Positions 1 through 64,000 of a stretch of DNA of 64,000 nt are shown piece after piece. The first letter of the stretch is position 1; each line of letters starts with the position of its first letter. The DNA is from Candidatus Woesearchaeota archaeon (GTDB lineage: Archaea > Nanobdellota > Nanobdellia > Pacearchaeales > GW2011-AR1), in assembly GCA_964516745.1 (NCBI GenBank), contig CAZEYD010000001.1, forward strand, positions 17,234-81,233, in the 5' to 3' direction. The notes under the pieces were generated by a model that saw only the letters and a program-made list of their open reading frames with translations, ran no database searches and had not been told where the DNA came from. The position numbers and the translations under genes were made by a program.

Positions 1-163
1 TCTATCAGGAAATTCATCGTTTTTTACTTTCATATACGCAGATTTTGCAAATCCTAAAACACCGATATAATTTAAAATTGCATCTTCTATTTTCTTTTCA
101 GATTTTTCAACAATCAAAAGATATCTTCTTTTATCTCTTACAGACGGTTTTAATTTTAATTGT

Positions 164-3004
164 TTACTTTTTTTTATCATTAAATTTTTTAACCTCAGCT
201 TTAATCTCTTTATTTTTTTTATGAAGCGAAATAATAACTAATATAACAACAACAAGACCAATTATAACATTTACTATTGAAACAATAAGCACCTTGAAAT
301 TTAAACCTGGAAGTTTTTCCACTATTCTATTTCTTATTTTATTAATAAACGAGATTTTTGTAGGCTCATTTTCTTTAAGAATTTCAGTTTCAGGAACAAC
401 AACACTGTCTTCCTGTTTTTGTAAAGGATCAACATAATAAGGATTGACCTCTTTAATTTCTTTTATCATTATATTAGCATTACTTGAACCAAGAGAAATA
501 ACTTTAATATATAAATCATAAAATTCTGCCGAAGTCAAATTCATCTTTTTAGATTCATTCTCATGAAGATATATTACAACAGGATCACTTTGAATCTCAA
601 TTTCAGCAGCATCATAAATTACATTCTTCAACTTCACTTTATGAATGTCATTATTAGAATTCTTAAAATAAGTCTCTTGATTAACTCTATATTCCTTAGA
701 ATAACCTTCTTCCAATTTCTCCGTCATAACGGGATTAGACAAAACACCCAAAGAGGAACTTCCACCACCACCTCCACCACCACTACTAACAACAACACAA
801 TCACCACAATCAGTTGAACAACTACTACAACTTTCACCGTTATTACAAGTTCCATCACCACAATATAAAGTAGTATTCGTTGTAAAATTAACAACATCTG
901 TTTCATTACAATTCCCGGTCCTATCGCAATACAAAATTGTATAATTATAAACAGTACTAGAATTTAATTCACTAAAGTTTGCAGAATTACTAACATTAAA
1001 AACATCTGAAGTATTCAAAAGAACACTTTCATTAAAACTAACATTAACACTAAAATTGGTAGATTCCTCACTATCCCAATTAAATTCAACACTTTCATTA
1101 GTTGTAATATAACTAACATTTTCAATCGTCGGATAAGTTACATCATAAGAAATTGTATAATTCAAAGAAGTGTAATTTTGAGATGCATTATCAACAACAA
1201 AACAATTCCAACTATAATTTGTTTCATTTACAAAAGTGTAATTAAACACCGTCGTATTCGTCGTTCCGTTAATAGCATAAGTCAAATTATAAATCAAACC
1301 ACTAGAATTAAATAAAGAAAAAGTAACATTATCTAAATCATAACTATCACCCGTTGAAGAATTACAAGTAAAGTTTGTGTCATTCACATTAGTATACGTA
1401 TTATTACCAGGACTATCTATTTCCACAAAGATAGACATAATTGAAAAACTAAAATTATTCGCAGTAAAAGAATTGTTGTTTACATCATATGCAGAACACG
1501 TCCAATTATATTCAATCTTTGGTAAATCATTAACAGTCAAAACACTAGAATTAACAGAACCACTAACATTCCACGATGTCTCATTAACCAAATCAGTAGA
1601 ATTCCATAAATGAAAAGTCATATTTTTCAACTGCCAATCACTAACATTACAAACAAAAGTCTGATTAATTTCAGTGGTTTGCAAACCATCAACAGGCAAA
1701 GTCAAAACAACTTCAGGATTCGTAACATCCAAACTCAACAACGCATCATAGACATTAATACGAGAAAAATTATTACCATTATCAGTAATATTTAAACCAG
1801 TATCATACAAAACATCTTCAATATCAGCAGGAGTTTTTATCTGCCCCGACAAACTTAAATACTGATTAATTAAAGCAATCGCACCAGCAACAACAGGCGT
1901 CGCCATTGATGTTCCTTGCATTGGAGTATATCCACCTAAATATGAAGTAGAATTAATTTGATTAGTGGAGATACCTCCAATACCTAACAATTTTAATAAA
2001 TCTCCACGATTTGAATATGATGCAATATTATCTTCTTTATCGGTTGCTCCAATAGCTGTAGCATTAGTAATACAAGATGGCCAAGTTATCCCATAATTTT
2101 TATCATCATTTCCAGAAGCTATTGTAACAGAAATATTATTAGCAACAGCAGAATTAATAAGATTAGTAATCACAGAATTACCGTTTTCACAAATATTTTG
2201 ATTAGTAGTGTTATACCAAGAATCTGGATCGCCCAAACTAGCTGTAACAACACTAATATTATATGTCGCAGCATTTTCAATACACCACTGAATCCCATCC
2301 TCCAAATCATTAACATTCCCATGACCTGTTCTATCCATCATTTTGACAATTACCAAACCAACATCCGTCGCAACACCACTAATTCCACCACTAGCACCAA
2401 CAATACCAGCAACGTGTGTTCCATGACCAGCATCATCTTCAGCACTATCATCAGAAATATTATTATTTGGACAACAACCACCATTACCATAATCGGTTTC
2501 AGTACAAAAACATTTTTCATCCAATATTCTACCACTAAAATCAGAATGACTTGTATTAATTCCAGTATCTAAAATACATACAGATTGATGAAATCCCGTT
2601 AAATTAATATTACTATTCTGTAAATTCCAACTATCATTAGCTTCAACAATTTCAACAACATCTTGCATAAAAACTTTTAAAGGAATATTCCAATCAATTC
2701 TCTTAAAATTAGGATCCAATTTTAGTAATTCTAATTCATCTCTAGTAATTTCAATAACAAACTTATCATCTCTTTCTGCTATCTTATCAAAGCCTTTTTC
2801 CAAACTAGAAATAGAACGCATACTATGAAAACTATTAACATTCAAATATTCATCGTTATTCCTTCTAACAATAACCTTAACAGTATCCTGATTATCAAAA
2901 GCATCATAAACTAAATCACTAACTTCCGCCCCCTCAACAAAACCAATCACAACTAACAAAAACATCAACAGAAATACACACAATAAACCCTTATTCATCC
3001 TCAT
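164..3004 (-). CDS. Membrane-anchored S8 (subtilisin-like) serine protease with Ig-like repeats, Cys-rich motif and C-terminal TM helix
   Basis: Signal peptide; catalytic motifs ILDTGIN, HGTHVAGIVG, GTSMATPVVAG; CGDGTCNNGESCSSCSTDCGDC motif; poly-Gly linker; hydrophobic C-terminal helix and Lys-rich tail. Confidence 0.92.
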   Translation of the reverse strand: MRMNKGLLCVFLLMFLLVVIGFVEGAEVSDLVYDAFDNQDTVKVIVRRNNDEYLNVNSFHSMRSISSLEKGFDKIAERDDKFVIEITRDELELLKLDPNFKRIDWNIPLKVFMQDVVEIVEANDSWNLQNSNINLTGFHQSVCILDTGINTSHSDFSGRILDEKCFCTETDYGNGGCCPNNNISDDSAEDDAGHGTHVAGIVGASGGISGVATDVGLVIVKMMDRTGHGNVNDLEDGIQWCIENAATYNISVVTASLGDPDSWYNTTNQNICENGNSVITNLINSAVANNISVTIASGNDDKNYGITWPSCITNATAIGATDKEDNIASYSNRGDLLKLLGIGGISTNQINSTSYLGGYTPMQGTSMATPVVAGAIALINQYLSLSGQIKTPADIEDVLYDTGLNITDNGNNFSRINVYDALLSLDVTNPEVVLTLPVDGLQTTEINQTFVCNVSDWQLKNMTFHLWNSTDLVNETSWNVSGSVNSSVLTVNDLPKIEYNWTCSAYDVNNNSFTANNFSFSIMSIFVEIDSPGNNTYTNVNDTNFTCNSSTGDSYDLDNVTFSLFNSSGLIYNLTYAINGTTNTTVFNYTFVNETNYSWNCFVVDNASQNYTSLNYTISYDVTYPTIENVSYITTNESVEFNWDSEESTNFSVNVSFNESVLLNTSDVFNVSNSANFSELNSSTVYNYTILYCDRTGNCNETDVVNFTTNTTLYCGDGTCNNGESCSSCSTDCGDCVVVSSGGGGGGGSSSLGVLSNPVMTEKLEEGYSKEYRVNQETYFKNSNNDIHKVKLKNVIYDAAEIEIQSDPVVIYLHENESKKMNLTSAEFYDLYIKVISLGSSNANIMIKEIKEVNPYYVDPLQKQEDSVVVPETEILKENEPTKISFINKIRNRIVEKLPGLNFKVLIVSIVNVIIGLVVVILVIISLHKKNKEIKAEVKKFNDKKK

Positions 3005-3311
3005 AAAAAAACAACATCATTATTTATTATAAGGTTTGTGATTCTTAAAACAATAATATCAATCTTTTTAATTATTATCTTTATTGTAAAAAACTTATCC
3101 CAAAACCGCCATGGAATTGATTGCATTATCTAAATGGTAATTCAAAGCAAGAATGGGTGGGTATTTGCAGGTTTACCTGCAAAATAGTGGGCATTTTGCA
3201 ATCAATGATTAAAAAACAATTACCACCCTTCTTACCAAAACCTTTCTTTTCAAAGGAAACAATATCCTTCCAATCGACAAACCTTAAAAACCCTTATCCA
3301 TTTCTAACAAC

Positions 3312-4514
3312 ATGACAATAGACCTTTCAAAATTAGAAACAATAAACATCGGAATAGTCGGACATATCGACCACGGGAAAACAACACTTCTACAACAACT
3401 ATCCGGAAAATGGGCAGACACACACTCTCAAGAACTAAAACGAGGAATCACAATAAAACTAGGATATGCCGACGCAATTATAAGAGAAGAAAAAGGAGCT
3501 TATACAATAGACCAAAAAAGCAAAGGAAAACCTATAAGATATATAACATACATCGACGCTCCAGGACATGAGATGCTAATGGCAACAATGTTATCAGGCG
3601 CAGCAATAATAGATGCGGCAATATTATTAGTAGCAGCAAATGAGGGAATAAAACCACAAACACGAGAACATCTAGTGGCTCTCCAAGCAAAAAATATCAA
3701 AAATATAATTATAGCACAAAATAAAATCGATTTAGTAACAAAAGAACAGGCATTAGAAAACTATCAACAAATCAAAAATTTTGTAAAAGGCACCATCGCA
3801 GAAAATGCACCAATCATCCCAATCTCAGCACAACAAGGAGTAAACTTAAACAAACTCTTAGAAGAATTATGCAAATTACCAATAAAAAAAGTAAACAAAA
3901 ACGATGAACCAATATTCTTAATCGCACGAAGTTTCGACATTAATAAACCAGGGACCAAAATAAGTGAATTACATGGAGGTGTTTTAGGAGGTATACTAAA
4001 ACAGGGTTCATTAAAAATCGGAGATACTATAGAAATAAAACCTGGATATTCACAAAAAAAACATAATGAATTTGTGTATAAACCTATCACATCAAAAATA
4101 ACATCAATCTACAAAGGAATTATAGAAGTAAAAGAAGCAACACCTGGTGGAAGTCTTGCAATAGAAACAGAATTAGATCCATCACTAACAAAAGCCGACG
4201 CACTCTCAGGGGGAATCGCATCATCAGAAGGTAAATTACCAGAAATAACAAGTACGATAAATCTAAAATATAAATTATTCCCAAAAGCAATTGGAGATAA
4301 CAACAATCTAGAAATAAAACCATTAGCACAAGGAGAATTATTAATGTTAAGCATAAATACATCAATCACAGTTGGACAAGTATCAAAAATATCGAAAGAT
4401 AATCTAGAAATGTCATTAAAGATACCTATCGTCCCATTAAAAGATGATTCAATAGGAATCGCAAAAAACTTCAACGGTCATTGGAGATTAATTGGATTTG
4501 GGAAAATAGAATAA
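3312..4514 (+). CDS. eif2g: Translation initiation factor aIF2 gamma subunit
   Basis: GHIDHGKTT, RGITIKLGYAD, DAPGHE, NKID motifs; C-terminal WRLIGFG. Confidence 0.96.
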   Translation: MTIDLSKLETINIGIVGHIDHGKTTLLQQLSGKWADTHSQELKRGITIKLGYADAIIREEKGAYTIDQKSKGKPIRYITYIDAPGHEMLMATMLSGAAIIDAAILLVAANEGIKPQTREHLVALQAKNIKNIIIAQNKIDLVTKEQALENYQQIKNFVKGTIAENAPIIPISAQQGVNLNKLLEELCKLPIKKVNKNDEPIFLIARSFDINKPGTKISELHGGVLGGILKQGSLKIGDTIEIKPGYSQKKHNEFVYKPITSKITSIYKGIIEVKEATPGGSLAIETELDPSLTKADALSGGIASSEGKLPEITSTINLKYKLFPKAIGDNNNLEIKPLAQGELLMLSINTSITVGQVSKISKDNLEMSLKIPIVPLKDDSIGIAKNFNGHWRLIGFGKIE

Positions 4515-4540
4515 AAAGAAAACAATCTCTAGTAAATTTC

Positions 4541-4915
4541 TCAATTATTTCGATGAATAATCTTCTCAATCATTTCTTCTAAACCTACTCTATTACATTC
4601 CAATTGTTCCATTTTAAAAAAACCATAATTATCATTATCATCAGCAATCTCTAACTTTTTTCCAACTTCCTCAAACTCTACCGAACTAATTAAGTCTATA
4701 CAATTATGTTGTGCAATCTTTATTCCCACATTTTCTTCTGGTATATTATTTCCCAAAACATACAAAACATTTTTTTCCCCTTCGATAGCTAAATGAAGAT
4801 AATCATATTTTCCATTGTCTTTTTTTATATAAAATAAATAACTATCTGAGAACCCAACCTGAAAAACTACATTAGCAAATTTATCGGCTATTCCAATATA
4901 ATAATCTTTTTTCAT
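4541..4915 (-). CDS. Hypothetical protein (124 aa)
   Basis: Clean ORF filling the gap between eif2g and gyrA; no motif recognised. Confidence 0.7.
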   Translation of the reverse strand: MKKDYYIGIADKFANVVFQVGFSDSYLFYIKKDNGKYDYLHLAIEGEKNVLYVLGNNIPEENVGIKIAQHNCIDLISSVEFEEVGKKLEIADDNDNYGFFKMEQLECNRVGLEEMIEKIIHRNN

Positions 4916-4971
4916 ACAAAGCGCCTAAAACATAAACAGTTTATAAAAAAATATATTATCTAAAACACACA

Positions 4972-7662
4972 TTAAACCTTCAACTTTCTCTGCCCACTAA
5001 TCTCAATCTTATCTACAGCCTCATCAGTAGGAACTCTTGCAATATCACTAACACCATCATCACCAGTCAAATTAATCATCCTCACTCCTTGAGTAACACG
5101 ACCCATCACACGAATCTTACCCAATGCCATTCTTATAACAATTCCCTTAATCGTTGTAACCAAAACAGCATCATCATTAACAACACTAGTAGATTTAATC
5201 ACTTCACCAGTTTTATCAGTAACTTTCATATTAATAATTCCTTTCCCAGCACGACCAGTTAATCTATAATCATCAATAGCACTTCTTTTTCCATAACCAT
5301 TTTTAGTAATTGTTAAAATAGATGATTTTATTTTATTTTCTAAAGGCAAAACTTCCAAACTAACAACTTTATCGCCCTTATGCATCTTGACTCCAGTCAC
5401 ACCATAACTAGCACGACCCATTGCTCGAACTTCATTACTATTAAATCTAATTGCTTGACCATCCTTAGTAACTAGCAAAACCTCTTGATTCTCTTTAATT
5501 CTCTTAACTTGTATCAAAGTATCATTACTCTCGGCCAGCTTAATCGCCTTTATTCCACCCTTACGAGGAGAGCTAAATGCAGATAATTCAATCTTTTTCA
5601 CAATACCTTTCTCAGTAGCCATCATTAAATAATTACTAAATTCTTTAACAGCAATAACACTAGCAATTTGTTCATCCTTTAAATCCAATACATTAACAAT
5701 AGCTCTACCTTTTGCACTTTTAGAACTCGCAGGAACCTCATGAGCCTTCAACCAATGAACCCTTCCCTTATCAGTAAAAAACAACATATAGTCATGAGTA
5801 GAACAAGTAATCAAATCAGCAACGAAATCTTCTTCGGTTAAATCAGAACCAATGACTCCCTTTCCTCCTCTTCTCTGTTCCCTATAATCATTAACATCAA
5901 TTCTCTTAATATAACCCTTATCTGTTATTGTCACAACAACATCTTTTTTATCAACCAAATCCGCTTCAGAAAAATCATTGACATCACCAACAATTTTAGT
6001 CCTTCGTCTATCACCATATTTCTCTTTCAAACCTTCCAAATCTTTCTTAATAATTTTCAAAATCAATTGTTCATCACCTAAAATATTTCTTAATTTCTCA
6101 ATTATTTTTGTTAACTCTTCAGATTCATCTTTCAATTTATCAAATTCTAGAGACGTTAAACTAGATAATTTCATATCTAAAATTGCTTCAGTTTGCTTTT
6201 GAGATAATTCATATTTAGCAACCAAAACATTCAAAGCATCCGTTCTTGATTTAGACGCTCTAATTAATCTGATAACTTCATCTATGTTTTTCTGAGCAAC
6301 TAATAAACCCTCAACAATATGTAACCTTTTTTCAGCCTTATCCAAATCGAATTCCTTCATTTTTCTAATAACATTTTGTCTATGAGTTACATAAACACCA
6401 ATTAATTGTTTTAAATTTAATAATTGTGGTTTCTTACCAACCAAAGCCAACATATTTGCATTAAAACTAGTTCTCAAATTAGTATACTTATATAAACGAT
6501 TAATAGTAAATTTCGGTTCCGTATCCCTCCTCATTTCAATAACAATTCGAACTTTTCCTTTACTGGATTCATCCCTAATATCATAAACATCAGGCAATTT
6601 CTTATCCCTTACTAAATTTGCAATTTGTTCAACTAAAACAGATTTATTCACTTGATAAGGAATTTCACTAATTACTATTTTTGATTTATCTGTTTTCTTT
6701 TTAGACTCCTCAATATCAACCTTACCATCCAAAATCATTCGTCCTTTTCCTTCTTCATACATTTGTTTAAACTGACCAGACACACTACCACCAGTTGGAA
6801 AATCGGGAGCCTTAATCAATTTAGATAATTCTTTAATTTCACACACAGGATTATCAATATAATATAAAATCGCATCACAAGTATTATTCAAATTATGTGG
6901 TGGCATATTAGTAGCCATACCAACAGCAATACCGGATGCACCATTCAAAAGTAAATTCGGAATCTTACCAGGCATCAAAACAGGTTCTTCCTCTTCATTA
7001 GAATAATTAGAACGCATTTCAACTGTTCTTTTTTCGATAGATTCAAGCATCTCATCTGTAATTTTTTCCATTTTTGCTTCGGTATACCTATCAGCCGCAG
7101 CACCATCACCATCCATAGAACCAAAATTACCTTGACCCAAAACAAGCGGATATCTTAAAGACCAAGGTTGAGCCATACGCACCATAGCATCATAAATAGC
7201 AACATTACCGTGTGGATGATATTTTCCCATTGTATCACCAACAATACGAGCAGATTTTTTTGTCTGTTTACTATATTGAACACCCATTTTATACATCGCC
7301 CACAAAATTCTTCGATGAACTGGTTTTAAACCATCTTCAGCACTTGGCAATGCTCTTCCAACAATAACACTCATAGCATAATCCAAATAAGCCTGTTTCA
7401 TTTCAGGAGAAATTTCAGCATTAATCAATTCTTTAGCTTGAACATCTCTTTGCAACATTTTTTGTTTATCTTCATATTGTTCTTGTTCTTGCTCTGCTTT
7501 ATCAATATTTTCAACATTCTCAACACCAACAGCCTCTACAACATCAGTATCCAATACCTTTTCTTCTTTATTATTATTCTTTTCGTCTTCCTCTTGCTCT
7601 TTTCTTAATTCTTCCAATAATTTTTTAGTCTCTTCTGGCATATCATCATCAAAATTATCCAT
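4972..7662 (-). CDS. gyrA: DNA gyrase subunit A with acidic N-terminal extension
   Basis: YLDYAMSVIVGRALP, DGLKPVHRRIL, GKYHPHG, catalytic RYTEAK, GyrA-box QRRGGKG and propeller repeats in the CTD. Confidence 0.97.
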   Translation of the reverse strand: MDNFDDDMPEETKKLLEELRKEQEEDEKNNNKEEKVLDTDVVEAVGVENVENIDKAEQEQEQYEDKQKMLQRDVQAKELINAEISPEMKQAYLDYAMSVIVGRALPSAEDGLKPVHRRILWAMYKMGVQYSKQTKKSARIVGDTMGKYHPHGNVAIYDAMVRMAQPWSLRYPLVLGQGNFGSMDGDGAAADRYTEAKMEKITDEMLESIEKRTVEMRSNYSNEEEEPVLMPGKIPNLLLNGASGIAVGMATNMPPHNLNNTCDAILYYIDNPVCEIKELSKLIKAPDFPTGGSVSGQFKQMYEEGKGRMILDGKVDIEESKKKTDKSKIVISEIPYQVNKSVLVEQIANLVRDKKLPDVYDIRDESSKGKVRIVIEMRRDTEPKFTINRLYKYTNLRTSFNANMLALVGKKPQLLNLKQLIGVYVTHRQNVIRKMKEFDLDKAEKRLHIVEGLLVAQKNIDEVIRLIRASKSRTDALNVLVAKYELSQKQTEAILDMKLSSLTSLEFDKLKDESEELTKIIEKLRNILGDEQLILKIIKKDLEGLKEKYGDRRRTKIVGDVNDFSEADLVDKKDVVVTITDKGYIKRIDVNDYREQRRGGKGVIGSDLTEEDFVADLITCSTHDYMLFFTDKGRVHWLKAHEVPASSKSAKGRAIVNVLDLKDEQIASVIAVKEFSNYLMMATEKGIVKKIELSAFSSPRKGGIKAIKLAESNDTLIQVKRIKENQEVLLVTKDGQAIRFNSNEVRAMGRASYGVTGVKMHKGDKVVSLEVLPLENKIKSSILTITKNGYGKRSAIDDYRLTGRAGKGIINMKVTDKTGEVIKSTSVVNDDAVLVTTIKGIVIRMALGKIRVMGRVTQGVRMINLTGDDGVSDIARVPTDEAVDKIEISGQRKLKV

Positions 7663-7966
7663 GTTTTGCCCCCTTACTCTCCAATTTGGGGTACACCGAG
7701 CGGTGCGTCCCTTTTTTCTTTTTTAAATTCTGAGGTTTAACTACAACAATCGGAAACTCAAAACCACTATTACCACACTTGGTACATTCAACTCTTGGAA
7801 GCAATCCAAACAAATTCTTCATTTTAAATACAAATTTTACTTCAGTACTTTTACACTCCGGACAGAACCTAACTTTAATTGGCTTCTCATTTTGACAACT
7901 ACATTCCTTTTTAGAATCATTTTTCTCTCCGCATAATTCACAAACAGATTGTTTCTCCTTTACCAT
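7655..7966 (-). CDS. Small double zinc-finger/zinc-ribbon protein between gyrB and gyrA
   Basis: CxxC...CxC and CxxC...CxxC motifs; start overlaps gyrB stop (TAATG) and end overlaps gyrA start. Confidence 0.8.
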   Translation of the reverse strand: MVKEKQSVCELCGEKNDSKKECSCQNEKPIKVRFCPECKSTEVKFVFKMKNLFGLLPRVECTKCGNSGFEFPIVVVKPQNLKKKKGTHRSVYPKLESKGAKHG

Positions 7967-9867
7967 TACAAATCCACCTCTGCATGTTCAGCATTTTCTT
8001 CAATAAATTGTCTTCTAGGAGCAACAGCATCTCCCATTAAAAGCGAGAATGTTTCATCAGCTTCAACAGCATCTTGAATAGATACCTGTTTCAATATCCT
8101 CGTTTTTGGATTCATCGTCGTATCCCATAATTGCTCATCATTCATTTCACCTAAACCTTTAAATCGGCCAACTTCACCTTTACTGTTTAATTCTTTTACT
8201 TTAGTCTTTAATTCGTCGTTAGTATATACATAATATATCTTATTACCCTTTTTTATAGAATATAGAGGAGCAACAGCAACAAAAATTCTACCGTCTTCAA
8301 CCAATTGAGGAAGATATCTAAAAAAGAATGTTAATAACAAAGTCTTAATATGCGCACCATCTACATCAGCATCTGTCATAATAATTATCTTACCATATCT
8401 CAACTTATTAATATCAAATATTTCACCTACACCTGTACCTATCGCTGTAACTAAATTAGATATCATCTCACTACCTAAAGCTCTAGATGGGTTACTTTTT
8501 TCAACATTCAATATTTTACCTCTTAACGGTAAAATTGCCTGAGTTTCTCTATCCCTACCAGATTTTGCAGTTCCACCAGCAGAGTCTCCCTCAACAACAT
8601 AAAGTTCAGTATTCTCAGTTTTTCTCGAAGAGCAATCAGCTAACTTCCCTGGCAAACCACCACCAGACAAAGCATTTTTTCTTCTAACTAAATCTTTAGC
8701 TCTTTTTGCAGCTTCTCTTGCCTTTAATGCACTTAAACATTTATTAATAATATTTTTAGCAACACTAGGGTTCTCTTCAAAAAACTCAGTCAACGCAGTC
8801 GTAGCCATAGAATCAATTAAACCCTTAACTTCTCCATTACCCAACTTTGTTTTCGTCTGACCTTCAAATTGAGGCTCAGCTAATTTTAAAGAAATAATTG
8901 CAGTAATACCTTCCCTAACATCATCACCAGAAAGTTTTTGATCTTTCTTTAACATACCTTTTTTGGTCCCATAATCGTTAACGACCCTCGTCAAGGCGGT
9001 CTTTAAACCAGAAACATGAGTTCCTCCCTCAACGGTATTTATCGTATTAACAAATCCTTGTATATTCTCATTATAAGAATCTGTATATTGAATTGCAACT
9101 TCAGCAATAGTAGATCCTTCCTGTTTTTTAAAATAAATTATTTTTTGATGAACTGAATTTCTTGTCCTATTTAACCATTTAACAAACTCCTGTAAACCAC
9201 CTTCATAATGAAATTCGTTTTTCTTAACAACTTCTTTACGATTATCAACAAAAATAATTTTCAAACCAGCGTTCAAAAAACACATTTCTCTAAAACGAGT
9301 AGCAATTGTACTATAATCAAATTCTACAGTCGTAAAAATAGTGTCATCAGGCATAAACGTAACCTTCGTCCCGTTTGGACCATTACTATATTTTCCAATT
9401 ACTTTTATATCTGCAATAGGTTTTCCAATACTATAACTCTGAGAATAGATCTTTCCATCCTTTCTTACTTCAACTGTCATAAGACTAGATAATGCTGCGA
9501 CAACAGATATTCCAACACCATGTAAGCCACCAGAAACAGCATAAGCCTTACCATCGAATTTTCCACCAGCATGTAATTTCGTCACAATAATTTCCATTGC
9601 TGGCCTCTTATATATAGGATGCATATCAACAGGCATACCACGACCACAATCCTCAATAGTCATCGAACCATCCTTATTAATTGTAGCTTTAATAACATCA
9701 CCAACTCCAATCATATGTTCATCAATAGAATTATCAACTACCTCCCATACTAAATGATGTAAGCCAGGCTTATCAGTAGAACCAATATACATACCCGGTC
9801 TTTTTCGGACTGCTTCCAATCCTTCCAAAACCTTAATATTTTCTGCAGAATACTTTCCTTTACTCAT
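7966..9867 (-). CDS. gyrB: DNA gyrase subunit B
   Basis: LEGLEAVRKRPGMYIG, GGLHGVG, VEGDSAGG, PLRGKILNVEK, MTDADVDG, RFKGLGEM. Confidence 0.97.
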   Translation of the reverse strand: MSKGKYSAENIKVLEGLEAVRKRPGMYIGSTDKPGLHHLVWEVVDNSIDEHMIGVGDVIKATINKDGSMTIEDCGRGMPVDMHPIYKRPAMEIIVTKLHAGGKFDGKAYAVSGGLHGVGISVVAALSSLMTVEVRKDGKIYSQSYSIGKPIADIKVIGKYSNGPNGTKVTFMPDDTIFTTVEFDYSTIATRFREMCFLNAGLKIIFVDNRKEVVKKNEFHYEGGLQEFVKWLNRTRNSVHQKIIYFKKQEGSTIAEVAIQYTDSYNENIQGFVNTINTVEGGTHVSGLKTALTRVVNDYGTKKGMLKKDQKLSGDDVREGITAIISLKLAEPQFEGQTKTKLGNGEVKGLIDSMATTALTEFFEENPSVAKNIINKCLSALKAREAAKRAKDLVRRKNALSGGGLPGKLADCSSRKTENTELYVVEGDSAGGTAKSGRDRETQAILPLRGKILNVEKSNPSRALGSEMISNLVTAIGTGVGEIFDINKLRYGKIIIMTDADVDGAHIKTLLLTFFFRYLPQLVEDGRIFVAVAPLYSIKKGNKIYYVYTNDELKTKVKELNSKGEVGRFKGLGEMNDEQLWDTTMNPKTRILKQVSIQDAVEADETFSLLMGDAVAPRRQFIEENAEHAEVDL

Positions 9868-10133
9868 AACAAATTTCCTCTTTCACAACTAGAAAAACAT
9901 ACTCTTGTTTATAAACATTTCTATGCTAAAAACCCGTTTTACCGACGACAAAAGATAAGATATCCTCTCTATTTAGTAATTAAATAACTTATTAAAAAAA
10001 GAAATAATAATTGAGACTTTTTACAAATAAATACTTATTTCTGTTTCTTTTATTTCACTTTCACATACACAAATAAAGACTAAACAACATAATAAAACCA
10101 CACCCTTTTATACCCCTATTATTAGATAATATT

Positions 10134-11330
10134 ATGAAAAGTAAAATAGATCCAGTTTCTGCAAAATTTAAAGTATTATCAAAAGACTTTATTGTAGAAG
10201 AAATGACGCGAGACGAACAAATCTGTAAAATATCTGATAATTGGGAAACAGAAACCAAATTGGAAAACATTGATTTAGAAAATAAGAAAGATTTTTTATG
10301 GTGCCAATTTGAAAAAAAAGACATAGACCAATTCAGAAGTTTAAGAGAATTCTCCTCACAATTAAATACAGGAATTGACGCAATAGGATTTGCAGGAACA
10401 AAAGATAAAAAAGCATGGACCTGTCAAAGAATTTCCATATTCAAACCAAATATTGACTTAATAAAAACATTCCAACACGACAATATACACATAAAAAATT
10501 TCAGATGGAATAAAAGAAAAATAAAAATGGGATATCTGGATGGAAATAGATTCACAATAATTCTAAGAGATATAGACAGAAAAGACGCCATGAAGATTAC
10601 GAATCAAATCAAGAGAACGAAAGAATTTCCTAATTATTTTGGGAAACAAAGATTTGGAAGTGTAAGAGGAAATAATGATAAAATCGGAAAATTAATAATA
10701 AAAAGGAAATTCAAAGAGGCTATTTTTGCAATATTGACAGATACCAGTAACAAAGAGCGAAAAGAAGTAATAGAAGCTAGGGAAAAATTAACAAATGAAA
10801 AAGATTTCAAAAAAGCATTAAATTATTTCCCGCCGTTCTTAAGATTTGAACGAAATATTTTAATGCACTTAGCACAAAACAGAAATGATCATATTGGAGC
10901 ACTAAAACGAACAGACAGAAAACAAGTTTTAATGTTTGTTCATGCAGTTCAAAGTAGATTATTCAATGATATCTTAGAAAACTCATTAGCAGAAGGAATT
11001 GATTTTAGTATAGAGGGACAGAAAAAAATCCCACTAATCGGATATAAGACCAGATTCGATCCAGAAGAGTTGGGAGAAATAGAAAAAGAAATATTAGCAA
11101 AATATAATATAAACACAAATGATTTTGATGTAAAAGAAATTCCATTTTTACGGATAAAGGGACAATTAAGAAATGCCCTAATAGAAGTAAAAAATCTCAC
11201 AATGGAAACAGAAGATGACGAATTATATGAAAACACTAAAAAAATCACATTAAAATTTGATTTACCAAGCGGAGTTTACGCAACAACGTTCTTAGAGAAC
11301 TTCTTTATTTTGGAAGAAGTTAGAAATTAA
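10134..11330 (+). CDS. truD: tRNA pseudouridine(13) synthase TruD
   Basis: GFAGTKDKKA catalytic motif, GNRFTIILR, PNYFGKQRFG, FDLPSGVYAT. Confidence 0.95.
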   Translation: MKSKIDPVSAKFKVLSKDFIVEEMTRDEQICKISDNWETETKLENIDLENKKDFLWCQFEKKDIDQFRSLREFSSQLNTGIDAIGFAGTKDKKAWTCQRISIFKPNIDLIKTFQHDNIHIKNFRWNKRKIKMGYLDGNRFTIILRDIDRKDAMKITNQIKRTKEFPNYFGKQRFGSVRGNNDKIGKLIIKRKFKEAIFAILTDTSNKERKEVIEAREKLTNEKDFKKALNYFPPFLRFERNILMHLAQNRNDHIGALKRTDRKQVLMFVHAVQSRLFNDILENSLAEGIDFSIEGQKKIPLIGYKTRFDPEELGEIEKEILAKYNINTNDFDVKEIPFLRIKGQLRNALIEVKNLTMETEDDELYENTKKITLKFDLPSGVYATTFLENFFILEEVRN

Positions 11331-11335
11331 AACTC

Positions 11336-14300
11336 TCAATATCTACCAACGATTTTCTTGAATCCATTTTTAAATAAAGGATAATTTACTAAAATTCCAA
11401 ATATCGAAAAAATAAATAATAAGACAATAAAAAATCGCGTTTTAGAAACTCCTTTAAGAATATTTGAAGAAATATCTGTTCCAATAATCGCATTATCAAC
11501 GACTTCTACATCATCCGAAACATCATCATCTCCATTAACATTACTATTCGACAAATCTTCCTGGCTAACAACTGATTCATTAATTTCTTTAATAAACAAT
11601 TCAACCTTTCCATACCTATTCAAACTCAACACCTTAACATAAATATCGTAATATCCATCCAGATCTAAATCTTTCTTAACAAATTGATTAATCCCTAACA
11701 AATAATAAGTTGGTATAGATTCTATACTTAGGTTAACTTTACCCTCTTCACTAGATTTATAATTTTTAATCAAATGTTTCTCTGAATTATATTTAAAATT
11801 AAAACTACTTCCAACAGTCAATGTTCTATCAACTCCTTCACTAGTCAAGACAGAATAAGTGATACCACCACCTCCTCCACCACCAGAAGAAGAAACAACA
11901 GGAGTGTCTACAACAGGATTATCTACAACAGGAGCAGTAGCTCCCAGAAGATTTAGTGGAAAATAATCAGTATTATTTGTTGTTAAATTATAAGCAACAT
12001 CACAAACTCCAGTTCCATTAGAATCAACACACGACACAGAATATCCAGAACCACCTAAATCATACCAATAATTACCTCTAGAAGAAGAATTCCATTGGTT
12101 GGTCAGATTGTCTTCAGAAACAAATAAGTTTATGGATTTAATGATATTTTCATAAAGTAAATTATTATAAGATCCATTAAAATAAATAGCAATACCAGAA
12201 GAAGAATTGTTAGAAGTGAAATTGTTAAAAGTGAAATTATTTCCAACAGCATCTTGACCATACAAAGCAGAAGCATTCTCCATGAAGACAAATATATTAT
12301 TATAAACAAACGAGTTCACAGAACCAGATATGTTAATACCGGAAGAAGACATATTATAAATTGTATTATTTCGTATTGTGTTATTGTCGGAAAATAATTT
12401 TATACCAGTTGAAGAATTACTCAAAGTGTTAGAAGTTAATATATTATTTGTAGTAGTATCCCCGATAGCTATACAAGAATGAGACATTGTTGATATTATA
12501 TTATTAGATATTGTACTATTCAACGAAATAAACAAAGATATGCCGGTAGAAGTATCACTCAAAGTATTGAGAGTCAGTATATTATTATCACCATCAATAA
12601 CGATACCAGAAGCAGACATGTTAAAAATTATATTACTAGATATTATACTATTATCAGAATACAATCTTATACCAACTATAGAATTATTCAAAGTGTTATA
12701 AGTAAAAGTATTGTTAACACCATAAGTAACGATACCAGAATTAGACATATCATAAATTGTATTACTATTAATAGTATTATTTGAAGAGGAAATATTCAGA
12801 CCAACAAACGACATATTCAATATATTATTTTTGAAAAGATTATTAGAACCAACCATAACAACTGAAACATCAGAATTATTAAATACAGTATTATAATTTA
12901 TTGTATTATTATCAGATAAAATATTAAATCCTATTGAAGAATTACTTAAACGATTATAAATAAATTCGTTATCGGGACCAGAAACATTTATGGATGTACT
13001 TAATATATTATATATATCGTTTTCATGTAATCTATTATTTGAAGATCCAATGTTTACACCAACACTAGAATTATACACATTATTAGAAAACATATCATTA
13101 GAAGATCCTAGAATATTGATTCCTAAAGAAGACATTCCATAGATAGTATTAAAATTTATTGTATTATCATCAGATAAAATATTAAATCCCATTAGAGAAT
13201 TACTTAAACGATTATGTTCAAACGAATTATAAGAGCCTGAAACATTTATACAAGTTCCAGATATACTTGTGCAATTATTATAATCAAAAACACTATCATT
13301 AGAAAGAATTGTAACACCTATACTAGAATTGTAAAAATTATTAGAAGAGATATTATTAGAAGAAGAATTAACCCAAATAGTAAATGAAGAAATATTGTAA
13401 AAATCGTTATCAGTAATAAGACTATCATCGCCAGAAACGTTTATTCCGACTGAAGAAATATTGTAAAACACATTACTATCAACACTATTATTATCTCCTA
13501 TTCCAATTACCATACCATCATTGGTATAATTTAAAACATTATTAGAAAATATATTATTAGAACCTAAAACGTTAACACCAACAGAAGAGATATTAGAAAA
13601 TATATTATTAGAAAACACATTATTATCAGAACCTGTAACAACAGATATACCAATAAAAGAATTATCCAAAGTATTATTTGAAAAAGTATTACTATCACCA
13701 CTGACATTTATACCAACAACAGACATATTATAAATAATATTATTACTAAAGACACTATCATTTGAATATTCACCAACAAAAAGACCAACCAAAGAATCGC
13801 TAAAATTATTATTTGAAAAAGTATTATTATCATCACTAACATTAATACCAACAACAGACATGTTGAAAATAACATTGCTATCAATAATATTATTTAAAGA
13901 TCCAAGATCAAAATAAACTCCAATTAAAGAATCATTCAAAATATTAGAAGATAAAATATTATTAGATTCTGAAACATTAATACCAACCAAAGACATATTA
14001 TAAATAATATTGTTACTAACAATATTGTTCTCTGAGAACACGTTAATTCCGATAGAAGAATTGCTCAAATTATTAGCAGAAATTGTATTATTGTTTCCCT
14101 CAATACTAACAGCATAATTTGATATATTATATAGGTAATTATTACTAATAATATTGTCAGAAGATTCCGAACCCAAATAGAAACCATCTCCAGAATCATT
14201 TAAAATATTAGAAGATATATTATTATTAGAGGCGCTCATATAAATTCCAAAAGATGATATCTCTGATATAACATTCGAATTTATTATATTATTGTTAGAA

Positions 14301-17300
14301 TTAGTATTCAAATAGAAACCAACATTAGAAACACTTATATTGTTACTCGAGAAAGTATTATTATTAGAATTCGTAACGTTAATACCAGTAAAAGACATAT
14401 TGAAAATAATATTTTCTGTTATTAAGTTATCAATGGAAGTACTGTTTATATCAAAAGCAATTTTGGAATCATTTAAAATATTATTTGAAAAAGTATTATT
14501 TTCTGCAGAAACGATTTTAATACTAGAATCATACATATTATAAAGAATATTGTTATCAATTAAATTATTATTATCGTAAACAAAAAATCCAACACTTGAA
14601 TTACTCAAATTATTATATGAGAACGAATTGTTCTCTCCATAAACATTAATAGCAGAAAAAGATATATTATAAATCAAATTATAGTGAATAACACTATTGT
14701 ATGCATTTATCCCTAGCTCAATACCTATGAAAGAATTACTTATATTGTTATCTCTAAACGTACTCTCTCTTCCAAATACTTTAACAGCATAATTAGACAT
14801 CCCAGAAATTACATTCGAATTTATTATATTATGATGAGAGGCTACATGATCTAACATCAATCCATATTTTGAATCGTTCAAAATATTATTAGAAAATGTA
14901 TTATTATAACCAAAAACTTTAACAGCATAATTTGACATATTTGTAATTATATTATTATCGGCAATATTATTGAATGAGATGCTCTTTAAATAAATACCAG
15001 AATAAGAATCACTAAAATTATTATATGAAAAAGTACTATTATGACCAGACATATTAACACCAGAAATAGAAATCCTGGAAAAGATATTTGAATCGACTGT
15101 ATTGTTATATGAAAAAGAATTCAATACAATACCCATCGCTGAATCTGTTAAGGTATTATTAGAGAAAGTGCTATTATAACCAGAAATAGAAAAGCCAGAA
15201 GAAGACATATTGAAGATTGTATTATTATCAATCATATTATTATAAGAAGCATTATCAAAAGATATACCAATTACTGAATCTGTTAAATTATTATTCGAAA
15301 AAGTATTGTTATATCCAGAAACATTAATACCGTAAACGTCCATATAAAAAATATCATTATTATTTACAATATTGTTAGAAGAGTCAGAATTAAAGAATAT
15401 ACCAATCCACGACTCACTTAAATTATTATAAGAAATATTATTCCCTGAACCAAAAATTTCAATCCCCGGGGCAGTCATATTAAATATTATATTATCTTCA
15501 ATCGTATTATTATACCCTTCCAAGAAAATTCCATATTTAGAACTAGATAAACTTATATTTTCAATTACTGAATTATTAACATTAAAAAGAAAAATTGGGT
15601 AATTCAATATATGCCCTTCAACATTTACATTGTCACTATTTCTTAAAATTAGAAATCCTAAATTCGAAACCGTCACGGGATCATAATCATGATTAGAATT
15701 AAATTCATCGAAATAAATAAGTTTTCCACTACTAAGATTATTTACACCAGAAATATCAATACTACGAAAAACATCTATACTATCATAATCTAAATCTAAA
15801 TCGTTATTAGAAAATGTAGTATTAATTAAAGTCAAATTATCACTGCCTGACAAATATAAACCAATTGAAGAATTACTTAAAATATTATCATTAAAGATAC
15901 TTTCATTTCCAGAAACATTTATACCAACATCAGACATATTGTTAACTATATTATTTGAAAAAGTATTGTTATTAGAAAGAACAGAAACTCCAATAGAAGA
16001 ATTATCTAAAATATTATTATTAACAGAATTATTAATACCAGAAATATTCATCACAATAGAGAATGTATCATAAAAGTTATTTAAATCAATCAAATTATTT
16101 TCAGAGATTATTTTCAATCCAATTCCAGATTTATTAAAAACATTACTTGAAATATTATTAGAATCACCACTAATATAAATTGAAATTCCATTAGAATCTA
16201 AAATATTATTATTTATTGAATTTGAAACATTTTGAATTGAAATCCCAACTGTAGAATCACTGATATTATTATAATATACGGTATTGTTTGTATCATTAAC
16301 TACTATCCCATAACCAGACATATTAGAAATAACATTACTATCAATTGTATTATTTATCGCTCCTATATCAAAATAAAATCCGAGTACAGAATCATTCAAA
16401 GTATTACTCAAAAAAGTATTATTTTCTCCTGAAACCCTAATTCCAGAATCCGAAATATCGAAAATAACATTACTATCTACTTTGTTATTATCAGATGAAA
16501 GAATTATCCCATTTCCAGAATCATTCAATATGTTAGAATATAAAAAGTTATTAAAAAATTCCGGAATTGAATAAATGTAGGCGCTTCCACTCGCACTTCC
16601 AAGATCATCATCACCATAAGAACCAACAACCAAACTATCGCCATCTATACTAACACTACCGCCAAAAGAATCACTAACATTCCCATCACTGGCAACTAAT
16701 TTTTGAACTTCATTCCAACTACCACTACCATTACGCTCAAAAACATAAGAACTACCCTGATTCATATTCCCACCAATATCATCACCCATAGCTCCAATTA
16801 TTAAATTATCACCATCTATACCAACATTATAACCAAAATAATCACTTGTATTACCATCACTGGCAGTTAATTTCTGAACTTCATTCCAACTATCGCTAGA
16901 ATTACGCTTAAAGATATAAGAACTACCCTGACTAGCATTTACACCAATGTCTTCCCCCTTAGCTCCGACGATTAAATAATTGCCATCTAGACTAACACTA
17001 AAACCAAAATAATCATTTGCAACAAGATCAACATTAGTTACATTTTGAATTGAATTCCAAGAACCACTAAAATTACGTTCGTAAATATTAATTGTTCCGT
17101 TATCAGCATGTGCTTGTATCGCTAAATAGTTACCATCCAGACTTATTGTTCTAGCTGGAAGATTTCCATCGTAATTAAATGGATAATCTATCACTTGAGT
17201 TTGATTCCAAAAACCACTAGAATTACGTTCGTAAATGTAGATATCAGATTCTGCCCTTGGAATAAATTCAATAGCATAATCATCATAATCCACAACAGCC

Positions 17301-20300
17301 AGATAATCTCCACTCACATCAACATTACTACCAAATCCTTCATTCCCAATTATTTTTTGAGCTTGATTCCAAAAACCACTAGAATTACGTTCGTAAATAT
17401 AAATACTATCATTAGATTTCGCACCAATTACAATATAATCATTGCTAATATCAACACTTTTACCAAAATAAGCGTTAATTGGATTATCACTAGCTGTTAT
17501 ATTTTGAATTTCATTCCATCTATTTTCCTCATCTTTTTCAAAGATATAAACACCAGCATTTGGAGCATTATTCCCAACAACTAAATAGTTACCATCTAAA
17601 CTAACATCATAACCAAAATAATCAGTAACATCACCATCACTCGCCGTAAGCTTTTGACTCTCATTAAAATCCTCGTCAGGAGCATAATTTAAAAGAAAAA
17701 AATCATCTTCTGAGAAATAAATACTAGAATTCGAAATGTTAAAAATTCTGTTATTATTAACGACATTTCTAGAAGAGTTATAATTAAAATACAAACCATA
17801 ATCAGAACCATTAATAATATTATAAGAAATTGTATTATTTACTCCAGAAATATAAACACTATAATTTAACACATTCGAAATATTGTTATTATTTATAACA
17901 TTATTAGAAGAATCCACATCAGCATCTATTCCATAAAAAGACATATTAGATATCACATTATTAGACATAGTATTATTATTTGAATCCTCTAAGATAACAC
18001 CTTCTTCTGTATTAGATAGACTCACATTATTAATAATTGAATTACTAACGTTAATAAAAATTATTGGCAAATTCAATTCAAAATCTTCAACATTAACACT
18101 ATCACTATTTCTCAAAATCAAAAATCCTAAATCTTCTGCACTAGTTAGATTGTAAACATAACTTACGGCTGAATCGTTAAAATATATTTTCTTTGCACTG
18201 CTCAATATGTTTTCCCCACTAATATTAATAGAACGAAAAACATTTATCGTATCATAATCTAAATCTAAATCATTATTATTAGAAAAAGTATTATTAATTA
18301 GTGTTATATTTTCACTCGCAATTAAATAAAGACCTACAGTTGAATCATTAATAATACTATTTGAAAGAGTATTATTATGAGAATAATTAAAAACAACTCC
18401 AGAAGAAGACATGTTAGAGATTAAACCATTGTCAATTGTATTATTAAAAGACTCACTCATAAAATAAAATCCATATTTAGAATTAGTTAAATTATTATAA
18501 GAAAAGATGTTATCATCACCACTAATATTAACAGAAATATTTTCAGAATTAGAAACCACATTATGGTCAAAAATATTATCATCAGCTAAAGAAGTAATGT
18601 GAACACCAAAAGAAACATCTTCCAAATTATTATAAGAGAATGTATTATAATCACTAGCAACATAAAAACCATAAGAATACATGTCAGAGATATTATTATA
18701 ATCAAAAAGACTATTATTAGAAAAAGAGCTAATATAAAAACCATAACCAGAATTGCTTAAAGCATTATCAGTAAAGTTATTATTATCACCAGAGACATAA
18801 AAACTAGAATCAGAATTACTTAAAATATTATCAGTCAAATTATTATCATCACCAATAATATAAAAACCATAATTAGACATATTAAAAATATTATTATTCC
18901 TAAATATACTTCCATTGCTAGTAATATAAAAGCCAGAGACAGAATTGTTTAAAGCATTATCAATAAAATTATTATCATTACCAGAAATAGTAAAACCATA
19001 ATTAGATATATTAAAAATATTATTATTTTCAATAGAATTTCCATTACCAGAAACAGAAAAAGCATAATGAGACATATCGGAAATATTGTTATCTGTAAAA
19101 TTGCCATTATTGGAAACTGCAGCAATATAAAAACCATACTCAGAATTGTTTAAAGTATTATCAGTAAAGTTATTATAATCACCATAAACATAAAAACTAT
19201 AAGAAGACATATCGGAAATGTTGTTAGAATCAAACCTATTTTCATCACCAGAAATAGTAAAACCATAATCAGAATTATTTAAAGTATTATTTGAAAAAGT
19301 ATTATTTGAACTAGAAACATTAATTCCGACAGAAGACATATCAAAAATTGTATTATCATTTATGGTATTATCAACAGATCCTAACCCGAAATAAAGACCA
19401 ATAGAGGCATTCTCTAAACTATTATTAAACAAAGTATTGTTACTAGAGTTAGTGATACCAATAGCATAATCAGATATATCAGAAATTGTATTGTTAATTA
19501 TAGTATTATTAGTAGAATTTTCATCAAAATCAAATCCAGTAGCTGAGTTTGTCAAATTATTATTAGAAAAAATATTATTAGAACCATTTACATTAACGCT
19601 ATAAAAAGAAATATTAAAGAATAAATTATTATTTATTGTATTATCATCTCCTTCTAAAATAAATCCGTCATTAGATTCAATTATACTCATATCACTAAAG
19701 TTCGAACTACTAACATTAAATAAAACAATCGGATAATGCAATACATAACTTTCCCTGACAGTTATATTAAAAGCATTTCTCAAAATCAAAAATCCCAAAT
19801 CAACTGCACTCCTAGAATTATATGTATAATTAGACATTGAATCATTAAAATATATTTTTGTACCATCACCTAAAACATTGATTCCAGTAATATTAATTGT
19901 ACGAAAACTGTTCACATTACTATAATTTATATCCAAAGTATTATCAGAAAAAACAATATCAGATAAAGTTAAGTTATCACAATCAAACAAATAAAGGCCA
20001 ACAGATGAACTAGAAAATCTATCATTAGAAAAATTATTAGTATCACCTGAAACAAAAACTCCATTCGAAAATAAGTTAGACAAAGTGTTATTGTCCCCGC
20101 TAACATTAATTCCATAAGAGGACATACTAGAAATTGTATTATCGTCTATTATATTGTTGTCAGACGATATAATAATCCCCATAACAGAATCATTCAAAAA
20201 GTTATCAGACAATGTGTTATTATCTACCGATATATTAATAGAAAAATTAGACATATTCAAAATTCTGTTCCCAGATATAATATTATTCGCAGAAGCTAAA

Positions 20301-21805
20301 TTTATTCCTCCTAAAGATATGCTTAAATTATTATAAGAAAATGTATTATTAGAAACATAAACATCAACACTATAAGAAGACATATTTGAAATCACATTAT
20401 TGGATATGGTATTATTAGACGAATTAACAATAATTCCTTTCACAAAATCATTCAAAGTATTATTTGATAGGGTATTCCCCCATTCAATCAATCGTATACC
20501 ATAAGAAGATGTATTAAATATTATATTATTAGAAACAATATTCGCAATACTTTCAAGATATATGCCGCCAGAAATCATATTAGAGATTGTATTGTTAGAG
20601 ATTGTATTGTTGTAAGAAATTTTATCTTGCCAAAACATTGGTATTACTTTTTCAATAAAAACACCATAATCAGAATTCTCGAAAACATTATTAATAATTC
20701 TAGTATTATTATTTTCACCATAAGAATAAAATCCATAAGAAGACATATTAGAAATTGTATTATTATTAATCACATTACCTAAAGAGATATTTTCTAACTT
20801 AAAACCAATACTAGTATTACTCAAAAAATTATTAGAAAAAGTATTATTATCCCCATTATACGCTAAAATACCATAAGAGGACATATTTGAAATTATATTG
20901 TTATCAATCAAATTTATATTAGAATACACATCAAAACCAATCTCCGAATTACTTACATTATTTAATGAAAAATTATTATCATCATCATTAACCCGTATTC
21001 CAAAAGAAGAAACATTATCAAAAATATTACTAGTAATCACATTCTCAGAACCAGAGACATTCATACCATAAGAGAACATATTTAAGAAAATATTTTCGTT
21101 AACAGTATTATTTGAAGAAAAAGAACTAAACGAAAAAGCAGAACCCAAATTCATTAAAGTATTATTAAAAAATCTATTATTAGAACCAGAAACATTAATC
21201 CCGAGAAAAGTTATATCAACAATTGTATTATTTTTCACGATATTATCAAATGAACTAGCACCAAACAAGAATCCATTTTCAGAATCACTCAAACGATTAT
21301 TAAAGAAAGTGTTATTAGAACCAGAAACATTAACAAAAAGCGATGACATATTTTCAATACTAACATTCTCTATAGTATTATTTCTAGCCTCAGATTCAAA
21401 AGAAATACCAACACTAGAATCATTCAAAGAAACATCAGAAATATAGCTATTAGAACCTGAAAGTTTTATAGCAGTTTCAAATCCACTTATAGAAAGATTA
21501 TATATTATCGTATCATTATAACCATTTGTATCAATTCCTATGATTATTCCCGTTGAATTTATTAAAGTTCCATTTCCATTAATTCTCACATTATTAGCTT
21601 CGACAATAAGGCAAGCGCTCATCTCCGATCCAGTAAAAACGAAATCTTTATTAATAATATAATCCGAGTCAGATCGATTCAAATATGCACAACCATCAAC
21701 TTCTGTTAGAGCAGAAACTACTGGAATTAAAAAAGACATTAAAACAAAAGACATCGTCACTAAAACAAATAATAACCTCCCCTTTTCCATCCTAAAATAA
21801 ATCAT
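11336..21805 (-). CDS. Giant (3489 aa) surface protein: parallel beta-helix (NosD/CASH-like) repeats, FG-GAP propeller insert, C-terminal TM anchor
   Basis: Signal peptide; many Asn/Ser/Ile-rich NNTxSNN repeats; QKLTASDG..DYFG..V..DG repeats at about 16560-17680; poly-Gly linker and C-terminal hydrophobic helix. Confidence 0.9.
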   Translation of the reverse strand: MIYFRMEKGRLLFVLVTMSFVLMSFLIPVVSALTEVDGCAYLNRSDSDYIINKDFVFTGSEMSACLIVEANNVRINGNGTLINSTGIIIGIDTNGYNDTIIYNLSISGFETAIKLSGSNSYISDVSLNDSSVGISFESEARNNTIENVSIENMSSLFVNVSGSNNTFFNNRLSDSENGFLFGASSFDNIVKNNTIVDITFLGINVSGSNNRFFNNTLMNLGSAFSFSSFSSNNTVNENIFLNMFSYGMNVSGSENVITSNIFDNVSSFGIRVNDDDNNFSLNNVSNSEIGFDVYSNINLIDNNIISNMSSYGILAYNGDNNTFSNNFLSNTSIGFKLENISLGNVINNNTISNMSSYGFYSYGENNNTRIINNVFENSDYGVFIEKVIPMFWQDKISYNNTISNNTISNMISGGIYLESIANIVSNNIIFNTSSYGIRLIEWGNTLSNNTLNDFVKGIIVNSSNNTISNNVISNMSSYSVDVYVSNNTFSYNNLSISLGGINLASANNIISGNRILNMSNFSINISVDNNTLSDNFLNDSVMGIIISSDNNIIDDNTISSMSSYGINVSGDNNTLSNLFSNGVFVSGDTNNFSNDRFSSSSVGLYLFDCDNLTLSDIVFSDNTLDINYSNVNSFRTINITGINVLGDGTKIYFNDSMSNYTYNSRSAVDLGFLILRNAFNITVRESYVLHYPIVLFNVSSSNFSDMSIIESNDGFILEGDDNTINNNLFFNISFYSVNVNGSNNIFSNNNLTNSATGFDFDENSTNNTIINNTISDISDYAIGITNSSNNTLFNNSLENASIGLYFGLGSVDNTINDNTIFDMSSVGINVSSSNNTFSNNTLNNSDYGFTISGDENRFDSNNISDMSSYSFYVYGDYNNFTDNTLNNSEYGFYIAAVSNNGNFTDNNISDMSHYAFSVSGNGNSIENNNIFNISNYGFTISGNDNNFIDNALNNSVSGFYITSNGSIFRNNNIFNMSNYGFYIIGDDNNLTDNILSNSDSSFYVSGDNNNFTDNALSNSGYGFYISSFSNNSLFDYNNISDMYSYGFYVASDYNTFSYNNLEDVSFGVHITSLADDNIFDHNVVSNSENISVNISGDDNIFSYNNLTNSKYGFYFMSESFNNTIDNGLISNMSSSGVVFNYSHNNTLSNSIINDSTVGLYLIASENITLINNTFSNNNDLDLDYDTINVFRSINISGENILSSAKKIYFNDSAVSYVYNLTSAEDLGFLILRNSDSVNVEDFELNLPIIFINVSNSIINNVSLSNTEEGVILEDSNNNTMSNNVISNMSFYGIDADVDSSNNVINNNNISNVLNYSVYISGVNNTISYNIINGSDYGLYFNYNSSRNVVNNNRIFNISNSSIYFSEDDFFLLNYAPDEDFNESQKLTASDGDVTDYFGYDVSLDGNYLVVGNNAPNAGVYIFEKDEENRWNEIQNITASDNPINAYFGKSVDISNDYIVIGAKSNDSIYIYERNSSGFWNQAQKIIGNEGFGSNVDVSGDYLAVVDYDDYAIEFIPRAESDIYIYERNSSGFWNQTQVIDYPFNYDGNLPARTISLDGNYLAIQAHADNGTINIYERNFSGSWNSIQNVTNVDLVANDYFGFSVSLDGNYLIVGAKGEDIGVNASQGSSYIFKRNSSDSWNEVQKLTASDGNTSDYFGYNVGIDGDNLIIGAMGDDIGGNMNQGSSYVFERNGSGSWNEVQKLVASDGNVSDSFGGSVSIDGDSLVVGSYGDDDLGSASGSAYIYSIPEFFNNFLYSNILNDSGNGIILSSDNNKVDSNVIFDISDSGIRVSGENNTFLSNTLNDSVLGFYFDIGAINNTIDSNVISNMSGYGIVVNDTNNTVYYNNISDSTVGISIQNVSNSINNNILDSNGISIYISGDSNNISSNVFNKSGIGLKIISENNLIDLNNFYDTFSIVMNISGINNSVNNNILDNSSIGVSVLSNNNTFSNNIVNNMSDVGINVSGNESIFNDNILSNSSIGLYLSGSDNLTLINTTFSNNDLDLDYDSIDVFRSIDISGVNNLSSGKLIYFDEFNSNHDYDPVTVSNLGFLILRNSDNVNVEGHILNYPIFLFNVNNSVIENISLSSSKYGIFLEGYNNTIEDNIIFNMTAPGIEIFGSGNNISYNNLSESWIGIFFNSDSSNNIVNNNDIFYMDVYGINVSGYNNTFSNNNLTDSVIGISFDNASYNNMIDNNTIFNMSSSGFSISGYNSTFSNNTLTDSAMGIVLNSFSYNNTVDSNIFSRISISGVNMSGHNSTFSYNNFSDSYSGIYLKSISFNNIADNNIITNMSNYAVKVFGYNNTFSNNILNDSKYGLMLDHVASHHNIINSNVISGMSNYAVKVFGRESTFRDNNISNSFIGIELGINAYNSVIHYNLIYNISFSAINVYGENNSFSYNNLSNSSVGFFVYDNNNLIDNNILYNMYDSSIKIVSAENNTFSNNILNDSKIAFDINSTSIDNLITENIIFNMSFTGINVTNSNNNTFSSNNISVSNVGFYLNTNSNNNIINSNVISEISSFGIYMSASNNNISSNILNDSGDGFYLGSESSDNIISNNYLYNISNYAVSIEGNNNTISANNLSNSSIGINVFSENNIVSNNIIYNMSLVGINVSESNNILSSNILNDSLIGVYFDLGSLNNIIDSNVIFNMSVVGINVSDDNNTFSNNNFSDSLVGLFVGEYSNDSVFSNNIIYNMSVVGINVSGDSNTFSNNTLDNSFIGISVVTGSDNNVFSNNIFSNISSVGVNVLGSNNIFSNNVLNYTNDGMVIGIGDNNSVDSNVFYNISSVGINVSGDDSLITDNDFYNISSFTIWVNSSSNNISSNNFYNSSIGVTILSNDSVFDYNNCTSISGTCINVSGSYNSFEHNRLSNSLMGFNILSDDNTINFNTIYGMSSLGINILGSSNDMFSNNVYNSSVGVNIGSSNNRLHENDIYNILSTSINVSGPDNEFIYNRLSNSSIGFNILSDNNTINYNTVFNNSDVSVVMVGSNNLFKNNILNMSFVGLNISSSNNTINSNTIYDMSNSGIVTYGVNNTFTYNTLNNSIVGIRLYSDNSIISSNIIFNMSASGIVIDGDNNILTLNTLSDTSTGISLFISLNSTISNNIISTMSHSCIAIGDTTTNNILTSNTLSNSSTGIKLFSDNNTIRNNTIYNMSSSGINISGSVNSFVYNNIFVFMENASALYGQDAVGNNFTFNNFTSNNSSSGIAIYFNGSYNNLLYENIIKSINLFVSEDNLTNQWNSSSRGNYWYDLGGSGYSVSCVDSNGTGVCDVAYNLTTNNTDYFPLNLLGATAPVVDNPVVDTPVVSSSGGGGGGGITYSVLTSEGVDRTLTVGSSFNFKYNSEKHLIKNYKSSEEGKVNLSIESIPTYYLLGINQFVKKDLDLDGYYDIYVKVLSLNRYGKVELFIKEINESVVSQEDLSNSNVNGDDDVSDDVEVVDNAIIGTDISSNILKGVSKTRFFIVLLFIFSIFGILVNYPLFKNGFKKIVGRY

Positions 21806-21917
21806 TTGTTATTTATAAATATACCCACAAAATCAGCAATCACCCTCTATTATAACAAATATTATTCACAAATATCGTTATATTTTACAATATATTTATT
21901 ACCCCAGAGTAATCTTT

Positions 21918-22670
21918 TTAAGCTCTCTTTCTCTTTCCCTTAACTTTATTCAAACTTAGCTTCTTCAATCTTGAATAAAGCAGAATAAAACCAGCGCCTG
22001 ATATACCTAATCCGAATAAGAAAATAGGCCAATTAAAATAAGATGGAATATAATTTGAGACAATTTGAGCGAACTCTACATTATTTTTTAAACCAAAAAA
22101 GTCCCTAGCAAATCCTCCCCCGAAAATAATCTTACCAAAGTCATACAGCCATACAAACAAACAAACTAAAACTCCGAGAATCATCAAAGACCATTCCTTC
22201 CAATTTATATTAACTTTAATACCCAAATCTTCAAAGTGGATAATAAGAACAGTAAAAGAAATAAATGCAATACACCATAACAATGGAGACAAAACAGGAC
22301 CAATCCACGTCCAGGGAATCAAAAATAGAACGTCCCATGTCAATAAAGAGGCCGGCCAGTCCAGAGCCCATTTCAAGGTAATATAATAAAAGATATCCCA
22401 TATCGCAAAAGCATAAATAAAATATGCAAATCTTTCATACGCTTTCTTCCCAGCAAGCATAGCTATAGTCACCAACATAATAATCGTCGCAATTTCTCTC
22501 ACAAACTCCACACTAAGTACAGAAGGATCTAGAAATCCTCTCAAAGGGAACAAGGGTACATTATTGTAAAATAGTTTACGTATATATACAACAACAGCTC
22601 CTTCAACAAAACCAAAAGCCATAGCAAAAAAACCAACTATCAATAACTTATTCACACTCTCTCTCTTCAT
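21918..22670 (-). CDS. Multi-pass membrane protein, function unknown
   Basis: Several hydrophobic helices; conserved-looking WDIFYY and WDVLFLIPW motifs. Confidence 0.8.
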   Translation of the reverse strand: MKRESVNKLLIVGFFAMAFGFVEGAVVVYIRKLFYNNVPLFPLRGFLDPSVLSVEFVREIATIIMLVTIAMLAGKKAYERFAYFIYAFAIWDIFYYITLKWALDWPASLLTWDVLFLIPWTWIGPVLSPLLWCIAFISFTVLIIHFEDLGIKVNINWKEWSLMILGVLVCLFVWLYDFGKIIFGGGFARDFFGLKNNVEFAQIVSNYIPSYFNWPIFLFGLGISGAGFILLYSRLKKLSLNKVKGKRKRA

Positions 22671-22738
22671 ATTATTCTAATATTATTCTCATATTTAAAT
22701 ATTACCAAACAGATAAATATATTATAAAAATAGGAAAA

Positions 22739-23068
22739 TTAAAACTTATACGATTTTTTGTAATAATTATATATTTCTGGAATAGCATTTAACAAAGCAC
22801 CACCAACGCCACCAACAACACCCAATAAAACACCCGAACATGCATCAACAGTATATTGTATTGTAACAGGGGATTCTTTTAAAACTTCAACATAATCATT
22901 AATGTTTTCTCCCAAAACAACGCCACCAACAACACCCAAAACAACCCCAACACCAGCACCAATACGCGCCTTTTTTTTTATCTTTTTCCAAACCCCAAAT
23001 TCCTCATAAAACATTTCAAAATGATCATCAATCGAGTTTATCTTTTTTACTTTTTTATTTTTATACAT
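22739..23068 (-). CDS. Small membrane protein with GxxxG glycine-zipper helices
   Basis: GAGVGVVLGVVGGVVLG and GVLLGVVGGVGGALL segments. Confidence 0.7.
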   Translation of the reverse strand: MYKNKKVKKINSIDDHFEMFYEEFGVWKKIKKKARIGAGVGVVLGVVGGVVLGENINDYVEVLKESPVTIQYTVDACSGVLLGVVGGVGGALLNAIPEIYNYYKKSYKF

Positions 23069-23152
23069 ATTACACCTTTAATTTCCTATAAGATAAAAAA
23101 CGCCTTTTAAATCTTTCATTGAAAAATTAAAAAATATTATATAAAAATTCAG

Positions 23153-23200
23153 TTCCTCCACCCGAAACGGAATAAAAGTGTTCATTTAGAGTAGAATTAA
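23153..23200. repeat. att-like repeat R1 (degenerate tRNA-Tyr 3' end plus shared arm)
   Basis: TTCCTCCACCCGAAACGGAATAAAAGTGTTCATTTAGAGTAGAATTAA; compare tRNA end on + strand TCCCTCCACCCAGAATCGAA. Confidence 0.8.
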
Positions 23201-23208
23201 TTTTACTT

Positions 23209-24429
23209 TTAAAAATTAACCATTATTGGTTTTTGGCTTTTAGCTTGTTTACGTAATGTTCTTTCAACCTCACCTATCCTTCCCTTTTGCCTTAAGTTTT
23301 CTATTTGTTCAAATTGTATATTCGTTTCATGAGGTTTACATCCTGGCGGGCACATAATACAACTTCTTGAATTAACATAATCTAGAACTTTATCCCTATT
23401 TCCAGATTGCCAAATTTCGCTAAAACTATTTTTTGTTAAATCTCCCAATTCATATTTCGGATTTAGATTTCTATCACAACAATTATATAATTTTCCACTT
23501 GGACCAACTTCAGCATATAATCCTGTCCCCCGACATTCACCATAGTTTCTCGTATTCTCTTTTAATGCATCATACCTACATTTTACATTAATCACATTAA
23601 CATCAGTATCTTTCAAAATACCCTTTACTCCAATTTCAACAGTTTCATAAGCCTCATCCAAAAGATCTTTCGTTAATTGATTATCAGTATAATTATCAAA
23701 GCAAGGTCTGTACATAACAAAATCAATTCCCCCTCCAGTTTTATCAACAATTTCCCTGATTCTTTTTCCTGTTTCAACTAAATCACCCTTATTAACCTCA
23801 TTCATTATAACACCGACGCCAATTTTCGTTTCTTCTTTATTCAATGAGCCTCGTGCAAGCGTTTCTATAGTTCTTAATGTTCGATTTAATGCTCCTTTTG
23901 CCAGAGGTTGATGAAAAAGATCATAAACCTCATCAGTTCCACAATTCAAACTAACTCGAACAAGTTTTGGAGAGGCTTCCAAGGTTTTGTATATTCTTGC
24001 TTCAGAGACAGCATTTCCATTCGTATAAATCACGCTATCACAATTTCTTTTTGTAACATGCGCAACCAAATCTTCTAATCCCCTAAACAAAAACGGTTCT
24101 CCCCCTCCTGTAAATATTATTCCCTTTACTCCCTCATCAATTATTTTATCGAGCATTTCTTTCGCGAAATCAACACTTTGCATATGTGATTCTGGATCCT
24201 TAAAATCATTTCTTTCCCAAACCCCCGTTAATTTTTTTATCAATTCATAAGAACAAGACGGACATCTATTCGAACAATTTGTAGTCGGTACAAATTCGGC
24301 ACAATAAGGTTTTATATTCATATAATCTCCTTCGAGCACTTTTTCAACAATATCATCATGAAAAACCCAATTAGTTGGTGATAAGAAATCAAGTTTATCT
24401 TGTTCTTTAATTTTAATTTCAGTCTTCAT
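23209..24429 (-). CDS. Radical SAM protein with C-terminal SPASM/twitch-like domain
   Basis: CSNRCPSC (CxxxCxxC), FTGGGEP, C-terminal Cys cluster CRG...NCC...CIMCPPGC. Confidence 0.9.
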   Translation of the reverse strand: MKTEIKIKEQDKLDFLSPTNWVFHDDIVEKVLEGDYMNIKPYCAEFVPTTNCSNRCPSCSYELIKKLTGVWERNDFKDPESHMQSVDFAKEMLDKIIDEGVKGIIFTGGGEPFLFRGLEDLVAHVTKRNCDSVIYTNGNAVSEARIYKTLEASPKLVRVSLNCGTDEVYDLFHQPLAKGALNRTLRTIETLARGSLNKEETKIGVGVIMNEVNKGDLVETGKRIREIVDKTGGGIDFVMYRPCFDNYTDNQLTKDLLDEAYETVEIGVKGILKDTDVNVINVKCRYDALKENTRNYGECRGTGLYAEVGPSGKLYNCCDRNLNPKYELGDLTKNSFSEIWQSGNRDKVLDYVNSRSCIMCPPGCKPHETNIQFEQIENLRQKGRIGEVERTLRKQAKSQKPIMVNF

Positions 24430-24614
24430 ATAGTATTAAACGTCGTAGAGAATTTAACAATTGTCAATATATTTATTTTCCAAAATATAATGAATAATGA
24501 AGAATATTGAACTATCCGTCCCTTGTGAATATATTTAGATATACTTTCACTAGTGTATATATTGGAAAAGCTTTAAATATATTTATAACATATATATATA
24601 AGGTATTAGTCAAA

Positions 24615-25622
24615 ATGAAAAGAAAAATAATCAAACAAGGACATAACACATTAACAATTACATTACCTAGCAAATGGGCCAAAAATTTTAATCTTAAGTC
24701 TGGAGATGAAATTGATTTAAACGAAAGGGAAAATGGATTAATATTATCAACAGAGCGAGGCAATAGAGATTCTAAAACCGAGATAGATATAACTGGTTTG
24801 GATATACCTTCCATATGGAAATATTTTATGGCTGCTTATCGAGAAGGATATAACGAAGTTAAGGTTAAGTTTGATCCAAAAGAAACATATGGCAATCCGT
24901 ATAAATTTGCAACGGCACATAAATTCGATACCAAATATAGTAAAAAGATTATGGGATATTCTCCCGTTGAAACGATTCAGGGAATAACTAGTAGATTTAT
25001 CGGTTTCGAAATTATGGAACATCATGCAGATTATTGCATTATCAAGGCGATGTCAGAACCTACTAGCAAGGAATTTGATACATCATTAAGAAGAGTTTTT
25101 CTTTTGATTCAGCAAATGGCTGAAGATAGTGTAGAAGCTTTGAAAACAAAAAAAGTAGAGATATTAAAACATATACATGATGTTGATATTAACGTAGATA
25201 AATTTCATGATTATTGTTTAAGAGTTCTAAATAAAACTGGTTTTAAAGGATTTAAAACTCATCTAATGTTTCCTAGTCTTTATATTTTAGAGTTATTGGC
25301 CGACGAGTTCAAGAGCATAGGAAATCATATCTATAAGGACGTTGCAGATATCGAATTAAACAGTATACTTCCAATGGCAGAATTAGTCCTAGAGCAGTTT
25401 GGAATGTATTCTGACTTATTTTACAAATTTAACAAAAGTAAGGTTGTTGAAATTTCCAATAAAGATTTTCAGATTCATTCCTATTTACCTGAATTCTATA
25501 AAAAAAGTCATAAGAAAAAACCCAGCCTAAGCGACGACGAATTAGAAATCTTCACCCATTTTAGAAGAATCAGTAAATACATTAATTCCTTACTTGAATT
25601 AAGAATTGAAATGGAATTCTAA
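24615..25622 (+). CDS. AbrB/SpoVT-PhoU archaeal phosphate-uptake-regulator-like protein
   Basis: N-terminal MKRKIIKQGHNTLTITLPSKWAK (AbrB-like), helical PhoU-like DINVDKFHDYCLRVLNK; start moved from track 24507 to the ATG at 24615. Confidence 0.85.
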   Translation: MKRKIIKQGHNTLTITLPSKWAKNFNLKSGDEIDLNERENGLILSTERGNRDSKTEIDITGLDIPSIWKYFMAAYREGYNEVKVKFDPKETYGNPYKFATAHKFDTKYSKKIMGYSPVETIQGITSRFIGFEIMEHHADYCIIKAMSEPTSKEFDTSLRRVFLLIQQMAEDSVEALKTKKVEILKHIHDVDINVDKFHDYCLRVLNKTGFKGFKTHLMFPSLYILELLADEFKSIGNHIYKDVADIELNSILPMAELVLEQFGMYSDLFYKFNKSKVVEISNKDFQIHSYLPEFYKKSHKKKPSLSDDELEIFTHFRRISKYINSLLELRIEMEF

Positions 25623-25624
25623 GA

Positions 25625-25661
25625 TCCCATCCACCAGGAACGGAATAGAAGTATTCATTTA
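25625..25661. repeat. att-like repeat R2
   Basis: TCCCATCCACCAGGAACGGAATAGAAGTATTCATTTA. Confidence 0.75.
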
Positions 25662-25680
25662 AAAAAAATCTAGGATTTAA

Positions 25681-27702
25681 TTAATCATCACACAAACCAT
25701 TAGTTTTACAAAAAGCATCTACTCCTCCAGTCCCAATACAGGCTTCCCCAATATTAATTGGTTTTATCTCGCAATTTCCTGTGATAGCATTACAAGTATT
25801 CTTCCTGCAATAAGTATCATCAACACTTTGACAATTAATAGTTGTTGCAGGATTCAATTCGCATGTGTTTGTTGACTTATCACAATAAAGAGTTCCATTA
25901 CATATATTTCCATCTTCAAATTTTTTACAATCAACAGTTTCCCTACACTGACATTTCTTATAGGATAGTGTCTTGTTAAAGTTCCAGTTACCTTCACAAA
26001 TACCTTTTTCAGTACAAACAGAATCAAAACAACCATCTTCTTTCCAACAATCTTCTCCAATATTTTGTGCCTTCATTTTACAGTTTCCAGTTGTAGCATT
26101 ACATGTATTCTTAATACAGTAAGTATCAGACACATTTTGACAATTTACTATCGTAGCTTCATTTAAGATGCATTTATTTATCACCTTATTACAATAAAGG
26201 GTTCCATCACAAACATCTCCATTTTCTAAAGCATCGCAATCAGAATTCTGCTCACACTCACAAACATTTTCCTTACCTGAAACACAAAGTCCTGCAGTAC
26301 AAGAATCTCCCGATGTACAACTATTACCATCGTCGCACAATTCTCCCTGATTAAGTGGGTTCAAACTACATTTTCCTGTCTTAGGATCACAAGTATTTTT
26401 CATACAAATCGTATTTGCACCCTTCCCACAAGAAACAATTGTTGGGGGAGCTACTTCGCACTGGTGATTGAATTTATTACAGTAAAGAATTCCATCACAA
26501 AGGTTCCCATTTTCTAAAGCATCGCAATCAGAATGATCTTCACATTGACAAGATTCAATTTCATAATCGAAAGTTCCCCTCATACATTCCCCCTCAGAAC
26601 AAAAGTCTTTATTTCTACAAGAAGGATCCCCTCCCTTCTCACAAATTGTCTTCTCCGGAAGATCTACAACCTCACATTTCCCATTTTTAGGATTACACGA
26701 ATTAATTCTACAATCTTCTCCTAAGCCATAACAATCAACAACGCTCGAAAAATTTAATTTGCATCTCTGGTCTCTTGGAGCAACATTCCCTCCAACCTCA
26801 CAATAATAAATCCCCGTACACAAATTTTCATCCTCAAATTGATTACAATCTTTGTCAATATCACAGACGAAAGTATCTATAGGGTTAATTTTCCTTTCTT
26901 TCTTAACTAATCCAGACCACCAAGGTCTTTTCTCTCTTTTTTCTTCAAGGCTTGTTGTATTTACATAAATTTTTGTTTCAATATCTACCCGAAAAAGCCA
27001 AAAAAGTTTTCCTTTATTGATTAATGTAATAACATAGAATGGAAAACCTTCGTCTTCTTCAACTTCAACATCTTTTACTTCTCCCTCAGAGGCATATTTT
27101 TGGTTTACGGTTCCAATCTTATTCTGAAATGAGAAATCTTTTCCAGGAGTTTTATACTGAATAAAAAGTTCATTACCTTTCACATTAGGTAGATTAAATG
27201 AAATCTCTGTAAAATTAGATGGTTTTTTCTCAGCAACAGTCCCTTCCCCAGTTGAACCAGTAACTATTGGAAGATTTTCAATATCTACTTGTTGGTCCTC
27301 CACTGTATCATCATTTTCTGTTTCTGGAGTAGGTTCTGCTTCGTGAACCACCGGTTGAATACATCCTGTTTCAGTACATCCCTCAGAGCATTCTGTTTCA
27401 GTATAATTGCATATTTCTGCTTCTTCAGTAATTGGAAAATAAAAAATCCCATCATCACAAATACTCTCACATGTTTGAAGAATTATCTCAGAAGCACAAT
27501 CAAGATAACTTAAATCACAGCCATTATCACAAAAGGTTCGATTACAGTACTCACATAATTCACTTCTTACATTAAAGGTTCCATTAGAATAAAATATATC
27601 ATCGATGCAGTAATCATCACAAGCAACTTCCACAGCACTAGAAAATACAAGACTAAAAAAGAAAAGTAAAAATAACAATACCAGACCCCCTTTGTTCAAC
27701 AT
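25681..27702 (-). CDS. Secreted Cys-rich repeat protein
   Basis: Signal peptide; four imperfect repeats of C..DC..(L/F)E(N/D)GN.C.G.LYC.K....C...P.T.V.C.....C.KNTC...TG.C; internal KLFWLF...RPWWS domain. Confidence 0.85.
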   Translation of the reverse strand: MLNKGGLVLLFLLFFFSLVFSSAVEVACDDYCIDDIFYSNGTFNVRSELCEYCNRTFCDNGCDLSYLDCASEIILQTCESICDDGIFYFPITEEAEICNYTETECSEGCTETGCIQPVVHEAEPTPETENDDTVEDQQVDIENLPIVTGSTGEGTVAEKKPSNFTEISFNLPNVKGNELFIQYKTPGKDFSFQNKIGTVNQKYASEGEVKDVEVEEDEGFPFYVITLINKGKLFWLFRVDIETKIYVNTTSLEEKREKRPWWSGLVKKERKINPIDTFVCDIDKDCNQFEDENLCTGIYYCEVGGNVAPRDQRCKLNFSSVVDCYGLGEDCRINSCNPKNGKCEVVDLPEKTICEKGGDPSCRNKDFCSEGECMRGTFDYEIESCQCEDHSDCDALENGNLCDGILYCNKFNHQCEVAPPTIVSCGKGANTICMKNTCDPKTGKCSLNPLNQGELCDDGNSCTSGDSCTAGLCVSGKENVCECEQNSDCDALENGDVCDGTLYCNKVINKCILNEATIVNCQNVSDTYCIKNTCNATTGNCKMKAQNIGEDCWKEDGCFDSVCTEKGICEGNWNFNKTLSYKKCQCRETVDCKKFEDGNICNGTLYCDKSTNTCELNPATTINCQSVDDTYCRKNTCNAITGNCEIKPINIGEACIGTGGVDAFCKTNGLCDD

Positions 27703-27767
27703 AAGTATACTATGAATATTATTATATATAAAACTTTTCTAAAAAAGATTCTCTAGAGAAAGTTCAA

Positions 27768-27817
27768 TTCCCTCCGCCCAAAACGAATTAGAAGTGTTCG
27801 TTTACGAATAGAATTAA
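27768..27817. repeat. att-like repeat R3
   Basis: TTCCCTCCGCCCAAAACGAATTAGAAGTGTTCGTTTACGAATAGAATTAA; about 80% identical to R1 by manual alignment. Confidence 0.8.
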
Positions 27818-27987
27818 TACCCTAACTGATAGTAGCTTCCTTACAATTATGAGCATAGTCTTAGCACTTAATTGCCCAGCAAAAATAGGATCCTTTGCCT
27901 TCACTCTTGTAAGCATTATATTTTCAATGTAGGCTCTATCAACCAAAATATATTCTGGAAGTCTCTCAAGTAATTTAGAAATGAAAT

Positions 27988-29163
27988 TTAATTTTGTTTT
28001 CTTAATTCATCTAAGAAATTTACAAAAACATTTCTTCGAACAGATGAAGGTGAACAAAATTTACATTCTTCTCCAGTTAAACAACCCAAATCTTTAATTC
28101 TTTCTTTACTTGTCCAAATATCTTTAAAGGATTTTTCCAAGATATTCCCATAAGGGTTAATCCCACTATATGTTTTATGTCCACAAGCATAAACATTTGC
28201 ATCTGGACCAATACAAGCCCAAAAATGCTTGTTATAACATTTTAATCCTTTAGAATTAAATGCTGAACTATCTTTAGAAATATCCTTATCAGTATAAACT
28301 GAATTTACAGTAAATTTTCCATCTTTTAAATCTAAAGCTTCCGCTCCTTTAAGACCAGCTTTAATTTCTGGAGATATTTTATGAATAAAATCTAAATTAG
28401 TAAAATCAACACGATATCTTATTTCATCAACTCCTACTTTTTTCATTAATTCTGCTGTTTTAAATATTTCACCATAATTATCAGTTCCAATAACATAGCT
28501 CACAGTTAATCTTGGATCAAGACCTTTTGAAGAATCTCTTTTTGAAACCATCTCTTCAAGGCTATGTACAATTCTCTCAAATCCCAGTGCTCCCTTCAAA
28601 TTTTTAAAGATCTCTTCTGAACCTGCATCTAAACTTACATTTACCTTATCTGTTTTAAGTACATAGTCAAGATATTTTTTTTTACCATAAAGTAAGTCTA
28701 AATTAAGCCCATTTGTAAAAACAATTATCTCTTTTCCCAAATCATTTAATAATTCAATTCCTGGAATTATTGCAGGGTTAACAAGAGGTTCTCCAGTAGT
28801 CCCACAAAATTTAACAGTTTCTACTTTAAAATCATTCACTTTAAATTCGTTAAGTTTATTGATTATACTAATCATTTCAGAATTTCCAATCCCGTTCGGC
28901 AAATTTTTATTTGTTAAAACTTTTCCAAAACAATGTTTACAAGCTAAATTACAAGAAGAACTTGGTTGAATTTCAACTTCGTAAGGAGGAACAATTTTCC
29001 CATCCAAAACAGTAGATAACATTTTTTCATGATTTTCGAGAAGTTGTCTCTCATAATCGCAAGGAGGATCCCCATTATTCATAAAACTTTCAAATTTTTT
29101 TATATTTGCAGTTTCTTCAAAAGGTATGTTTATGGAAATGAGCCTATCTAATTCTTTTAACAT
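27988..29163 (-). CDS. Radical SAM protein with C-terminal SPASM/twitch-like domain (paralog of 23209-24429)
   Basis: CNLACKHC, CGTTGEP, VSLDAG, KCY...ACIGPDANVYACGH...CKFC. Confidence 0.9.
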   Translation of the reverse strand: MLKELDRLISINIPFEETANIKKFESFMNNGDPPCDYERQLLENHEKMLSTVLDGKIVPPYEVEIQPSSSCNLACKHCFGKVLTNKNLPNGIGNSEMISIINKLNEFKVNDFKVETVKFCGTTGEPLVNPAIIPGIELLNDLGKEIIVFTNGLNLDLLYGKKKYLDYVLKTDKVNVSLDAGSEEIFKNLKGALGFERIVHSLEEMVSKRDSSKGLDPRLTVSYVIGTDNYGEIFKTAELMKKVGVDEIRYRVDFTNLDFIHKISPEIKAGLKGAEALDLKDGKFTVNSVYTDKDISKDSSAFNSKGLKCYNKHFWACIGPDANVYACGHKTYSGINPYGNILEKSFKDIWTSKERIKDLGCLTGEECKFCSPSSVRRNVFVNFLDELRKQN

Positions 29164-29294
29164 ATTTAATATAGATTAATCTTAAATATAACTTTAGTCA
29201 ATATCTTTTCAAGAAAGCATAGGGCATCCTATCCAATATATTTAAGGATATTTTCCTTATTGTAATTTAAAAAGGTTTAGAAATAAGAAAATCA

Positions 29295-29444
29295 TCCCTC
29301 CACCCAGAATCGAACTGGGACAACGCGGGCTCTGCATAACAGAACCGTATTATACGGGCTCAAACGTTATCATCCTTATGTGCAAATAGCACCATGTCAA
29401 ACGCACTTCTACAGCCACGCGCTCTACCTTTGAGCTATGGAGGG
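29295..29444 (-). tRNA. tRNA-Tyr(GUA) with 79-nt intron at 37/38 (intron 29330-29408)
   Basis: C1-G72 acceptor CCCTCCA/TGGAGGG, A73, D-arm GCTC/GAGC, anticodon CT-GTA-G, T-arm CCCAG-TTCGATT-CTGGG; CTGT/GCAG central helix with 3-nt bulges (BHB/BHL-like). Confidence 0.92.
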
Positions 29445-29485
29445 AATTTATGACCTATATAGTTCTTTATGAAGCAACTCGTTTG

Positions 29486-29506
29486 CTACTTTGAGCTATG
29501 AAGGGA
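29486..29506 (-). repeat. Degenerate duplicate of the tRNA-Tyr 5' end
   Basis: Minus strand TCCCTTCATAGCTCAAAGTAG versus tRNA TCCCTCCATAGCTCAAAGGTAG. Confidence 0.8.
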
Positions 29507-29529
29507 TAATAATCAAAGATAAAAATCGT

Positions 29530-30303
29530 TTATAAAGTTTGTTCTATATTGTAAATATTAGAGAAAATATTATCAAAATATTTACCAACTCCTTTTTCTC
29601 CAAATCCCCACATCTTCTTATTTCTTAATGTCCCTAAATTAGTATATCTTGATTTACCATGATGTAAATACAAATTATCATCTTCATTAAAATCTGTATA
29701 ATAATCCCACTCTTTACTGAAATAAACAAAAATATTATTCTTGGGCAAATTATCAGAACCAAAAAACACTTGTTCAGAAGTTGGGTCCAATATAACAAAC
29801 GCTTTCTCATTTTCTCCAATAACAAATGAAAACCCTATATGCGCATGACCTAAATCCTCATTATAAAAAACAGTGGCATTAGGATGTTTGTTTTCTATAA
29901 AAGTTAGAAGAAGATTTTTAGATGCTCTCCCACAACAAATGTATGGGAACGTCTTCTTACAATTAACACCTTTCATAAAGGCATAATGCATATAAGCAAA
30001 TCCATAAATATCCTCTATTTGCTCCATTAATTCTTCCATAGATCCTACTCTAATCGTAACGTAATCTGCAAGATCCTTATACTTATCTAAAATTCTTTCT
30101 TTAATCATTTTACGATTATGTCTTCTACCACCCGTAAAAAAAACATTCTCACTTACTCTATCATGAATAGCACTTTTCTCTCCATTCTCAATATCAGCCA
30201 ACTTAATACCAAAAGTATCATCTAACCTATCTTCTAAAACACTCGTCCTAACAGAAAAAGGAAAATTAGCAACATTCAATTTTTTAAAATAAGTTTTCAT
30301 CAT
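29530..30303 (-). CDS. Hypothetical protein with possible Cys-His-Asp (transglutaminase/papain-like) triad
   Basis: ICCGRASKNL, LGHAHIG, VILDPT in canonical order; fold is inferred. Confidence 0.6.
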   Translation of the reverse strand: MMKTYFKKLNVANFPFSVRTSVLEDRLDDTFGIKLADIENGEKSAIHDRVSENVFFTGGRRHNRKMIKERILDKYKDLADYVTIRVGSMEELMEQIEDIYGFAYMHYAFMKGVNCKKTFPYICCGRASKNLLLTFIENKHPNATVFYNEDLGHAHIGFSFVIGENEKAFVILDPTSEQVFFGSDNLPKNNIFVYFSKEWDYYTDFNEDDNLYLHHGKSRYTNLGTLRNKKMWGFGEKGVGKYFDNIFSNIYNIEQTL

Positions 30304-30311
30304 AAATCATA

Positions 30312-31820
30312 TCACTCTAACTTCTTCCCACTCAATAACTCTCTCAACTTCTTCCTCAACTCCTCAATCTTAACTCGAATCTGCTTTTCACTATCCCTAT
30401 CACGAACAGTAACAGAATCGTCTTCCAGGCTATCAAAATCAACAGTAATAGCAAACGGTATACCCTTAGTCGCGCTCCTCAAATACCTCTTCCCAATACT
30501 TCCACTAACATCATAATCAACAATAAAATCTTTCTCTAATGTTTTCTTGACTTTTTCAGCCAATGTAATCTGCTCAGGCTTCTTCATCAAAGGAAAAATA
30601 CTAACATCAATCGGTGCCATATTATATGGAATCTTAAAAACACTCTTTCCATCATCAGCATGTTTCTTATCATAAAAAATATCAATCAAAGCATAAGTCG
30701 GTCTATCAGTACCAAACGCAATTTCCAAAACATGAGGAACAAAACTTTCTCCGTTCTCTCTCTTGGCTTCTAATTTAACACCACTAGCCTTAGAATGTTG
30801 TTTCAAATCATAATCTGTTCTATCATGTACACCACAGACTTCAGTCCAACCATAATTGTTCAACTTAATCTCAACATCCCACGCATCATCAGCATAAAAC
30901 GCTTTCTCATCTTCATGATGTTGCCTCAATCTAATCCTCTCAGTAGGAATCCCAAAATTTCTAAACTGACTATAAGCTAAATGAATACACCAACCATAAA
31001 CCTGAGATTTAATATATCCTTTTTCTAAAGCATCAGCAATACTAATATCCTTAATATCTTTCACTTTTTTCTGATCGTCTTCAGACCAAAATGGTAATTT
31101 AACATCTTTAATTTTATCATATCCAGACCAATCATTTTTTAATACTGGATCAATAAACATCTGCCCCTCAGCCTGTGTAAACTCACGACCACGAAGAACA
31201 CTTTGTCGAGGAGAAATCTCATTTCTATATGCTTTTCCAATCTGAAAAACACCAAAGGGAACTTTTTTTCTAAAATAATTATAAAATCTTTGAAAAGGTA
31301 AATATGTAGCAGTAGCAGTTTCAGGACGAAGTGATGCATCTTTACCAGCAACAACAGTCTTCATCATCAAATTCTGTTTAGAAATCTTTTCCTCAAATCG
31401 ACCTTTACAACTAGGACATCCAATCTTTTTTTCACCAATAAAATCCAACAATTTCTTATCACTAAATGCATCAGCTGAAATATCAAATTTTTCCTCTATC
31501 AATTTATCAGCCCTAAAAACAGCATCACACATAGAACACTTAATCACCCTATCAGTAAAAGTATCCAAATGACCCGACGCCTTCCAAACACTATCAGGCA
31601 AAACCGTCGGCGCTTCAACTTCCATCAAACCATTAGCATTAAAAGTTTTCCTAACAGAATTCTCAACCTTATTTTTTAGCAATTTACCTAAGGGACCATA
31701 AGTATAGAACCCAGCTAAGCCACCATATATTTCAGGTGATGGACCCCAAATCAAACCAGCTTCCTGAACAAAACTTATAAAATCTCTTGTTTCAACCATA
31801 CAAAAATATAGTATAAGCAA
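30312..31820 (-). CDS. glyS: Glycine--tRNA ligase (archaeal/eukaryotic alpha2 type)
   Basis: IYGGLAGFYTYGPLG, LRPETA, RNEISPRQSVLRGREFTQAE, GSIGKRY anticodon domain. Confidence 0.96.
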   Translation of the reverse strand: MLILYFCMVETRDFISFVQEAGLIWGPSPEIYGGLAGFYTYGPLGKLLKNKVENSVRKTFNANGLMEVEAPTVLPDSVWKASGHLDTFTDRVIKCSMCDAVFRADKLIEEKFDISADAFSDKKLLDFIGEKKIGCPSCKGRFEEKISKQNLMMKTVVAGKDASLRPETATATYLPFQRFYNYFRKKVPFGVFQIGKAYRNEISPRQSVLRGREFTQAEGQMFIDPVLKNDWSGYDKIKDVKLPFWSEDDQKKVKDIKDISIADALEKGYIKSQVYGWCIHLAYSQFRNFGIPTERIRLRQHHEDEKAFYADDAWDVEIKLNNYGWTEVCGVHDRTDYDLKQHSKASGVKLEAKRENGESFVPHVLEIAFGTDRPTYALIDIFYDKKHADDGKSVFKIPYNMAPIDVSIFPLMKKPEQITLAEKVKKTLEKDFIVDYDVSGSIGKRYLRSATKGIPFAITVDFDSLEDDSVTVRDRDSEKQIRVKIEELRKKLRELLSGKKLE

Positions 31821-31842
31821 CTTTTAAAGTTTTCTTAATTAA

Positions 31843-32325
31843 TTAAAAAAACCTACCAACGAAATGCCCAACAACATAAGTAATAACAACCACAACAAAA
31901 CCAATAAACAAATGCTCTAACATACCTTTCCAAACAGGCTCTCCTCTTTCCTTCGCTAACCACCAACTAAAAATTCCAATCAAAACAAAACCATAAATTA
32001 CACTAACAATGATCGCCATACGTAAATCAAAGAGAAACAACAAAGCCAAAAAACTACTAGCAATAAAAAATTTAGTGAAAAAGGTTGAAATCGTCGCATC
32101 CCAAATATATTTCTTATTATTTCCCTTAATACTCTCCTTACTTAAATGAATACCTAAAGCATCCGAAAAAGAATCAGCAATTGCAATCATCAAAACACCA
32201 CCAATAACAACCAACTTATTATCAGTAGAAGCCCACAACCCGACAAGTAATCCTAAAGTTGTAATTACACCACTCGACAAACCGAAACTTACACCACTTT
32301 TAACCACATCTCTCATAAGAAACAA
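31843..32325 (-). CDS. VIT1/CCC1-family Fe2+/Mn2+ transporter-like membrane protein
   Basis: SFGLSSGVITTLGL, IADSFSDALGIHLS; AAGGAGG Shine-Dalgarno favours the ATG at 32316. Confidence 0.82.
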   Translation of the reverse strand: MFLMRDVVKSGVSFGLSSGVITTLGLLVGLWASTDNKLVVIGGVLMIAIADSFSDALGIHLSKESIKGNNKKYIWDATISTFFTKFFIASSFLALLFLFDLRMAIIVSVIYGFVLIGIFSWWLAKERGEPVWKGMLEHLFIGFVVVVITYVVGHFVGRFF

Positions 32326-32349
32326 AACCTCCTTAGATATTTAAAACTT

Positions 32350-32416
32350 CTGACATCGGACATCAAACTTCAAGCCTCGGATATCTGAAGCCGAGGGATC
32401 AATCTTCAATTGTCAG
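32350..32416 (-). promoter_or_regulatory. Structured element upstream of the VIT1 gene (nested stems, K-turn-like motif, 12-bp direct repeat)
   Basis: CTGACA/TGTCAG outer stem, CCTCGG/CCGAGG inner stem, ATCAA(A/T)CTTCAA twice. Confidence 0.5.
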
Positions 32417-32466
32417 TCCTCAGGAACAAATATTTATATAGTCAATTTTATTTTTGATATTGCAAA

Positions 32467-32691
32467 ATGGAGTACCAAGCAGCATCGCTATATAGTAAGG
32501 AGACAAGAGTAGCCTGTCGAGATGTTGATGAATTACGTCTTGTCACAGAGGAATATATCTTAGCACATACCGTTAACGGTAAGTTCACTGGAGATTCATC
32601 ATATTTAATAAAACATAATGAATTGATGAAATATCTTAATGAATTTCCAAACACAAAATCATTAGATAAAAAAGTTGAAGCTTACGCATAA
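32467..32691 (+). CDS. Small hypothetical protein (74 aa)
   Basis: ATG-started ORF with TTTATATA about 30 nt upstream. Confidence 0.55.
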   Translation: MEYQAASLYSKETRVACRDVDELRLVTEEYILAHTVNGKFTGDSSYLIKHNELMKYLNEFPNTKSLDKKVEAYA

Positions 32692-32729
32692 TCTCAAAAA
32701 TTATTATACACTCAATTTATATTGAATCT

Positions 32730-34124
32730 CTACTCTTTCTTTTCTTCCTTAGGCAAATCCAACTTAATATGAACATCTTTCAACTGTTGCTCACTAACAC
32801 CAGATGGAGCCTCAAGCATCAAATCACGACCTTCCTTATTCTTTGGAAAAGCAATAACTTCACGAATAGATTCAGCACCTAAAATCAATTGTAAAACCCT
32901 ATCAAGACCCCAAGCAATACCACCATGAGGAGGAGCTCCAAATCTCAAAGCGTCTAATAAAAAACCAAACTTCTCTCGCTGTTCCTCAGCACCGATTCCT
33001 AAAAACTCAAAAACTTTTGATTGAATTTCAGGATTGTGAATTCTAATTGAACCACCACCTAACTCACTACCATTCAAAACAACATCATAGGCAGTAGCAT
33101 TACATGTTTCGGGGTTATCATTAAACTCTTCAATCTTAGGACTTGTAAAAGGATGATGAACAGCATTCCATTTTTTCTTATCTTTAGAATATTCAAAAGA
33201 AGGAAAATCAACAACCCAGCAAAAAGCAAATTCCTTAGAATCGTTTTTATCTTTTCTTAAATCAGGAGAATCAGTTCCATATTTTTCTATTGCTTCAACA
33301 TACGGAATTCTAACAAATGGAGTTTCAATATCAACATCTAAAATTTCTTTCCAAATTTTCTTCAACAACTTCTCAGACAAAGCAATAATATCATCCTGAT
33401 TAATAAAACTCATTTCCATATCCAATTGAGTAAACTCAGGTTGTCTATTTGCTCTCAAATCCTCATCCCTGAAACAACGAGCAATTTGAAAATATTTCTC
33501 AAAACCAGAAACCATCATCAACTGTTTAAACAATTGCGGAGATTGTGGTAAAGCATAAAAACTACCGGGCTGAGTTCTCGAAGGGACAATATAATCACGA
33601 GCACCCTCTGGAGTAGACTTCGCTAAAATCGGAGTTTCAAATTCATTAAAACCCTCTTCAACCAAAAAATCTCTAATTAATTTAATAATACGACTTCTCA
33701 AAATCAACTTCTCTTGCATCTCAGGACGTCTCATATCTAAATACCTATATTTCAATCTCAAATCTTCGTTAGTATTTTCATTCTTAATATCAAAAGGCAG
33801 AACAGGACACTTATTAAAAATATTCAATTCCTCAATACCAACCTCAACACCACCAGCAACAGATTCTTTATTCTCAGTTCCCTCAGGCCTAGTCTTAACC
33901 TCACCAATAATCTCAATACAAGCTTCCTTACTCAACTCAGCAATTTTAGAAAAACTCTCTTCATTCTTAGCAGTCACAACAGTTTGTACAGTCCCACTAA
34001 CATCCCTTAATTCAATAAAACTAACCTTACCATGTTCACGAATCGCATCAATCCAACCCTTAATACAAATCTTCTCACCAACTTTACTTGGCAAATCTTT
34101 AATCATTGTCCTTTCCATTATCAT
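32730..34124 (-). CDS. aspS: Bacterial-type aspartyl-tRNA synthetase lacking the GAD insertion, probably non-discriminating
   Basis: STPEGARDY, LPQSPQLFKQ, CFRDEDLRANRQPEFTQLD, GAPPHGGIAWGLDR; KYGTDSPDLR joins directly to FCWVVDFP; REHG and RPEG. Confidence 0.92.
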   Translation of the reverse strand: MIMERTMIKDLPSKVGEKICIKGWIDAIREHGKVSFIELRDVSGTVQTVVTAKNEESFSKIAELSKEACIEIIGEVKTRPEGTENKESVAGGVEVGIEELNIFNKCPVLPFDIKNENTNEDLRLKYRYLDMRRPEMQEKLILRSRIIKLIRDFLVEEGFNEFETPILAKSTPEGARDYIVPSRTQPGSFYALPQSPQLFKQLMMVSGFEKYFQIARCFRDEDLRANRQPEFTQLDMEMSFINQDDIIALSEKLLKKIWKEILDVDIETPFVRIPYVEAIEKYGTDSPDLRKDKNDSKEFAFCWVVDFPSFEYSKDKKKWNAVHHPFTSPKIEEFNDNPETCNATAYDVVLNGSELGGGSIRIHNPEIQSKVFEFLGIGAEEQREKFGFLLDALRFGAPPHGGIAWGLDRVLQLILGAESIREVIAFPKNKEGRDLMLEAPSGVSEQQLKDVHIKLDLPKEEKKE

Positions 34125-34154
34125 ACAAACAAATTCCTAACTTTAAAAAGATTT

Positions 34155-35441
34155 TTATGGTGTAAGCCGATGTCTATCTCTAGGAAACATTGTAACATCA
34201 CGAATATTCTCTATATTCAACATCAACATTGTCAACCTTTCAAGGCCCATACCAAAACCACCATGAGGAGGAGCACCAAATCTAAAAGAATCAATATATC
34301 CTTCAAAATCCTCTGGATTCAAATCATTAGCTTTCAATCTTTCAATTAATAATTCTGGAATATGAATTCTCTGACCACCAGAAGTAATTTCCATACCCCG
34401 CCAAATAGCATCAAAACCACCAGACAAACCATCTCCCTTGGGCATAATATAAAATGGCTTACCTTTAATTGGCCAATCATGAACAAAAACAATATCATTA
34501 CCATAAAGTTCTCCTAACTTCTTTTCTGCAGCAGAACTCAAATCGTATTTTTCCATTTCAACCCCTTCCTTAATCATAATTTCTTTAACCTCTGCAAATG
34601 TCAAATATTTAGATTCAGGAAGCTTCAAATCTTTAACACCAAGAATATCCAATTCCTCTGCTCTTTCTTCTTTAACCTTACTAATAATATATCGAACCGA
34701 TTTAGAAAGAACACCCATAACATCCTTATCATCAACAAAACATTCTTCATAATCCAGTTGTCGTGCCTCATTCAAATGACGATTAGTATTATGTTTTTCC
34801 GCTCTCCAAACAGTAAAAATAGTAAACACTTTTTCCATTGAACATGCAACCATTTGTTTATATAATTGACAAGACTGAGACAAAAAAGCTTCTTTCTCAA
34901 AATGTTTTAACTTGTATACCTCAGTACCACCTTCGGAACTAGAACCAATAAGTGATGGAAAAACAGCTTCAATAGCACCCTCCTTAATCATAAATGCCCT
35001 AAACGCTTGCATAATAGTTGATTGAATCTTAAAAATTGCCTGAGTCCTCTGACTATGTAAATCAACAAATCGCCAATCTAACTTTTTCGGCAATTCAGTC
35101 TTAGAATAATCAGAAACATCGATAGGTAAAGGATCTTTAGCATCAGCAATAATTTTAATCTCAGTAGGCAAAATCTCTTTACCACCAGGAGCCATATCAG
35201 TATTCTTTATTTTACCCCTAACCTCAACAGCACTCTCACGCTTCAAATTGTCCATCAAAGAAAACAACTCAGCATCAGTTTTACCATTCACACCAGTAAC
35301 CTGAACCCTACCAGATTTATCTTTCAAAATAATAAAGCGAATCTTCTTTAAATCTTTACTATTATGAACCCAACCCCTAAGTAAGACATCCTCATTCTCT
35401 TGCATGTCAAATAAATCTTTGATATATATTCTGTCCTTCAT
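34155..35441 (-). CDS. aspS: Archaeal-type aspartyl-tRNA synthetase, probably non-discriminating
   Basis: GWVH, MAPGG loop, SQSCQLYKQ, RAEKHNTNRHLNE, EITSGGQRIH, GAPPHGGFGMGLER. Confidence 0.9.
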   Translation of the reverse strand: MKDRIYIKDLFDMQENEDVLLRGWVHNSKDLKKIRFIILKDKSGRVQVTGVNGKTDAELFSLMDNLKRESAVEVRGKIKNTDMAPGGKEILPTEIKIIADAKDPLPIDVSDYSKTELPKKLDWRFVDLHSQRTQAIFKIQSTIMQAFRAFMIKEGAIEAVFPSLIGSSSEGGTEVYKLKHFEKEAFLSQSCQLYKQMVACSMEKVFTIFTVWRAEKHNTNRHLNEARQLDYEECFVDDKDVMGVLSKSVRYIISKVKEERAEELDILGVKDLKLPESKYLTFAEVKEIMIKEGVEMEKYDLSSAAEKKLGELYGNDIVFVHDWPIKGKPFYIMPKGDGLSGGFDAIWRGMEITSGGQRIHIPELLIERLKANDLNPEDFEGYIDSFRFGAPPHGGFGMGLERLTMLMLNIENIRDVTMFPRDRHRLTP

Positions 35442-35681
35442 CTTATTAAAAAGTAAAGGGAAACTTAGTTTCCATTATTTAAATTATTAGAATTACCATT
35501 AGCAAAAACATTCAAAACCATTTCAACTAATCCATTACTCATAAAAGAACTAAACAAAAGACATATATAAAGTTTTCTAAAATCACGACAGTTTCCCCAA
35601 AACTTTTTCTCTCCAACAGTTTTCCCAACCAACAGTTTTCCTTCCTAGAGTTATCCCAACCAACGTTTCTTTTTCCCAGGG

Positions 35682-35725
35682 CTTTTTCTTTGCCCATAGG
35701 GTACTCTTCGAGCACAAAGAAAAAG
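35682..35725. terminator. Inverted-repeat hairpin just past the stop of the 660-aa gene
   Basis: CTTTTTCTTTG (35682-35692) and CAAAGAAAAAG (35715-35725), perfect 11-bp stem. Confidence 0.45.
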
Positions 35726-35727
35726 GC

Positions 35728-37710
35728 CTAGGCCATATTATTCCCACTAAATCTAGAATTATTCTGTGGCATCTGACCACCAAATTCCATTGGCAAAGTT
35801 GTAAATCCATTACCATACAAAGAAAGATGAGTTGATGGACTCGTATTATTCCCGTAACCACCAAAATAGTTGCCATAAGCAGTTTGAGCCTCACTCCAAG
35901 GGATTTGCATCTTAGCACCATAAATTTGCGACCCCATAGCCGCCATAGTAAGAGGAAATGGCGATTTTTTAAAATGTCCAACAAAAGCACCGGCCTCAAT
36001 AATTTTATTCATCTCATCTAATCTTCCATTCTTCTCTAACTCTTCTAAAATTCCTTTAAATGGGACATTCCCCATTCCAGGAGCAAGATGAGTATCAGCA
36101 TAACCAAAATTATCAGTCAAATGCAAATGTTTAACATATGGGGCAACAGTCTCTGTTTCTTTTACAATATCTTCATCAGTAAAACCCGTCTTTTTCAACA
36201 TATTAATATGACCAACATCCCACGTCATTCCAATTTGTTTTTCCGCTATCTTATTGGCCTTTTTACGACTCATATTCTCTTTATCAACAAGTAAATCTGA
36301 AAATTGTTCTCGAGATTTTTTAACAACATCAACCATTTGTTCACCTCTAGTAAAAGCCATACCCTGAGGCATATTTTCAATTGCAATAATTGGAGCTTTA
36401 TTCGAAAATTTTTTATAAGATCTCATCGCTAAATTACCAAAAGTTTCAGCCGTTTTATTTACAGCAAAATCTTCAACATCAGTATATATTTGAGGAACCC
36501 CATGCATCAATTTATCTGTCTTTCCATCCTCTACAGGCATTGAAGTAATCGTTCGTAATTTCTGAATAGATTGATTTAGTAATTCTTGTTTTCTAACAGG
36601 TGCCATAATATCTGAATTTTGCCATATTCCGTCACTTTTTTTAATTGTATTAATACCTTCAGTATATTCTTTAGCTAGTTCTTTCAATTGGACTCTTTGA
36701 TCCTCGCTACAAAATTCAAATGCGGTTTCAAATGTACTATTAAAGTTTAATTGAACATTATCTAAAAAAATATCTGCTTGTTGAATTCTATCATAAGCAA
36801 TAGATGACATACTCCCTTTCTCAAAATCAGGTTCTCTCGTACCTGTCTTTGGGTCAAAGATAACATAATCATTTGAATATTCTTTTTTAAGTATATCTCG
36901 TTGATTTTTATTTTCTAATACTTCTTTAGGTATACGAAGTTTATCTTTATATTTTGCTAATTCAATTGGCATACGATCAATCAATTCACTAGCATGCTTA
37001 TCAAAAGTAACAAGTTCAGTTATCTTTTTATCCCAATCGGTAGCATTCGCCGACATTATCTGATCTTCAGGTTCAAAATATTTCCCGCTCTTTTCCAAAT
37101 CTGTTGGATTTAGATTACTAGGATCTAACGGACTATATTTTTTCTTTCTCTTCATTGGAACCAATTGTCCACTATCTTGATTAATTGCAATCAAACTCTC
37201 CTGATACCTTTCTCCATCTTTATCAGGTCTCCATTCACCACCAGGAATACCACCACTAGAATGAAACACAACAGGAACATTCCCATTTGGATTTAACTCA
37301 TGCGCACTTTCAATACTTCCAAACATACGACGTTCATTATCCATCATTGCTTCTTTTCCTCCCCAACCTTTTCCTTCCGGTAAAAAACCAGCAGCATCAA
37401 TCACAGGGCCATGAAGGCTAGGTCTTACTCCAGATAATTTCATCAACTGCCTCATTTCCTTAAAATGTTGTTTTGGAACTGTTTCAGCTAATTCCGATGT
37501 TAACGTTTCAACTTCAAACGCAGTTACACCTTGCTTAATAGCATTAACAGCTTCACCTAATTGATTTGCTGTCTGAAAACCTCCAGGAAAACCTAAACCA
37601 GCATTAGAAAAACGATAACCTGAGAAATTCCCATCTGGATTCAACGAAGAAGACTCACCATAATAAAACCCTTCACTACCATAAATACTTTCACTCATAA
37701 TACACCTCAA
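35728..37710 (-). CDS. Xylose-isomerase-like TIM barrel protein (AP_endonuc_2-like) with a large insertion
   Basis: SLHGP, IAIENMP, TWDVGH, HLHLTDNFGYADTHLAPGMG metal-binding motifs. Confidence 0.8.
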   Translation of the reverse strand: MRCIMSESIYGSEGFYYGESSSLNPDGNFSGYRFSNAGLGFPGGFQTANQLGEAVNAIKQGVTAFEVETLTSELAETVPKQHFKEMRQLMKLSGVRPSLHGPVIDAAGFLPEGKGWGGKEAMMDNERRMFGSIESAHELNPNGNVPVVFHSSGGIPGGEWRPDKDGERYQESLIAINQDSGQLVPMKRKKKYSPLDPSNLNPTDLEKSGKYFEPEDQIMSANATDWDKKITELVTFDKHASELIDRMPIELAKYKDKLRIPKEVLENKNQRDILKKEYSNDYVIFDPKTGTREPDFEKGSMSSIAYDRIQQADIFLDNVQLNFNSTFETAFEFCSEDQRVQLKELAKEYTEGINTIKKSDGIWQNSDIMAPVRKQELLNQSIQKLRTITSMPVEDGKTDKLMHGVPQIYTDVEDFAVNKTAETFGNLAMRSYKKFSNKAPIIAIENMPQGMAFTRGEQMVDVVKKSREQFSDLLVDKENMSRKKANKIAEKQIGMTWDVGHINMLKKTGFTDEDIVKETETVAPYVKHLHLTDNFGYADTHLAPGMGNVPFKGILEELEKNGRLDEMNKIIEAGAFVGHFKKSPFPLTMAAMGSQIYGAKMQIPWSEAQTAYGNYFGGYGNNTSPSTHLSLYGNGFTTLPMEFGGQMPQNNSRFSGNNMA

Positions 37711-37790
37711 AAGAATAAAGATTAATCCTTATATAAAGATTACGAAAAAAATACTAAAAAACCAGACCTCAAACTCCAAAAATTAATTTC

Positions 37791-39680
37791 TTATCTAAAC
37801 CGAACCGTTTCCAAATTTTTAGGAACTATAGTTTCAATTTTTTGAGTCCTATGCAAACTTGATGCTAAATCTAAACACTTTGATTGTTCACCATGATTGA
37901 TTAAAATCCTTCTAGGCTTAGGTTGTAAATTTCCAACAAAGGCCATCAATTCATTTCTAGAAGCATGACCAGAAAATCCATCGAGGCTTATAAATTTCAT
38001 CTTAACATCCACAACCTCTTCCCTACCATTAAATTCAAAAACAACATGTCTAACCCCATCTTTTAGTTTACGCCCTAATCCACCAGTGGGCTGATAACAG
38101 CTCAAACACAATCCATTCCTAGGTTCCCCAGCAAATTCTTTAAAATATTCAACAGAAGCACCACCAACAAGCATACCAGAGGTAGCAAGAACAATACAAG
38201 CACCACCATCAATAACTTGTTTTCTTTCTAAAGGAGAACCAATACGATGAAAAATATCAGATAAAAACGGATTTTTGTCCGAATAAATATTTGCTCTAAC
38301 AGAATTACTCAAATAATCTGGATATGCAGTATGAACACCATTAATATCCCAAATCATACCATCAATATAAATCGGAACTTTTGGTATAAGCCCATCTTTC
38401 ATTGCAGCATCTAAAATCATCATCTTTTCCTGAGCATGACCAGTTCCTAATTCTGGAAACAATAATTTACCACCTGCAGACAAAACACTATTTGTAAATT
38501 CAATCATAGCATCTTCTGACTCTTTTCTAGAAGGATAATTATCATCCTTCCCACCATAAGTCCCTTCTATTTGCAAAGTTTCTAATCTAGGGAAATACGT
38601 ACTTGCCGGATCTAAAAGCCTAGTTTTACCAAATTTAATATCTCCAGTATAAAGATAGTTATGCAAACCATTACCAATATTGAAATGAATCATTGCACTT
38701 CCTAAAGTATGTCCAGCATTATACAAAGTAATTCTAATATCCGGAGTAATATCTGTAACCTCGCCAAAATTTAACACAATAGAATGTTTAACCATATCAC
38801 GAACATTTGAGGATTTGAATAATGGTGCCACAGCTTGTTTATATGCAACACCAATAAAATCTAAAGCCATCAAAGCAGAAATATCTCTCGTAGGGGCCGT
38901 CATATATACAGGACCTTTATATCCCATTTTATATAAGTAAGGAATTAAGCCAGAATGATCTAGATGAGCATGAGATAAGATAACAGCATCAATAGCAGAT
39001 AAATCCAACTCGGGAGCATCTAAATAAGGAAATTGTTCTCTACCCTTACTAGAAACACTAACTCCACAATCAATTAAAACCTTTGAAATTGGGGTTTGTA
39101 ATAAAAAACAACTACGACCAACTTGCCTCGCTCCACCCAATGCAGTAATTCTTATCCATTCTTCAATTTTATCAGAATTCCAATCAGCATAAATCTTCTC
39201 TCCAATAGAATTCAAAAATCTTTTTCTATAATTGTTATCCATATACAAAACATCTCTAATTTTATCAGTAATTTTAGATTTAATCGCTGCACTACGCTGA
39301 ACGATAGGGATCCACATTGTAGCATTTCTAACATCCTTCAATAAACTACCTGATTTACCAATAGCAAGACCCGGTCTCTTTGCTTCAATAACAACAACAC
39401 TTCTTTGAGGATCAAATAAAATTTTCCCAATCTCTGCATCAATTGGAATAATTTCCCTAATACGTTTTTCTGTTGCATCATGATCCATCAAAATACTTTT
39501 ATCTGCTCTCAACTCTACTCTTTTTTTTATTTTATTTACAACACCCTTAATATCAGATTCACCATTCCTAAAATAACTAACATCGCTTGTATATACAACT
39601 ATATTCGCTCCTTCAAAGATTATAGATTTAACCACACCTTTCGGAAGTTCTCCTTCTATTGTTTTTAAAATGTCTACCAT
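37791..39680 (-). CDS. aCPSF1 (KH plus beta-CASP metallo-beta-lactamase ribonuclease)
   Basis: N-terminal KH region (AKRPGLAIGKSG), LGGARQVGRS, SHAHLDHSG, FSGHA; adjacent to psmB. Confidence 0.95.
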   Translation of the reverse strand: MVDILKTIEGELPKGVVKSIIFEGANIVVYTSDVSYFRNGESDIKGVVNKIKKRVELRADKSILMDHDATEKRIREIIPIDAEIGKILFDPQRSVVVIEAKRPGLAIGKSGSLLKDVRNATMWIPIVQRSAAIKSKITDKIRDVLYMDNNYRKRFLNSIGEKIYADWNSDKIEEWIRITALGGARQVGRSCFLLQTPISKVLIDCGVSVSSKGREQFPYLDAPELDLSAIDAVILSHAHLDHSGLIPYLYKMGYKGPVYMTAPTRDISALMALDFIGVAYKQAVAPLFKSSNVRDMVKHSIVLNFGEVTDITPDIRITLYNAGHTLGSAMIHFNIGNGLHNYLYTGDIKFGKTRLLDPASTYFPRLETLQIEGTYGGKDDNYPSRKESEDAMIEFTNSVLSAGGKLLFPELGTGHAQEKMMILDAAMKDGLIPKVPIYIDGMIWDINGVHTAYPDYLSNSVRANIYSDKNPFLSDIFHRIGSPLERKQVIDGGACIVLATSGMLVGGASVEYFKEFAGEPRNGLCLSCYQPTGGLGRKLKDGVRHVVFEFNGREEVVDVKMKFISLDGFSGHASRNELMAFVGNLQPKPRRILINHGEQSKCLDLASSLHRTQKIETIVPKNLETVRFR

Positions 39681-39704
39681 CGTTTTATTCTTCTTCTAAA
39701 ATTA

Positions 39705-40352
39705 TTAATCAAATTTCCAAGTCTTATCTTCAACTTTATCAATCTTTTTTGGTGTTATAGTCCAAATTTCATATCCAATGCCTGAAGCTGGATCACGTCC
39801 TGTAGACCCTATAATACATTTTTTTGCCAATTCAATACCTTCTTTTAATGTCAAATCTTTATTATATTCAGTATCTAATATAGCATTAACATGCATCATT
39901 CCAGATCCACTTATTTTATACGTATCAATATCTACTAACATTCCATCCGGAGATATTTCATAAAGTTGCGTTTCTTTCCCATCTTTCCCAGCCATAATGA
40001 AACTAACGGTTCCACCTGATTGTAATAATTGAAATGACACTAATGAAAAAAGACTTGCAATCTCTTTTATACTAGTTTTTTTCTTATCTCTTAATTCTTT
40101 AAGTTTAATTTCAGCTTTCAATTGTTTTATAGTTTTAAGACAAAGACTTGCATGACCAGCAATTGTCAAAATAATATCATCATTAAAGGACTTAACTTTC
40201 TCAACTTTACCAGCAATATAACTCACACCACCATCACCACCATAACTTCCTTGCTTATCAGCCGCAAGAACAATTCCACCTTTAGTCACAATCCCGATTG
40301 TCGTTGTTCCCGTCTTTAAAATATTTTTCTTCATTTCTTCATCCATCTTCAA
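39705..40352 (-). CDS. psmB: Proteasome beta subunit
   Basis: Propeptide then KTG|TTTIGIV, GSG, GRDPASG. Confidence 0.93.
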   Translation of the reverse strand: MKMDEEMKKNILKTGTTTIGIVTKGGIVLAADKQGSYGGDGGVSYIAGKVEKVKSFNDDIILTIAGHASLCLKTIKQLKAEIKLKELRDKKKTSIKEIASLFSLVSFQLLQSGGTVSFIMAGKDGKETQLYEISPDGMLVDIDTYKISGSGMMHVNAILDTEYNKDLTLKEGIELAKKCIIGSTGRDPASGIGYEIWTITPKKIDKVEDKTWKFD

Positions 40353-40455
40353 AACTAAGAATTAGTTAAAATAGGTAATTAATCTGCATTTATAAATTTT
40401 TTGCTTCTTATAATTTTAACTAAACTCTTAAAAACTAACAAAAACTCTTCATTTT

Positions 40456-40863
40456 ATGAATTATGAAGAATTATTAAATGATGCATACGATAAAGTTGAG
40501 ATAAATTTAGAAACAAAAACCAGTCGATTTGAAATTCCAAAAGTAAAGGGGCATCATATAAAAACAAAAACAATCATAAGCAATTTCCTACAAATAACAG
40601 CACAAATAAGAAGAAACCCCACTCACCTTTTAAAGTTTTTAACAAAGGAATTAGCAAGCCAGGGAGAAATGCAAAATGAGAGATTAATACTTTCAAGAAA
40701 ATTATCTAGTAAAGAAATAAATGAAAAAATCAATAAATACGTTGGGCTCTTTGTATTATGTCCCAAATGTAAAAAACCAGACACAGAAATAATAGAAAAA
40801 AACGGAGAAAACTTTATCCACTGTTTAGCATGTGGAGAGAAAAATCAAATTCACAAACTTTAG
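40456..40863 (+). CDS. eif2b: Translation initiation factor aIF2 beta subunit
   Basis: RFEIP, TIISNF, KFLTKELA, C-terminal CPKC...CLACG zinc ribbon. Confidence 0.95.
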   Translation: MNYEELLNDAYDKVEINLETKTSRFEIPKVKGHHIKTKTIISNFLQITAQIRRNPTHLLKFLTKELASQGEMQNERLILSRKLSSKEINEKINKYVGLFVLCPKCKKPDTEIIEKNGENFIHCLACGEKNQIHKL

Positions 40864-40894
40864 TGAAACAAATAAATTTGGAGGAAAAACAAAA

Positions 40895-41089
40895 ATGGCA
40901 ATTGAAGGACGATGTATGAGATGTAAGGCACAGAAGGTAATGAAAGATGTAAATATGACACAAACTTCTCGTGGTGGTTACATGGCAAAAGGGAAATGCT
41001 CAGAATGTGAATGTGGTATGTGTAAAATCATGTCAAAAGATAACGCATTAAAAGCAATTTCTGATGGTGAAGCTAAAAAAGCTTTCTAA
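40895..41089 (+). CDS. Small zinc-ribbon protein (DUF5679-like)
   Basis: MAIEGRCMRCK...KGKCSECECGMCKI; GGAGG SD supports the ATG at 40895 rather than track 40832. Confidence 0.8.
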   Translation: MAIEGRCMRCKAQKVMKDVNMTQTSRGGYMAKGKCSECECGMCKIMSKDNALKAISDGEAKKAF

Positions 41090-41096
41090 ATCACTC

Positions 41097-41120
41097 TTTT
41101 TTTTATTTTTTTTATTTTTT
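41097..41120 (+). terminator. Oligo-T terminator
   Basis: T-tracts immediately after the stop codon. Confidence 0.6.
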
Positions 41121-41158
41121 GATAAAGTAATAAACAAACCTTTTCGAACATATCGTTT

Positions 41159-41557
41159 TTATCCAAGATATAGAGGTTTACATTTTTCCTTCCTATAAAG
41201 AAAAACCGCCAAATCTTCATTCATTTCTTTAGGACAAACAGAGACAACAAATTCACCTTCATCATATCCTTTAACTAAAAACGAGGATAAAATATTTAAT
41301 ATACTCCAATTTTTGTAAAAATGCCCTCCCATTGTTTCAGAAGCATAATCTCTTTTACTGTCCTTAACATCTATCGCGATTAAATATTCATTACCTTCCA
41401 TTTTTAATCCTCTCAATATAAATCCTTGATCTTTACCTTTGTCATATTCATCTCTATTACAACCATACACTCTCTTAAACGTAGATGTTAAAGATCTAGG
41501 TGCCTTAATCTTTTTTATATCTCCTTCATTAAATTTAACAATATCTTCTATATTCAT
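41159..41557 (-). CDS. Hypothetical protein (132 aa)
   Basis: Clean ORF, no motif recognised. Confidence 0.7.
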   Translation of the reverse strand: MNIEDIVKFNEGDIKKIKAPRSLTSTFKRVYGCNRDEYDKGKDQGFILRGLKMEGNEYLIAIDVKDSKRDYASETMGGHFYKNWSILNILSSFLVKGYDEGEFVVSVCPKEMNEDLAVFLYRKEKCKPLYLG

Positions 41558-41663
41558 AGAAAAAAATAAAAGAATTCTCTTTTAAGTCTTTCTATATTAT
41601 TAACTGTGAAATAAAAAAAAGACTTCACACCAACTTTAAAAAGAATTTTATCATCTCATTAAT

Positions 41664-41972
41664 ATGAAAAAGGAAATTTTAATAAAAATACATAAATCAT
41701 ACCGATGGGTTGTTGCAATATGTGATAAAGATATTTATGGACAAAAACTAGAAGAGGGAATAAGAGAATTGGATTTAACTACTCAATTTTTCCAAGGTGA
41801 AGAAACAGACGAACAAGAGTTAACCAAAATGGTAAAAATGTGTTTATATGAAGACGCAACGTTTTACGTTGTAGGAAACAAATCAATTGAATATGCAAAA
41901 AAGATAAAGCTTATAGAAAATGAAGGAGTCACTTATATTCAAGGTATTCCATTCGCATTAGTTTTACTATAA
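41664..41972 (+). CDS. DUF424 family protein
   Basis: VVAICDKDIYG, FFQGE, VVGNKSI, IQGIPFA. Confidence 0.88.
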   Translation: MKKEILIKIHKSYRWVVAICDKDIYGQKLEEGIRELDLTTQFFQGEETDEQELTKMVKMCLYEDATFYVVGNKSIEYAKKIKLIENEGVTYIQGIPFALVLL

Positions 41973-42085
41973 ATTCTACACTCTATCACCTTCTTAAACA
42001 AGGAACATAAAGTTATTTTTTTTCAAAATATTAACAAATCGCTTTCAATAATAACAGTTATAAACTAACATAAACTCCGATAATT

Positions 42086-42433
42086 ATGGCTGGAAAATTT
42101 AAGGATAAATCAAAAAAAAATAAAATATCAACCCCAACAGATACTGGGTTCATACGAGTAAGACTCCCAAGAAGAAACGAAGTAATTGGAATAATAACTC
42201 AAAGATTAGGGAGCTCAAGAATGTTTGTTTCGGGAATGGATGGAAAAACTAGAAATTGTCGAGTTCCAGGAAGTAAACGAAGGGGACTATGGTTAAGAGA
42301 AGGAGATGTAATGTTAATCAAACCATGGGAATTCGATGATGAAAAGGCAGACATTGAATACAAATATACACCAAATGAAGCAAGAAAATTAAAAGATCTT
42401 GGACATCTACAAACAAACTCTGAAGAATTCTAA
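42086..42433 (+). CDS. eif1a: Translation initiation factor aIF1A
   Basis: RVRLP, LGSSRMFV..DGKTRNCRVPG, LWLREGDVMLIKPW, YKYT. Confidence 0.95.
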   Translation: MAGKFKDKSKKNKISTPTDTGFIRVRLPRRNEVIGIITQRLGSSRMFVSGMDGKTRNCRVPGSKRRGLWLREGDVMLIKPWEFDDEKADIEYKYTPNEARKLKDLGHLQTNSEEF

Positions 42434-42966
42434 TGGTACGAAAAATAGACGTTTTGCAAATAAAGAAAATAAAAAAGGCAATCCCTTTAATCGAGAAAAA
42501 TGTAAAAATACACTTCTCTTTCGGAAAAAGTTATGTTGTAATAAAAGGATCAGAACAAAATGAATATATCACGGAACAAATTGTTATAGCTGTAGATTTT
42601 GGATTTGATCCAGAAGATGCAATTCTATTATTAAAACCAGATTTCTTACTAAAATTCATAGATGTAAGAAATCATACAAGAAGAAAAAATTTGAAAGATG
42701 TAAGAGGAAGAGTTATAGGACGAAAGGGAAAGGCAAAAAAAACTATTGAGAATTTAACAGGTGCAAAGATGGTAATACAAAACAATAATATTGGTCTTAT
42801 AGTAGATACTATTCATTTAGACACAACAATACAAGCAATTGAAACACTAATACACGGAACAAAACATGGAACCATTTTTTCATATTTAGAACGACAAAAT
42901 CAAAGTAGAAATTTAATTGACTCAGACGATTTAGGATTAAAAGATCAAAATAAGGATTTAGAGTAA
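42433..42966 (+). CDS. KH-domain rRNA-processing protein (Dim2/Pno1-like)
   Basis: RVIGRKGKAKKTIENLT GxxG KH motif, GFDPEDA, LIHGTKHG. Confidence 0.88.
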   Translation: MVRKIDVLQIKKIKKAIPLIEKNVKIHFSFGKSYVVIKGSEQNEYITEQIVIAVDFGFDPEDAILLLKPDFLLKFIDVRNHTRRKNLKDVRGRVIGRKGKAKKTIENLTGAKMVIQNNNIGLIVDTIHLDTTIQAIETLIHGTKHGTIFSYLERQNQSRNLIDSDDLGLKDQNKDLE

Positions 42967-43007
42967 ATAACAAACTTTAAATACGAAAAATAATATCAAA
43001 CAATATT

Positions 43008-43080
43008 GCTCCTGTAGCTCAGTAGGTAGAGCACACGGCTGTTAACCGTGTTGTCGGAGGTTCGAGCCCTCCCGGGAGCG
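43008..43080 (+). tRNA. tRNA-Asn(GUU)
   Basis: GCTCCTG/CGGGAGC acceptor, CACGG-CTGTTAA-CCGTG anticodon arm, GGAGG-TTCGAGC-CCTCC T-arm. Confidence 0.95.
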
Positions 43081-43100
43081 TTTTCTCGAACTGTAGACAA

Positions 43101-43191
43101 GTCGGAGGTGAATAATTCGCTTTGAATAAACATATTTAATTTTACAATATTTATGAGATGCAAATTATGAGTAGAGCCCTCCCGGGAGCGT
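43101..43191 (+). repeat. Split duplicate of the tRNA-Asn 3' end
   Basis: GTCGGAGGT (43101-43109 = 43053-43061) and GAGCCCTCCCGGGAGCGT (43174-43191 = 43064-43081), separated by 64 nt. Confidence 0.85.
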
Positions 43192-43321
43192 AAATCTACT
43201 AGAACCTAGGTTTATTCCTTTCCGAGAATCTTTGCTCGAATTTTTAGATGAATCTTACGTACATATTATATACTACTTTTTCTTAATATAATTACAAAGA
43301 GTTGAAAGGAGGTATGATAAA

Positions 43322-44302
43322 ATGCACAAAACACAATTAAATTTCTTAATCATGAGTTTCTTATTAATTGGACTTCTAGGGAATGTCTTAGCAGAAGAAA
43401 TAGTAACTGCTTCGCCTACATTATACAACGAAAAATCTGTTGAATTAACAACAGAAACAGAAAATAATGTTATTCTACCAAAAGCTCGAAAAGTTGGTTC
43501 ATTTGGTGATTTCGCAGACCGAATGAGATTAGCTTTTACTTTCAACCAAGAAAAAAAGATAGAAAGATCTCTAGAAATGGCTGAAAAGAGATTAGCTGAA
43601 ATAGAAGCTTTAGCAGAAGAAAATCCAGAAAAAGCTGAACAATCCAGAGAAAGATACGAATTCTTTTTAGGAAAAGCTGAACAAACTGCTGAAAAAATGG
43701 AGAATAAAAAAGAGGGAGAAAACGCTTCAAAAGAACATGTTAGAAATATTGTTAACGCCCAAAAAAGATTAGAAGAACATAAAGCAAAAGCTAATGGAAT
43801 CTATAACAGAGCACTAACAAACATGCAAGAAAATAATGCTAGTTCTGAAAAAATTGATAAATTAGAAGAAATTTACCAAAAAGTAAACGAACGAAACGCT
43901 GAATTTGAAGAAAAGATAATTGCAAAAAAAGAAAATGCAAAAACAACATATAAAGTAAAATCTGAAAAAAGTGATGATGATTTAAACGCAGAATGGACGG
44001 AAATGGAAAAAGATTTGATAAAGATTAAAGAGAATAGACAAATAAAAGAACAAGAAACAAAAAGACATCTTGAACAAATAAGAACAGAAGAACGAAACAA
44101 ACTTCGAAACCAATTAAGAGAGAATACAAATCTTTCTCAAGAAGAAAAAGAAATGATTCAAAACAGATTAATAAAAGTTAATAAAAAGATGATTCAAAAT
44201 CAGGAAATGATTCCACAGATAAACGTCATAGATAGTGATATAGATGAACAAGAAATGGAAGAAAATAATGACGAGACAGGTAATGGCAACATTAACTCTT
44301 AA
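43322..44302 (+). CDS. Exported coiled-coil protein (DUF5667-like N-terminal domain)
   Basis: Signal peptide; RLAFTFNQEKKIERSLEMAEKRLAEI; Glu/Lys-rich; strong AAGGAGG SD. Confidence 0.75.
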   Translation: MHKTQLNFLIMSFLLIGLLGNVLAEEIVTASPTLYNEKSVELTTETENNVILPKARKVGSFGDFADRMRLAFTFNQEKKIERSLEMAEKRLAEIEALAEENPEKAEQSRERYEFFLGKAEQTAEKMENKKEGENASKEHVRNIVNAQKRLEEHKAKANGIYNRALTNMQENNASSEKIDKLEEIYQKVNERNAEFEEKIIAKKENAKTTYKVKSEKSDDDLNAEWTEMEKDLIKIKENRQIKEQETKRHLEQIRTEERNKLRNQLRENTNLSQEEKEMIQNRLIKVNKKMIQNQEMIPQINVIDSDIDEQEMEENNDETGNGNINS

Positions 44303-44385
44303 AATCAGAACAAAAAAACAACTATTTTATTTTGCACAATTAGTGCTATTTTTTCTTTTTATTGATATTCCAAAATAATATCTTT

Positions 44386-44949
44386 TTAATTATTTTTAAA
44401 TTCATTTTTAACCTTAGAAAATGCGGTTGCTCCGACAATAATTACGGTAAAAACAATAATCAATATATTTTTAACAAGAGGATCTATAGATATCAAAGCT
44501 AAATTTAGCGAATATACTCCAAACACATACAAAACAAAATAATATATATATTCTGACAATACTTCACATCTACTAACATTACTATCTTCAATTACCTCTC
44601 TCAAATAAACAGCAATAGCAAAACCTATTCCAATTAAAACTAGTGCAGTAGTCAAGGCTGGAACTACAACCAACATATCAACAACCACAGAACTTAAACC
44701 ATCAATAGTAAATTGATTCAACGCCAAATTAATAAATATAATATAAACAGACCATTTAATAACCGTAATAATTAGTTTCACAAAACTTGGTCTAATTCTT
44801 TTTTCTATATCTATAACCTTTGCAATTTTTGATAAAAGAGATGCAATAAGTTTACCTAAAAAAATCCCAAGAAGCAAAAGAGCAATAGCCAAAAAAGCAT
44901 CAAAAAAGATAGGATTCCTCATATTATCTAAGATCATTTGTAAAGCCAT
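44386..44949 (-). CDS. Membrane protein resembling the MscS/CmpX TM region
   Basis: Four to five hydrophobic helices, no cytoplasmic beta domain. Confidence 0.6.
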   Translation of the reverse strand: MALQMILDNMRNPIFFDAFLAIALLLLGIFLGKLIASLLSKIAKVIDIEKRIRPSFVKLIITVIKWSVYIIFINLALNQFTIDGLSSVVVDMLVVVPALTTALVLIGIGFAIAVYLREVIEDSNVSRCEVLSEYIYYFVLYVFGVYSLNLALISIDPLVKNILIIVFTVIIVGATAFSKVKNEFKNN

Positions 44950-45000
44950 ATTATGTCAACATCGATATAGTTTAAAAGTTTAATTATTCAGAATATTAAT

Positions 45001-46083
45001 CTAAACCATAGCAAATTTAAGAATACTCTTAACTGCATTTTCCCAAGAATATTTTTTTACTTCCTTTCGTGCGGCTTTCCCCATTTTCTTTCTAAGTTTT
45101 TCATCAAACAACAGCAAGTTAATTTTCTCCATCATTTCTTTTTCATCTTTAACCAAAAAACCAGTTCTCTCATTTTCAATAATATCCTCTGAGGCCGTTA
45201 CAATATCTTTTCCATCTGATCTGAATGCAATACAAGGTAATTCGGCAGCCATAGCTTCTATTAAAACAAGTCCAAAAGATTCATGTCTCGAAGGTAAAAC
45301 AAAAACTTTGGCATTTTCATAATAACTTTTTGGATTATCTATTTTTCCAACTATTTTAATATCTTTAATTCTTGGAGATTTCGAAATCTTTGTTTTTAAT
45401 TCATCCAATCCAGACCCTCCACCAACAATAATCAATTTACCAGAATTAATCTTCTCAAAAGCAGAAATTAAAGCCTCGATGTTTTTCTCTGGCGAAATTC
45501 GTCCAACAAACAAAACTTCATTTTTTCGTTCTTTTTTTAAATCATAATTAATGTCAACTCCTGGAGGAATAACATACACATCATTAATTCTACCAAAATG
45601 CTTTTTGTAATCATCTTTTAAAGATTTACTAAGAGTAATAATTTTAACTCCTTCTATATCAGATATCATCTCCTTTTTTCTTTGCAGAACAGTTTCTTTA
45701 TCGTGTGAATTTAAATCGATATCTTGAATCCCAGGACTAATGTATATGATTTTATTCTTATCAAATAACCTCTTTAATCCTGGAAGAAATATATCCCCTC
45801 CAGATATTATTAGGTCAAAACTTTCATTCCTAAGTTTTTTAACTTTCTCATATGCTCTTTCACTATAATATTTCTTACTTTCTAAAAGAGGAAGCCCTGA
45901 TTTAGGCTTCTCAAATATAATTAAATCCATGTCCTCATAATTCTCTCTCTTTTCTTGTGCTCCTCCAGCAACCATTGTAACCTCATGACCTTGCCTAATT
46001 AATTCTCTAAAGAAATTTCTAAAATATACTACCGTACCATTAAGATATGGTAAAAAAAGACCATTAACAATAAGAATTTTCAT
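45001..46083 (-). CDS. Glycosyltransferase family 4
   Basis: LFVGRISPEKN, PSRHESFGLVLIEAMAA. Confidence 0.92.
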   Translation of the reverse strand: MKILIVNGLFLPYLNGTVVYFRNFFRELIRQGHEVTMVAGGAQEKRENYEDMDLIIFEKPKSGLPLLESKKYYSERAYEKVKKLRNESFDLIISGGDIFLPGLKRLFDKNKIIYISPGIQDIDLNSHDKETVLQRKKEMISDIEGVKIITLSKSLKDDYKKHFGRINDVYVIPPGVDINYDLKKERKNEVLFVGRISPEKNIEALISAFEKINSGKLIIVGGGSGLDELKTKISKSPRIKDIKIVGKIDNPKSYYENAKVFVLPSRHESFGLVLIEAMAAELPCIAFRSDGKDIVTASEDIIENERTGFLVKDEKEMMEKINLLLFDEKLRKKMGKAARKEVKKYSWENAVKSILKFAMV

Positions 46084-48104
46084 TTTAAATAATCACCATT
46101 TCTTACTTTATCTATAATTATTTGATCCGAAAGATCACTTAAAGTAATATTTTTGGTTTTTTGATCAGAATGTAATTTATAAACAAAAGTACTTATTCGT
46201 GGGATTCTTTTTATACAGTGCCCTGCCGAAAGAAGTTTGAAAAAGAAATCATAATCTTCACATCTTAGTTCTGAATCCATTATAATACCCTCATCAATAA
46301 TATTTCTTCTAAACATTATACTCCCTATAGAAACATAATTCTCCTTATCCAAAATATGCCAAGCATATTTGATTTTTTCATTACTCCCTACAAATCTTTC
46401 TAATTTTTCTAACGGCTCGGATATATTAGAAAACTTAACAGATTTTCTAAATTTTATTTTCCCATCAGGAAAAAGTTTTTGAAAATCTCCATAAACCAAA
46501 TCAATCCTCTTATTCCAATCAAGAGAAGCTACTTGTTTTTTTAGTCTGTCAAAAGTAAATAAGTCATCAGCATCCAGGAATGTCAAATAATCCCCCTTTG
46601 CAATTTCAAAAGCACGATTAACAGAAGCTGCTTTCCCTAAATTCTTTTTATTATTGATTGTTATTATTTTCTTATTATTTTCTGCAAAACGACTAATAAT
46701 TTTTTTAGTCTTGTCTGTAGAAGCATCATTAATAACAATCAATTCATAATTCTTATAATTTTGATTCAGCACTGACTCAATAGATTCTTCTATAAATTTT
46801 TCAGCATTATATGCTGGCATAATTATAGAAACCTTGGGATATTCTTCTTGCCTCATTTCCAATTTATTTTTTTTGTTCACTTGTTTATACAAATTTAGTG
46901 TTTTCATCCCAACATCTGCCCAATCAAACAGTTTAGATCTTTCTATAGATCTTCTACTATATCTCTCTCTTAATCTGTAATCTTTTAGTAAATTCAAAAT
47001 TTCTTTTACAAAAAGTCCTGTTCTTAATGGGATAGATTTACCAGCATTCTCAACAACTTCCGGTAATCCCCCTCTGTTAGAAACTATCGGAACACATCCA
47101 CAAGCCATAGCTTCAAGAACAGTCAATCCAAAGCTCTCATACCTCGATGGTTGTATTAATATCATGCATTTATTATAAAAATCAACTAAGTCTTTTCTTT
47201 CAAATGCTTTTTTGTGCCAGATTACTCTTTCGGGAAACTTTTTAATCAAATTATTCATTTGTATCTCAACTTTTTTTAATGTTTGTGGAATTTTGTCTAT
47301 AGGGGCAATCATTTCAAAAATAGCCTCATCATTGTCTTCTAAAACTCCATCTATAATTTCCGGTATTTTATCTATGCCTTTTTCCAGACTGAATCTTCCA
47401 ACATATCCAATTCGTTTATCTTTATTCACATTTTTTTTCGGATAAAACATTTCCGGACAAACAGCATTAGAAATAACTCTAATTTTTTCTTTTTGAATTT
47501 GATAACTTTTTTTAATCTCCTCTTTTAATTCACTGGATACCGAAATTTGTGCATCAGCATATTTAACCGAAGTTTCCATCCATCTAGCAACATCTGTATA
47601 TTTTTTTTCTTCCTGACTAAGCAAATCTAGTCTTCTTTTTTCAAGAGAGTGAAACGTATGCACCCAAGTAATTTCATTAAAATATTTTGATATAAATGCA
47701 CTACCACCGCCTACATTATGAGTATGAATAACGTCAAATTTTCCCTTAGAATGTTCTTTTGAGATTTCCTGAACTACCGCCATTTCAAAGAAAGCGTAAG
47801 ATAATCGTTTCTCCGCTTGAGAATTATTTGTATTTGACATAACATCACTCTTAATCTCATGCACAACAATCTTTCCTTCGCCAATATATTTTTGCCTTAC
47901 TTGGTTTTTGACCCCCTTAGTAAAAACATGAATTTCACATCCTAATTTGGATAACTCTTGTGACAATTGGTAGACATGAACTGCAACACCATCACTTTTA
48001 TATTTTCCGAAATAATTAACAGCGACAAGACCAACCTTGAATGGTTTTACAAAAAGCTTGCGAATATTATAAGCTATCTCATCAAACATTAGAAATACCT
48101 CCAC
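46080..48104 (-). CDS. Fused GT4 plus GT2 glycosyltransferase
   Basis: GT4 PSRYESFGLTVLEAMACG; GT2 SIIMPAYNAEK, INDAS, FLDADD; likely start is the ATG at 48089 after GGAGG. Confidence 0.92.
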   Translation of the reverse strand: MEVFLMFDEIAYNIRKLFVKPFKVGLVAVNYFGKYKSDGVAVHVYQLSQELSKLGCEIHVFTKGVKNQVRQKYIGEGKIVVHEIKSDVMSNTNNSQAEKRLSYAFFEMAVVQEISKEHSKGKFDVIHTHNVGGGSAFISKYFNEITWVHTFHSLEKRRLDLLSQEEKKYTDVARWMETSVKYADAQISVSSELKEEIKKSYQIQKEKIRVISNAVCPEMFYPKKNVNKDKRIGYVGRFSLEKGIDKIPEIIDGVLEDNDEAIFEMIAPIDKIPQTLKKVEIQMNNLIKKFPERVIWHKKAFERKDLVDFYNKCMILIQPSRYESFGLTVLEAMACGCVPIVSNRGGLPEVVENAGKSIPLRTGLFVKEILNLLKDYRLRERYSRRSIERSKLFDWADVGMKTLNLYKQVNKKNKLEMRQEEYPKVSIIMPAYNAEKFIEESIESVLNQNYKNYELIVINDASTDKTKKIISRFAENNKKIITINNKKNLGKAASVNRAFEIAKGDYLTFLDADDLFTFDRLKKQVASLDWNKRIDLVYGDFQKLFPDGKIKFRKSVKFSNISEPLEKLERFVGSNEKIKYAWHILDKENYVSIGSIMFRRNIIDEGIIMDSELRCEDYDFFFKLLSAGHCIKRIPRISTFVYKLHSDQKTKNITLSDLSDQIIIDKVRNGDYLK

Positions 48105-48228
48105 TGTCGATTCTAGCTAAATAAGGACACCCATCAATAGAGATTTCTTCTACGAAACCAACTACAATATTACCACAACACTTGAGGTCAGGGTCATCTT
48201 CATCAGATAATGTACTAGACATTTCCAT
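48082..48228 (-). pseudogene. 48-aa ORF resembling the N-terminus of a retropepsin-like (RimK-N type) aspartic protease, truncated
   Basis: Manual translation MEMSSTLSDEDDPDLKCCGNIVVGFVEEISIDGCPYLARIDSGGISNV; stop overlaps the GT start (ATGTTTGA). Confidence 0.5.
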
Positions 48229-48366
48229 AAAATAAAAAATTCACACCCCATTAAAAAGCTTCCCCATCATAAAAAAACGCCTATAAGTTTAAAAACCCAA
48301 AATAAACAAAATTTCATCATCGCCAATTCGATAGTTTTAAAAATCGAAACAAATTTAAGTATAAAT

Positions 48367-48442
48367 AGCGGGGTGGAGCAGTCTGGTCAGCTCGTGAGGC
48401 CCATAACCTCAAGGTCACGTGGTTCAAATCCCGTCCCCGCTA
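48367..48442 (+). tRNA. Initiator tRNA-Met(CAU) with atypical features
   Basis: A1-U72 AGCGGGG/CCCCGCT, A11-U24, TGAGG-CCCATAA-CCTCA. Confidence 0.9.
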
Positions 48443-48528
48443 TTTTGATTTGGAATAAATAATCAAGAAGAGAAATTATAATAAAGTTCACAAACAATTT
48501 ATCGTAAACTATAAAAATTTAATCAACC

Positions 48529-49824
48529 TTAAAATCCTATCTTCTCATTAAACTCATCAGAAATATTAGTAAGCATCTTCTCTTTAATCTTCTCAGAATC
48601 ATAATACCAAGCTTTATGTCCCAGGACCCAACCTAACTTAATATACGCAGTCTCAGATAACATATCACCCAAATAAATAACCCCACAATCAGCAATATCT
48701 CTACCTCTAGAATAAACATTAGAATTCAATCTACCATAAATCGTCTGAGCAACTGCAAAAATCGCCATACCATCATTTATCAATTTCTTAATCTTCGGCA
48801 ACCAATTATAACGACCATCTTTACCAGGAATCTGTCCAATACCAGCAACCTCTAAAATAATTCCCTTATATCCTTTCTCCTTATAATAATCCAAAACATC
48901 CGGATCCTGACCGGGCACAATCTTAACAACAGCAACCTTATCATTAAACTTAGAATCAATCTTAACAACCTTCTTATTATCCCTCATCTTAAATTCCTTC
49001 AAAATATCGAAACGATCTAAATTAATTCTAGCAATAGGAGAATCATTAACAACCTTAAACGCATCACGACGAGAAGTATGCATCTTACGAACTTTGGTAG
49101 CAGGCATAGCCAAACAATTCTCATCATGTAAATCTTCGTGAGCAATCAAAGCAACTTCAGCAACATCACTCACAGCAAACTTTGCAGCACAAACCAAATT
49201 CAAATCAGCATCAGTACTCGCCCTATCAATAGACCTCTGCGAACAAGTAAGAGCAATAGGCTTATTCAGGTTCTTAATAAAAAATGATAACGCAGAAGCA
49301 GTATAATGCAAAAAATCAGTTCCATGAGTAATAATCAAACCATCAACCTTTTCACTATTCAATTCTTTTTCACAAATCTCAGCAAGTTTTTTCCAATCAA
49401 CAGACGACATATCCTCAGACCATTTCATAAAAGGTCTTACAACCTTTACAATATTACAAACATTCTGCAAATCCGGAGAAATATTCAAGATTTCCTCAGC
49501 TCCCGTAAATAAAACACCACCTGTCTTAGGATCTAACCGAGAAGATATCGTCCCACCAGTAATAATCACAACAACATTTCTTAAATTCTTATTTTTTTCA
49601 ATCTTAAAATTATCTTTAACTTTTTTTCCTGCTTTTTTAATCAACTTTGCAGATAAAACACTCTCTTCTCTAATACCAATATTATATCCCGTCTCTAATT
49701 TTAACAAAAGAATCTCAGGATTATAAGATTCCAAAATAAAACCATCCCAACTTCTATCCTTTGTCTTTAATTCAACAAAATCGCCAGCATTAAATTCCTT
49801 AACCTTCATAAGAATAAATTTCAA
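48529..49824 (-). CDS. gatD: Glu-tRNA(Gln) amidotransferase subunit D
   Basis: LKLETGYNIG N-domain, TGGTISSR, THGTD, SQRSIDR, KMHTSRRDAF; likely ATG at 49809. Confidence 0.95.
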   Translation of the reverse strand: MKFILMKVKEFNAGDFVELKTKDRSWDGFILESYNPEILLLKLETGYNIGIREESVLSAKLIKKAGKKVKDNFKIEKNKNLRNVVVIITGGTISSRLDPKTGGVLFTGAEEILNISPDLQNVCNIVKVVRPFMKWSEDMSSVDWKKLAEICEKELNSEKVDGLIITHGTDFLHYTASALSFFIKNLNKPIALTCSQRSIDRASTDADLNLVCAAKFAVSDVAEVALIAHEDLHDENCLAMPATKVRKMHTSRRDAFKVVNDSPIARINLDRFDILKEFKMRDNKKVVKIDSKFNDKVAVVKIVPGQDPDVLDYYKEKGYKGIILEVAGIGQIPGKDGRYNWLPKIKKLINDGMAIFAVAQTIYGRLNSNVYSRGRDIADCGVIYLGDMLSETAYIKLGWVLGHKAWYYDSEKIKEKMLTNISDEFNEKIGF

Positions 49825-49837
49825 TCTAAATATAAAA

Positions 49838-51217
49838 ATGTTTGTAAACTATTATAAATCTTTAAAACCAGATATGTATATGAAAAAAAAAGGAAATGAT
49901 TATTATAAACCAAATTTTCATTTTCTTGCACCGTCAAATTGGATGAATGATCCAAATGGATTAATTTATCACAACAAAGAGTATCATATATTCTACCAAC
50001 ATAATCCAAAAACAAAACACTGGGGGAATATTCATTGGGGACATGCAAAAACAAAAGATTTCATCAACTGGGAACATCTACCAATTGCGTTATCTCCTTC
50101 AAAAGAGAAAAAAGAAAAACATTGTTTTTCCGGAACATGTATTATAGATAATAAAATACCTAAAATCTTATACACAAGTATAAATTCACTTACAAATGCA
50201 ATAAAAGGTTCAAGAATAAATCTAGCAATAGGTGATAAAGATTTATTAAACTGGAAAAAATATGAAAAAAACCCAGTTCTAATAAATAATTCCAAGCAAA
50301 CAAAAAAATATGTACAATGGCGAGATCCATTCACATGGAAAGAAAAAAATACATGGTATACAATAGTCGGATGCCAAAAATCATTAATAGGAAAAGGAAC
50401 AATACTTATTTACTCTTCAAATAATCTAACACAATGGAAATATGTCAGACACTTTATTGATAAAAAACTAGAATTCAATAAAACAATTGAATGTCCAAAC
50501 CTTTTCAAAATACAAAGTAACTATATTCTTTTCGCATCACCAATGAACAAAACAAAATATTCAATTGGAGAATTTCAAAATAATAAATTTCAATCCGAAA
50601 AATGGGAGACATTAGATCACGGGAAAGTATTCTACGCAGCAAACGGATTCAAAAATATAAAGAAACAATTAATATTTTTAGGATGGATTAAAAAAGGAGG
50701 GGAAAGTAATTGGAACGGTTGTTTGAGCATCCCAAGAATATTAACAACAAACAAAAAAAATCAAATTATGATAAAGCCTCACCCAAATCTTAAAAAATTA
50801 CGAAAGAACAGAGAATATATCAAAAACAAAATAATCAGCAAAGAGCAGCCATTAACACTAAAACAACAAAGCAACTGCTTCGAATTAGAAATTAAACTAA
50901 ATATACAAAACGATAACATAATCAGAATATGTCTTGGAGAAAAGCTTCTATTTAAATATAATAAAAAGAGAAAGAAAATATGTTCCGGAAAAGAAACAGG
51001 AACAATAGCTCAAAATAAAAATAAAATTAAAATTCATCTCTTCTTCGATAAATCAATAACAGAAACATTTCTAAACAACAAAGAAACAATCTCATCACGA
51101 ATATATCCAAACAAAAAAGATTCAAAAGATATCACAATAAAGACAAAAAACAAAACAATTATCTCAGAGCTTAATTTCTGGAAAATAACACCGGTGACGA
51201 TAAAAAATACAAACTAA
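49838..51217 (+). CDS. Glycoside hydrolase family 32 (beta-fructofuranosidase-like), cytoplasmic
   Basis: WMNDPNG, WGHA, FSG, WRDP, IECP; no signal peptide; start may be 49874 or 49880. Confidence 0.93.
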   Translation: MFVNYYKSLKPDMYMKKKGNDYYKPNFHFLAPSNWMNDPNGLIYHNKEYHIFYQHNPKTKHWGNIHWGHAKTKDFINWEHLPIALSPSKEKKEKHCFSGTCIIDNKIPKILYTSINSLTNAIKGSRINLAIGDKDLLNWKKYEKNPVLINNSKQTKKYVQWRDPFTWKEKNTWYTIVGCQKSLIGKGTILIYSSNNLTQWKYVRHFIDKKLEFNKTIECPNLFKIQSNYILFASPMNKTKYSIGEFQNNKFQSEKWETLDHGKVFYAANGFKNIKKQLIFLGWIKKGGESNWNGCLSIPRILTTNKKNQIMIKPHPNLKKLRKNREYIKNKIISKEQPLTLKQQSNCFELEIKLNIQNDNIIRICLGEKLLFKYNKKRKKICSGKETGTIAQNKNKIKIHLFFDKSITETFLNNKETISSRIYPNKKDSKDITIKTKNKTIISELNFWKITPVTIKNTN

Positions 51218-51234
51218 TATACTAAAATAAAAAT

Positions 51235-52242
51235 CTACTCCTTCCAACTTCTTAACTTTTCCTTAAATTTCTCCAAATCTTCTTTCTTAAACTGAGCACC
51301 AGCAGCTCTCTTATGTCCACCACTTTTAGCATCAGTACATTCACTCAATGCAAACTTCAACAATTTAGGCATATCAAAACTATCATCTTGCAAACGAGCA
51401 GAAACACTCAACTTTCCATTATCCTTAGAAGAGACAAAAATAAATATCTTGTTCGTATATTTCATGCTCAAATCATTTAACAAATAACCTTTAATTGGAA
51501 ACCTAGATTCAAAATGAAAATAATTTATAACACCTAACTTCTCAGCCTTCGTTTTATACAACTCCCTTTGCTTCTCTAACTCTCTCCTAATCTCCTCAGA
51601 GTATCCTCTAGCACTCGATAAATCATCGTACCTATCAATACTAAATAAAATATCAAAAGCCTTATCTTTTTCTTTATGGAAATAATTAATAACATCACTC
51701 AAGACATAAACAACATTAATCAAAAACCAATCCAAATCAAAAATCTTATCATCCAAAAACGAATTAATATATTCATTGTTCTCAGAATACTTATAACCAA
51801 CATCAGACAAAGTTCCAACAATACCCCACCAACTATCTTCGCCAATCAACTCATCAACAATTCTACTAGCAGGAAAGTATTTACCATCAGCAACATAACA
51901 TCCAATAATCCTCTCATCCAATTCTCCATCAAACTGATGATGATCAATATATAATATCTTATTTTCAAAAAGTAAACATTTATCTAAAATATCGGATATA
52001 CTTTTTTTCGATAAATCACAAAAAATAATCTTATTTGAATCTTTAAATAATTCGAAATCAAAATTATCACCATGACCCTGTGTAACATGAGATACTTTAG
52101 CTTCTTTTTTCAAACAAAAATTATACAATAAAATTCCAGAAGCAAAACCATCCAAATCATCATGATGAACAAGTAAAACATTATCACCCTGTTTTATATC
52201 ATTTAAAAATCTCTTAGCATTTTCAAAACCCTTCACTTTCAT
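51235..52242 (-). CDS. DHH/DHHA1 phosphoesterase (RecJ-like)
   Basis: HDDLDG, YIDHH, SGGHKRAAG. Confidence 0.9.
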   Translation of the reverse strand: MKVKGFENAKRFLNDIKQGDNVLLVHHDDLDGFASGILLYNFCLKKEAKVSHVTQGHGDNFDFELFKDSNKIIFCDLSKKSISDILDKCLLFENKILYIDHHQFDGELDERIIGCYVADGKYFPASRIVDELIGEDSWWGIVGTLSDVGYKYSENNEYINSFLDDKIFDLDWFLINVVYVLSDVINYFHKEKDKAFDILFSIDRYDDLSSARGYSEEIRRELEKQRELYKTKAEKLGVINYFHFESRFPIKGYLLNDLSMKYTNKIFIFVSSKDNGKLSVSARLQDDSFDMPKLLKFALSECTDAKSGGHKRAAGAQFKKEDLEKFKEKLRSWKE

Positions 52243-52345
52243 GATTAATATTACCCAGAACCTCTTTTTAAGAGTTTAGTTAAATCCTTTACTTCCGAGA
52301 ACGATTTATTTTAATATATCCCCATTCTACTTCATGAAAATCAGA

Positions 52346-53683
52346 TTACTCAAACTCTTTCCCAATTTCCAAAATCTTTTTCTCATCAAACCGCCTACCA
52401 ATAACCTGCAAACCTACTTCCTCATCACCATGTCTCAATCCAGGTATACTAACAGCAGGCAAACCAGAAATATTAGCCAAACAAGTCAAAACATCATAAT
52501 TCATCATATCCTCTAAACTCACTTCCTCGCCAATCTTATGAGCCACTCTCGGAACAGTAGGTAAAACTAAAAAATCACATTGTTCAAATAACTTATCAAA
52601 ATCTTGCTTAATTTTTTCCCTAGCTCTTAAGGCATCATGATAATATTTACCCTCAAATTCAGCCTGAGAAACTTCCTTACCACCTAAAATTCTTCTCAGG
52701 ACTTCGGGACCACCGAACTTATCAATATTTTTACCAAACCTACGACCATCAAACTTTCTTGTCCCAGAAAAAAACTCACAATAAACAATAATATAATATG
52801 TCTCAACCGAAATATCAAGTGGTAACTTTACTTTTTTAATTTTATATCCATTCTCCTTAGCAAACTTTTCTGCCTTAGTATTAATCATGTCAGCAATTTC
52901 AGAATTACAAAAACCTTCGACATCAACCAAGCCAAGAATTTTATTCTCACCACCATCAAAAACTTCATCACTAGTAGTATTATCAAAATTATCTTGTCCC
53001 TTAATAACATCAAAGATTAATTCAACATCCTCAACACTATTAGCTAAAGGACCAATACAATCAAAACTCATACACATATCAATCAAACCATAACGACTAA
53101 CAACACCATAAGACGGTTTCAAACCAACAACGCCACAATGACTAGCAGGGACACGAATAGACCCACCAGTATCACTACCCAAAGAAAAATCACACATCCC
53201 AGCAGCAACAGCAGCAGTAGAACCAGAAGACGAACCACCAGCAACCAACTCAAAATTTCTAGGATTCTTCGTAGGACCAAACGCCGAAGTCTCACCACTC
53301 CAACCACAAGCAAACTCATCCATATTCGCCATTCCAATAACAATAGCATCCTCAGCCAACAACTTATTTATCACACTAGCATTAAACGGCGAAACATACC
53401 CTTCCAAAACCTTACTCGCACAATTAGTTTCCATTCCCTTAACAGAAATACAACTCTTCACGGCAAAACACAAACCAGCCAACTTCCCAACATCACCACC
53501 CTTCTTAATCCTAGCATCAATTTCCTTAGCAAGTTCAATAGCCTCATTATTCAAACTCAAAAAGATATTCAAATCAGTATTTTTATCCTCAATCTTCTTC
53601 CCAAAATCCATTACATTCTCAACAGCACTAAACTTACCAGATTTAATATAATCAATTTTTTCCTGCAAACTCTTAAACACCAT
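52346..53683 (-). CDS. gatA: Asp/Glu-tRNA amidotransferase subunit A (amidase signature)
   Basis: FAVKSCI, ANMDEFA, GGSSSGS, GSDTGGSIR, LKPSYGVVSRYG, LRRILGG. Confidence 0.9.
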   Translation of the reverse strand: MVFKSLQEKIDYIKSGKFSAVENVMDFGKKIEDKNTDLNIFLSLNNEAIELAKEIDARIKKGGDVGKLAGLCFAVKSCISVKGMETNCASKVLEGYVSPFNASVINKLLAEDAIVIGMANMDEFACGWSGETSAFGPTKNPRNFELVAGGSSSGSTAAVAAGMCDFSLGSDTGGSIRVPASHCGVVGLKPSYGVVSRYGLIDMCMSFDCIGPLANSVEDVELIFDVIKGQDNFDNTTSDEVFDGGENKILGLVDVEGFCNSEIADMINTKAEKFAKENGYKIKKVKLPLDISVETYYIIVYCEFFSGTRKFDGRRFGKNIDKFGGPEVLRRILGGKEVSQAEFEGKYYHDALRAREKIKQDFDKLFEQCDFLVLPTVPRVAHKIGEEVSLEDMMNYDVLTCLANISGLPAVSIPGLRHGDEEVGLQVIGRRFDEKKILEIGKEFE

Positions 53684-53777
53684 AAAAGAAATAACAATTA
53701 AACATTTTTAACTTCTTTGGTTAAAAAACTCATTACATCCAAAAATTTATAAGCCACTTCTTTCTTGTTGGTTATAT

Positions 53778-53860
53778 GTGGGAGTGCCGGAGTGGCCAAA
53801 CGGGCTGGACTTAAGATCCAGTGGCTTATGCCTACGGGGGTTCGAATCCTCTCTCCCACA
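53778..53860 (+). tRNA. tRNA-Leu(UAA)
   Basis: GTGGGAG/CTCCCAC, CTGGA-CTTAAGA-TCCAG, long variable arm, GGGGG-TTCGAAT-CCTCT. Confidence 0.95.
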
Positions 53861-53991
53861 TTTTTTAGAACCACCATAACGAGAGTTTGAGTATCTTTAC
53901 TTGAATTTATATGGTTTTACTAAATTTCAGAATGAAGTACGAAAAAAATCTTATTTACTACATAAACTCAAATATATAAAAGAAAATAATT

Positions 53992-54516
53992 TTAATTCTT
54001 CAAATCATAACCCAACTTAAAAATGAACCTATCCCATCGACCCATCTTTTTACCATTATAAGGACCACCCATTCTATTTGTACGATAAGCATTAACAATT
54101 TTCATAATATCTTTAGCAGCTATTTCAGAAGCATTAGCTCTTCTTTTTTCTGTTTTTCCATTATGTTCAATACGCTCGGTTAATGCATAATAAAAATTTT
54201 GTATTTTATATGATTTTCTCAAATATCTAACTGCATCAGGTATAGACCATTCAGTATAATTTATCTTTGGTAGAACTTCATTCCAACTACCAAGTTTTGC
54301 TCCATTCTCATGGGCAAAATCTAAGATACGACTACAAGCAGTAGCTCTAGCATTCTCACCATACACTGGATCTTCATTCTCTTCAATATATCCAACATAT
54401 TCATCAAGATATTTTTTCATTTCACGTTTATTAGACATATTTCTAACAGTATACGCAACATTAACCATTTTAGAATAATCCCCGAACCTATCTTTATCCA
54501 AATTTTTTTCACTCAT
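53992..54516 (-). CDS. Hypothetical protein (174 aa)
   Basis: Clean ORF, no motif recognised. Confidence 0.7.
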   Translation of the reverse strand: MSEKNLDKDRFGDYSKMVNVAYTVRNMSNKREMKKYLDEYVGYIEENEDPVYGENARATACSRILDFAHENGAKLGSWNEVLPKINYTEWSIPDAVRYLRKSYKIQNFYYALTERIEHNGKTEKRRANASEIAAKDIMKIVNAYRTNRMGGPYNGKKMGRWDRFIFKLGYDLKN

Positions 54517-54737
54517 TATTAGAAATATTATAAAGACTTTATAAATATTCTTGGTATTGTCACTTTATAATTAATATAACGTCCCAACCGGATATTTCAA
54601 AAAAGTTCAATGTTCTTAACTAGCCTATATAAGATCTTGACACTTTTTAATATTAATATTAATACTAATATTACGTTTATAAATTTAGTCTTTAGTCAGA
54701 ATTTGAAAAATTATTATAGAAAAGATTTAAATATCAA

Positions 54738-54763
54738 CATTTGTATTCATTTGTATTCATTTG
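54738..54763. promoter_or_regulatory. Tandem 10-bp repeat, candidate RHH operator
   Basis: CATTTGTATT CATTTGTATT CATTTG directly before the GGAGG SD of the RHH gene. Confidence 0.55.
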
Positions 54764-54772
54764 GAGGTTTTA

Positions 54773-54913
54773 ATGGAAGAAAATAATAAAAAAAATGTAA
54801 CTTTATATCTTAATTCTAAATTATATGAAGATTATGCTGAATATTGTAAAAAGGAGGGTCTTGCACTGTCAAGACAGATAGAGAGATTTATCGAGTCTTC
54901 ATTAAAAGAATAA
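54773..54913 (+). CDS. Ribbon-helix-helix (CopG-like) regulator, 46 aa, not in the ORF track
   Basis: MEENNKKNVTLYLNSKLYEDYAEYCKKEGLALSRQIERFIESSLKE; GGAGG SD; stop abuts the MTase ATG. Confidence 0.85.
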   Translation: MEENNKKNVTLYLNSKLYEDYAEYCKKEGLALSRQIERFIESSLKE

Positions 54914-55918
54914 ATGGCCATTAACAATTATAATGTAGCAGATTTATTCTCTGGTGTAGGGGGATTATCCCTGGGATTTAAAGAAAATGGATTTGACTTA
55001 ATTTTTGGTAACGATGTAGATGAAAATGCGGCAAAGACATTTCTTCATAACCATCCAGAAACACCTTTTCATTTAGGTGATGTTAAGGAGATTGATGAAA
55101 AATTATTGAATAAAAAACTAAATGACAAAAAAGTTGATGTATTAGTTGGGGGTGTTCCTTGCCAGTCTTTTTCGATGGTAGGATATAGAACTACCAAAAA
55201 GGATGCAAATCTAAATGACCCAAGACATTACCTATTTAGAGAATTTATAAGAGTTGCAAGTATTTTAAAACCAAAAGTTGTCATAATTGAAAATGTTAAA
55301 GCAATATTATCAAGTCATGATGGAAAAATAAGGGAAGAAATTATTAGGGGCCTAGAGGAGCTGGGCTATGAAGTAGATTGTAAAATATTAAATGCGGCAG
55401 ATTATGGTGCTCCGCAACTTAGAGAAAGAGCAATATTCATAGGTAATCTTCTGGGTAAAAAAAATATATTCCCAAAAAAAACAAATACCTCAGAAAATTG
55501 GGCTACTATTAAAGACGCATTTAAAGAGCTACCAAAAGAAAATCACGAACCAAAAAAATTGAGCGGAGTTGTCCTTGAAAGAGTTAAGATTATTAAACAA
55601 GGTGAAAACTGGAAATCGTTACCCAAAGAACTTCAAACAGGATCAAAGCATAGTGGGGCCTATGGAAGATTGCACCCAGATATGCCTTCAAGAACATTAA
55701 CAACAAGATTTGATACACCTCCAGGAGGATATGTTACGCATCCGACAGAAAATAGAGCAATTACAGTTAGAGAGGGCGCAAGAATACAGGGGTTTCCTGA
55801 TGACTTTGTTTTTCTCGGAGGTCGTTCATCACAATATAAGCAGGTAGGTAATGCCGTTGCAGTAGATGTTTCAAGGGCACTTGCAAAAGAAATTAGGAGG
55901 ATGTTGGATGAAGTATAA
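54914..55918 (+). CDS. DNA cytosine-C5 methyltransferase
   Basis: DLFSGVGG, GGVPCQSFS, ENV, QLRER, TVREGARIQGFPD, QVGNAV. Confidence 0.96.
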   Translation: MAINNYNVADLFSGVGGLSLGFKENGFDLIFGNDVDENAAKTFLHNHPETPFHLGDVKEIDEKLLNKKLNDKKVDVLVGGVPCQSFSMVGYRTTKKDANLNDPRHYLFREFIRVASILKPKVVIIENVKAILSSHDGKIREEIIRGLEELGYEVDCKILNAADYGAPQLRERAIFIGNLLGKKNIFPKKTNTSENWATIKDAFKELPKENHEPKKLSGVVLERVKIIKQGENWKSLPKELQTGSKHSGAYGRLHPDMPSRTLTTRFDTPPGGYVTHPTENRAITVREGARIQGFPDDFVFLGGRSSQYKQVGNAVAVDVSRALAKEIRRMLDEV

Positions 55919-56651
55919 TTCATTCATTAATTTAAAGAAAGATTGTTATATTTCTAATGGAGATTCGTTGGAAATAATAAAAGAAATTGATGATAATTCA
56001 GTGAATTTAATTTTAACAGACCCGCCTTACAACCTAGGAAAATTTATGAATAATAGAGGAACAAATATGGGAAAACTTAGAGAAAATCATTTTTCAGCTA
56101 CAGACTGGGACCATCTAACTTATGAAGACTGGGCTAAAAAAATGGATCAGTTTTTAGAGAACTCTGCAAGAGTCATAATGAATGGAGGTTCAATGATTAT
56201 TTTTATGTCTCTTATGAAGGTTGAATCAATAATTAAATTAGCAGAGAAACATGGGTTTTACTATAAAACTACAGGAATATGGCATAAAAAAAATCCTATT
56301 CCGCGAAATATGAATCTACACTTTGTTAATTCTACAGAAGGGTGGATTTATTTTACTTACAAAAAGAAGACGGGCGTATTTAACAATGAAAAAAAACTAG
56401 AGCATGATTTTTTTGAATCTGGGTTAACTCCAGGTTCTGAAAAGCGCCATGGTGGACACCCAACACAAAAACCTGAAATTTTGATAAAACATTTTATAAA
56501 ATTATTATCAAATGAAAATGATGTTGTACTTGATCCATTTATGGGAAGTGGGACCACTGGTAAAGTAGCTTCTGAAATGAATAGAAAATTTATAGGAATA
56601 GAGCTATCTGATAAATATTTTAAAATGTCTAAAGAAAGGATTCTTGGTTAA
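55908..56651 (+). CDS. DNA N4-cytosine/N6-adenine methyltransferase (beta class)
   Basis: TDPPYN, HPTQKP, VLDPFMGSGTT; AGGAGG SD supports the ATG at 55908. Confidence 0.95.
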   Translation: MKYNSFINLKKDCYISNGDSLEIIKEIDDNSVNLILTDPPYNLGKFMNNRGTNMGKLRENHFSATDWDHLTYEDWAKKMDQFLENSARVIMNGGSMIIFMSLMKVESIIKLAEKHGFYYKTTGIWHKKNPIPRNMNLHFVNSTEGWIYFTYKKKTGVFNNEKKLEHDFFESGLTPGSEKRHGGHPTQKPEILIKHFIKLLSNENDVVLDPFMGSGTTGKVASEMNRKFIGIELSDKYFKMSKERILG

Positions 56652-59188
56652 TCTTCATGAAATTTCAATAAGCTTTTAGAAGAATAGAGCATTTTTTTAT
56701 AACCCGAATCATCATCATCTGTATAAGTAATTAAATTTCCACTTTTTATAAGTTTATTAAATTTTTCCACTTTTTCTGATAGCTCTTTATAATACTCTTC
56801 CTTTAGAATAATCTTATCTTTACTCCAACTAAAATATTTATTATATATTAACACATTAAAGAATCTCTTATCGGCCTTATTTTTTTGATTAAGGAGTTTT
56901 TCAATCTCAAGTTTTTCTTCATCCTCCCTATATAATACAATCTTCTCAACAACTTCATTTATCTCATTATGTTTTTTAGCTAAGATTAAAAAGTTATTTA
57001 TCTCAAATTTAGATAGTGAGGGATTTTCATATCCATATTTATCTTTCAACAAGGTTAGAACTTCATACACAAAAAATAATGGATATAAATTAAAGTAAAC
57101 ATTTATTGGTTGCCTTTTACTTGCTTCTACATGACGGTTAGTTAAACTAAATATATTATTCCAGAAATAAAACTTTTCAAGTTGATTTGTTAAAACTTCT
57201 TCAATATTTTTATCATTAATTGATTTAAATGCATCACTTAATTCCATGGGCTTGTCATTTTTAAGGAATCCAAATAATTTACTTAGGAATAAAGCCCTAA
57301 CTCCCTCAAGAGTTTTAGAGGGAAATTCTTTCTTAGATTCTTCTCTAAGTATCTTGGATAATTCTTCAAAAGAACCTGTTTTTAATTTATCTTTAATAAG
57401 ATTCAAACCCCATATTTGAACTTCCATATTCCCAGTTTTATTTCCAAGTTTCCATATTAACTTAACTCCTTCTTTCGTGTTCTCTTCAACAAAATCCCCA
57501 TAATTTTTCCATTCTTCGTCAAGCACCTCTGTCCTAACTCTCTTTGTAGCCCTACTAGTCATAATTCTAAATATTTTTACAACTTCACCTTCAAATATAA
57601 CTCTTCTCCCATCATTATCAAAATAATAAATATCTTTTTCTTTGTCATAAGTTAGATCCCCTACCCCCCCTATTCCCAACGCTGGTAAAATTTTATGAGC
57701 CGTTTGGTAGTTTCCAATAAAATCTAAGATTAACACCCCTCTTTTTCCTGGAGAAATCCTTAGTCCCCTTCCTATCTGCTGGGTTAATATATTTACAGAT
57801 TCAGTTGGTCTTAGTAGGAGTAAGCATTCGACATCTGGGAAATCTACACCCTCATTAAACATATTTACAGTAAATGCTACCTTGTATTTCCCATTTGCAA
57901 ACTCATCAACTAATTTATCCCTATCTCTTTCATTAATTTCAAGATCTGGATTATCTAATTTAGAATGGATTGCTACTGCCTTTATGCCTGCTTCATTGAA
58001 TACTTTTGCGCACCAATTAGCATGCTCAATTGAACTACAAAATCCTATAGTTTTTTTATCACTAGCAAGCTCCTGGTATTTATCAATAATTGCCTTATCT
58101 CTTTCCTCTATCATTAATGCCTTATTCAAATCGTTTGCATCATAACGAAAACCATTGAAAAATATATTTGTATAATCAACATTATCCAAAAATCCAAGAT
58201 AATTAATATTTGTTAAAAAACCCTTTTTTACCGCTTCTTCTTGGTCCATTTGAAAAACTAGATTATCATCATAAAAATTAAGAATATCTTGCTGGTCTGT
58301 TCTATCTGGTGTTGCTGTTAATCCAAGAAAAAATTTGGGATTAAAATAATTAAATACTTTTTTATAAGTAGGCGCTGCAACGTGGTGCGTCTCATCAAAT
58401 ATCATATAGTCAAAGTGGTCTTTTTTAAAAGATTTGAGATGTTTGTCCTGAGTTAGTGTTTGAATTGTCGAAAAAAGAATATTTTTATCTTTATCCAGGT
58501 TGCCTTGTCCAAGAAACCCCATCTCCGTAACTCTCCCAGGCATTAATTGTTCAAAAGAGTTTCTAGTTTTTCTTAATATTGTAAAGTCGTGAACGATAAA
58601 ACATATTTTCTTAGATTTCATTTGCAGTGAATCAAAAATACTCAGAAAGGTTTTCCCCAGTCCAGTTGCTAAAACAACCAGTCCCTTATCTTTTCCATCT
58701 TCCCTGGTTAAATCTAGCTTCTCTAAAACTGTTTCTTGAACTTCTGAGGGCTGAACGCTTCCCTTATTTCTTCTTAAGAATATACCGTAAAGTTGCTCAT
58801 CTGCAATAAAATCCCTCCTTAATTGGTAAATTGCTTCTTCTGGAGTCTCAACAATTTGGTCTCTTGAAAGTTCAATGTAAATATAACCCTGTCTCCTAAT
58901 TTCATTAGACTTTCTGAGTAATTCATTATATCTATCCCTGTCAACTCTCCCAGGAGCATGATAATTAAACCCGTTACATTCTATAGCATATTTAGCAAAC
59001 TTTGTTTTTATCACAAAATCTATTCTCCAAAGTTTATCTGAACCATCATTTCTTGAAATATTAACTTCAGGTAAAATAAAGTCCAATCCCTTGTCTCCAA
59101 GATCTCTGTAATAAATGGTTTTTAAAAATAAAGTCTCCAAGTATCCCATCTTCTTGCCATGCTTGCTCATAAATTCTATTAATTTCAT
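56648..59188 (-). CDS. Restriction-type fusion: DUF559-like PD-(D/E)XK nuclease, SF2 (ResIII-like) helicase, AlwI-like recognition domain
   Basis: WRIDF...IECNGFNYH; LATGLGKT, FDETHH, GLTATP, MFNEGVD, QQIGRGLR; C-terminal NQLEKFY...YPL...LSKFEI...IVLYR pattern. Confidence 0.8.
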   Translation of the reverse strand: MKLIEFMSKHGKKMGYLETLFLKTIYYRDLGDKGLDFILPEVNISRNDGSDKLWRIDFVIKTKFAKYAIECNGFNYHAPGRVDRDRYNELLRKSNEIRRQGYIYIELSRDQIVETPEEAIYQLRRDFIADEQLYGIFLRRNKGSVQPSEVQETVLEKLDLTREDGKDKGLVVLATGLGKTFLSIFDSLQMKSKKICFIVHDFTILRKTRNSFEQLMPGRVTEMGFLGQGNLDKDKNILFSTIQTLTQDKHLKSFKKDHFDYMIFDETHHVAAPTYKKVFNYFNPKFFLGLTATPDRTDQQDILNFYDDNLVFQMDQEEAVKKGFLTNINYLGFLDNVDYTNIFFNGFRYDANDLNKALMIEERDKAIIDKYQELASDKKTIGFCSSIEHANWCAKVFNEAGIKAVAIHSKLDNPDLEINERDRDKLVDEFANGKYKVAFTVNMFNEGVDFPDVECLLLLRPTESVNILTQQIGRGLRISPGKRGVLILDFIGNYQTAHKILPALGIGGVGDLTYDKEKDIYYFDNDGRRVIFEGEVVKIFRIMTSRATKRVRTEVLDEEWKNYGDFVEENTKEGVKLIWKLGNKTGNMEVQIWGLNLIKDKLKTGSFEELSKILREESKKEFPSKTLEGVRALFLSKLFGFLKNDKPMELSDAFKSINDKNIEEVLTNQLEKFYFWNNIFSLTNRHVEASKRQPINVYFNLYPLFFVYEVLTLLKDKYGYENPSLSKFEINNFLILAKKHNEINEVVEKIVLYREDEEKLEIEKLLNQKNKADKRFFNVLIYNKYFSWSKDKIILKEEYYKELSEKVEKFNKLIKSGNLITYTDDDDSGYKKMLYSSKSLLKFHED

Positions 59189-59233
59189 TTTTTGTTTGTT
59201 AATCAGTCCGTTGTCTTAAGTTTACTGCACTAT

Positions 59234-60091
59234 TTAACGATTCCTCCCTTTCTCATCAACCTGAGTTGTTTTCATTATATTTTTAAAAATTTCAATTACC
59301 TTATCACTTGATTTGACTATCCCCATATTCCCATCATAATCAAAGAAATTCATGTCTGTATGAGGTTTACAATCTGGATATCTTGGGGTATTCCAGTGGG
59401 GGAAAGTTATCAAACTTATTAGATGTAATTTCATGCCAAGAAACATATTGTCTATATATTGGTTGATATTTTTTTTATCAATTGCTTCTTTTATTTGTGA
59501 ATTTCTTATTCTAAACTTTGTTAATCGATTTAAAACTTGTTTTAAGAAATTCATAGATTTTCTTTTTCTAATTTTTTTGTCTATTTTTTTAATTGAGTCC
59601 TCAGTTTTTAATTTTTTTTCTAATCCCTCAATAAATTCGATTAATCCTAAAATTTCATGATCTTTCATGTTTCTTAGCTCATCTTCGTTCTTTTTTATAA
59701 TTTCTAATTTTTCCTCAAATCCATTAGTTGAAAATTCTTTATTATTTAATGAATTGACTAGTTCAAACAATTCATTTATATCATCTATTTTTGTGACTTC
59801 TTTCTTTAATCTATTAATAATAAATTCATGCCCCCTTGCTTCTTCGGGAGACATCCTTCCAGAATCTATGTAAAATCCTTTCGTTATTTTTTCAAAGGCT
59901 TGTTCAATGTGATAGATTCCTCCTGCGTAGTATTCCTTTTCAAGAAGAATTTCAGATATTTCAATATCGTTTTGTGCAATTGCATACCATTTATCTGCAA
60001 TTTTCTTATTTTCAATAGAAACCTTTGCATATTGATTAATTTTCTGCATAAATTTTTCAAAACTTACATATTCAGATTCTCTGAACATCAT
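59234..60091 (-). CDS. HEPN-domain protein with helical insertion
   Basis: WYAIAQNDI...YHIEQAFEKITKG, GH, C-terminal PRYP. Confidence 0.8.
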   Translation of the reverse strand: MMFRESEYVSFEKFMQKINQYAKVSIENKKIADKWYAIAQNDIEISEILLEKEYYAGGIYHIEQAFEKITKGFYIDSGRMSPEEARGHEFIINRLKKEVTKIDDINELFELVNSLNNKEFSTNGFEEKLEIIKKNEDELRNMKDHEILGLIEFIEGLEKKLKTEDSIKKIDKKIRKRKSMNFLKQVLNRLTKFRIRNSQIKEAIDKKNINQYIDNMFLGMKLHLISLITFPHWNTPRYPDCKPHTDMNFFDYDGNMGIVKSSDKVIEIFKNIMKTTQVDEKGRNR

Positions 60092-61563
60092 TTAACGACC
60101 TCTCTTAAAGATTTCACAATTTCAACTTCAGCAAGAGTATCCAACTTACAATATTTCTCCAAGTCTTCACGAACTTTCTTTTTATCTTCTTCAGAAACAT
60201 CTCCAAAAGTAACTCTTTCATACTCCAAACTTGCAAGAATCCCATTTTTTATGTCCAAATCAGAATAACTCAATTCACTTAATATTGGAAGAACGTATTT
60301 TATTGATGCTGACCCGTTTTGTTTTGGATCATAATAATAAAAATTACGAAATACATCCCATAAATCTTTGATTCTAGGCAAAATATTTTCATCATACCAC
60401 TCCCTAAATTCTGGCAACAAAATTACAGACTCATTTAAGACCCCTTTTTCAAAACCTTGGTTATATACAAGAATATCTCCTTTGTCTCCTAAATTCTCTC
60501 TTAGAGAGCTTAAAAACTCCCTTTTTGTGTCTTCTATACCCTCAGCAAGATAAGAAATATGTTTCAATTTTCCGTCTTTTTCTTCTTGAACATGTAATGA
60601 ATATTGAAAAGGTATTCTTTGATATGGTTTCATTCCATCAAACTTTGGAATCGCAGGGTTAATTGTTTCAAAATCCAAATAATAAATTGGATATTGTAAA
60701 TTATCTAAGAAATTCTTAATTTCCCTTTCATCCTTGTGGATTCCACCGTCAAAAGCTAATCTTCTTTGAATTTGTTGTTTTTCGTTCAACTTAACATTTT
60801 CAGGAACATCATTCAACTTAGTAATCCCAGAATCATATAATTCAAACTTCTTCTTTGACAACATCCTATAAAGATTAAAAATACTTTCTTTCGGAATATC
60901 TTTCCAACATTCTGATTTTAAAGGACAATCGTAAGGATCAGAGCAATAAACTCCAATAGAAATTTTTGGTTCCTCTTTAGATTTAATGATTTTAAACATA
61001 TTTTCGATTCTTTCTTCAATTCCTGAGTTAAATTCTTCAACTTTTTCAGTAATGTCTTCTTGATGGAATAATTCATTCGGGTCAATTTCGCCATTTTTTA
61101 TATATTGGTTATTAATGTGCATAAGATAACATTTTCTAATTTTTATCCCAGATTTCTCATAAACATATTTTTGAAAACTAACATCGTGAATATTAACATC
61201 TTTTATTTTAGTCGCAGACTTAACTTCAACTATATCCCATTTGTCTTCTTCAACTGGCACAAGAATATCTCCCCTAGAAAACAAATTGTCAACTAAAAAA
61301 CCACATTCAAATATTGGCTTTCTTTCTTTCAAAGATTCAGTCGTTTTATCAATATTTTCCTTAAAATCTAGTTCAGATAAATCAATTCCGTCTGTAAAAA
61401 CCTTTGTTGCGAGTTCACCGATCAAAGTTCCCATTTCAAAATTGTGTTTTGCCGAGATATCTGGTTCTGGAATTCGTTCTTTTTGATTTTTAGTTATCCA
61501 TAGTAGTTTTGGACACTGTAATCCGAGAAGATAATTTGATTTGGTTAGTAGTTTACTTGCCAT
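60088..61563 (-). CDS. DUF2779 protein (Cas4-like PD-(D/E)XK N-domain plus RNase H-like C-domain)
   Basis: GLQCPK, RGDIL...IVEVKS, DVSFQ, CSDPYDCP..EC, YLDFET, VYN..FEK, YCKLDT. Confidence 0.85.
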   Translation of the reverse strand: MASKLLTKSNYLLGLQCPKLLWITKNQKERIPEPDISAKHNFEMGTLIGELATKVFTDGIDLSELDFKENIDKTTESLKERKPIFECGFLVDNLFSRGDILVPVEEDKWDIVEVKSATKIKDVNIHDVSFQKYVYEKSGIKIRKCYLMHINNQYIKNGEIDPNELFHQEDITEKVEEFNSGIEERIENMFKIIKSKEEPKISIGVYCSDPYDCPLKSECWKDIPKESIFNLYRMLSKKKFELYDSGITKLNDVPENVKLNEKQQIQRRLAFDGGIHKDEREIKNFLDNLQYPIYYLDFETINPAIPKFDGMKPYQRIPFQYSLHVQEEKDGKLKHISYLAEGIEDTKREFLSSLRENLGDKGDILVYNQGFEKGVLNESVILLPEFREWYDENILPRIKDLWDVFRNFYYYDPKQNGSASIKYVLPILSELSYSDLDIKNGILASLEYERVTFGDVSEEDKKKVREDLEKYCKLDTLAEVEIVKSLREVVK

Positions 61564-61566
61564 GGG

Positions 61567-62418
61567 CTAATTATCTTCTTGTCTTTTTAGCTCGTCAAGA
61601 GTCTTACCTTCTTTATTTCTCCATCCTGTCCACCCATTAGCAGGCCTTCCAACAACTACTGCAGCAGCAGCAGACGGAGAGTTAAAAACAAAATCTTTGG
61701 TAAAAATCATAGAATCTCCATCATCCTTTAATGTTCCTTCAGAAATTAACTTGTTTTTTATATTTAAGACCCATGCACCAAGACTAGCCGTGTTTTCCTT
61801 GTTTATTCTAGAACCTTCATATACTAAAAATCCATCCTCGGTTAGATTTCCTTTAGCATCAGCAAGTTTACTTTTACAGAAAAATATTTCCTCTTCTGTC
61901 TCAGCTTTTTTAGCAGGACTAAGAATTGGATAGCCTAACAAGTCTAAGATAAATTTTATTTCATCTAAAAATTGTAATATAAATTCTTCCTCATAGTCTG
62001 GCGCAGGCTGAATAACTTGTTCTTTTTTATTTTGTAATTTTGTTTGTCCTAGTTTAGTAGCTTCAAGTATTGAGTAAGCTTCCAAATATCCAACCTGAAC
62101 CTTGTTCAGACCATCTTCAGAATCTCCATAAAAACAAACTGCAAAATTCCAATCTTCCTTATTCTTATAATGGTTTTTTAATCTACTTACAAGATTTCCT
62201 TCCCCTATGTAAGTTTTAATCAAGGAATTTTCCTCTTTTTCACTAAATAAAAAGTAGATACCAGTACGATCAAGTAACTCATCTGAACCATTAGCTTCAT
62301 TAATAAGATTTTTCGGAACCACTATTGCCTTTAGTGGGAAAGTTGTTATATTAATTTTCTTCACACCCTTTGGATTTCCGTCAGGCAAATAAATGTTTAT
62401 TGATTTTCCCTTAGTCAT
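61567..62418 (-). CDS. GIY-YIG nuclease plus DUF4357 domain protein
   Basis: GIYFL...YIGEG; C-terminal FNSPSAAAAVVVGRPANGWTGW. Confidence 0.88.
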   Translation of the reverse strand: MTKGKSINIYLPDGNPKGVKKINITTFPLKAIVVPKNLINEANGSDELLDRTGIYFLFSEKEENSLIKTYIGEGNLVSRLKNHYKNKEDWNFAVCFYGDSEDGLNKVQVGYLEAYSILEATKLGQTKLQNKKEQVIQPAPDYEEEFILQFLDEIKFILDLLGYPILSPAKKAETEEEIFFCKSKLADAKGNLTEDGFLVYEGSRINKENTASLGAWVLNIKNKLISEGTLKDDGDSMIFTKDFVFNSPSAAAAVVVGRPANGWTGWRNKEGKTLDELKRQEDN

Positions 62419-62460
62419 GAGATAACATGTAAAACTTAGTTTTTAATTTTAATGTTTGGT

Positions 62461-62832
62461 TTATTTTACATAAACCCGAGATCCTTTAACCTCTAAAAAT
62501 TTTGCTTGGGGATTTTGTTCGGTATATGCTCGAAAACATCTTTTACAGCAAAAAGAAGTAGTATCTAATACTGGACCCAGTGTTATCTTCTGGCTCGGTT
62601 TCCCACAAACAACACATTCTTCTCTATTAACATTCTTTTTCATCTTCCTCTTTAAATCTATAATAGCCTCATCAAAAAATAAACTCGGACTAATATTGTT
62701 TTTATCCATCCATTTTTTATTTTCTTTTGTGGTTCGGACAGTAAGAATAACATCTTTGGGTTCTGGCTTTTGGATATTTGCTAGTTCTACCATGTAATAC
62801 TTATGTAATACTGGTTTATAAAATTTATCCAA
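62461..62832 (-). CDS. RHH-like DNA-binding domain fused to a TRASH/MYM-like zinc finger
   Basis: LTVRTTKENKKWMDKNNISPS; CVVCG...FCCKRC. Confidence 0.6.
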   Translation of the reverse strand: MDKFYKPVLHKYYMVELANIQKPEPKDVILTVRTTKENKKWMDKNNISPSLFFDEAIIDLKRKMKKNVNREECVVCGKPSQKITLGPVLDTTSFCCKRCFRAYTEQNPQAKFLEVKGSRVYVK

Positions 62833-62870
62833 GAATTTTTTGTGCTTTATTTAACTTAAGAACATGGATT

Positions 62871-63581
62871 CTAGGTATTGTATCGCTTTACAGTTTTGGC
62901 ATAATTTTCTATCCTTTTACTTCTTAACTTAACAAAATTAGTAACTCTTTTTTTATACAATAAATACTCATTAATATCAGAAAATCCTGGGTTAGTTTTG
63001 AAATCATCAAATGGTAAATAAAATTTAATATTGCCCTTTTCGTCAATTAAGTCTTCCAATAAAAAGAAGTGAATATAACCCCTAAAATTATCAAACAAAT
63101 CAAAGAAATTTTTATACCTCGATAAAGTATTATAAAGTGGACTTTTCTTCCCTAAATAAAAGAGGCGGATACACTCTAGTGTTAAGTCGAATCTGTCATC
63201 AATTTTTCCGTTAATTCCACGATCTTGATTGATTGTATTACCATCAATTTTTTTATTTGGAAAAACGATATAGGACCCAATTCTGGAATTAGAATCAAGA
63301 AATTCTTCCACTTCATTTGGGATTTGTTTTGTAAGCCAATGTTTTCGCACTTGGTTTTTATATGAATGCGTTATGGCATCGCTGCCCAAAAAGAATTCTC
63401 CTAGTTCAGATTTATGATATAAATAAGCGCCATTTTTATCATCACATAAATCAAAAACTTTACCATTTGGCAAAGGCTTGTTCCATAATATTTTATGATA
63501 TTTTTTTAATGTTGGACTATATTTGTCGGGATCACGATCCCCTGTTTCAGAGTAAAAATTAAAACTTGTGTCAATTATCAT
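62871..63581 (-). CDS. DUF6994-like protein
   Basis: DPDKYSPTL..YH..LW.K.LPNG, LGSDAI, TINQDRG, DRFDLTLECIR, SPL; family recalled from motifs. Confidence 0.65.
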   Translation of the reverse strand: MIIDTSFNFYSETGDRDPDKYSPTLKKYHKILWNKPLPNGKVFDLCDDKNGAYLYHKSELGEFFLGSDAITHSYKNQVRKHWLTKQIPNEVEEFLDSNSRIGSYIVFPNKKIDGNTINQDRGINGKIDDRFDLTLECIRLFYLGKKSPLYNTLSRYKNFFDLFDNFRGYIHFFLLEDLIDEKGNIKFYLPFDDFKTNPGFSDINEYLLYKKRVTNFVKLRSKRIENYAKTVKRYNT

Positions 63582-64000
63582 TTATTTCAAAACCTCCAAC
63601 AACCCTTCGATACTATCAATCTCAAAATCTGCCCCACTCTTGATTCTCTTCCCAACTCTACCATAAGCCGCATAACAAGTCTTAATTCCCATCTTCTTAG
63701 CAGTCTTAACATCCCTTTCAATTCTATCCCCCACCATCAAAGCCTCCCCTGGCTTAACCCCAAGCTTTCTAAGAGCAGAATTAAACGGAGCAACATTATT
63801 CTTCTGCTTTCTAACATCCCCAGAAGTAACGACTACATCAAAAAACTTGTCAATCCTAAGAGTCACAAGCCTAAACCAAGCATTTCTCCTAGGAGCATCA
63901 CTAACAATTGCCAACTTATACTTCTTCTTTAATTTCTTCAAAACATCCCTCGTGCCAGGGTAAGCAGAAAGATAAGAAGCCCTAAGCTCCCTATACGCAA
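63582..64000 (-). CDS. HAD-superfamily hydrolase (TIGR02253-like), 5' end outside the window
   Basis: AYPGTRDVLKKL, IVSDA, MVGDRIERD; the frame stays open to the window edge. Confidence 0.9.
   Translation of the reverse strand, partial: AYRELRASYLSAYPGTRDVLKKLKKKYKLAIVSDAPRRNAWFRLVTLRIDKFFDVVVTSGDVRKQKNNVAPFNSALRKLGVKPGEALMVGDRIERDVKTAKKMGIKTCYAAYGRVGKRIKSGADFEIDSIEGLLEVLK

Follow-up and report, generated by a model that had tools for sequence, protein, structure and literature searches.

What built the run of short gene units that lies behind the tRNA-Tyr gene of this DPANN archaeon, each unit bounded by a repeat of the tRNA 3' end and none carrying an integrase? An earlier note on the window (the whole stretch of DNA analyzed, 64 kb in length) proposed an integron-like array, in which one recombinase acting in trans had captured small, unrelated circles in series. 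Our analysis partly supports this interpretation. We propose that the region is probably an accretion island of integrase-less remnants at tRNA-Tyr, resembling the cis-mobilisable elements (CIMEs) of Streptococcus ICE families (PMC5704250).

The tRNA-Tyr gene is the integration target (attB, now attL), and the core that recurs in the repeats is the final 13 nt of this gene, CTGGGTGGAGGGA. The gene contains a 79-nt intron after position 37, as returned for the identical locus L043 by ARAGORN with the intron option (-i; tRNA-Tyr (gta) i(38,79)), without which the gene is missed. It shares 90% identity with the tRNA-Tyr of a relative, L046. A partial duplicate of the tRNA 5' end sits within the tRNA promoter region, in a 21-nt insertion absent from L046.

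Repeat-finding in the window returned a single three-copy direct-repeat family with start-to-start spacings of 2473 and 2143 nt: R3, R2 and R1, all downstream of tRNA-Tyr and in tRNA sense. Each repeat consists of a conserved non-tRNA arm (the P arm, ATTCT..TAAAYGAACACTTYTATTCCGTT) and a degenerate version of the tRNA's final 13 nt. The arm AACGGAATAGAAGTGTTCATTTA is present at 23166, 25639 and 27782, on one strand and with at most three mismatches, and was obtained in none of 100 shuffles; an nhmmer profile of the repeat detected no fourth copy in the 64-kb window. Relative to the tRNA end, the cores carry one to three substitutions or an indel, R2 having one extra base, and R1 and R3 additionally share ATTAATTCTAYTC. 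R1, the outermost junction, starts 9 nt past the stop codon of rSAM-1, and 3 nt lie between the end of the R2 core and the stop codon of AbrB-PhoU. Counted from the tRNA end, the segments measure about 1.5, 2.1 and 2.5 kb. The architecture given in the earlier note, including the segment sizes, the sequence common to R1 and R3 and the gene content (radical SAM, Cys-rich, AbrB-PhoU, radical SAM), is confirmed by repeat search, nhmmer, Rfam, Pfam and translation (Table 1).

Table 1. Features of the tRNA-Tyr locus, in window coordinates.
Feature	Position	Strand	Basis
R1: P arm ATTAATTCTACTCTAAATGAACACTTTTATTCCGTT + core TCGGGTGGAGGAA	23150..23210	-	nhmmer E 2.9e-15
rSAM-1: radical SAM/SPASM, 406 aa	23209..24429	-	domain searches
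AbrB-PhoU regulator, 335 aa	24615..25622	+	Pfam PF04014 + PF01895
R2: P arm TAAATGAATACTTCTATTCCGTT + core CCTGGTGGATGGGA	25623..25682	-	nhmmer E 1.5e-11
Cys-rich secreted protein, 673 aa, middle unit	25681..27702	-	translation
Partial P' arm + promoter-like box, ATTGAAC..TCTAGAGAATCTTTTTTAGAAA, after R3 core	27734..27768	-	aligned junctions
R3: extended P arm GCTACTATCAGTTAGGGTATTAATTCTATTCGTAAACGAACACTTCTAATTCGTT + core TTGGGCGGAGGGA	27766..27845	-	nhmmer E 2.5e-15
P-loop kinase pseudogene stump (AAA_18 / Zeta-toxin-like)	27788..27987	-	frame open across gap
rSAM-2: radical SAM/SPASM, 391 aa, unit adjoining tRNA	27988..29163	-	Pfam PF04055 + PF13186
tRNA-Tyr(GTA), intron-containing	29295..29444	-	Rfam RF00005, 45.3 bits
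Partial copy of tRNA 5' end, CCCTTCATAGCTCAAAGTAG	29486..29505	-	sequence + L046 alignment

The T-loop/acceptor-like sequence in the repeats, together with the DPANN host, might suggest pieces of tRNA, either split, trans-spliced 3' halves as in Nanoarchaeum or leftovers of tRNA duplication. However, the tRNA-derived part of each repeat is only about 13–20 nt long, with the non-tRNA arm standing in place of the anticodon stem, variable loop and 5' T-stem, and the mismatches in the cores would disrupt pairing in the acceptor stem. No tRNA is called at any of the repeats by Rfam or ARAGORN, an intact tRNA-Tyr is present, and we regard this origin as exceedingly improbable.

The combination of arm and core is also found in other DPANN archaea, fused to each genome's own tRNA-Tyr 3' end, although these loci were drawn by an arm-pattern search and some of the arm's apparent conservation between genomes stems from that search itself. 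Where the stretch includes tRNA-Tyr, the repeat lies downstream of it with the same orientation. L012/L033 match the tRNA end exactly over 19 bp; further loci with arm and core are L032, L029, L030, L037 and L008. The core varies between genomes and tracks the resident tRNA-Tyr. In full-length elements of 7–10 kb (L038, L039, L048), arm and core form the far junction (attR), the gene directly beside the tRNA encodes a Xer-like tyrosine integrase, and an inverted copy of the arm precedes that gene. The order in L038 is tRNA-Tyr, integrase, 8.5 kb of small ORFs, then arm and a 15-bp exact core; in L039, the integrase is followed by reverse transcriptase and toxin-antitoxin genes before arm and core. 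L048 is an 8-kb element, and L050-52 combine the integrase with a primase-helicase.

In every integrase-bearing copy, TAGAACGAAAGTGTTCAAA.GGAGAATCTTTATAAA is found between the end of the tRNA and the start codon (ATG) of the integrase. This motif is the P arm inverted; its score was reached by 8 of 2000 shuffles for L048, 3 of 2000 for L038 and 54 of 2000 for L035, whose integrase-side arm also resembles the upstream part of R3. Since arm and core constitute the attR of full-length elements that carry the integrase beside the tRNA, the three repeats in the window are genuine att junctions of one element family, as the earlier note had supposed.

The recombinase that the earlier note expected to co-occur with the arm has a counterpart in these other genomes: a dedicated tyrosine recombinase family, absent from the window, which is a candidate for the enzyme acting at the arm. 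Of its 993 homologues, the best 120 are 51–87% identical, apart from one identical sequence, and R166, K198, H260, R263, W285 and Y295 do not vary. Among solved structures XerA is the nearest (E 8e-13), the best viral match is 25% identical, and nothing related was found in IMG/VR. More distant members are located at tRNA-Leu (L041) and tRNA-Asp (L042, a 9.2-kb element with a rolling-circle Rep).

The same observations bear on whether the repeats are REP-like, terminator-like or regulatory sequences at gene 3' ends whose likeness to tRNA is coincidental. Every repeat lies just downstream of a minus-strand gene, and T-runs come after R1. This reading, which the earlier note had named as one that would overturn its own, is nevertheless refuted in practice, an outcome in the note's favor, and we give it almost no credence: the window holds three copies only, all downstream of tRNA-Tyr; elsewhere the core changes to fit the resident tRNA-Tyr, and the arm doubles as the far junction of integrase-bearing elements; and folding of the repeats gave no conserved hairpin, while a terminator scan was empty at these positions.

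The window itself is free of integrase, in agreement with the earlier note. Pfam identified no tyrosine recombinase in 30 window ORFs of at least 100 aa, comprising every ORF of the array and all those above 250 aa except two of 3489 and 428 aa, and a profile of the integrase family found neither a member nor a fragment in the six-frame translation; this absence covers 64 kb of a 371-kb contig. The inverted second arm (P'), present in every integrase-bearing element, is in no window unit: P' is missing after the tRNA and after R2, and is half-deleted after R3. What follows the R3 core shares homology with the stretch ahead of the integrase ATG in integrase-bearing elements (junctions compared: L039, L048, L049, L050, L038 and L035), with the inverted-arm segment AAAGTGTTC deleted, and the Cys-rich gene starts where the integrase would begin. 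This half-deleted integrase-side arm and promoter is one mark of decay. Another is a kinase gene, cut at both ends, between rSAM-2 and R3, a gap that is thus not empty. The stump is internal to the gene and spans residues 20-77 or so of a protein of about 166 aa (43–45% identity to P0354, P0355 and P0357), with the Walker A start and C-terminal half both missing and the open frame entering the R3 arm; the kinase assignment derives from Pfam of a full-length relative. Counting against a derivation from such elements, none of the window cargo genes was found inside any sampled integrase-bearing element. The earlier note had set its array apart from remnants of ordinary large elements, but the existence of 7–10 kb elements with the same arm, together with the half-deleted arm and truncated kinase, largely favors such remnants. 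With an integrase in related genomes and none here, the region is most likely a gene island produced by repeated integration and decay.

The gene units themselves are not as unrelated as first described. rSAM-1 and rSAM-2 are distant paralogues (23% identity). The rSAM-2 family, 113 proteins restricted to DPANN, adjoins an AbrB-PhoU gene in relatives: in L053 the two genes converge, 14 nt apart, in L054 they are neighbors, and these AbrB-PhoU proteins are 44–45% identical to that of the window (BLASTP). This adjacency implies that the array units are not independent. The Cys-rich protein, with a signal peptide and four Cys-rich repeats of roughly 100 aa (internal repeats D1-D3), has no Pfam or NCBIfam match.

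In the window, rSAM-2 and AbrB-PhoU are again convergent and separated exactly by 25623-27987, with rSAM-1 divergent from AbrB-PhoU. Because this split places the Cys-rich unit between two genes that are neighbors elsewhere, a simple accretion with the newest unit next to the tRNA fails to explain the gene order. The arrangement could instead reflect one composite block, in which a cargo of ~4 kb from tRNA to R1 (rSAM-2, AbrB-PhoU and rSAM-1) was acquired once and received a nested insertion later (kinase stump, R3, Cys-rich gene and R2), or in which the whole 6-kb composite arrived at once. The pairing in L053 and L054, where no R or tRNA-Tyr lies nearby, is in favor of this reading. However, a nested site-specific insertion needs a prior core between the two genes, and none is seen in the relatives; nor is a core-like sequence seen at the left edge, just past the rSAM-2 stop codon. 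A single acquisition, which differs from the accretion reading in event order only, appears improbable to us.

Capture in trans deserves more weight, since tiny integrase-less units with exact repeats do occur elsewhere, making this route possible but unproven. In this scenario the P arm and tRNA core would serve as a movable tag for recombination, an integrase encoded elsewhere would insert small circles, with one or two genes and no integrase of their own, at tRNA-Tyr or at an existing R, and the array could still be shuffled. Integrase-less, core-bounded units of 0.6–2.5 kb recur in the window and beyond; those outside it measure 0.6–1.6 kb and have exact or near-exact tRNA-Tyr cores (L012/L033, L032 and two in L039). 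The L012 unit has 19-bp exact repeats and no integrase, which indicates either recent integration or very clean integrase loss. L032 is a single gene of 174 aa, with stop codon and arm overlapping; the end of this unit with its R is 98.5% identical over 132 nt between L032 and L037, the DNA beyond being different, so that one unit end stands in two contexts. In L039, two 0.6-kb toxin-antitoxin units are bounded by cores, as in chromosomal integrons. At R1, R2 and L032, about 0-10 nt separate the last gene from the arm, and a cognate integrase family exists. Finally, in every integrase-less unit compared (the window's three, L012 and L032), the P arm stays close to consensus and no stump of P' remains; as random deletion should give stumps of variable length, so clean an absence may reflect a site-specific origin, or else circles that had no P' from the start.

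Against capture in trans stand the lack of circular or empty-site evidence, the conserved pairing elsewhere of two supposed cassettes (rSAM-2 and AbrB-PhoU), the kinase stump and half-deleted P' as products of ordinary decay, the missing inverted arm that all autonomous copies possess, the degenerate window cores, the absence of an attC-like fold in the repeats, and the arm conservation that is in part an artefact of the arm-pattern search. Variation in cassette number and order among strains, to which the earlier note had pointed, was not observed: the array is 100% identical across three independent assemblies of this population, and hence no cassette shuffling is seen at strain level. At a larger distance, a relative whose GlyRS is 80% identical has retained the tRNA and upstream synteny, with different genes downstream and a decayed sequence as its sole arm-like element; judged from this comparison, gene content downstream of tRNA-Tyr is lineage-specific, in keeping with an accretion island. 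Of the integron-like proposal, the shared att arm and the cognate integrase family stand, whereas the missing attC fold, the missing second arm and the decay marks speak against it, and we consider capture in trans unlikely.

We therefore return to an accretion island. Small integrative elements, plasmid- or virus-like and 7–10 kb in size, would have built it at the single tRNA-Tyr gene of this Pacearchaeota/Nanoarchaeota-type DPANN archaeon. The attP of this element family comprises the P arm (ATTCT-N5-6-TAAAYGAACACTTYTATTCCGTT), 13–19 nt that repeat the tRNA 3' end, and the inverted arm P' (TAGAACGAAAGTGTTCAAAnGGAGAAT), which runs into the integrase promoter. The Xer-like tyrosine integrase, presumably binding the arms, would recombine this site with the tRNA 3' end; integration would regenerate the tRNA, place P' and the integrase beside it and leave P arm and core at the far end. 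The window's R1, R2 and R3 are three junctions of this far-end type. Several elements, or a composite, may have entered, the order and number of events being what we infer from the present arrangement; integrase, replication modules and P' arms would then have been lost, and the cargo genes would have stayed, each still followed by a P arm.

Known systems offer parallels. Archaeal elements with tRNA-targeting, non-partitioning (Xer-like) tyrosine integrases likewise carry the recombinase beside att, regenerate the tRNA 3' target and are flanked by direct repeats; tandem integration at one locus and integrase-less integrated elements, put down to gene loss, are reported for them (PMC8371274). 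DPANN is not mentioned in that review, the present integrase is distant from characterised ones (XerA, E 8e-13), and the remnants here are unusually small (0.6–2.5 kb) with a well-preserved P arm. CIMEs are also att-flanked units without integrase or transfer genes, lie in tandem at a target-gene 3' end and are thought to be decay products, but they keep functional attL and attR and were shown to move with an ICE (PMC5704250); the present units lack an integrase-side arm, no helper was found in the window, the host is archaeal and conjugation is not involved.

Dehalococcoides ssrA islands are tandem, each delimited by a direct repeat (about 20 bp) of the ssrA 3' end, and only 16 of 31 have an integration module beside the target gene, insertion occurring in the T-loop (PMC3146451). 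In both cases the islands lie in tandem behind a single small-RNA gene, and each repeat is immediately preceded by a conserved motif that is not part of the target; a serine recombinase, tmRNA and islands of about 12 kb there contrast with a tyrosine recombinase, tRNA-Tyr and one or two genes here. Integrons and CALINs, including archaeal ones (PMC9668308), share the small, mostly single-gene units, the site of a common family at the unit end, the lack of a nearby integrase and, through L039, toxin-antitoxin units. They differ in IntI, attI and attC, none of which is present here; R has no conserved single-strand hairpin and is half tRNA-derived, and its recombinase family normally resides inside self-contained elements, with no cassette shuffling seen.

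In the tycheposon islands of Prochlorococcus, tRNA-specific integrases cluster by target tRNA, and new elements push older ones deeper, leaving partial tRNAs, degenerate remnants and leftover cargo as "island genes" (bioRxiv 10.1101/2020.12.28.424599). A streamlined genome and repeated tRNA-site integration are common to both, although Prochlorococcus belongs to another domain of life, its integrase clade is taken as unrelated, and fragmented integrases persist there while none was seen here. The units of the present array are presumably immobile now, fixed remnants rather than an active cassette array, and the underlying process, repeated integration at a tRNA site followed by decay, is already known in other microbes.

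The feature downstream of the tRNA-Tyr gene was most likely built by accretion, as an island of CIME-like remnants without an integrase that were left by tRNA-Tyr-specific integrative elements of DPANN archaea. The tRNA gene that the earlier note placed at the end of the array is real: Rfam recognizes a tRNA on the minus strand, and ARAGORN, when run with introns allowed on a 100% identical copy of the locus, identifies it as tRNA-Tyr(GTA) with a 79-nt intron, which the default run missed. The three repeats described downstream of the tRNA in the same sense were likewise recovered and form one direct-repeat family, R3, R2 and R1 in order from the tRNA, with spacings of 2143 and 2473 nt. Each repeat consists of a non-tRNA arm, ATTAATTCTAYTC-TAAAYGAAYACTTYTAWTYCGTT (the P arm), followed by a degenerate copy of the last 13 nt of tRNA-Tyr (the core). 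The locus thus shows the direct-repeat pattern of a tRNA-targeting element, with an intact tRNA-Tyr and three degenerate 13-nt cores in the same orientation, the cores having drifted away from the tRNA-Tyr sequence. At no more than three mismatches, the 23-nt arm occurs three times in the window and in none of 100 shuffles, and a profile built from the repeat family revealed no further copies, degenerate ones included, in the 64 kb. Based on these observations and on those from related genomes below, we are confident that R1–R3 are att junctions of the DPANN tRNA-Tyr integrative-element family.

Two other readings of the repeats, as split-tRNA halves and as REP or terminator sequences, were rejected; the promoter and terminator scan of the window used bacterial models and is uninformative for an archaeal host. 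On the other side of the tRNA, 42 nt upstream, lies a 20-nt copy of the tRNA-Tyr 5' end (CCCTTCATAGCTCAAAGTAG) within a 21-nt insertion that is missing from the relative L046; it could be the footprint of a 5'-side event.

Features of the window and of related loci (repeats in plus-strand coordinates; L-numbers denote loci or contigs of other genomes, in their own coordinates)
Feature	Position	Strand	Remark
Giant ORF	11336-21805	minus	3489 aa
R1	23150-23210	minus (tRNA sense)	direct repeat
R2	25623-25682	minus (tRNA sense)	direct repeat
Cys-rich protein gene	25681-27702	minus	673 aa, secreted
R3	27766-27845	minus (tRNA sense)	direct repeat
tRNA-Tyr	29295-29444	minus	Rfam tRNA
Copy of tRNA-Tyr 5' end	29486-29505	minus	20 nt
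ORF between GlyRS and tRNA-Tyr promoter	29530-30303	minus	257 aa
tRNA-Asn with 3'-end repeat	43007-43191	plus	whole span
tRNA-Asn	43007-43081	plus	
tRNA-Asn 3'-end repeat	~43174-43191	plus	18 nt
tRNA-Leu(TAA) and cluster	53777-64000		restriction-modification or defence-like
tRNA-Leu(TAA)	53777-53861		
C5 methylase	54914-55918		tRNA-Leu(TAA) cluster
N6/N4 methylase	55866-56651		tRNA-Leu(TAA) cluster
ResIII helicase	56648-59188		tRNA-Leu(TAA) cluster
HEPN	59234-60091		tRNA-Leu(TAA) cluster
DUF2779, DUF4357/RAMA, DUF6994			tRNA-Leu(TAA) cluster
L032 ORF	1-170	minus	ends at contig edge
L035 arm-core-arm site	9885-9939	minus	also in L031
L039 toxin-antitoxin units	17060-18431		two units of 0.6 kb
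L039 MazE-ParE	17124-17635		toxin-antitoxin unit
L039 core-like match	17792		
L039 DUF7557-ParE	17909-18375		toxin-antitoxin unit
L048 truncated integrase ORF	12305-12808		167 aa
L033 degenerate junction	7512		
L037 degenerate junction	4935		
L039 degenerate junction	18419		
L046 degenerate junction	12706		

Public genomes and metagenomes were searched with the arm alone as query. In archaeal contigs the arm is fused to the same genome's own version of the tRNA-Tyr 3' end, and wherever the fetched stretch includes a tRNA-Tyr gene, the repeat lies downstream of it in the same sense. The arm is common to R1–R3, to at least nine loci of other genomes, and to attR of the integrase-bearing elements L038, L039 and L048, although its conservation across genomes is partly an artefact because the loci were found by searching with it. 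Among GTDB genomes (representatives, a set that does not include the source genome) the arm pattern gave two relevant archaeal matches, all others being chance matches or an unrelated Virgibacillus repeat at contig ends; IMG/VR viral contigs gave a single chance match, which had no core.

In one pair of contigs, L035/L031, the arm is found ~70 nt upstream of a gene for a 380-aa protein with a Pfam Phage_integrase match, whose nearest solved relative is the archaeal XerA. This integrase has 993 homologues; the best 120 of the 993 are 51–87% identical, except for one identical sequence, and in these 120 the catalytic residues R166/K198/H260/R263/W285/Y295 (PF00589) are invariant. A profile search of IMG/VR found no relatives. 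Nine homologue contexts were fetched, and in all eight that came with DNA the integrase gene starts ~55–75 nt beyond a tRNA gene: tRNA-Tyr in L038, L039/L040, L048, L049 and L050–52, tRNA-Leu and tRNA-Asp in two loci with more distant family members (L041 and L042, respectively). Where the contig is long enough, the arm and an exact 13–15 bp core recur 7–10 kb downstream, and exact repeats of 15–19 bp are present in the related loci L012, L038 and L048. The interior of the elements holds small ORFs, a primase-helicase, a rolling-circle Rep, methylases, a reverse transcriptase, toxin-antitoxin pairs and defence-like genes. Since arm and core recur 7–10 kb beyond the integrase in such a mobile-element context, R corresponds to the distal (attR-type) junction of ordinary integrative elements, and its cognate recombinase family is identified. 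A palindromic site beside the Xer-like gene in L035 had suggested a Xer/dif-type chromosome resolution module, which we rejected: in 7 of 8 distinct readable integrase loci the gene abuts a tRNA 3' end and mobile-element genes follow it, and the integrases do not all target one tRNA (Tyr, Leu, Asp). In L048, the 8-kb tRNA-Tyr element contains a second, truncated Phage_integrase ORF, a case of integrase decay or duplication within the family.

Between the tRNA end and the integrase ATG, every integrase-bearing copy has the sequence TAGAACGAAAGTGTTCAAA-n-GGAGAATCTTTATAAA (P'), which reproduces the P arm when read on the opposite strand (ATTCT..GAACACTTT..CGTT). When the P arm of each element was matched in inverted orientation to its own P', the observed score was reached by 3 of 2000 shuffles for L038, 8 for L048 and 54 for L035; the variant letters of the two arms co-vary within an element, e.g. 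GATTAGTTTTAATCT / GATTACTTTTAATCT in L038. The reconstructed attP is thus composed of the arm, a 13–19 nt tRNA core and the inverted arm, as expected of two recombinase-binding sites around a crossover region. Judging from this layout the integrase would bind both arms, and the TTTATAAA box in P' probably serves as the promoter of its gene. In L035 and L031, the P arm and P', both perfect, surround a 13-nt core, CTCGTATTCCGCA, that does not match tRNA-Tyr and includes a second TATTCCG. No tRNA matching this core was found on the L035 contig, and the site might represent an unintegrated attP with a different target, or else an aberrant junction.

The gene content of the three window units is as first described: a radical SAM/SPASM gene nearest the tRNA (rSAM-2), a Cys-rich protein, and an AbrB-PhoU gene paired with an outer radical SAM/SPASM gene (rSAM-1). 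The Cys-rich protein, which gave no family match, has four tandem repeats of ~100 aa (DNA repeats 288–321 nt apart), and since its gene is placed between the two radical SAM/SPASM genes, it could conceivably be a maturase substrate. The description of the array as integrase-free also held as far as the window was scanned, with neither an integrase nor a fragment of one detected by Pfam (30 ORFs of at least 100 aa), tblastn, or a family HMM run over the six-frame translation. With no tyrosine recombinase in any of the three, the units are derivatives rather than complete element members. Like CIMEs, the integrase-less units of streptococcal ICE systems that retain att sites (PMC5704250), they are devoid of integration, transfer and replication genes and encode only the radical SAM, Cys-rich and AbrB-PhoU proteins.

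Two kinds of mark point to decay as the origin of these units. First, at the place after R3 where P' and an integrase are expected, ATTGAAC..TCTAGAGAATCTTTTTTAGAAA represents the outer half of P' and a promoter-like box, the AAAGTGTTC segment having been lost, and the Cys-rich gene begins at the position where the integrase would start. Second, an open frame fills the 200 nt from the rSAM-2 stop codon to the R3 arm, with 43–45% identity to residues 20–77 of small P-loop kinases of the AAA_18/Zeta-toxin type; this stump has no Pfam match, and since the Walker A start and the C-terminal half are both missing, the kinase gene is truncated on either side. Core and P arm persist throughout, whereas only part of P' follows R3 and none follows tRNA-Tyr or R2; at the tRNA-proximal ends of the three units no inverted arm is significant, with 1612, 1167 and 191 of 2000 shuffles matching the score. 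Against an origin by decay stand the lack of integrase fragments and of any cargo shared between the window units and the sampled integrase-bearing elements.

Serial capture of three unrelated circles at the tRNA, in the simple form proposed in the earlier note, is at odds with the relatives of rSAM-2, a DPANN-only family of 113 proteins. The two closest rSAM-2 loci, L053 and L054, have as neighbour an AbrB-PhoU gene 44–45% identical to that of the window (convergent with a 14-nt gap in L053, amid housekeeping genes in L054), and neither locus has R or tRNA-Tyr. In the window the two genes are also convergent, yet the stretch from the kinase stump through R3 and the Cys-rich gene to R2 parts them, which points either to insertion of the middle unit into an older block or to remodelling of the array by deletions. 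Taken together, we consider it fairly likely that what the window contains are fixed remnants rather than active cassettes.

Other genomes, too, have small units without an integrase that are bounded by cores (L012/L033, L032, L037 and L039), which counts in favour of an integron-like alternative. Here the P arm and the tRNA-Tyr core would act as a portable recombination tag, and small units (single genes, toxin-antitoxin pairs or enzyme-regulator pairs) would be inserted and accumulate at the tRNA through an integrase supplied in trans by some element, whether resident or passing, of the P0001 family, the Xer-like integrase family that accompanies the arm. On the 384-kb contig of L012/L033, where the repeat matches the tRNA-Tyr end exactly over 19 bp, a 1.6-kb unit encodes a wHTH regulator and a small ORF without an integrase, and a third core-like repeat follows a Fic gene. 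L032 has one 174-aa gene between tRNA-Tyr and the repeat, and in L039 two toxin-antitoxin units lie between tRNA-Tyr 3' cores, distal to the integrase-bearing element; a further core-like match there may represent an opposite-strand tRNA fragment. L032 and L037 are 98.5% identical over 132 nt that comprise the 3' end of the L032 unit and its R, and beyond this the contigs diverge. All of these small units keep a good P arm with no P' stump seen, a state not readily accounted for by random deletion. The observations on small units fit integrase-mediated formation or insertion of arm-only units, and also abortive site-specific deletions and clean genome streamlining. More degenerate junctions also exist (Table). 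Downstream of R in L032, an ORF begins (MKIDPYKHKEKYLKWKERVKRDDQIEDISKENSNLILRYIFDMEIGINVSAKVARGAR) and runs to the contig edge; its first 58 aa have no Pfam match, and it may be the start of another recombinase type.

Further observations weigh against the integron-like alternative. Archaeal integrons and CALINs are defined by attC sites and IntI (PMC9668308), whereas the window has no integrase, and hence no IntI-type enzyme with attI and a cassette promoter, and the family accompanying the arm is Xer-like and resides in self-contained elements beside tRNAs. The repeats show no attC-like fold: single-stranded folds of R1, R2 and the repeats of L012 and L032 do not outperform those of shuffled sequences (z −1.1 to +1.7), and R3 alone has a local hairpin, with z −3.4 for the sense strand and −1.7 for the opposite one. 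Cassette number and order had been expected to differ among close strains, but no difference was seen among assemblies with identical GlyRS; the array is 100% identical to the window in L043 and L044, two independent assemblies of the same population, as far as their sequence reaches, and a third, L045, ends upstream of tRNA-Tyr, before the array. In L046/L047, a relative whose GlyRS is 80% identical, the genes at this place are different, as they would be for any island. We therefore regard the integron-like alternative as improbable. If true, it would amount to a tRNA-anchored, double-strand, tyrosine-recombinase analogue of the integron in genome-reduced symbionts, in which capture would be one-way because the second arm is cleanly missing.

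The relative L046/L047 also lacks the 257-aa ORF that, in the window, separates GlyRS from the tRNA-Tyr promoter; there the tRNA directly follows GlyRS. The ORF, which has no family match, is an insertion or a loss upstream of tRNA-Tyr. Beyond the far end of the array, past two small ORFs of no assigned function (109 and 250 aa), lies the giant ORF; giant genes are typical of DPANN. A second tRNA, tRNA-Asn, has its last 18 nt, GAGCCCTCCCGGGAGCGT, exactly repeated after a gap of only 92 nt, an ‘empty’ att-att scar or a minimal element. At tRNA-Leu(TAA), the restriction-modification or defence-like cluster shows no integrase or core repeat up to the window end, and the island may extend beyond it; in L041, a member of the tRNA-Tyr integrase family is located at tRNA-Leu(TAA) with defence-like cargo.

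The preferred reading, accretion of integrase-less remnants at tRNA-Tyr, has precedents. Tandem integration at one site and integrase loss are known for archaeal elements, in a review that does not mention DPANN (PMC8371274). In Dehalococcoides, tandem islands at ssrA have a 20-bp repeat preceded by a conserved non-target motif, and 16 of 31 carry an integration module (PMC3146451). In Prochlorococcus, tRNA-specific elements push older ones inward, leaving partial tRNAs and remnants (bioRxiv 10.1101/2020.12.28.424599). The window island is real and well defined, and it does not represent a novel type of system; on present evidence, it is an archaeal counterpart of the processes described in Prochlorococcus, Dehalococcoides and streptococci. 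We found no description of the integrase family or of DPANN tRNA-Tyr islands in the literature searched, which covers DPANN mobile elements incompletely.

DPANN archaea have tiny genomes and are host-dependent, and to our knowledge the gain and retention of accessory genes in them is poorly documented. The locus and its relatives define a widespread integrase family (~1000 homologues) that is unrepresented in IMG/VR, together with the layout of its att site (a 13-nt tRNA core between an arm and the inverted arm), the genes that it targets (tRNA-Tyr; tRNA-Leu and tRNA-Asp for more distant members) and the type of island that results. This provides a practical handle for finding integrated plasmids, viruses and cargo such as radical SAM enzymes, regulators, toxin-antitoxin pairs and defence genes in DPANN genome bins, and the family and its islands help explain contig breaks at tRNA-Tyr. 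Should the small units prove mobilisable in trans, they would represent a new route of gene capture in streamlined genomes.

What the first reader, a model, noticed from the sequence alone, without database searches (positions are those of the whole stretch)
54914..59188. Hybrid R-M system: m5C MTase and amino-MTase facing a nuclease-helicase-recognition-domain fusion
Seen: two solitary MTases of different chemistry in one operon converge on an 846-aa gene (stop codons overlap at 56648-56651). Established: paired m5C and m6A/m4C MTases protect the two strands of asymmetric sites in some Type IIS systems (e.g. Eco31I/Esp3I-like), whose REases lack helicases, while SauUSI-like Type IV enzymes are PLD nuclease-SF2 helicase-readout fusions without cognate MTases. 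Here a similar SF2 motor has a DUF559-like PD-(D/E)XK nuclease in front and what looks like an AlwI/Type IIS-style recognition domain, without its own catalytic domain, behind. Inference: a single-chain, ATP-dependent, sequence-specific restriction enzyme with separate strand-specific MTases that fits none of Types I-IV cleanly.
Basis: partly seen in the sequence, partly recalled or inferred. Interest (0 to 1): 0.75.

Follow-up and report, generated by a model that had tools for sequence, protein, structure and literature searches.

The report
Motor-driven restriction enzyme with two methylases
An archaeal genomic island carries a three-gene restriction-modification cassette whose cutting enzyme joins a nuclease, a SauUSI-type ATP motor and a Type IIS-style DNA reader in one chain, next to a cytosine and an adenine methylase; I found no paper describing this layout, although it recurs in marine bacteria, CPR bacteria and archaea.

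Summary
M1 (54914-55918) is an m5C methylase. M2 (probable start 55908, end 56651) is a beta-class DPPY amino-methylase. The convergent 846-aa gene (56648-59188, minus strand) has three parts: an N-terminal PD-(D/E)XK (MTES_1575/DUF559-like) nuclease, an intact SF2 motor closest to SauUSI (PDB 7clg, E 1e-65), and a C-terminal domain. The predicted fold of that C-terminal domain matches only the recognition domains of the Type IIS enzymes Nt.BspD6I and BpuJI. It has no catalytic half.

Homologues of about 850 aa occur in Pelagibacter, a Pseudomonadales MAG, CPR bacteria and archaea. In all 19 informative homologue loci they sit next to two DNA methylases, usually an m5C methylase plus an amino-methylase. 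The same reader-plus-methylase sets also occur with a PLD nuclease, an HNH nuclease or a McrBC motor, and reader type tracks methylase type.

The best reading is an ATP-dependent, sequence-specific restriction enzyme that is blocked by methylation, with strand-specific methylases. Activity, target site and cleavage mode are untested. It is a new variant of a known kind. Precedents for NTP-driven, site-specific R-M exist (CglI/NgoAVII, LlaJI/BsuMI). REBASE could not be consulted. A small RHH regulator gene (54773-54913) also belongs to the cassette.

The parts
54738..54757 (+). Tandem direct repeat CATTTGTATT x2 (a third partial copy follows). It lies between a TATA-like TTTAAATA (54726-54733) and the GGAGG/ATG of the RHH gene, so it is a candidate operator.
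   Evidence: Repeat found; sequence read. The operator role is inference only.
54773..54913 (+). 46-aa ribbon-helix-helix protein. Its stop codon abuts the M1 ATG. It is the likely controller of the methylase operon.
   Evidence: RepB-RCR_reg E 1.4e-4 (above cut-off) and RHH_5 E 7e-4. Translation. A homologous 52-aa ORF heads the methylase operon of the P0012 locus, which has a different amino-methylase. It is also called as a gene in L099.
54914..55918 (+). M1: C5-cytosine DNA methyltransferase, 334 aa.
   Evidence: PF00145 E 6e-78 and TIGR00675 E 2e-65. Closest solved relatives are M.HaeIII and M.HhaI. Catalytic motifs are present in the translation.
55908..56651 (+). M2: beta-class amino-methyltransferase, probably N6-adenine (DPPY), 247 aa from the likely start. 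The mechanical ORF starts at 55866.
   Evidence: PF01555 E 2.5e-45. It aligns end to end with the GAGG adenine methylase M1.HpyAVI (5hfj, E 1e-35). Start and RBS read.
58769..59188 (-). Restriction protein aa 1-140: PD-(D/E)XK nuclease domain (MTES_1575/DUF559-like). Conserved residues are D57, E70, G73, H77, K93 and N95. Position 72 is N here and D in most homologues.
   Evidence: Pfam hits across homologues. Column counts. AF2 model pLDDT 89. Top Foldseek neighbours are all PD-(D/E)XK nucleases, E 2.6e-3 to 0.1.
57641..58768 (-). Restriction protein aa 141-516: SF2 helicase-like ATPase motor of the SauUSI type. Walker A GLGKT, DETHH, TATP and QQIGRGLR are invariant in the family.
   Evidence: 7clg E 1.3e-65. 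PADLOC mREase_IV E 4e-69. ResIII E 4e-36 and Helicase_C E 4e-15. Invariant columns.
56651..57640 (-). No catalytic half follows it.
   Evidence: AF2 model pLDDT 87.6. Foldseek hits are Nt.BspD6I and the BpuJI recognition domain only. RE_AlwI N-terminal positions are matched in 11 of 33 homologues.
56648..56651 (.). Overlapping convergent stop codons of M2 and the restriction gene.
   Evidence: Sequence read.

Best explanation
This is a restriction-modification cassette. M1 (m5C) and M2 (probably m6A) each methylate one strand of a short, probably asymmetric DNA site in the host genome.

The 846-aa protein is the restriction enzyme. Its C-terminal Type IIS-style reader binds the same site when it is unmethylated. 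Binding switches on the SauUSI-type ATPase, which translocates on double-stranded DNA. The N-terminal PD-(D/E)XK nuclease then cuts away from the site. A double-strand break probably needs two enzyme molecules, either as a dimer or by collision, as in SauUSI or the Type ISP enzymes. A methyl group on either strand blocks reader binding, so freshly replicated host DNA is safe. The small RHH protein probably controls the methylase operon.

Shown: the domain identities, the intact catalytic motifs, the conserved three-gene association, and the co-variation of reader and methylases.

Inferred: ATP dependence, site specificity, blocking by methylation, site asymmetry, the cleavage geometry and the RHH role.
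For: (1) Domains. The motor matches SauUSI. The nuclease has a PD-(D/E)XK fold with D57/E70/H77/K93 conserved. ATPase motifs I, II, III and VI are invariant in 33 homologues.

(2) Synteny. All 19 informative homologue loci, from Pelagibacter, a Pseudomonadales MAG, Paceibacterota, Saccharibacteria and archaeal metagenome contigs, have two methylase genes directly beside the gene. Eighteen have m5C plus an amino-methylase (in two of these only the m5C gene is visible before the contig ends). One has two amino-methylases.

(3) Reader subtype tracks methylase type. 'xEGxRALF' readers go with a ~250-aa beta-class methylase. 'TAGFRALF' readers go with 533-595-aa amino-methylases. P0012 has a nuclease and motor as close to the window protein as P0003 does (70% and 67% identity), but it carries the other reader subtype and a different amino-methylase.

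(4) The same reader-plus-methylase sets occur on other cleavage chassis. These are PLD nuclease plus reader (P0122) with a convergent m5C and 251-aa methylase; reader plus HNH (P0140) with a 534-aa methylase; and McrB, McrC and a free-standing reader with the window-type pair (L096). For P0122, the best match of its reader, its m5C methylase and its amino-methylase is the same locus, L083, in all three cases.

(5) M2's closest solved relative, M1.HpyAVI, is the adenine methylase of a two-methylase Type II system.
Against: Nothing has been tested biochemically.
- The window protein itself gives no RE_AlwI hit, and only a sub-threshold MTES_1575 hit.
- Foldseek E-values for the nuclease domain are modest.
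- The nuclease position 72 is N rather than the usual D in this clade.
- No under-represented asymmetric k-mer was found in the 64-kb window.
- Reader-methylase co-variation partly reflects co-inheritance of whole cassettes.
- P0012 and the L082 enzyme are 65% identical yet have different methylase sets.
Confidence: 0.7

Rival explanations
1. The 846-aa protein is a Type IV, modification-dependent enzyme like SauUSI. It merely sits next to an unrelated pair of methylases in a defence island.
For: The motor is SauUSI-like, and the only strong PADLOC hits are mREase_IV models. The surrounding region is a defence-rich island.
Against: The PADLOC match covers only the helicase core. There is no PLD nuclease and no SRA/DUF3427 reader. 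Methylase adjacency holds in 19 of 19 loci across phyla. Reader type co-varies with methylase type, also on other chassis. A Type IV enzyme beside an m5C methylase on the same element would risk attacking its own host.
Confidence: 0.07
2. The protein supplies only specificity and motor function. Its N-terminal nuclease-like domain is inactive or structural, and cleavage is done by a partner, or the system acts without cleavage.
For: D72 is replaced by N in the window clade. Two family members (P0105, P0119) have a degraded N-terminal domain. A Cas4-like DUF2779 gene lies nearby in both archaeal loci.
Against: D57, E70, G73, H77 and K93 are invariant or nearly so across 33 homologues, including the N72 clade. 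DUF2779, HEPN and the other neighbours are absent from the bacterial loci. The only conserved partners are the methylases.
Confidence: 0.1
3. The protein is a repair enzyme tied to the m5C methylase. It would be a Vsr-like nuclease with a helicase and a site reader that corrects T:G mismatches arising at methylated sites.
For: The N-terminal domain is DUF559/Vsr-like in fold. m5C methylases are often accompanied by Vsr-type nucleases (general knowledge).
Against: The L082 locus has no m5C methylase. Relatives L007, L009, L010 and L012 pair with a single N6_N4 methylase. The same reader-plus-methylase sets are joined to PLD, HNH and McrBC restriction-type effectors. The motor resembles restriction translocases (SauUSI, HsdR).
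Confidence: 0.04

Closest known systems
SauUSI (Type IV, Staphylococcus aureus; PDB 7clg)
   Same: The SF2 helicase-like motor is homologous (E 1.3e-65 over aa 139-516). The linear order nuclease - motor - reader in one chain is the same (PMC7913695).
   Different: SauUSI has a PLD nuclease, a long helical coupler and an SRA reader for 5mC. It has no cognate methylase and cuts modified DNA.
Type ISP enzymes (LlaGI, LlaBIII)
   Same: They are single-chain enzymes with an N-terminal PD-(D/E)XK (Mrr-like) nuclease, an SF2 motor and a C-terminal reader for an asymmetric site. They are ATP-driven translocating restriction enzymes.
   Different: Type ISP enzymes carry an in-chain gamma-class methylase and a Type I-like TRD, and they modify one strand only. 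Here there is no methylase domain and there are two separate methylases. LlaBIII is not among the PDB sequence hits at E < 0.01.
CglI / NgoAVII (ATP-dependent Type II)
   Same: They have a helicase-like motor and read an unmethylated asymmetric site. They have a separate Type II-like m5C methylase and do not fit Types I-IV (PMC4267653, PMC5737866).
   Different: Their reader plus PLD nuclease (R) and their DEAD-Z1 motor (H) are separate proteins.
AlwI-family and BpuJI Type IIS enzymes (Nt.BspD6I 2ewf, BpuJI 2vla)
   Same: The reader domain is structurally homologous (Foldseek E 3.5e-6 to 4e-4 over ~300 columns). It shares the N-terminal part of the RE_AlwI profile.
LlaJI / LlaI / BsuMI (McrBC-type site-specific R-M)
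   Same: An NTP-driven motor-nuclease from a Type IV lineage is re-targeted to unmethylated specific sites and paired with Type II-like methylases, two of them in LlaJI and BsuMI (PMC1459862; 10.64898/2026.08.31.748284). Locus L096 is of this type and uses the same reader and methylase pair as the window.
   Different: The motor is a McrB AAA+ protein rather than an SF2 helicase, and the system has several subunits. The LlaI.R1 reader is ERCC4-like, not AlwI-like.
Type IIS systems with one m5C and one m6A methylase (Eco31I, Esp3I, MnlI/HpyAVI)
   Same: They have two separate methylases of different chemistry in one operon. M2 aligns end to end with M1.HpyAVI.
   Different: Their nucleases are small and ATP-independent. 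The identity of the target site here is unknown. The Eco31I, Esp3I and MnlI details rest on my own knowledge and were not tested.

Membership tests
SauUSI-type Type IV enzymes (PADLOC mREase_IV) | SF2 helicase-like motor homologous to SauUSI | tested here: met
   7clg E 1.3e-65 over aa 139-516. PDLC03658 E 4e-69, profile positions 221-572 of 953.
SauUSI-type Type IV enzymes (PADLOC mREase_IV) | N-terminal PLD-family nuclease | tested here: not met
   No PLDc hit. The N-terminal domain is MTES_1575/DUF559-like with a PD-(D/E)XK fold. A true PLD-helicase relative, L013, does show PLDc_2.
SauUSI-type Type IV enzymes (PADLOC mREase_IV) | C-terminal SRA/DUF3427 reader of modified cytosine | tested here: not met
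   The C-terminal domain matches only the Nt.BspD6I and BpuJI recognition domains. No SRA or DUF3427 hit was found.
SauUSI-type Type IV enzymes (PADLOC mREase_IV) | No cognate methylase; cuts modified DNA | tested here: not met
   Two methylases are adjacent in 19 of 19 informative loci. Substrate preference itself cannot be tested here.
AlwI-family Type IIS restriction enzymes (PF09491) | Winged-helix recognition domain (N-terminal half of the profile) | tested here: met
   RE_AlwI positions ~20-132 are matched above the Pfam cut-off in 11 of 33 homologues (best E 1.3e-7), though not in the window protein itself. The fold match to Nt.BspD6I has probability 1.0.
Type ISP restriction-modification enzymes | Single chain with a PD-(D/E)XK nuclease followed by an SF2 motor | tested here: met
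   The motor is closer to SauUSI than to any solved Type ISP enzyme.
Type ISP restriction-modification enzymes | In-chain adenine methylase domain and Type I-like TRD | tested here: not met
   No methylase or HsdS-type hit in the 846-aa protein or in 33 homologues.
ATP-dependent Type II (CglI/NgoAVII) | Separate R (PLD + B3) and H (DEAD-Z1) subunits | tested here: not met
   The nuclease, motor and reader are in one chain. No PLD, B3 or Z1 domain was found.
ATP-dependent Type II (CglI/NgoAVII) | NTP-dependent cleavage at an unmethylated asymmetric site | not testable with these tools
   Needs biochemistry. The architecture is compatible.
Type IIS two-methylase systems | Two separate methylases, one per strand, in one operon | tested here: inconclusive
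   Two methylases of different chemistry with overlapping genes are shown. Strand-specific action on one asymmetric site was not shown.
Type I restriction-modification | HsdM and HsdS subunits with an HsdR motor-nuclease | tested here: not met
   The methylases are Type II-like (PF00145, PF01555) and no HsdS was found. HsdR models match only the motor region (EcoAI R, E 3e-32, far below cut-off).

The most novel reading that the evidence does not exclude
This would be the founding example of an undescribed class of restriction enzyme: a single chain of PD-(D/E)XK nuclease, SauUSI-type motor and Type IIS reader, protected against by two free-standing strand-specific methylases. It is spread through SAR11, CPR bacteria and small-genome archaea.

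Its reader-plus-methylase specificity cassette is portable. Nature has plugged it into at least four cleavage engines: PLD, HNH, McrBC and SF2 motor-nuclease. That makes it a natural experiment on what a motor adds to restriction.
Probability: 0.55. Interest if true: 0.72.

Novelty: new variant of a known kind. Interest (0 to 1): 0.62.

Why it matters
It links two branches of restriction biology. The SauUSI motor chassis is known only from enzymes that attack modified DNA. Here it is re-targeted by a Type IIS reader to unmodified sites and paired with methylases, just as McrBC was re-targeted in LlaJI and BsuMI.

The same reader-plus-methylase sets occur with motor-less nucleases (PLD, HNH) and with two kinds of motor. 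Matched enzymes could therefore be compared directly to ask what ATP-driven translocation buys a restriction system.

There are two practical points.
- Automated defence annotation (PADLOC) would call this protein Type IV, and NCBI names the homologues only 'DEAD/DEAH box helicase'. Such systems are therefore probably miscounted.
- The family is present in SAR11, CPR bacteria and small archaea, whose defences and genetic tractability are poorly known.

Tried and rejected
Only fold comparison worked.
- I looked for the target site by k-mer depletion in the 64-kb window. Only palindromic GATC is strongly depleted (O/E 0.47). No asymmetric 4- to 6-mer stands out, so this is inconclusive.
- M2's similarity to M1.HpyAVI (GAGG) is a lead to a CCTC/GAGG-like site, not a test. 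About 35-40% identity is too low to transfer specificity.
The three ~600-aa ones I scanned (P0171, P0175, P0183) are instead reader-McrB (AAA_5) fusions.
- I considered that LlaI.R1 might be the same reader. It is ERCC4-like.
- I considered DUF2779 and HEPN as system components. They are absent from the bacterial loci.
- Literature searches found no description of this architecture.
- REBASE and DefenseFinder were not available.

Full report
**1. The observation**

- M1 (54914-55918, +, 334 aa) is a C5-cytosine methylase (PF00145 E 6e-78, TIGR00675 E 2e-65). The FSGVGG, PCQ, ENV and QVGNAV motifs are visible.
- M2 is a beta-class amino-methylase (PF01555 E 2.5e-45), with DPPY ahead of FMGSGTTG. 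Its mechanical ORF starts at 55866. ATG 55908 follows an AGGAGG by 8 nt and overlaps the M1 stop. The Pelagibacter orthologue is also 247 aa. I therefore place the start at 55908.
- The 846-aa gene (56648-59188, -) converges on M2, and the two stop codons overlap in GGTTAATC. Homologues align from its first methionine. The 846-aa start is therefore preferred over the 840-aa start called in the public assembly.
It is a ribbon-helix-helix protein (RepB-RCR_reg E 1.4e-4, RHH_5 E 7e-4). A tandem CATTTGTATT repeat lies just upstream, between a TATA-like element and the ribosome-binding site.

**2. Anatomy of the 846-aa protein**

- *Motor.* Residues 139-516 match SauUSI (7clg) at E 1.3e-65. The next-best hits are RadD, a Type I HsdR and XPB. 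PADLOC's two mREase_IV models match at E 4e-69 and 5e-56, but only over their helicase cores. In an alignment of 33 full-length homologues (43-81% identity), Walker A (GLGKT), DExH (DETHH), TATP and QxxGRGxR are invariant. The ATPase should therefore be active.
- *Nuclease.* The N-terminal 140 residues give a sub-threshold MTES_1575 hit in the window protein (E 2e-4). MTES_1575 is found in 27 of 33 homologues, DUF559 in 9 and the DpnII catalytic core in 2. A confident model (pLDDT 89) has only PD-(D/E)XK nucleases as its top structural neighbours: the R2 endonuclease domain, Bax1, AF1548, TnsA, I-Bth0305I, the DUF559 protein NGO0050 and PvuRts1I. E-values are modest (2.6e-3 to 0.1), but probabilities are mostly 0.8-0.97 among these. 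D57, E70, G73, H77 and K93 are invariant or nearly so. Position 72 is D in 24, N in 5 (including the window) and H in 2 sequences.
- *Reader.* The last ~350 residues have no Pfam hit in the window protein. Eleven of 33 homologues match RE_AlwI above the Pfam cut-off, and only over profile positions ~20-132 of 441. A model built on 23 sequences (pLDDT 87.6, pTM 0.84) matches twelve PDB chains at E < 0.001. All are Nt.BspD6I or the BpuJI recognition domain, with ~300 aligned columns. The next hit has E > 1. This is therefore the winged-helix recognition half of a Type IIS enzyme, with no catalytic half.

**3. Is the gene trio real?**

Nineteen homologue loci have enough DNA beyond the 3' end of the gene. 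All nineteen have two DNA methylase genes directly adjacent. Four others end at or within the gene and are uninformative.

Three layouts occur:
- a convergent small beta-class methylase plus m5C, as in the window (order M1-M2 in the window and P0003; M2-M1 in Pelagibacter and others);
- a co-directional 533-550-aa amino-methylase plus m5C, in CPR bacteria;
- variants with a 595-aa gamma-class methylase plus m5C (P0012), or two amino-methylases (L082).

Hosts include Pelagibacter, a Pseudomonadales MAG, Paceibacterota, Saccharibacteria and archaea.

**4.

- Readers fall into two sequence subtypes, and the subtypes sort with methylase type.
- P0012 is as close to the window enzyme in nuclease (70%) and motor (67%) as P0003 is. 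It carries the other reader subtype (46%) and has a different amino-methylase. This is what a specificity swap would look like.
- P0122 is followed by a convergent m5C methylase plus a 251-aa methylase. P0140 is followed by a 534-aa methylase.
- For P0122, the best match of its reader (44.6%), its m5C methylase (69.8%) and its amino-methylase (67.3%) is the same locus, L083, in all three cases.
- In L096, a free-standing reader follows McrB- and McrC-like genes and faces a methylase pair that is 58% and 66% identical to the window's, in the same order.

**5. Mechanism**

The best-supported reading is a restriction-modification system. M1 and M2 protect the two strands of what is probably an asymmetric site.

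Support for asymmetry is indirect.
- Two methylases of different chemistry are kept throughout the family.
From my own knowledge, BspD6I reads GAGTC and BpuJI reads CCCGT.
- M2's closest solved relative, M1.HpyAVI, methylates GAGG in a two-methylase system.

A single PD-(D/E)XK site cuts one strand, so a double-strand break probably needs a dimer or a collision, as in SauUSI (PMC7913695) or the Type ISP enzymes. This step is inference. I put 0.7 on the overall reading.

**6. Rivals**

- *A motor-and-specificity protein with a dead nuclease (0.10).* N72 and two degraded family members raise this possibility. The rest of the active site is conserved, and no other partner is conserved.
- *A Vsr-like repair enzyme serving the m5C methylase (0.04).* This does not fit loci that lack m5C methylases (L082; L007, L009, L010 and L012 have one N6_N4 methylase). 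It also does not fit the restriction-type effectors that share the cassette.

**7. Comparison with known systems, and novelty**

The system works like a cross between SauUSI or Type ISP (single-chain nuclease-motor-reader) and a two-methylase Type IIS system. It fails defining features of each family (see the membership table).

Hybrids of this general sort are known. CglI/NgoAVII use a separate helicase subunit (PMC4267653, PMC5737866). LlaJI, LlaI and BsuMI use McrBC motors with Type II-like methylases (PMC1459862; 10.64898/2026.08.31.748284).

I found no paper describing this single-chain architecture or the portable AlwI-like reader. NCBI names the homologues only as DEAD/DEAH helicases. 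REBASE could not be consulted, so the family may already be listed there as putative. I rate it a new variant of a known kind, with interest 0.62.

**8. Context**

The host is an archaeon. It has a GatD gene, and one tRNA match is stretched to 150 nt, probably by an intron. GC content is about 30%. The cassette lies just after tRNA-Leu (53777-53861), in a run of defence-type genes. On the longer public contig this run ends with an integrase. The P0012 and P0003 cassettes also sit beside integrase or recombinase genes, so the cassette appears to travel on integrative elements.

Noticed in passing
window 53777-64000; L100:1-1123: The cassette lies in a probable integrated island. tRNA-Leu (53777-53861) is at one side. 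Then come a 174-aa unknown, the R-M genes, HEPN (59234-60091), a DUF2779/Cas4-like gene (60088-61563), PDC-S14/DUF4357 (61567-62418) and DUF6994 (62871-63581). A phage-type integrase lies beyond the window end on the longer public contig.
   Followed up: partly
L096:8-6022: A McrBC-type variant. It has a McrB-like AAA_5 protein (652 aa), McrC (430 aa) and a free-standing 314-aa AlwI-like reader (32% identical to the window reader). These face an m5C methylase and a small amino-methylase that are 58% and 66% identical to the window's, in the same order. It resembles the LlaI/BsuMI three-gene layout but has a different reader fold.
   Followed up: partly
P0122/L106:756-4150; P0140/L105:347-3342; P0171, P0175, P0183, P0209, P0213: The same reader domain is fused to a PLD nuclease (with a convergent m5C plus 251-aa methylase), to an HNH nuclease (followed by a 534-aa methylase), and to McrB-type AAA+ domains. 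Only 177 representative proteins in 1.84 billion carry it.
   Followed up: partly
L007:63-3942; L009:6998-10652; L010:5018-8736; L012:759-4613: Sister family. It has the same MTES_1575 nuclease and SauUSI-type motor but a different C-terminal region (an HNH_repeat plus ~300 unassigned residues). It is followed directly by a single N6_N4 methylase. Hosts are Methanosarcinales, Poribacteria, Microcystaceae and Bryobacteraceae.
   Followed up: partly
window 1-64000: GATC is strongly under-represented (196 observed against 419 expected; O/E 0.47, z about -13). No asymmetric 4- to 6-mer stands out.
   Followed up: no
window 29295-29444 (-); 48529-49824 (-): A tRNA match is stretched to 150 nt (probably by an intron) and was not reported by ARAGORN. 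There is also a GatD-type amidotransferase gene. Together they point to an archaeal host with ~30% GC.
   Followed up: no
window 11336-21805 (-): A single ORF of 3489 aa. It was not examined.
   Followed up: no
L004:6504-9068: The homologue in a Pseudomonadales MAG is split into two ORFs at 8792/8796. This is either a pseudogene or an assembly error.
   Followed up: no
L100:13324-14283 versus L099:10008-11153: Two public contigs carry the identical restriction protein. On one of them the m5C methylase is called as 319 aa and the small RHH gene is not called, which suggests strain-level variation at the 5' end of the methylase operon.
   Followed up: no
L101:11942-12100 (-): A 52-aa RHH protein homologous to the window's 46-aa one heads the methylase operon of the P0012 cassette, although the amino-methylase there is of a different class. 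The bacterial loci examined (for example L001 and L103) lack it.
   Followed up: partly
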